20,000 nucleotides of DNA, taken from IMG/VR virus record IMGVR_UViG_3300025115_000005. One strand, written 5' to 3'. Origin of the DNA: an uncultured virus (IMG/VR IMGVR_UViG_3300025115_000005). Taxonomy: Duplodnaviria; Heunggongvirae; Uroviricota; Caudoviricetes. Shown piece by piece: positions 1 to 20,000 of the stretch (position 1 is its first letter; every line of letters starts with the position of its first letter). The translations under genes were made by a program, and so were the position numbers. The notes under the pieces were generated by a model. The model was not told the origin of the DNA, made no database searches, and saw only the letters and a list, made by a program, of their open reading frames with translations.

Positions 1-3000
1 ATAGTCGCTTAAAACAATAGTTCCTTGAGGAATCTCGTTATAATAAGTATACCCTCCTTCAACATTTTTAATTCTAAAAGCACGACTACCATCTGGCATC
101 GTATAATCTTTTTGCATCGCTGTAACTAATCCCCAGTACCGAGGCATCGTCATTTGATGTAAAGGGGTTCCGTCTTTAATATATTGTTTGATATTAGAAA
201 TCAATCTTGATTCAAAACGATGGGTGCTAAGCATAGCTCTAAGGTTTCTTTCGCTAGCGGTTTCGTTAATGTTCTTGTTTGAGAATGTACTAAGTTGTTC
301 CATTACCCATTGCTTATAACCTGGTTGTACTTCTTCTATTGATTCTAATAAACCTTTGTTAATAACATCTAAGCTTCTAAAAGATCTGTCAGCTATATCA
401 TAAAGTTCTTCTGTTAAGAAAGAAGCTTTAAGTGCATCAGACATCTTGTATGCGTCAACAACTGATCTAACATCTACTGTAGGCTTTTGATAATTACGAT
501 AGTCTTCAATACTTAGATTATTAAATAGCCCAGATGACTTCATGATGTTTAAGAAAGCCTCTTGGTCTTTAGCCGCAGCATATAAGAATCTATTCATGCT
601 GTCTGTACTCATACTAATAGACTCTCTTGACATAGCAGCTTTGTCATTTACTAAGTTCTCTGTCCAACGAATCTTTGTTCCATAAACTTCTCTAGTCATT
701 CTCATAATTTCATATAGCATGTTAGAAAAATCTTTAATGTTACTTTCGTTTTGTCCGAAGTCTTTAGTTAATCTATAAGTTGATTCACCTTGGTAGCGTT
801 CAAATAAATAAGTAAGCATCTTATTAATTTCTACATTACCACCTTCAGATACTGCTTTAAGGAACAGTTGTTCTTTTTCTAAAGTTTCTTTAGTGTATGA
901 GAAAAACTCTCTACTTGAATAGTAGCGTTCCATTTGAAGTTGATATTCACTCAATGCATCTTGAACTGCTTTAAGTTGTTTACCATCAAGCTGTTTTTTA
1001 GATGCTGCTGATTTAGTAAAGTCATTTGACTCGAGTCCTTTAACTCCAACATAAGGTGCAATCTTTTCTAACTCTTTCAGGAATTCTTCATCTGTTGCAA
1101 ACTTATGTCCAAGGTCAGCATAGATTTGTTTGAACTTATTAAGCAGTGATGTATTATATAAGTTCATGTTTAAGAAGTTATCTGAGTTTAACATCTCTTC
1201 AGATAGTATACGTAAGACATGAGCATCTTGCGAAGCGTCATGGCCACGAGTACCTAATTCTTCTCTTAAGGCTTTAACTCTTTCTGCTATACGTGGATGG
1301 TTGGATAAGACATCCATATTGTATTTCAAACTATCAATAGCGTTTCTATCAGTGAATCCAAGGAATGTATAGTCTCTCATTAGTTCAAGGGTATCTATAA
1401 AGTTTCCTTTGATCTTTAAATATACAGGATGAGTTTCTCCTAATAAAGCTTTGATCCATTCAAGATCTGCTTGTTTACCATTATGTGCCATAAAAACAAC
1501 GTCATCATCAAGCTCATTAATAAACTTAACAAACTGTGCTAACGCATCAGACTTGCGAATAGCGGTTGCTTGCTGAGATCTAACTTCTGCGTCGATGTTC
1601 TTTTCTTTTAGGAACTTACGCCAGCTGGAATATTCGGCAGCATTAAATACATCCTGTTCTGCTCTAGCGTGGACGTTGAATGAGCGTGTAGATTTGTCAG
1701 CACCTTCATATACAGCACCTATTTGTAAGAGTTCGTTTGTTACATTATCATCTCTAAGGGCTACTTCAAGGTCAAGGAATACTTTCTTTCTTGCACCAAG
1801 CTCAGCTAGTTTGATGGTTTCTTTTTCTGTAGCAACTGTATCTGTATAAGCTTGTCGTCTTTGTTCAATCATGTCAAATAAATTATACGCAGGAGTTTCT
1901 GTTTGTTTAGCAATGAACTGAATAGCACGCATGTCATTTGATTCTGATAACCATAAGTTCATAACTTTACTTAAGCGATCAAGTTCATCTAGGTTTATAC
2001 GATGTGCTTTAGATTCTCCGGAGATAATTCCATCTACATAGTTAACATCAGAAGGATCCATATCTTTACGAATGGAATCAATAACTTGGTCTAAGGCATA
2101 CTTAAACTCAATAGCGTCACTAAACTCCTCAGGAATAATACCGGTAGCTAGGACTGAGCTTACTCTTTTGACATATTGATTTTGTTCTACGTCATATAAA
2201 TCTGATTCAATACTACGTTTTAAGTAGCTTAGCATAGACTCTTCATTAAGTGTACGTGCGGATCCTGATACGTCGCTGTCTAACCCACCATAGAATAATT
2301 TATTAACGAAGGTATCATCAACCCCAGCACGTTCTTTAATATATCCACGGATGTTTTCAAGTAAGGCTCTCTTAGTTACACGTCTAGATAGTTCCATGTT
2401 AATTAAGTCTTCGGCTTGAGTATAGTACTTGTCAAAATATTGTGCGTACTGTCTACCTTTAGTCATAACGTTTGTTGCCATAGCTTCAAAGAGTTTAGAT
2501 CCTAAGTTCTTTTCATCAAAGCTTGCATAATCTTTAAACTTAATTGTAGATAGTTTAGCTGAGGCTTCTTTTTTATTAGCCGCTATTTGTTCTGATCTGT
2601 CCATGACAAAGACAGTGTATTCTTTTGTAGGATCCAGATCTCTCATAACTCTGTAGAAGTCATTAAGTGATTCAGAAGATCCTTCTTGATATGCACTTGC
2701 ATAATATTTATTTAGTTTAGATACTTCTCTCATTTCACCTGTTAAAGGATCTTTAACTCCAGGTGCTTCAACGATTAAGTATTTAATATACTCATGTTGA
2801 TTATCAATACCTGAGGTAAATGTATAAATCTCCATAGCTAAATCCATAACTGCATCATCAGTTAAGAACGCATCATAAGGAGTAAGTATCTTCTCTTTCC
2901 GAATTGTATTTGCAATCTCAGTAATTTTATTAACCATTGCTCCTGTAGCAATAGCGTCTTTTAAATTTGTGATAAGCATGCGACCTGGATCAGATACCTT

Positions 3001-6000
3001 ATCTTTAACTAGATCAGATTGATACTGCATGATGCCTTCATTTAATTTATTATAAGTATCTAGCCCAGCTGCACGAGCAGAAGATGTTTTAATGAATCGA
3101 TGCTTAAGATTATTCTTTTGCTCTGATACAAGTTTGTTGTATTCAGCATTAACTGTATTTCTTAGGGCAAGTCCTGGTGTTGTATTAATATCATTGTCAA
3201 AGCCTTGTGTATTACCTGGTTGATTCTTAGATAATACTTCAGTAGCATCTTGTTTAACTCTTGTTCTAGATCTAGCAAGCGGATACATCTTAGCTAATTC
3301 TTTAAATTTCTTACTAACCCATTGACGTTGACGTGCATCGGTAAAGAACTTAAGCACTTTTTCATCAGCGTCAAGTAAGTATAGATCTTCAATAGCTCCC
3401 ATACCTAAGTAATAGTCACCATCAGAATCTTTAATTGTATGTGATGCAAGAATATTTTGAATACTATTCTTAGCACTAAGCATTGCACTAGCTGTGGTAT
3501 CAATTAAGATACCTTCCATACGTGATTGAATGTAGTCTACTTCTTCAGAGGTTAAAGGCTCGATTGCTTTAAAGTTATAGTCTGGATTAAGATCAAACAG
3601 ATCTTGACCATTCATATAAAAGTTATCGTAAGCATCAAGTCCTGTATAACCACGGTCAGCGGTATACTTTAATGTAGCTTGCGAACGATCATAAGTAAAT
3701 GTCTTCACAAAGTCTGTGATACGTTTAGCTCTTTCATTTGAGGATAACTTAGATGTTTCACCTTCTTTAAAAAGATCAGCGACGAACTGAATAGCTCTAC
3801 TATCTTGCATAAGCTGGAATACTTTTTTAAGATTTACATTATCTAATCCTGTATTAAATTTACCAAGCTCTTCGCTCATCTTAGCACTGATCTGTAGGGT
3901 AGCTTTAAGTTTATTCTTAAGCATGATGGCTTGAGCATTGTTTCTATACTCAGGCTTATCTAGTTCAGTAAGCATATCTTTAACAGACATAGCCTTAAGA
4001 GTTAAGTCTTTGTTAACCAGGTCTTTAGTGAAAGTTAAAGTCTTATCCTTAGATTTAGCAATCTCTAGTAAGTCTTGACGACCATCAAAGCTTTGAGGTG
4101 TAAATAAGACTTCACCTGGAGTCATCATCATATTATCTGTAGCATCGAATGTCTCAGCTACTTTGTTTAAGATCTCAACTCTAGTAGATTCTAATTCTAA
4201 ATTACTTGGGATAATGTCTGTAAGTTTAATAGTTCCTGTGTAAGCTTTACTGTTACCTAATGTTTTGTTATCTTTGTTATAACCTGTTGCAATATAAACA
4301 CCTTGTTTCTTTGACTCAGCTTGGATAGTCCAGCCAAAAGCTTCAAGCATTTTAATACGAGCAGGATCAGCTTTGAACCACATAGGTTTCATTTGAGCTA
4401 TAGACTTATTCATACCGAACATACGGTTAAATCCTTCAGCCAACCATTCAAGCATCATGAAGTTATGAAGGTCTGGATCTTGCTTACCTTTAAAGTTTAA
4501 TCCACTAGTAACAGCTTCGGAATATTTACCAAAGGCTTCGGAGTTACCCCCAATCTTACCTTGTTTCTTAAGAGCTATCATGAGCATGTGGTTAACAATA
4601 CCGCTAGCGTATTTTAAATCATTTGGATCATCAAAGCTTAAATACGTACCCATTAGGTTACGTGGATTAATGATAGTGTCTTGATCAATCATGACAAAGT
4701 TGTTGAAGGCCATGTAAAGTTGTTTACCTACATCAAGGTTACGCTTGAATCCTGGCATCATTTCTAAGACAAGAGGTTCTGGAATGAAAGGCTTAGTTAA
4801 TCTGAGTCCTGTTGTTCCTCCTGTGTACTTAGTTACACCGGGGATATTTGAATCTCCTGACTGTTTAAACTCTAATGTGCTATAGCCTAAATTTTCAAGT
4901 AGACCAGCAAGTAGTTGATCTTGAGTCTTTAAATCATACTCAAGCACAGCGTTGTCTTTGTTTAAAGTAATAAGTTTATTTAGATATTGAAGCTGACGTC
5001 TAAGCTCATAGTTTGTAATGCCAAGCTCACGTGCTGCTTCTTGAATATCTTTTTCAGTAGTGCCTCTAGCTTTTTGTTCTTTAAGGATATCAATCTTTGT
5101 TTGAAGTTCTGCTTGAGCTCTACTCATAAGTGCAGAAAGATTAACTTTAACTATGTTTGAAGGTTCTACTTCGTAAGCATCGTCAAAGTAATATTGAACA
5201 TACTGCTTAGCAAACTTCTTCATCTCAGCTGCACTAACAGAAGTTAAGTTATGAGCACGAGCGTATTCATAGAAGTTAGTAAATGTTTTTGGATTTGCTT
5301 TGTATTGAGCAAGCATCTTATTTACAGCTGCCATCATGTCTGGAGATTTACTAAAAGCTTTCTTCATTGCTTTCTCTAAAGTCATACCACGTTGTTCTGT
5401 GATAGCTTCAGTAAGTTTAGCTTCTCTACCATAACCTTCTGCAATTAACGCACGCATCGTAAACTCTACTAATTCTTTAGGAGTAGTAATGTCAAAAGAC
5501 GCACGGTTTAATTTGCGGTAGTAAGTATCCATGACAAGATCATAAAGATTCATAGGTGCTTTACCTAATGCATCCATGACGACTGAGTTGTCAATGTTTC
5601 CTTCCATGTTATTACGCACTTGGTCAAAGATACTTCTGTACTCAGCTGCGTCGCTGTTACCCATGAGTTCTTTAAGTGCTTTCATAGAAGCGGATTTAGA
5701 TTTAGATGTTGTAACTAAAGTTCTAAGATTATTAAAGAAGTCATCAAACGTCGTTTGCTTAAACGTTCTGACATAAATCTTTTTACCTTTAGACTCTTTT
5801 AACTTATATAGACCAATACCAGGTGCTGATAAGTATTTCTTAACATCATTTGTTTTTAAATTCTGACCAAGGCTTTGACGCAGCACGTCAATGAACTGAT
5901 CAATGTATGTAGGTTCTTTCTTAGTAATATACGAACGAACACGTTGGATGTCTGCTTCGGGAATCAATCCTTTTAATCCAACTAAGATATCATCAAGTGA

Positions 6001-9000
6001 CACTGCACTCGATTGCTTTCTAGTAATATGGCCAGCGGCCTCAAGCTCGTTAAGAAGAGTATCAAACTCCTCAGCTCCTAAGCTCCGTCTGAGATGAACG
6101 AGTGCTATCTCAGCGGGATCTTCGAAAGTCGTATTCTCTTCGATCAGCTTCACGAGGTCGATGGTGTTGTCCTTACCAAACTTCTTAACTAGCCAGTTAA
6201 CAGTGGACTCAATTCTTTGCTCTCTGTCCCTCAAGGAGGCTGTCGACAATTGTTTCGTGCTTTCTAATAAACTTAAGAGGTCCGTAAAAGATTTACCTTT
6301 CTCCAACTTCTCTTGAATCTGTGAGTAGAATTTCTCGTTGATGTCACCATTCTTTTTCAAGTCTTCTAACTTACCATAGTTCTTCAAGTCGTTAAGTAAG
6401 CTCATCAATCTTGTAAACACAAGTTTATCTTTTACTCCTGATTTAGATGCTGCATTTGAGACTGCATCAATCTCTTGCAAGATCTCTAAGGATCTACCAT
6501 ACTTGACGAACTCATATCCTACGAATATTGATTCTTTAGATTTAATATATGCACTGAGCTCTGGAATCGAAGCCATGATATATCCTGCCGCTTCATCACT
6601 AATAGCTTTAACATCTTTATCAACAAGTCTTGCTAAGGTGAAGGCTAACTCACCTGTTCCCATCTTGTGTGAAGGGTGACCAATATTAGTCAAGACTTTT
6701 AATGCATTATATAATGTCACACCGTTTCTTGTCTTAGCATCCGTCAAAACCATGAAGGCTGTCAAGAACTTATTTGCGACGATCATACCTTCACCTGATT
6801 GTACTGCTCTATTCTCTAGGTCAGTCACGATCAAGTAAGTTGCTTCTAGTTTCGAATTATCATCTGATAGCTTAATAATGTAAGGATTATCTGGAGACTC
6901 TTGAAGTTTAGCTAATGCGTCCCAAGCTTTAATCAATCTGGATGTCTCGGCTTGGTTAGCTGCACCATCTGCTCCGTTAGGATCACCTTTAGTTTTAACT
7001 GTAATGACTGCACCACGAGTTAATGCATAAGCTGTACGTTTAGCATCACCATAGATTTCTTTAACTTTTTGAACATACTCTGGATTCGTGATGGACTCAA
7101 GCACTGATTTCAATGTGATCTTCTTACCTGTTCTAACTGCTTCAAGTAAGACTTCACTGTTTGCAATCAGCTGATCGACTGTCTTAATATCATAATGCTG
7201 TTCCATGAATCCTTTTAATGCATCATCATTCTTAATTGCATTATATGCATCATTCGCATCCATGTTAAGTAATGCACCGTATTGTTCCATGAACCTTGAA
7301 GTATCAAAGTGAATTGCCATGGCTCCACGTGCATCACGTTTCTTGATTGCACTTAAGTAATATTGTTGATGTTTGCCTAGCACAGGTATATGATCAATCG
7401 CTCTCTTTAAAAATCCTGGAGCCTCTGATGTACTCATTAAGTCAGCCCATGCTTCAGATTGTGCAGCTGCTCTTGTTTTGAACAGCACTTGTACAGCTGC
7501 TTCTTGACGAATCATCTTCTTAGCTTTCTCAGCATTGATCACATTCATCCCTAAGTCTTTAACAATAGAGTTACCACTAGCATCTGCGAAGTTAAGGTCT
7601 GCTTCATTTAAGACCTCGAGCATGGCTAAAATGCGATCGTTACCGTTCGCCTCCATTTTTGTTTTGATGGTTGTTTCTGTTTGATTGATCAGAGATCTTA
7701 AGCTGACCTCTTGTTCAAAGTTTTGATTTTTAATAGCAGCTGCTAAGCGTAAGTCTAATTCTTCACGATAGCCACTGTACCATTTAGTAACGTTTGTTGC
7801 ACCTTGGATCGCACCTAACGTACGCATACCTTCATTACCAGCGAACCCATGTGCACCCAAGTAGCTCATCAAACCAATCATCAGGACCTGGTTCGGATCA
7901 GCTAAAGACTTAAATATGTCACCTACGGTAGCTTTACCGCCGGTTGACATCATCGTTGTTCTGGATGTTAATGTCAGTGCATTCTCAATTGTATCGGCTG
8001 CAATGTTAGCAGCGTATAAGACTTTATGATGTTTAAGGAACCACTTACCTAAATTAGTTGCAATCACCTTTTGTTCAAATTTTTTAGCGACGCCATCTTT
8101 GATTGCTTGTGATACTGCTTCATCTGAGGTATTACCTAATAGTGCATAACGTGTTGCAGCACCCATGTCATCTGTACCACCCGATAATCCAAACGTAATC
8201 ACTGCATTGATCCCTGCGACCATCACAGACTTACCAAGGATCTCACTATCAGATAGACCGGTTTGATTTTGTCTTGCTTTCATGTGTGCCCACATCTCAG
8301 CTCCGTCAACCGCTAAGTTAATCAAAGCTCTTTCTGCGACGTTTGCAAATCCTCTTGAGCCTGCCTTGAAGACCGGTATCCCACCGTTAAGGTTCGTCAT
8401 GACATGCGGTACCTTGACTGCAAGCTGTGCTGCTTTCACCATGGCATGCTTAATTGTTCCTTTAGCTGTAGCGTCTGCGACCTTTGCCAGTTTATTACCA
8501 ACGGCTCCGGTGACAGCACCTAATGTGACGAACCCTACAATGTTACCAATGACGTTCGCTGCACCTAAAATCAAATTGTCAAGCTCCAAGTTGTTCGGAT
8601 CAACATGATAGACGCCAGCGTCTGGTGTCCATCCTTCTTTCCACGCCTGGTAATCAGTATACGATTCAGCAAATGTATCGTCACCCCATGATCTCACCCA
8701 TGCATAAGCCAGACCTCCTAGGTCGATGATTGAGCTTAGCCCTTGCACGAACCCGCTGAACAGGCTCATCGAAAAGTCACCAACCTCAGAGTCTCTTATG
8801 CTGATTCGATCAATCGTCCCATCTGCATTTCTGTAGACCGATGCTGTATATTTTGCCTGAGCTGCTGCCGATCCTGCATCCGCTAATGTATATAATGTCC
8901 CATCCTTGTGGAGGTACATATCTTCAATGCCATCACCATCTGTGTCTACCACTGGGTTGAACCCCATCAGCATCCCAGCTTTATGTGCTCTTAGCACTTT

Positions 9001-9648
9001 GTCCCATGATCCCATCTGCTCTGCTAGTCCGGCCTGATCTTCAAACAGATCTGCCATCACCTCCGCTGTCGCTTGTGATCCTCCCAGCTGTGCTAATAAT
9101 GATTCGCTGTATGGCTTGGCTAAAAATGTATAAAAACTCTCCGCCTGGAAGAGTGCTTCTGATTCTGCTAGTATGCTTGCAAGCGTTGCGTCACTGTCAA
9201 TCGGACTATCGTATAATCCTTGCTTTCTTCTGTTGTACCAATATAAAGGACTCGTTAAATCATGACCGTCCGCCTTCAGTATATCCTTCCCGTACATCTG
9301 ATATAAAAAGTCGTTATACCCTAGCTTCCCTGCCTCGACCATTGCCCAGGCGTCACTGACCTTTTCTTCCTTCAGTGCTAACCTTGCTTCAATCTCAAAT
9401 CCTCTCGGTGCCTTTCCAGCACTCTTCATATAATCTGAGAATCTACTTCCTGGGGCTATCCCCGCTGCCGAGTACAAACTTGTCTTGCGTACCGTCGCTT
9501 GCTCTAAGTCTTTTTCATAGAGTGGCTTCGTCGTCTCAAGAGTCGTTGTCGCCGGCGTGTAACTTTCTCGTACTACACCTGACTGTGCCTCCAATGTACC
9601 TTGCTCTTTCGCTTTGGTCTCATCCGGAGTCATTCTTCTTACGCTCAT
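1..9648 (-). CDS. Giant (>3216 aa, C-terminus outside window) putative virion-associated/ejected multidomain protein with an embedded DEDDh exonuclease domain
   Basis: ATG at 9648-9646 is preceded by RBS GAGGTGA and reads MSVRRMTPDETKAKEQG. Every block I translated (9648-8880, 8580-8160, 5040-3360, 1800-1200, 60-1) is open in the same frame. The ORF track lists no minus-strand ORF here, which fits one ORF running off the edge. The product class is inferred from size and hydrophobic Gly/Ala segments. Confidence 0.93.
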   Translation of the reverse strand, partial: MSVRRMTPDETKAKEQGTLEAQSGVVRESYTPATTTLETTKPLYEKDLEQATVRKTSLYSAAGIAPGSRFSDYMKSAGKAPRGFEIEARLALKEEKVSDAWAMVEAGKLGYNDFLYQMYGKDILKADGHDLTSPLYWYNRRKQGLYDSPIDSDATLASILAESEALFQAESFYTFLAKPYSESLLAQLGGSQATAEVMADLFEDQAGLAEQMGSWDKVLRAHKAGMLMGFNPVVDTDGDGIEDMYLHKDGTLYTLADAGSAAAQAKYTASVYRNADGTIDRISIRDSEVGDFSMSLFSGFVQGLSSIIDLGGLAYAWVRSWGDDTFAESYTDYQAWKEGWTPDAGVYHVDPNNLELDNLILGAANVIGNIVGFVTLGAVTGAVGNKLAKVADATAKGTIKHAMVKAAQLAVKVPHVMTNLNGGIPVFKAGSRGFANVAERALINLAVDGAEMWAHMKARQNQTGLSDSEILGKSVMVAGINAVITFGLSGGTDDMGAATRYALLGNTSDEAVSQAIKDGVAKKFEQKVIATNLGKWFLKHHKVLYAANIAADTIENALTLTSRTTMMSTGGKATVGDIFKSLADPNQVLMIGLMSYLGAHGFAGNEGMRTLGAIQGATNVTKWYSGYREELDLRLAAAIKNQNFEQEVSLRSLINQTETTIKTKMEANGNDRILAMLEVLNEADLNFADASGNSIVKDLGMNVINAEKAKKMIRQEAAVQVLFKTRAAAQSEAWADLMSTSEAPGFLKRAIDHIPVLGKHQQYYLSAIKKRDARGAMAIHFDTSRFMEQYGALLNMDANDAYNAIKNDDALKGFMEQHYDIKTVDQLIANSEVLLEAVRTGKKITLKSVLESITNPEYVQKVKEIYGDAKRTAYALTRGAVITVKTKGDPNGADGAANQAETSRLIKAWDALAKLQESPDNPYIIKLSDDNSKLEATYLIVTDLENRAVQSGEGMIVANKFLTAFMVLTDAKTRNGVTLYNALKVLTNIGHPSHKMGTGELAFTLARLVDKDVKAISDEAAGYIMASIPELSAYIKSKESIFVGYEFVKYGRSLEILQEIDAVSNAASKSGVKDKLVFTRLMSLLNDLKNYGKLEDLKKNGDINEKFYSQIQEKLEKGKSFTDLLSLLESTKQLSTASLRDREQRIESTVNWLVKKFGKDNTIDLVKLIEENTTFEDPAEIALVHLRRSLGAEEFDTLLNELEAAGHITRKQSSAVSLDDILVGLKGLIPEADIQRVRSYITKKEPTYIDQFIDVLRQSLGQNLKTNDVKKYLSAPGIGLYKLKESKGKKIYVRTFKQTTFDDFFNNLRTLVTTSKSKSASMKALKELMGNSDAAEYRSIFDQVRNNMEGNIDNSVVMDALGKAPMNLYDLVMDTYYRKLNRASFDITTPKELVEFTMRALIAEGYGREAKLTEAITEQRGMTLEKAMKKAFSKSPDMMAAVNKMLAQYKANPKTFTNFYEYARAHNLTSVSAAEMKKFAKQYVQYYFDDAYEVEPSNIVKVNLSALMSRAQAELQTKIDILKEQKARGTTEKDIQEAARELGITNYELRRQLQYLNKLITLNKDNAVLEYDLKTQDQLLAGLLENLGYSTLEFKQSGDSNIPGVTKYTGGTTGLRLTKPFIPEPLVLEMMPGFKRNLDVGKQLYMAFNNFVMIDQDTIINPRNLMGTYLSFDDPNDLKYASGIVNHMLMIALKKQGKIGGNSEAFGKYSEAVTSGLNFKGKQDPDLHNFMMLEWLAEGFNRMFGMNKSIAQMKPMWFKADPARIKMLEAFGWTIQAESKKQGVYIATGYNKDNKTLGNSKAYTGTIKLTDIIPSNLELESTRVEILNKVAETFDATDNMMMTPGEVLFTPQSFDGRQDLLEIAKSKDKTLTFTKDLVNKDLTLKAMSVKDMLTELDKPEYRNNAQAIMLKNKLKATLQISAKMSEELGKFNTGLDNVNLKKVFQLMQDSRAIQFVADLFKEGETSKLSSNERAKRITDFVKTFTYDRSQATLKYTADRGYTGLDAYDNFYMNGQDLFDLNPDYNFKAIEPLTSEEVDYIQSRMEGILIDTTASAMLSAKNSIQNILASHTIKDSDGDYYLGMGAIEDLYLLDADEKVLKFFTDARQRQWVSKKFKELAKMYPLARSRTRVKQDATEVLSKNQPGNTQGFDNDINTTPGLALRNTVNAEYNKLVSEQKNNLKHRFIKTSSARAAGLDTYNKLNEGIMQYQSDLVKDKVSDPGRMLITNLKDAIATGAMVNKITEIANTIRKEKILTPYDAFLTDDAVMDLAMEIYTFTSGIDNQHEYIKYLIVEAPGVKDPLTGEMREVSKLNKYYASAYQEGSSESLNDFYRVMRDLDPTKEYTVFVMDRSEQIAANKKEASAKLSTIKFKDYASFDEKNLGSKLFEAMATNVMTKGRQYAQYFDKYYTQAEDLINMELSRRVTKRALLENIRGYIKERAGVDDTFVNKLFYGGLDSDVSGSARTLNEESMLSYLKRSIESDLYDVEQNQYVKRVSSVLATGIIPEEFSDAIEFKYALDQVIDSIRKDMDPSDVNYVDGIISGESKAHRINLDELDRLSKVMNLWLSESNDMRAIQFIAKQTETPAYNLFDMIEQRRQAYTDTVATEKETIKLAELGARKKVFLDLEVALRDDNVTNELLQIGAVYEGADKSTRSFNVHARAEQDVFNAAEYSSWRKFLKEKNIDAEVRSQQATAIRKSDALAQFVKFINELDDDVVFMAHNGKQADLEWIKALLGETHPVYLKIKGNFIDTLELMRDYTFLGFTDRNAIDSLKYNMDVLSNHPRIAERVKALREELGTRGHDASQDAHVLRILSEEMLNSDNFLNMNLYNTSLLNKFKQIYADLGHKFATDEEFLKELEKIAPYVGVKGLESNDFTKSAASKKQLDGKQLKAVQDALSEYQLQMERYYSSREFFSYTKETLEKEQLFLKAVSEGGNVEINKMLTYLFERYQGESTYRLTKDFGQNESNIKDFSNMLYEIMRMTREVYGTKIRWTENLVNDKAAMSRESISMSTDSMNRFLYAAAKDQEAFLNIMKSSGLFNNLSIEDYRNYQKPTVDVRSVVDAYKMSDALKASFLTEELYDIADRSFRSLDVINKGLLESIEEVQPGYKQWVMEQLSTFSNKNINETASERNLRAMLSTHRFESRLISNIKQYIKDGTPLHQMTMPRYWGLVTAMQKDYTMPDGSRAFRIKNVEGGYTYYNEIPQGTIVLSDY
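1201..1790 (-). other. DEDDh (DnaQ/RNase T-like) 3'-5' exonuclease domain inside the giant ORF
   Basis: Translation gives ExoI KKVFLDLEV..ELLQIGAV, ExoII VVFMAHNGKQADLEWI, the FIDTLEL segment and ExoIII GHDASQDAHVL. All catalytic residues are present in the expected order and spacing. Confidence 0.88.
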
Positions 9649-9669
9649 TGATCTCACCTCTTAGTTCCT

Positions 9670-9697
9670 ATTATAGCACAAAGGGGTTCTCTGTCAC
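9670..9697 (-). promoter_or_regulatory. SigA/sigma70-type promoter with extended -10 for the giant gene
   Basis: Minus strand reads GTGACA-N16-TATAAT, with TGTG-c immediately before TATAAT, about 20 nt upstream of the ATG and just upstream of the RBS. Confidence 0.7.
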
Positions 9698-9715
9698 TAC
9701 GATTTTGTGAAATTT

Positions 9716-9970
9716 AAGGGAGGGTATGCTAGAAGTATATATAGAAGGGTATATTCCCATATATATGTAGAAGTAGTATAGAAGGGTAGTAGTGAAGAGG
9801 TGGGGGGTGGTATCACTAGTGTCCAATTACTAAATACCTCTCTCACCTCTCACTCTCTATAACACTTAACCATACCCTTACATATACATAGTCACCATTA
9901 ACCACTTGACTATATTAAGATAGATTAAACATACTCATATCATATCTCATTCATATAATCTATCACGTAT
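9716..9970. repeat. Low-complexity strand-asymmetric block (G/A-rich then C-rich) with short TAGAAG(GG)TA repeats
   Basis: 9716-9812 has very few C and contains TAGAAGTA/TAGAAGGGTA four times plus a G6 run. 9825-9965 has very few G. Confidence 0.7.
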
Positions 9971-10282
9971 CGATCTCCGCATTTGATTCACACCCAAGCC
10001 CTAGTGGCGTCTGAACGCCCTACTCGATTGAGCGGAAGATAAAGACCGGCTGGGTAGCTAGAGGTAGCTGGGAAAGTTTCACTGAGCTGTGGATGACATT
10101 CGCCTGTTCCGAACCTTATCGAGATGCCCCCTGGTTTATGGCCCGTGAAGCGATGGTCAAGCTTAAGCCTTGTAACAACACGTGGTGTCTTAGGGATTTC
10201 TTCCTACTCGTAGTGATCTTTAAGTTCAGTTCCTTTGCTAAGGTTAGTTAGTTATTCCTTACTCGGAATTATGTTAACCTCT
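9971..10282. ncRNA. Possible structured non-coding RNA or cis-element, family not recognised
   Basis: GC-richer intergenic stretch with no credible ORF and several hairpins: TCCGC/GCGGA enclosing GGCGT-CTGA-ACGCC; TAGGGA-TTTC-TTCCTA; ATTCC-TTACTC-GGAAT; CCTT-TGCT-AAGG. Confidence 0.3.
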
Positions 10283-10440
10283 TATTTATATATGGCAAGT
10301 ACCCTTGCTTTGTACTGGTTTAGGTATATGTTAAGTGTTGGCAGAGTGTATTTTCTGTGTGTGGAGTGGGTGTGTGTGCTAGCATTCTCTTCCCTACATA
10401 AACCATGTACTTGAGTGGTCAGTAGGTTTACATAATCCGT

Positions 10441-10640
10441 TTGTCCACAATGTGGAATAACTACAAACTTTTTCCTCAAAATGAACTTTGTAATAAGACC
10501 ACAATGTGGAATGGTTAAACATGCATTTTTTAATATATATATATATATTACTTTTTGTATGATACGAATAATAGTGTCCACAGTGTGGAATAAAAACATT
10601 TCCATACAAAAGTTTTCCTAAAGATTCCACAATATGGACA
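10441..10640. promoter_or_regulatory. Four palindromic protein-binding-like sites (TCCACAnTGTGGA) flanking a (TA)n tract; candidate replication origin or operator array
   Basis: Copies at 10444-10456, 10498-10510, 10577-10589 and 10626-10638. An AT-only tract at about 10525-10550 lies between copies 2 and 3. Confidence 0.65.
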
Positions 10641-10652
10641 GGTTTTACTATG

Positions 10653-10740
10653 GTGAATGGCACTGGTCCTAACATCCCTTGAGTTTGGGTGTATGGATAG
10701 AGCAGTGTCGTTCACGATGGTATAAACCGTCAGAAAGGAG
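10653..10740 (+). promoter_or_regulatory. Structured leader of the small-gene cluster (long hairpin, short hairpin, RBS)
   Basis: GTGAATGGCACTG (10653-10665) pairs with CAGTGTCGTTCAC (10703-10715) using two G.U pairs. It is followed by GATGGT-ATAA-ACCGTC and RBS GAAAGGAG. Confidence 0.55.
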
Positions 10741-10747
10741 ATTTCGT

Positions 10748-10993
10748 ATGGGTGAACAAAGATTCGTTAGTATTATCTTCAGAAGTAAAGATGGAAGCGT
10801 CTTTCAATTTGATGAAGAGATCGATGGTAGTTGCAGAGTTTTCTTTGCGAACTGTCGAGATTACAGTGAACGTTTCATTCCGATGTCAGCTGTCTATGAT
10901 AGATATGATAGTTTGATAAAGAGTGGCTGGCGTTTAGACAAGAGTAACATAACTAAAGATGAACTTTTTGAATTGTGTCTTTCATTATGTTAG
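10748..10993 (+). CDS. Hypothetical small phage protein (81 aa)
   Basis: ORF track entry 10679-10993, with the start moved to ATG 10748 behind RBS AAAGGAG. Confidence 0.85.
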   Translation: MGEQRFVSIIFRSKDGSVFQFDEEIDGSCRVFFANCRDYSERFIPMSAVYDRYDSLIKSGWRLDKSNITKDELFELCLSLC

Positions 10994-11078
10994 AGAGAGT
11001 TTCGGCTCTCTTCATCTGAGCACATCAGCGATGGTGTGTTGAGATGAGGTATGAAGCCTCAAGAAAGAGAAGGAAAAA
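10994..11078 (+). repeat. Structured intergenic spacer, type A
   Basis: AGAGAGT-TTCG-GCTCTCT; CATCT-G-AGCACATCA-GCGA-TGGTGTGTT-G-AGATG; GAGGT-ATGAA-GCCTC; purine-rich RBS. Near-identical to 12373-12459. Confidence 0.92.
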
Positions 11079-11369
11079 ATGAGAACGTTATTTTCAAAAT
11101 GGTCATACGAATTAAGTATGACAGAAACTTTGTTAGTGAGCATGGTTTATAATAAACCAACAAATGCTCACATGTTCACGAAAGTCTCTGAGGTGTTTGT
11201 TCACCACGAAGGGACTTTTATTTTAGTTGAATGGCGATTTGATGAGGATATCTATAAGCCAGCGTATGGCTTTAGATTTGCTCTCATAAGTCCATTAGAT
11301 GTAGTGTTTTTTGCTGTAGATGAAATACCTGCAGCAATAAATATTCAACGTCTAATAAATGTTGAATAA
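11079..11369 (+). CDS. Hypothetical small phage protein (96 aa)
   Basis: ORF with an AAGGA RBS supplied by spacer A; fills the space between spacers A and B. Confidence 0.85.
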   Translation: MRTLFSKWSYELSMTETLLVSMVYNKPTNAHMFTKVSEVFVHHEGTFILVEWRFDEDIYKPAYGFRFALISPLDVVFFAVDEIPAAINIQRLINVE

Positions 11370-11370
11370 A

Positions 11371-11464
11371 AAGGGAGCTTCGGCTCTCTTCACTTGAAGA
11401 CCTATCATTGTATAGATCTTGAAGTGTGGAGAGTAGAACTTCACAAGAAAAAAGGAGAATTACA
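11371..11464 (+). repeat. Structured intergenic spacer, type B
   Basis: AAGGGAGC-TTCG-GCTCTCTT; CACTT-G-AAGACCTAT-CATTGT-ATAGATCTT-G-AAGTG; GTGGAG-AGTAGAA-CTTCAC; RBS AAGGAG. 11375-11452 is identical to 12097-12174. Confidence 0.92.
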
Positions 11465-11692
11465 ATGGAAGTTTATTTTTTTGCAGATATGTTAAAGGAT
11501 GTTGTTTTTGTATCATTGCATGGTCGTGGTCAATCAACATGCGATGATTACTATGATATTGCCTGTCATGTTAGAGGTCATGATGGTTGGACACATTACT
11601 TTCATGATCTTAATATTGCCAAGGCATATGGTGAACTTCTGGTGTCTTATGGTTATACCTATAAGATATCGATAATTCTAAATGTGATTTGA
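11465..11692 (+). CDS. Hypothetical small phage protein (75 aa)
   Basis: ORF track entry 11426-11692, with the start moved to ATG 11465 behind RBS AAGGAG. Confidence 0.85.
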   Translation: MEVYFFADMLKDVVFVSLHGRGQSTCDDYYDIACHVRGHDGWTHYFHDLNIAKAYGELLVSYGYTYKISIILNVI

Positions 11693-11695
11693 TTA

Positions 11696-11800
11696 GAGGA
11701 TATTTTCCTCCTCTTTTCTTGAACCAGTTAGTTTATGACTGGTTGAAGAATAGAGTAAAATCTCTATATGAAAAATAAATTTTCCTGGAAGGAGGAAAAA
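11696..11800 (+). repeat. Structured intergenic spacer, type C (divergent sequence, same fold)
   Basis: GAGGA-TATTT-TCCTC; TTCTT-G-AACCAGTTA-GTTTA-TGACTGGTT-G-AAGAA; ATAGAG-TAAAAT-CTCTAT; RBS AAGGAGG. Confidence 0.8.
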
Positions 11801-12088
11801 ATGAATAAAGAAAACATGTTTAGACTTTATGAATTACTAACAACTATTGTGAAAGGCAATAAGAAAGTAAATTTCTGTTCATTGCACTTTACAAACAGTC
11901 ATAAAGAAGAATGTCATTACTACATAAGTTTAACACCTATGAAAAATTCTTATGATAGCATTGACATTACTACTTCATTGGTTGATAGTGATTTTTATGA
12001 AGTCGAATATGGATATGGTAAATATCGTAGTTTAACTTTCGATGATTGTGTATCATTTGTTAAAAATATGATTGAAGCCAAATTCTAA
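11801..12088 (+). CDS. Hypothetical small phage protein (95 aa)
   Basis: ORF track entry 11768-12088, with the start moved to ATG 11801 behind AAGGAGG. Confidence 0.85.
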   Translation: MNKENMFRLYELLTTIVKGNKKVNFCSLHFTNSHKEECHYYISLTPMKNSYDSIDITTSLVDSDFYEVEYGYGKYRSLTFDDCVSFVKNMIEAKF

Positions 12089-12093
12089 TTGAT

Positions 12094-12187
12094 AGAGAGC
12101 TTCGGCTCTCTTCACTTGAAGACCTATCATTGTATAGATCTTGAAGTGTGGAGAGTAGAACTTCACAAGAAAAAGGAAGGTATAGGC
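12094..12187 (+). repeat. Structured intergenic spacer, type B (second copy, B')
   Basis: 78-bp core identical to spacer B, 722 bp upstream. Confidence 0.92.
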
Positions 12188-12370
12188 ATGGAAAAGGTTT
12201 GGTTGTTAGTAGAAACTAACGATAAGTCTGAAGTATTTAGTATCAGAGTTTATGGTAGTAAATTGTCAGCTCTTGAAGCTTACTATGGTTACATGTCCAA
12301 TGTAGATAACGTTGATTATCGTAATTGGAAACGTATCCTTGTGATTGCTGAACAAGAAATTATTAAATGA
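12188..12370 (+). CDS. Hypothetical small phage protein (60 aa)
   Basis: MEKVWLLVETND...; start moved from 12089 to ATG 12188 behind AAGGAAGG. Confidence 0.82.
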   Translation: MEKVWLLVETNDKSEVFSIRVYGSKLSALEAYYGYMSNVDNVDYRNWKRILVIAEQEIIK

Positions 12371-12372
12371 TT

Positions 12373-12459
12373 GAGAGCTGAGGCTCTCTTCATCTGAGCA
12401 CATCAGCGATGGTGTGTTGAGATGAGGTAAGGAGCCTCAAGAAAGAGAAGGAGAAAGAC
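12373..12459 (+). repeat. Structured intergenic spacer, type A (second copy, A')
   Basis: 12382-12429 is identical to 11004-11051 (offset 1378). Differences within the structured part lie in hairpin loops and one closing pair. Confidence 0.92.
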
Positions 12460-12801
12460 ATGTTAGAATTATTGGTTGTCATGTTTGCTTTCTTGGCAAG
12501 CATATTTCTTCAGGCATTCATGGTGAATGTTCCTGTTGGAGAAGCTAAGGTTGATTGTGATATCAACATTGAAGATGTAATAAATAGACACGGTAAGATC
12601 ATCAGCTTTGAGGATTGCGATTATCCGGACGATGACTACGTCGATGATATGTTATTACCTAAGCATGAGTCTGTTAGTGTAGAGATAGCTCATAAGCATA
12701 GTAAGCATCGTAAGTATAAAGATCGTCTGTATGATAAACGTTGTCTTGGTCAGCAACCTAAGTATAAGAACCGTGTGTGGAGTAGGAAGTATGGCTCGTA
12801 A
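12460..12801 (+). CDS. Hypothetical protein with N-terminal hydrophobic (TM/signal-like) segment and basic C-terminus (113 aa)
   Basis: RBS AAGGAG; begins MLELLVVMFAFLASIFLQAFMV; acidic middle; Lys/Arg/His-rich tail. Confidence 0.8.
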   Translation: MLELLVVMFAFLASIFLQAFMVNVPVGEAKVDCDINIEDVINRHGKIISFEDCDYPDDDYVDDMLLPKHESVSVEIAHKHSKHRKYKDRLYDKRCLGQQPKYKNRVWSRKYGS

Positions 12802-13174
12802 TCTTACCTTAGAGAAAGTCAACAATACGTTTGGCTACTCAAGATTTAATTGCATGGGCTATGCCCTAGACACTCCAGATTGGATGTATGTAAGTATCAT
12901 CGATAGTGATATGAAACATTTTGGTTACGAACGCTGTGAGTTTGCTGACATCATCCTTGGTAAGTATGAAGGCATAGCCTATCGTTATGGTTCTTGTGAT
13001 TGGCATTTTGCATATATAGCAGTGGATGGTTCAATCACTCATAAGCCTGGATGTATGCTGGTTCAGACAATGACAACGGAGGAGTTACTTTATCCTGAGG
13101 GTTGGTGTGCTACTCCGCTCGGTTATTACTATGATTCACCTATTACATTTTATAGAAGGGAGGTGAAACAATGA
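12791..13174 (+). CDS. Putative papain-like (Cys-His) peptidase/amidase-fold protein (127 aa)
   Basis: Motifs FNCMGYAL, DWHF and DGSITHKPG resemble the NCxxYA..D[YW]HF..DGxWSHKPG pattern I recall from small papain-fold proteins. Start ATG 12791 behind AGGAAG. Confidence 0.55.
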   Translation: MARNLTLEKVNNTFGYSRFNCMGYALDTPDWMYVSIIDSDMKHFGYERCEFADIILGKYEGIAYRYGSCDWHFAYIAVDGSITHKPGCMLVQTMTTEELLYPEGWCATPLGYYYDSPITFYRREVKQ

Positions 13175-13365
13175 ACGCTAGTGCTTTAAGTTGGCATCGG
13201 CTTGGCAAATGTCATCCTGCTAAAGGGTTTAAGTATTATGCTACAGTTATCTCTCGTAACTTAACTGAAGAATCATGGACACAATACTTTAATGACAAGG
13301 ATCTAAGAGATGAATACGTGAAGAGTCTTGAGAAAGACTATGTTGTTTTAAGTGGTCAGAAATAA
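13171..13365 (+). CDS. Hypothetical protein (64 aa)
   Basis: RBS GGAGGTG; ATGA overlap with the upstream stop. Confidence 0.85.
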   Translation: MNASALSWHRLGKCHPAKGFKYYATVISRNLTEESWTQYFNDKDLRDEYVKSLEKDYVVLSGQK

Positions 13366-13374
13366 GGAGGACTT

Positions 13375-13845
13375 ATGAAGAAACAATATTTTAAAGAGAC
13401 GGATTATGTCAAGCCTAATGGTCTATCATTACAAGATGTACTGATGGGACCTTTGCTTGATCATTTGATTCCGTTCACTATTGTCGTTTATGACATGAAG
13501 ACAAACACATCTACGAAAGATCAACGTGAGATTAAATGGGATACTAAGTATCTATCACGTCGTGTGTTTGCGTTCAGCCTCGAAGAAAAAGACGGACATC
13601 GTACAGTTACATTTGATGTAGAATCAGCTCGACCTTTGACAGATAAACGTCTGTTCAGAGTAAGACCTACTAAGACGTTCTTTTTTAAAGAGGACCAGAG
13701 GGTAGGTGTTGATGTAACTTATCGTGGTTCAATAGTGTTCGTTGCTGTTGATAAGAAAGATGCTGAAAGATATATCAATGTATTTATTCAAGGCGTCCTA
13801 CATACCCTGACTGGTGTGTTGATTGATCAATACTTTAAGAGATAG
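13375..13845 (+). CDS. Hypothetical protein (156 aa)
   Basis: RBS AAGGAGG; clean ORF. Confidence 0.88.
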   Translation: MKKQYFKETDYVKPNGLSLQDVLMGPLLDHLIPFTIVVYDMKTNTSTKDQREIKWDTKYLSRRVFAFSLEEKDGHRTVTFDVESARPLTDKRLFRVRPTKTFFFKEDQRVGVDVTYRGSIVFVAVDKKDAERYINVFIQGVLHTLTGVLIDQYFKR

Positions 13846-13854
13846 TTGAAAGAT

Positions 13855-13888
13855 AAAGCATGGCTAAATATGGTCATGCTTTTGATTT
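13855..13888 (+). terminator. Putative intrinsic terminator
   Basis: AAAGCATGGCTA-AATA-TGGTCATGCTTT followed by TGATTT, just after the stop at 13845. Confidence 0.55.
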
Positions 13889-13954
13889 GAGCTAAGTGCT
13901 CTTACTAAGTCTACCCGAGACAGTCGGTACTACACATGTAGGGAAAGGTCAACC

Positions 13955-14209
13955 ATGACAAAGAAATGGTTAAAGAAATTGTCTGAGGAAGCAGTTCATA
14001 ACTTGCTTCAAGAATGTGCTGAGTCTGAGCTTAACAATCAATCTTATGTTGTTAAGTTAGAAGACGGTAAGTTTGTGTACTATGACAAAGTCACACAACT
14101 TGTTAGCCATATCATTAGTGTACGCAGTGAAAAGACTGTGTTGATTGATGCACTACAGTTTACTAATGACAGCAGACAATTAAATAAGATTCAAACTATG
14201 CTACAATAA
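13955..14209 (+). CDS. Hypothetical protein (84 aa)
   Basis: RBS GGAAAGGT; clean ORF. Confidence 0.82.
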   Translation: MTKKWLKKLSEEAVHNLLQECAESELNNQSYVVKLEDGKFVYYDKVTQLVSHIISVRSEKTVLIDALQFTNDSRQLNKIQTMLQ

Positions 14210-14313
14210 AAGTAGCATTGTTTGTGGAGATAGCCATCCTCTCGGGGATGACTTGATCTAGAGACATATGAGCTCTCGTCAGTGAAGACAGATAAAACTC
14301 AAGGAGAATCTAC

Positions 14314-14517
14314 ATGGGATATACTGTAGGTACTATTTTAAAGGGACGATTTGTTTCGTCATTAGAGACTAAGAATCGTGGTAAAGCTTTCGAACATGGC
14401 AAGAAGATTGCTTCGCTTGGTGTGACAGGTATCATCACACAGGATGATGTCTATCCATCAAAGACTTATCACGTTCACTTGAGACCTACTAAAGGTTTCT
14501 ATATTGAACGTGTATGA
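14314..14517 (+). CDS. Hypothetical protein (67 aa)
   Basis: RBS AAGGAG; ATGA coupling to the next gene. Confidence 0.82.
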   Translation: MGYTVGTILKGRFVSSLETKNRGKAFEHGKKIASLGVTGIITQDDVYPSKTYHVHLRPTKGFYIERV

Positions 14518-14738
14518 AGCCAGGAGATAAGGTTGTTGTTCGCATGGATGTAGGTTTGTATGTGCCTACATATCGTTCAGTCCATGCTATTATTGTTGAG
14601 CAAGATCATCAGCTTGCAGTTCAGACAGATCGTGGTGTCACTTTGATTGATACAATCATTCCTTATATGGACATTATTTCAGAGGATCAATTCAATCGAG
14701 ATGATCCTAATCTTTATAGTGGTGTCTTATACCTATGA
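14514..14738 (+). CDS. Hypothetical protein (74 aa), possibly SH3/KOW-like beta fold
   Basis: Start MKPGDKVVVR is typical of small beta-barrel proteins; ATGA overlaps on both sides. Confidence 0.78.
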   Translation: MKPGDKVVVRMDVGLYVPTYRSVHAIIVEQDHQLAVQTDRGVTLIDTIIPYMDIISEDQFNRDDPNLYSGVLYL

Positions 14739-14941
14739 GCATACTCTATAAGTATGATGGTGCGGTTTGGAATGGCGATGTCATTTATAAAACCGTGGTC
14801 GAGTATGTTCATGCTCATGACAAACGACACGCTATTGTGCTATTAGAAAGACGTCTTAAGTCTAAGTATCCAGAGATATCGTTTGTTCATTTGCGTGAAT
14901 CAAACTTATCCGTTGTCCCTAAACGGACACAAGAGGGCTAA
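14735..14941 (+). CDS. Hypothetical protein (68 aa)
   Basis: ATGA overlap with the upstream gene; followed by a terminator-like hairpin. Confidence 0.8.
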   Translation: MSILYKYDGAVWNGDVIYKTVVEYVHAHDKRHAIVLLERRLKSKYPEISFVHLRESNLSVVPKRTQEG

Positions 14942-14958
14942 GTATGGCCCTTTTTATT
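14931..14958 (+). terminator. Putative intrinsic terminator
   Basis: AGGGCTA-AGTA-TGGCCCT followed by TTTTATT. Confidence 0.65.
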
Positions 14959-14988
14959 ATATGATTTGTCTACAAGGAGGACAGATAT

Positions 14989-15279
14989 ATGGATGATCAA
15001 GTAACAAAACCTGTCAATGAGCTTATGGATTTGTTCATTGGTTGTGGTTTTAAGCTTGAACGTAAGGAAGAGGGTAGTCATTTACATCTTATCTTTACGA
15101 TGCGAACTTATCGCTTCAAGTTTAATATCAACCATCAAACACGTAAGCTAGTAGGTGTTGAGGTCCCACGCATGGTGTGGACAGGTTGGATTGATAAAGA
15201 AGTTGGTCAATTAAAACTAACTAATATAGTTGGTGTGATGGACAAACTCTTGGTAAGTGGAGGTTATAAGAGTGCCTAA
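14989..15279 (+). CDS. Hypothetical protein (96 aa)
   Basis: RBS AAGGAGG. Confidence 0.87.
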   Translation: MDDQVTKPVNELMDLFIGCGFKLERKEEGSHLHLIFTMRTYRFKFNINHQTRKLVGVEVPRMVWTGWIDKEVGQLKLTNIVGVMDKLLVSGGYKSA

Positions 15280-15553
15280 GTATCATGATCAAGAAATTCT
15301 TAAGGATCATTTCAAACATTGTATTGAGATGATAGGTAAGCCTAATGGTAAGTCTCTTGACGAGCTTATAGAAATTCATGAGGAATTACGTCAAGAGGCA
15401 CAGCATGATGTCAATAAGATTACTTCTTATACTGCACCTGAGGATGCTAAAGCTAGACGTCAATCTTTATATTGGCATGAAGATATGCTTGACATGCTAA
15501 AGAATTATAATGATTCAGCTGAGTTTCAAGCAGAGATTCTTCGAGGTAAGTGA
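15272..15553 (+). CDS. Hypothetical protein (93 aa)
   Basis: ORF track entry 15257-15553; likely start GTG 15272 behind GGAGGT. Confidence 0.82.
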   Translation: MPKYHDQEILKDHFKHCIEMIGKPNGKSLDELIEIHEELRQEAQHDVNKITSYTAPEDAKARRQSLYWHEDMLDMLKNYNDSAEFQAEILRGK

Positions 15554-15554
15554 C

Positions 15555-15902
15555 ATGGCTGTTAGAGATTTAATACCTAACAAAAGATTTAATCTTTATC
15601 CAGAGTCTCCGATTATAAATGTGATTTATTATAGCACTAAAGCCAAGCTTAAACCTCAAGAGATACTGGTTAAGTTTAATATGTTAATAGAAGAAGCTAC
15701 CATACTTCATGACTTCACTCTTGAGAAAGAGCGTATGTTAATTATCAAACATGGAAAGCAGCACTATTCTATTAGTGTAGCAGGTGATCATACGCATTCT
15801 TACGCACGTGTGGTACCTTTTCTATCTACTCAGTATGATGTTGTGTTGGAATCACTCAATAATTATATTGATTTATTTCAGACGAAAGGTAAGGTAGCTT
15901 AA
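15555..15902 (+). CDS. Hypothetical protein (115 aa)
   Basis: ORF track entry 15510-15902; likely start ATG 15555 behind GAGGT, 1 nt after the upstream stop. Confidence 0.82.
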   Translation: MAVRDLIPNKRFNLYPESPIINVIYYSTKAKLKPQEILVKFNMLIEEATILHDFTLEKERMLIIKHGKQHYSISVAGDHTHSYARVVPFLSTQYDVVLESLNNYIDLFQTKGKVA

Positions 15903-16069
15903 TGAATCAAGTTAAGTTTGATGTGGATACATTAACATTAAAGGAAGTCCCTCTTACTAAGAAGGACTTAGATAGACTTAGAGTGACAGCTAAAACATTT
16001 ACCTCAAAGAAAGGAGGTGACAAACATGCTTGTTCTAGTTGCAAAAAATGTTCTTGCGGAAGACGATAA
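15902..16069 (+). CDS. Small hypothetical protein (55 aa), not in the ORF track
   Basis: TAATG stop/start overlap and AAGGT RBS; reads MNQVKFDVDTLTLKEVPLTKKDLDRLRVTAKTF...; fills the gap but overlaps the next gene by 44 nt. Confidence 0.6.
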   Translation: MNQVKFDVDTLTLKEVPLTKKDLDRLRVTAKTFTSKKGGDKHACSSCKKCSCGRR

Positions 16070-16292
16070 TCAGATTACTATTAGTAAGAAAGATATTCAA
16101 TTTTTAACAGTAGATCCTGATGCAATGATGGTTGCTATTATTAAAGATGCTCCTCTTCCTAATGGAGCATTCTCTATGGAAGCAATTGCTGGGGGTACTT
16201 ACCCTACTCAGTGTCGTATGCTTGTGGCTATGTCTGCTCACATTCATCAGAATGCTTTCGGTACTATTAATAAGGAGGAAAGAAAGATATGA
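16026..16292 (+). CDS. Hypothetical protein (88 aa)
   Basis: Perfect RBS AAGGAGGTGA before ATG 16026. Confidence 0.85.
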   Translation: MLVLVAKNVLAEDDNQITISKKDIQFLTVDPDAMMVAIIKDAPLPNGAFSMEAIAGGTYPTQCRMLVAMSAHIHQNAFGTINKEERKI

Positions 16293-16594
16293 AGAAGGTT
16301 AACTTAAAGAAAGCTTTAAGCTTGCTTGGTTATGAGGTAGTTCAGTATCATAAGAACTACAATTTTCGTAGTGGTTTCATGATGAAGGATGGTCAGTTGT
16401 ATTACTTTAACTATGAGGATCTACGTTGGACTCCTACATTGTTAGTAAGAACTGCTGATCCCACCATCAAGAATAAGAAGGGTGAGTACGCTGATTATAA
16501 AGGCGGGACTAATACTTACCCTGAGGATATGTTACGTAGACTTGGCTATAAGATTGATGAGCCTCGTCAGTCGTGTGATTATAATTCCAATTAA
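16289..16594 (+). CDS. Hypothetical protein (101 aa)
   Basis: RBS AAGGAGG; ATGA overlap. Confidence 0.87.
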   Translation: MKKVNLKKALSLLGYEVVQYHKNYNFRSGFMMKDGQLYYFNYEDLRWTPTLLVRTADPTIKNKKGEYADYKGGTNTYPEDMLRRLGYKIDEPRQSCDYNSN

Positions 16595-16598
16595 GGAG

Positions 16599-16694
16599 GA
16601 AAACATGAACGGTTTATTTATTAGTAAATTATTACGTGCTATTGAGCAAGCTTATCAAATGGAAGATGGGGAGCTCGATGCATTTGTCAATGAG
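16599..16694 (+). repeat. 96-bp exact direct repeat, copy 1 (6 nt upstream plus first 30 codons)
   Basis: Identical base for base to 17342-17437. Confidence 0.97.
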
Positions 16695-17195
16695 TATCCA
16701 CGGACTCAAGAAGAGAGAGATTCAATCGCTCATGACGAACGCTTTGGTGCACCTATACCATTAGGTATGAAAGAAAAAGCAAAACATCTTATTAAGATTC
16801 TTGTTGATAATGATCTGCCTGATGAGGACATACTTGCTGAAGCAATTTGGGATCTCTTTGTATTACAACCTTTCCCTTCTTTAGATGAAGAAGAACAAAC
16901 AACACATCCTTGTGGTGATTGTGCTGAGTATCCTGATTGTGAACGTGATCATACAACTTGTCCGTATGCTGAAGGTTCTTATCAAGAAGCTGGTATTTGT
17001 CCTGTATGTGGTAGCAGTGATTTAGATTATGATTCACTTAAGATTGACGCAGGTCAAGTAGGTTATCCTTGGACATGTAATAGATGTAAATCTCATGGTG
17101 AAGAGTGGTCTAATTTAGATTTTATTGAGCATACAAATATTGTAGATGCTACACAAGATGATGAAGAAGATTACTTCAAGTCAGAGGAGGAATAA
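16605..17195 (+). CDS. Acidic Cys-rich (Zn-ribbon) hypothetical protein (196 aa) with shared 30-aa N-terminus
   Basis: RBS AAGGAGG before ATG 16605; motifs CGDC..C..H..C and CPVC..CNRC. Confidence 0.88.
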   Translation: MNGLFISKLLRAIEQAYQMEDGELDAFVNEYPRTQEERDSIAHDERFGAPIPLGMKEKAKHLIKILVDNDLPDEDILAEAIWDLFVLQPFPSLDEEEQTTHPCGDCAEYPDCERDHTTCPYAEGSYQEAGICPVCGSSDLDYDSLKIDAGQVGYPWTCNRCKSHGEEWSNLDFIEHTNIVDATQDDEEDYFKSEEE

Positions 17196-17196
17196 T

Positions 17197-17343
17197 ATGG
17201 AACAGTATGAAGCTTATAAGTACAGTAGTAAAGAGTGGGCACTATGGGGTAAAACCTGTAAGTGCCCTATTGTTTTTGGGACAAAGAAACGTATGCAAGA
17301 GCTAGCAAAAGAGCTTAATAAAAAAGAAAGAGAAGGTAGATGA
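17197..17343 (+). CDS. Small hypothetical protein (48 aa)
   Basis: RBS GAGGAGG before ATG 17197 (the track starts at 17146). Confidence 0.75.
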   Translation: MEQYEAYKYSSKEWALWGKTCKCPIVFGTKKRMQELAKELNKKEREGR

Positions 17344-17437
17344 AAACATGAACGGTTTATTTATTAGTAAATTATTACGTGCTATTGAGCAAGCTTATCA
17401 AATGGAAGATGGGGAGCTCGATGCATTTGTCAATGAG
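17342..17437 (+). repeat. 96-bp exact direct repeat, copy 2
   Basis: Identical to 16599-16694; offset 743 bp. Confidence 0.97.
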
Positions 17438-18340
17438 GTAGGTGAAATCCCTACTACATTAAGTAAGTTTGAGATGATTACTAAACTTCAATCAGGTCCT
17501 ACTTTAGGATGTTTAGGTTTAGTTAAGACTTTAAAAGATATTGCTAATGCAATACCTGATCCTATAGAGTCTGATGTCATGTTGTCTTTTATTGATGCAA
17601 CAACTGAGAGATTATCCGAAGAGGATATAGATTCTTTAACAGATATTGTTGTCGAAACTTTGGTTGACTTCGACATCATCGAAGAGTCTCCCCATGATCA
17701 AGACTTAAAAGGATATATCTTTGATGAGGATGGTATGCATAATGGTTACGTTATGCTTTCCTTAAAAGATATGGATAGCCTTGCTAAGTTCTTAACACAG
17801 AATGACAAGCGTAAAATGGTTACAGATTTGCTTGACTTACCTGTGGTGTGGACTCTTGATTATCCTATGGGTAATATCTTAGATTTATTCGGTGATGGTT
17901 ACAAGAATTTACGTGCTGAGCTTTTACCTTTTGTGTATAAGTATCAGCAATCTAATCTCGAAGAACCTGAAGAGTTTCCTTATCTTGTATCTGTGTTAGA
18001 TGAGAATAATAATCCTTCAGATAATTTAGATAACTTTGCATTGAAAGAAGATGCTATTGATTATGCTAAAAATAATCCAGGTACTGGTGTCTTTCTTGAA
18101 AAGTATATTGAAGACAAGAACATTTGTGAATATCTTTTGGTATGGCATCCTACTGCTGAAGTAGTTGATGGTATGTATGATCATACTCAATTTATGGAAG
18201 ATATGGATTCAGTTAATCCAAAGAATGTTGTTTCTGAAATCAATTATCATTTGGATTGTATTGATGAAGATGGTTTTTCTAATCTTAAAATTAAAGAAGA
18301 GATTAAACGTCTTTTAAAAACTATTGATAAGGAGAAATAA
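17348..18340 (+). CDS. Highly acidic, probably multi-module hypothetical protein (330 aa) with shared 30-aa N-terminus
   Basis: Long ORF, very Asp/Glu-rich; first 30 aa are identical to those of the 16605 gene. Confidence 0.9.
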   Translation: MNGLFISKLLRAIEQAYQMEDGELDAFVNEVGEIPTTLSKFEMITKLQSGPTLGCLGLVKTLKDIANAIPDPIESDVMLSFIDATTERLSEEDIDSLTDIVVETLVDFDIIEESPHDQDLKGYIFDEDGMHNGYVMLSLKDMDSLAKFLTQNDKRKMVTDLLDLPVVWTLDYPMGNILDLFGDGYKNLRAELLPFVYKYQQSNLEEPEEFPYLVSVLDENNNPSDNLDNFALKEDAIDYAKNNPGTGVFLEKYIEDKNICEYLLVWHPTAEVVDGMYDHTQFMEDMDSVNPKNVVSEINYHLDCIDEDGFSNLKIKEEIKRLLKTIDKEK

Positions 18341-18342
18341 TT

Positions 18343-18612
18343 ATGTCTAAAATTAGTCAAGTTGTTTACGAAACAAGTATTAAAGAGATTGAGAAGTTAG
18401 ATGCTTTAACTATTCAAGAGATTGAAAGACATCCTTTATTATTAAAGGCAAGTCAGTTGAAGAACAGTCACGTTCTTGCTTTGATTAAACAACAAGAGAT
18501 TGATTACAAAGAAAAGGACTTAACTTTAAGAACAACTATGTATCAATTAAGAGAAGAACGTAATGGTATCATGAAAGAAAATATTAAGATACAGGAACAA
18601 AAGTTGAAATGA
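18343..18612 (+). CDS. Small helical/coiled-coil phage protein (89 aa), coupled to the HNH-like gene
   Basis: RBS AAGGAG; ATGA overlap with the next gene. Confidence 0.82.
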   Translation: MSKISQVVYETSIKEIEKLDALTIQEIERHPLLLKASQLKNSHVLALIKQQEIDYKEKDLTLRTTMYQLREERNGIMKENIKIQEQKLK

Positions 18613-19379
18613 TAAATCGTTGGACGAAGGAGAAACTTGCGTGGCTTGTTGAGAGTGCTAATTTGTATAACGATAGAAGAGAAATATTAGCACACTTTAA
18701 TCAAAAATTTTCTACTGATTATACATTAAGACAATTAAGTTTAGCCTCCAATGAATATAAGATATCATTACCTAGAGCTAGTCGACAAAAGTACAAGCGA
18801 TATAATCCGTGGTTAACTAGAGAGAAGACATGGACGGATGAAAAACTTGTATGGCTTAGCTCTAGTAAAGATACTTATGAGGATAGGGAAGATATCCTAA
18901 ATGCCTTCAACAAAAAATTTATTATGGAGGCTACACTTAAAGATTTAAAGACAATTAATAGTAAGTATAATCTTGCCTTACCTAAAGCAAACAGACTTAT
19001 TCAAAAAAGTCTTGAAGCATCATGGATATCTTCTAGAGGTTTTACTGAGAAAGAAATAGGTGATGATCTTCTTTGGGGGAATAACCAAGTGTGTGTTAAA
19101 GTCAGTCATTCTAAAGTTAATAGTGAACGTTATATGCTTAAATCAAGGTATTTATACCAAAAATATCACAACATTAAACTCTCTATAAAAGATTGTATTA
19201 TATTTCTTGATGGTGATACTAATAATTTCAGTAAAGAAAATCTTTATAAGTCATCAAGATTTGTTATAGGTGTTATGGTTGGGTATAAATTAAACAACAC
19301 AAAAACTATTAACAAAGAAACAATAATTAAATACTGTGAATGGAAAGAAAAAATATTTCAATTACAAGGGAAGGACTAA
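18609..19379 (+). CDS. HNH-like endonuclease (HNH_3-type C-terminus) with two N-terminal Myb/SANT-like repeats
   Basis: Repeats RWTKEKLAWL..REILAHFNQKF..TLRQL and TWTDEKLVWL..EDILNAFNKKF..TLKDL; C-terminal SRYLYQKYH..DCIIFLDGDTNNFSKENL. Confidence 0.72.
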   Translation: MINRWTKEKLAWLVESANLYNDRREILAHFNQKFSTDYTLRQLSLASNEYKISLPRASRQKYKRYNPWLTREKTWTDEKLVWLSSSKDTYEDREDILNAFNKKFIMEATLKDLKTINSKYNLALPKANRLIQKSLEASWISSRGFTEKEIGDDLLWGNNQVCVKVSHSKVNSERYMLKSRYLYQKYHNIKLSIKDCIIFLDGDTNNFSKENLYKSSRFVIGVMVGYKLNNTKTINKETIIKYCEWKEKIFQLQGKD

Positions 19380-19412
19380 AAAATGAAAAAACTATAGAAA
19401 GTAGGATAAAAA

Positions 19413-20000
19413 GTGAAACGAACAGAGGAACAAGAAGCTATCATTAAAGCAGTAGAGGAAGGACACAACGTATTCGTAGATGCTTGTATAGGTGCAGGTA
19501 AAACAACTACTTTAAACGATATTTGTATTACATTAAAGAACAAAAAGATACTATATCTAACATATAATAAACTCTTAAAAGAGGATGCCAAGAAACAAAT
19601 CCGTGGTAGAAATGTAGAAGTACATAACTATCATGGGTTTGTTTATCGTTATTTAACCGCATATAGAATTCAATATACACATCAAAACGGAATCAAAGAC
19701 TTCATTAGAAATGCCCAAGATGGAACGATCAATATGCCACAGTATGATGTTATGTTAATTGATGAATATCAAGATATAAACGATGAAGCTTCAAAACTTA
19801 TCAAAATAATAGATTTGTATCAAAAAAAAGAAATGCAAATAGTATTTGTAGGAGATATGAAGCAAAAGATTTACGATACAACAACTATTAACGTCTTAGA
19901 AAATTGTATCTTCTCATTAAGAGATAATTACAAGCAAATGGATCTGACTAATTGCTTTAGATTAAATGAAGAACACGCGAAAATGTTAGGCAACATTTGG
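19413..20000 (+). CDS. Superfamily 1 (UvrD/Rep-like) helicase/ATPase, N-terminal 196 aa (partial)
   Basis: GTG start; Q motif TEEQEAI; Walker A DACIGAGKTT; Ia LYLTYNKLL; Walker B MLIDEYQD; motif III FVGDMKQKIY; motif IV LTNCFR. Open to the window end. Confidence 0.92.
   Translation, partial: MKRTEEQEAIIKAVEEGHNVFVDACIGAGKTTTLNDICITLKNKKILYLTYNKLLKEDAKKQIRGRNVEVHNYHGFVYRYLTAYRIQYTHQNGIKDFIRNAQDGTINMPQYDVMLIDEYQDINDEASKLIKIIDLYQKKEMQIVFVGDMKQKIYDTTTINVLENCIFSLRDNYKQMDLTNCFRLNEEHAKMLGNIW

What the first reader, a model, noticed from the sequence alone, without database searches (positions are those of the whole stretch)
10994..12459. Array of single small genes separated by structured spacers with one conserved fold and an invariant TGA/TGA G.G mismatch
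Seen: five consecutive intergenic regions (A 10994, B 11371, C 11696, B' 12094, A' 12373) each contain a short hairpin H1 (TTCG loop in three), a long hairpin H2, a short hairpin H3 and the RBS of the next gene. The H2 sequences of A, B and C differ, yet all keep 5'-T-G-A-3' opposite 5'-T-G-A-3' (a single G.G mismatch) about 9 bp below the loop: CATCT-G-AGCAC../..GTGTT-G-AGATG, CACTT-G-AAGAC../..ATCTT-G-AAGTG, TTCTT-G-AACCA../..TGGTT-G-AAGAA. Differences between copies fall in loops (TTCG vs TGAG, ATGAA vs AAGGA) or swap G.U for Watson-Crick pairs, which points to selection on + strand structure. Known analogues: RNase III processing stems between early genes of T7 and SP82/SPO1, PeSL stem-loop cassettes of T4-type phages, and structure-defined integron attC sites. 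Inference: this is an undescribed structure-defined signal that cuts a polycistronic early transcript into monocistronic units, is read by a phage-encoded enzyme, or acts as a cassette recombination site.
Basis: partly seen in the sequence, partly recalled or inferred. Interest (0 to 1): 0.88.

Follow-up and report, generated by a model that had tools for sequence, protein, structure and literature searches.

The report
Structured spacers between phage early genes
Five folded RNA spacers that separate the small early genes of an unknown phage most likely mark where the early message is cut and its new ends capped, a known kind of signal in a new form built around an invariant G·G mismatch.

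Summary
Five consecutive spacers (A, B, C, B', A'; 10994-12459) each hold a stop-proximal hairpin H1, a long hairpin H2 and a hairpin H3 before the next ribosome-binding site. All keep U-G-A opposite U-G-A, a single G·G mismatch, exactly 9 stem positions below the loop. A sixth copy, from a distant relative in an activated-sludge contig (L084), keeps the same base and mismatch with a different apical stem.

Evidence for a sense-strand RNA structure:
- Sense folds better than antisense in 8 of 8 hairpins tested.
- 9 of 22 model pairs carry compensatory changes.
- No Rfam family matches.

New points:
- H1 and H3 can merge with H2 into one 23-32 bp rod, which is the equilibrium fold.
- A similar rod sits in the leader of the first gene.
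- The 9-position upper stem above a discontinuity matches what I computed for the phage T7 early intergenic hairpins.
- Contig depths hint that part of the population lacks the B-B' interval.

Best reading (0.5): processing and stabilising signals for a double-strand-specific RNase, RNase III type, in an early operon. The operon lies next to a 5434-aa protein that carries a DFDGD motif. No cleavage is shown. I rate it a new variant of a known kind.

The parts
10637..10731 (+). Leader rod hairpin just upstream of the ribosome-binding site of the first early gene. It contains a G.G mismatch with U-A on its outer side. It would be the counterpart of a leader-removing processing site.
   Evidence: -49.2 kcal/mol, z -5.8, 0 of 200 shuffles as stable. 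(row 'leader'); sense -48.4 against antisense -28.4.
10748..10993 (+). Early gene g1 (81 aa), the only small gene with known relatives.
   Evidence: 45% identity to the L084 protein; 3 proteins found among 3 candidates in the 5.8-billion-protein collection. No Pfam, PHROG or NCBIfam family.
10994..11078 (+). Spacer A. H1 core 10995-11010 (UUCG loop, U.G closing pair); H2 11010-11049 with G.G at 11018/11041; H3 11045-11061; rod form 10995-11060; purine-rich ribosome-binding site before ATG 11079.
11370..11464 (+). Spacer B. H1 11373-11388 (C-UUCG-G); H2 core 11391-11426 with G.G at 11396/11421, U.U at -6 and C.A at +5; H3 11425-11445; rod form 11374-11442.
11693..11800 (+). Spacer C. H1 11696-11710, or 11695-11714 in the other register; rod 11711-11755 with G.G at 11721/11745 and U.U at -6; H3 11750-11767; a further hairpin 11780-11798 that covers the GGAGG ribosome-binding site.
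   Evidence: H1 of C is the only spacer hairpin scored terminator-like.
12089..12187 (+). Spacer B', a copy of B. H1 12095-12110; H2 core 12113-12148 with G.G at 12118/12143; H3 12147-12167; rod form 12097-12164.
12371..12459 (+). Spacer A', a copy of A. H1 12373-12388 (UGAG loop); H2 12388-12427 with G.G at 12396/12419; H3 12423-12439; rod form 12379-12439, 26 pairs.
   Evidence: A variant A-type contig in the sample keeps the hairpin through G.U to A-U and C-G to U.G changes.
11079..12801 (+). Single small genes between the spacers: g2 11079-11369, g3 11465-11692, g4 11801-12088, g5 12188-12370, g6 12460-12801. Each has its own strong ribosome-binding site. The genes that follow copies of the same spacer type are not similar to one another.
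13855..13882 (+). 12-bp hairpin followed by a U-rich run, after the tightly packed genes g6-g9. It is a candidate end of this early transcription unit.
   Evidence: fold.
10444..10638 (+). Three good copies and one degenerate copy of a small palindrome-plus-tail motif (5-bp stem, 3-nt loop, then AAT) upstream of the leader, at 10444-10456, 10499-10509, 10577-10589 and 10626-10638. They are candidate early promoters or operator sites.
   Evidence: family D5; sequence. No sigma-70-like hit lies there on the + strand.

Best explanation
The five spacers, and probably the leader hairpin before g1, are RNA punctuation modules of a phage early operon.

How the model works:
- The operon is transcribed rightward from about 10.45 kb to a hairpin-plus-U run near 13.88 kb.
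- Each spacer folds on the sense RNA into a long imperfect rod of 23-32 pairs. The rod has a 9-position upper stem, an invariant G.G mismatch flanked by U-A and A-U, and a sequence-conserved base.
- A double-strand-specific endoribonuclease, most likely the host's RNase III, cuts at or near the mismatch, one helical turn below the loop. This separates the cistrons.
- The basal rod then falls apart. Each arm is itself a palindrome and refolds. H1 (often C-UUCG-G) caps the new 3' end of the upstream message. H3 caps the new 5' end of the downstream message, just ahead of an open ribosome-binding site.

What is shown: the structures, their strand preference, covariation, invariants, alternative folds and geometry.

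What is inferred: transcription as one unit, the cut itself, the enzyme, and the refolding.
For: Position. Every element starts 0-6 nt after a stop codon and ends at the next ribosome-binding site.

RNA and strand. The sense fold is more stable than the antisense fold in 8 of 8 hairpins, by 3.0-20 kcal/mol with RNA parameters. With DNA parameters the differences shrink and one reverses. 1-5 G.U pairs occur per element.

Covariation. 9 of 22 pairs change on both sides, 0 of 500 shuffles reach this, and slid controls are far lower. The four families use different pairs at upper-stem positions +3 to +9.

Geometry. The mismatch lies 9 stem positions below the loop in A, B, C and L84-1, and a G.G lies 10 pairs below the loop in L84-2. 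Four of the five T7 early intergenic hairpins that I folded have a 9-10 bp upper stem above an internal loop.

Operon layout. Repeated motifs come first, then a leader rod, gene-spacer units, and a final hairpin plus U run. This parallels the T7 early region as annotated.

Capping. When each element is cut in silico at the mismatch, the upstream piece ends in H1 (-9.7 to -12.9 kcal/mol) in 6 of 6. The downstream piece begins with a hairpin 4-6 nt from its end (H3 alone scores -6.7 to -7.5 in A, A', B and B') in 6 of 6.

No rival signal. The spacers contain no sigma-70-like promoter hit, and only H1 of C is terminator-like. No 7-mer is shared by three or more independent upstream regions. No Rfam family matches at E up to 1.
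Against: No RNA data exist. The only public run that holds the sequence is DNA contigs. The host is unknown, so the presence of RNase III is not known.

The discontinuity is a symmetric 1x1 G.G mismatch, not the asymmetric internal loop of the T7 sites. A motif symmetric about a single mismatch does not fit the 2-nt stagger of RNase III cuts, which is centred between two pairs (my reasoning).

The H2 core alone is short in B and C, 15 positions. A substrate of two helical turns needs the rod, and the rod competes with H1, which is transcribed first. With H1 enforced the fold is 0.4-8.8 kcal/mol less stable.

The base of the element is identical in 26 of 26 and 16 of 16 letters between B' and the L084 copy, while the adjacent proteins share 45% identity. 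That points to a sequence-specific reader or to recent exchange, and RNase III requires neither.
Confidence: 0.5

Rival explanations
1. The spacers are uncut structural insulators. The folded RNA stays in the polycistronic message. It blocks 3' exonucleases and 5'-end-dependent decay, denies Rho a loading site in 85-110 nt of untranslated RNA, and uncouples translation of neighbouring genes.
For: The same structural evidence applies. The ribosome-binding sites are left unpaired in 4 of 5 minimum-energy folds. H1 sits where a terminating ribosome would unwind it, 0-6 nt after the stop codon.
Against: This does not explain an invariant mismatch at a fixed distance from the loop. It does not explain why the base is conserved in sequence rather than only in pairing. 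It does not explain why both arms are themselves palindromes.
Confidence: 0.15
2. A phage-encoded, sequence-specific factor reads the elements. It would be a dimeric RNA-binding protein or endonuclease that recognises the symmetric YUGAR/YUGAR duplex with its G.G, or the giant injected protein itself. The result would be cutting, pausing or anti-termination.
For: The motif is two-fold symmetric about the mismatch. The base sequence is nearly invariant across phages whose neighbouring protein is 45% identical. G.G recurs in every rod found, including L84-2 and the leader. The lineage is very isolated and its proteins are unknown: 0 families for the small genes.
Against: No candidate protein was identified. 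T7 processing sites also share primary sequence around the cut, as visible in the folds, so sequence conservation alone does not require a special reader.
Confidence: 0.12
3. The spacers serve mainly as recombination substrates. They would define single-gene cassettes and let early genes be gained, lost and shuffled, as described for T4-type promoter-stem-loop cassettes or integron attC sites.
For: The repeats stop at the gene borders, and the genes that follow copies of the same spacer type are unrelated. In L084 the g1 homologue is followed by a B-type spacer where the window has the A type. Contig depths are 45.2 for the flanks, 40.9 for g2, 16.6 for g3-C-g4, 39.8 for g5 and 55.4 for the shared B core. 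This fits a majority of genomes with one B copy and no g3-C-g4.
Against: Homologous recombination between 90-nt direct repeats is expected whatever their function. Depth per contig is a weak measure and no joint was seen (table 5: none). No recombinase turned up among 22 proteins. The attC core sites and bulged bases are absent and the mismatches are symmetric. There is no sigma-70-type promoter of the kind found in T4 cassettes. Recombination does not need a sense-strand fold with G.U pairs.
Confidence: 0.1
4. Each small gene is its own transcription unit. H1 would be a terminator, and a promoter for the injected polymerase would lie in or after H2, as proposed in earlier notes of this scan for other phages with giant polymerases.
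For: The neighbouring 5434-aa protein carries DFDGD, the catalytic motif of virion polymerases of crAss-like phages (abstract of 10.1101/2020.03.07.982082, seen in the listing). H1 is followed by a pyrimidine-rich run. Earlier notes e1-6019249 and e1-4260144 describe per-gene units elsewhere (unchecked AI notes).
Against: No sequence motif is shared by the spacers, the g1 upstream region and the later intergenic regions. The repeated motif upstream of g1 does not occur in the spacers. Only 1 of 5 H1 hairpins scores as terminator-like. The structure favours the non-template strand.
Confidence: 0.08
5. The spacers are a new self-cleaving ribozyme, or a neutral leftover of duplication with no function.
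For: The RNA is compact, conserved and multi-helix, and matches no known family.
Against: No junction or conserved unpaired core exists beyond one mismatch. Neutrality is contradicted by compensatory changes and by the clustering of the A/A' differences in loops.
Confidence: 0.05

Closest known systems
RNase III processing signals of the phage T7 early transcript (R0.3, R0.5, R1, R1.1, R1.3; names and map positions recalled from Dunn and Studier 1983, not annotated in the record I fetched)
   Same: Both are hairpins between early cistrons, with one also in the leader. Both have an upper stem of 9-10 pairs above a discontinuity. Both show a sequence-conserved region around the discontinuity with a more variable apex. 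The operon layout is the same: repeated upstream signals, punctuated genes and a final terminator.
   Different: Here the discontinuity is a symmetric single G.G mismatch, not an asymmetric internal loop. Here the basal arms are themselves palindromes, so a rod and a three-hairpin form compete. There is no sequence similarity. Host and enzyme are unknown and cleavage is not shown.
Bs-RNase III sites in Bacillus phage SP82 early mRNA (Panganiban and Whiteley 1983; Mitra and Bechhofer 1994; I saw only their citation in PMC4838370)
   Same: Both are repeated, related hairpins between early genes of a phage. The strong Shine-Dalgarno sites here would suit a comparable host.
   Different: I could not see the SP82 sequences or cleavage positions, so no feature-by-feature comparison was made.
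Promoter-early stem-loop (PeSL) cassettes of T4-type phages (recalled: Arbiol et al. 2010; not read here)
   Same: Near-identical intergenic repeats flank single small unknown genes in an early region. There are signs of gain or loss of the genes between two repeats.
   Different: No sigma-70-type promoter lies in the spacers. The structure here is long, covarying and sense-strand specific.
Integron attC sites (recalled)
   Same: Both are defined by fold more than by sequence, with a conserved base, a variable apex and single-gene units.
   Different: There are no inverse core sites, no bulged extrahelical bases and no integrase in the window. The preferred strand is the mRNA-sense strand with RNA-type features such as C-UUCG-G and G.U pairs.

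Membership tests
T7-type RNase III processing signal | Lies between cistrons, or in the leader, of a co-oriented early gene block | tested here: met
   All 5 spacers and the leader rod lie between stop and start codons of co-oriented small genes. That they are transcribed as one unit is inferred.
T7-type RNase III processing signal | About two helical turns of mostly double-stranded RNA, with an upper stem of about 9-10 pairs above an internal discontinuity | tested here: met
   The upper stem has 9 positions in all 4 families and the rods have 23-32 pairs. T7 hairpins folded the same way show 9-10 pairs in 4 of 5. The rod competes with H1.
T7-type RNase III processing signal | Asymmetric internal loop at the cleavage site | tested here: not met
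   The discontinuity is a symmetric 1x1 G.G mismatch.
T7-type RNase III processing signal | Cut by RNase III in vivo or in vitro | not testable with these tools
   No RNA run is listed and the host is unknown.
T4-type PeSL cassette | Early sigma-70-type promoter inside each repeat | tested here: not met
   None of the 16 promoter-like hits in 9600-15200 lies in a spacer.
T4-type PeSL cassette | Near-identical repeats flanking single small ORFs, with recombination between repeats | tested here: inconclusive
   The repeats flank single ORFs. The depth of the B-B' interval is 16.6 against 40-45 for its neighbours, but no joint was seen.
Integron attC | Inverse core sites, bulged extrahelical bases and a nearby integron integrase | tested here: not met
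   The motif occurs as a direct repeat (TGA twice) and the mismatches are symmetric. No integrase family was found among 22 proteins.
Intrinsic terminator | G+C-rich hairpin followed directly by a U run | tested here: not met
   Only H1 of spacer C is scored (2 overlapping hits). A, A', B and B' have none.
N4-type hairpin promoter | Stem of 5-7 bp with a 3-nt loop on the template strand, and conserved loop bases | tested here: not met
   The H1 loops are 4-8 nt and vary (UUCG, UGAG, UAUUU). The folds favour the non-template strand. The feature list is recalled from the N4 literature; PMC4496689 was seen only in the listing.
Any Rfam family, including self-cleaving ribozymes | Match to a curated covariance model | tested here: not met
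   The search of the whole window at E up to 1 gave one irrelevant sub-threshold hit (REN-SRE, 19.8 bits against a gathering score of 41).

The most novel reading that the evidence does not exclude
The elements are a new class of 'cut-and-refold' RNA punctuation. A bistable nested palindrome presents a two-fold symmetric YUGAR/YUGAR duplex with a G.G mismatch to a dedicated dimeric endonuclease. That enzyme would be encoded by this phage lineage or delivered with its giant injected protein, not host RNase III. Once cut, the element snaps into two end-capping hairpins. The same modules would double as exchange points for early-gene cassettes.
Probability: 0.12. Interest if true: 0.8.

Novelty: new variant of a known kind. 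Interest (0 to 1): 0.5.

Why it matters
If the reading holds, it adds a clean example of how phages punctuate early polycistronic messages. The example has only a few defining parts: a 9-position upper stem, one G.G mismatch and a conserved base. The rod versus three-hairpin design suggests a testable rule: the same RNA first offers a double-stranded substrate and then protects both products. That would be useful for understanding message stability in phages and as a compact part for separating genes in engineered operons. The element sits in a lineage with almost no known relatives, whose 5434-aa protein carries the catalytic motif of injected two-barrel RNA polymerases. It therefore also marks out the likely first-expressed genes of an unexplored phage group.

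Tried and rejected
Searches for relatives:
- The whole genome is not held.
- blastn 'distant' of 9700-14500 against 50,697 phage records gave no match.
- tblastn of 3000 aa of the giant protein against the same records gave no match.
- IMG/VR pattern scans gave 0 loci, 30 loci with 0 relatives, and 8 loci with 0 relatives.
- IMG/VR protein scans found none confirmed.
- The genome-contig scan for H1 plus four further bases gave 6 loci with 0 relatives. These were only generic hairpins, some of them terminators in Clostridia.
1 of the 119 (L084) is a true relative.
- The record behind L084 is not held for wider reading.
- The DNA of the 77-kb contig, of P0005 and of P0002 could not be fetched because the look-up by protein is closed.

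Other negative results:
- No RNA holder is listed for the sequence.
- The G+C-rich non-coding stretch 9955-10255 is no more folded than shuffles on either strand (z +1.7 and +1.3), so I dropped the idea that it is a non-coding RNA.
- The idea that the two TGA triplets close all three reading frames holds for A and B but not for C (hand count), so I dropped it.
- A sigma-70 reading of TTGAAG as a -35 box fails because no -10 box follows at the right distance.
- A 1001-aa part of the giant protein around DFDGD gave no PDB chain below E 0.14 and no PHROG family.
- BLASTP of that region against P0002 gave only non-significant collinear pieces.
- The Atlas look-up of the last 900 window-encoded residues gave only a lead below 0.9, to a DnaQ-like exonuclease cluster.
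- The covariance model R1 found no further copy in the window. The best unrelated site scored 10.1 bits at E 0.42. It also did not pick up L84-2 or the leader rod, which share the design but not the sequence.
- The outer rod helices could not be counted on one alignment because A, A' and B use different registers.
Full report
WHAT IS THERE

The window holds the first 3219 codons of a giant minus-strand gene (1-9657). After it come about 1.1 kb without genes, and then a rightward block of small genes.

Spacers A and A' are 88% identical over 95 nt. B and B' are 94% identical over 93 nt. C is single. The repeats stop at the gene borders, and the genes that follow copies of the same spacer type are not similar to each other.

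From H1 to the ribosome-binding site, A and A' differ at 5 places. Four lie in the H1 and H3 loops, one turns a U.G closing pair into C-G, and none lies in the 40-nt H2. B and B' differ at one place, G.U to A-U in H1.

IS IT MORE THAN CHANCE?

- The five spacers fold with z-scores of -5.5, -3.9, -5.3, -2.6 and -5.9.
- A scan of both strands of the window for hairpins with TGA opposite TGA gave 7 hits. Five strong ones are exactly the five spacers and two weak ones lie elsewhere. Random sequences gave 1.8 on average.
- A covariance model built from six elements found nothing else in the window. The six score 73.5-85.3 bits, their antisense strands at most 26.4 bits, and the best unrelated site 10.1 bits.
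- Rfam at E up to 1 gave only an irrelevant sub-threshold hit.

A RELATIVE

It is L084, from a 1149-nt activated-sludge contig.

On its minus strand a homologue of g1 (45% identity) is followed by a spacer whose H1 and base match B' in 26 of 26 and 16 of 16 letters. The apical stem and loop are entirely different but have the same length.

The same L084 spacer carries a second, unrelated rod hairpin (L84-2) with two G.G mismatches, one of them again U-G-A opposite U-G-A.

No other relative was found in the phage records, IMG/VR or the species genomes. The g1 family has only three variants among 5.8 billion proteins.

ANATOMY

I anchored every element on the mismatch, which gives a gap-free structural alignment. 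In A, A', B, B', C and L84-1:
- Position 0 is G.G, position -1 is U-A and position +1 is A-U.
- The upper stem has 9 positions in all four sequence families. Different Watson-Crick or wobble pairs occupy the same positions; for example +6 is A-U, C-G, G-C and A-U.
- B, C and L84-1 share a U.U at -6.

On the model-fitted alignment, 90.0% of 130 cells pair and 9 of 22 pairs change on both sides. 0 of 500 shuffles reach this, and slid controls stay at 41.5-56.9% paired with 0-3 such pairs. Two caveats apply: there are only about four independent sequences, and the alignment leans towards the model.

The fold belongs to the sense strand. With RNA parameters, sense is more stable than antisense in 8 of 8 hairpins, by 3.0-20 kcal/mol, and each contains 1-5 G.U pairs. 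With DNA parameters the differences shrink and one reverses. Three H1 hairpins have the UUCG loop, two of them with a C-G closing pair, a combination that I recall as especially stable in RNA.

H1 and H3 are not independent of H2. The loop and 3' arm of H1 are complementary to the H3 region, so the whole spacer can form one rod of 23-32 pairs broken by 1x1 mismatches. This rod is the minimum-energy fold in A, A', B, B' and L84-1.

Enforcing H1 costs 0.4-8.8 kcal/mol of ensemble energy. The equilibrium share of H1 ranges from 0.5 in A to about one in a million in L84-1.

Three of the five A/A' differences create new pairs in the rod of A'. The B/L84-1 differences include a G-C to A-U exchange in the outermost rod helix (my reading). 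In the other direction, the B/B' difference improves H1 and breaks a rod pair. Both forms therefore have some support.

The design is a nested palindrome. When each element is cut in silico at the mismatch, the upstream piece ends in H1 (-9.7 to -12.9 kcal/mol) in 6 of 6, and the downstream piece begins with H3 4-6 nt from its end in 6 of 6.

SURROUNDINGS

- The leader of g1 is itself a long rod (10637-10731; -49.2 kcal/mol; z -5.8) with a G.G mismatch.
- Upstream of it lie three good copies and one degenerate copy of a small palindrome-plus-tail motif.
- After g6 the genes are packed without spacers. At 13855-13882 a 12-bp hairpin with a U-rich tail follows.
- No sigma-70-like promoter hit lies in any spacer, and only H1 of C looks like a terminator.
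- No 7-mer is shared by three or more independent upstream regions.

The giant gene product is the N-terminal part of a 5434-aa protein. Only one distant relative was found, 5246 aa long (2 hits among 7998 candidates). Both carry DFDGD at collinear places. That is the catalytic motif reported for the large virion-packaged RNA polymerases of crAss-like phages (abstract and passages of 10.1101/2020.03.07.982082). A giant tail-protein-fused polymerase transcribes the pre-early genes of phage P23-45 (abstract and passages of 10.1101/2022.12.01.518664). I could not confirm the fold, so 'injected polymerase' remains a lead. It fits the reading of the small genes as early genes.

MECHANISM

The closest working model is the early region of phage T7. 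I fetched T7 and folded its five early intergenic regions. Four of the five show a 9-10 bp upper stem above an internal loop, with conserved sequence around the loop and a more variable apex. That these hairpins are the RNase III sites is recalled from the literature, because the record carries no such feature.

The spacers here have the same place, the same upper-stem length and the same pattern of conservation. I therefore think it most likely (0.5) that a double-strand-specific RNase, probably host RNase III, cuts the rod near the mismatch, and that H1 and H3 then cap the two new ends.

The cut, the enzyme and the refolding are inferences. The evidence against this reading:
- The mismatch is symmetric, unlike the T7 loop.
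- The symmetry is centred on a base, unlike RNase III's stagger.
- The rod must compete with the early-folding H1.
- The near-perfect conservation of the base across distant phages suggests either a sequence-specific reader or recent exchange.

EXCHANGE OF CASSETTES

The Logan contigs of the only public run that holds the sequence break at the repeats. Their depths are 45.2 for the flanks, 40.9 for g2, 16.6 for g3-C-g4, 39.8 for g5 and 55.4 for the shared B core. These figures fit a population in which most genomes carry one B copy and lack g3-C-g4.

Depth per contig is a weak measure, no joint was reported, and the sample may be the one the window came from. This is a hint only.

A second A-type contig in the same run differs from A' by G.U to A-U, by C-G to U.G, and by loop changes (my reading). 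It may be a strain variant or a further copy outside the window.

Together with the B-type spacer after g1 in L084, this shows that the spacers behave as exchange points. Any 90-nt direct repeats would do so.

COMPARISON AND NOVELTY

Earlier notes of this scan list many phages with covarying hairpins between early genes, read as RNase III-type sites. They also list per-gene promoter units next to giant polymerases. These are unchecked AI notes, which I used as leads only.

The kind of signal is therefore not new. The new features here are:
- the invariant G.G in a symmetric U-G-A/U-G-A setting at a fixed 9 positions from the loop;
- the nested-palindrome design with two competing folds;
- a base conserved far beyond the neighbouring genes;
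- the isolated lineage in which it occurs.

I rate it a new variant of a known kind, with interest 0.5.

Noticed in passing
window 1-9657 (-): This is the N-terminal 3219 aa of a 5434-aa protein (P0001). Its only relative found is a 5246-aa protein, 24% identical over the N-terminal query region and 29% over about 950 C-terminal residues. Both carry DFDGD at collinear places (3282 and 3067, outside the window). There is also a weak DnaQ-like exonuclease signal at residues about 2618-2763. It is possibly a giant injected two-barrel RNA polymerase. No fold was confirmed.
   Followed up: partly
window 9670-9697 (-): The best sigma-70-like promoter match of the region (11 of 12, with a TG extension) lies 13 nt upstream of the giant gene's start. 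This suggests the giant gene is read by the host polymerase.
   Followed up: no
window 10444-10456, 10499-10509, 10577-10589, 10626-10638 (+): Three good copies and one degenerate copy of a small palindrome (5-bp stem, 3-nt loop AAT or AGT) followed by AAT, spaced 54 and 79 nt apart, sit just upstream of the leader rod of the first early gene. They are candidate early promoters or operator sites. The motif does not occur in the spacers.
   Followed up: partly
window 9955-10255: A G+C-richer non-coding stretch lies between the giant gene and the early block. Neither strand folds better than shuffles (z +1.7 and +1.3), so nothing points to a structured RNA.
   Followed up: yes
window 16596-16694 and 17339-17437 (+): A 99-nt duplication (99% identical) gives two neighbouring genes (196 aa and 330 aa) the same ribosome-binding site and the same first 30 residues. 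After that the proteins are unrelated. It looks like a gene inserted or exchanged by recombination at a shared 5' end.
   Followed up: partly
L084 163-223 (-): A second rod hairpin (L84-2) lies in the same spacer of the relative. It is unrelated in sequence to A, B or C, has two G.G mismatches and one U.U mismatch, and one G.G is again U-G-A opposite U-G-A.
   Followed up: partly
window 11427-12126, run X1: The contig that covers g3-C-g4 has depth 16.6 against 40-45 for its neighbours. A variant contig carries one extra A after 12169, as in spacer B. This may indicate a B/B' recombinant subpopulation.
   Followed up: partly
window 14931-14954 and 13855-13882 (+): Two hairpins with U-rich tails follow gene ends further down the block. 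They are likely terminators that bound transcription units.
   Followed up: no
window 18609-19379 and 19413-20000 (+): An HNH endonuclease-like gene (PHROG 1891, E 1.2e-14) lies directly before the start of a UvrD/AAA_19-type helicase gene. These are the only proteins of the plus-strand block with family matches.
   Followed up: no
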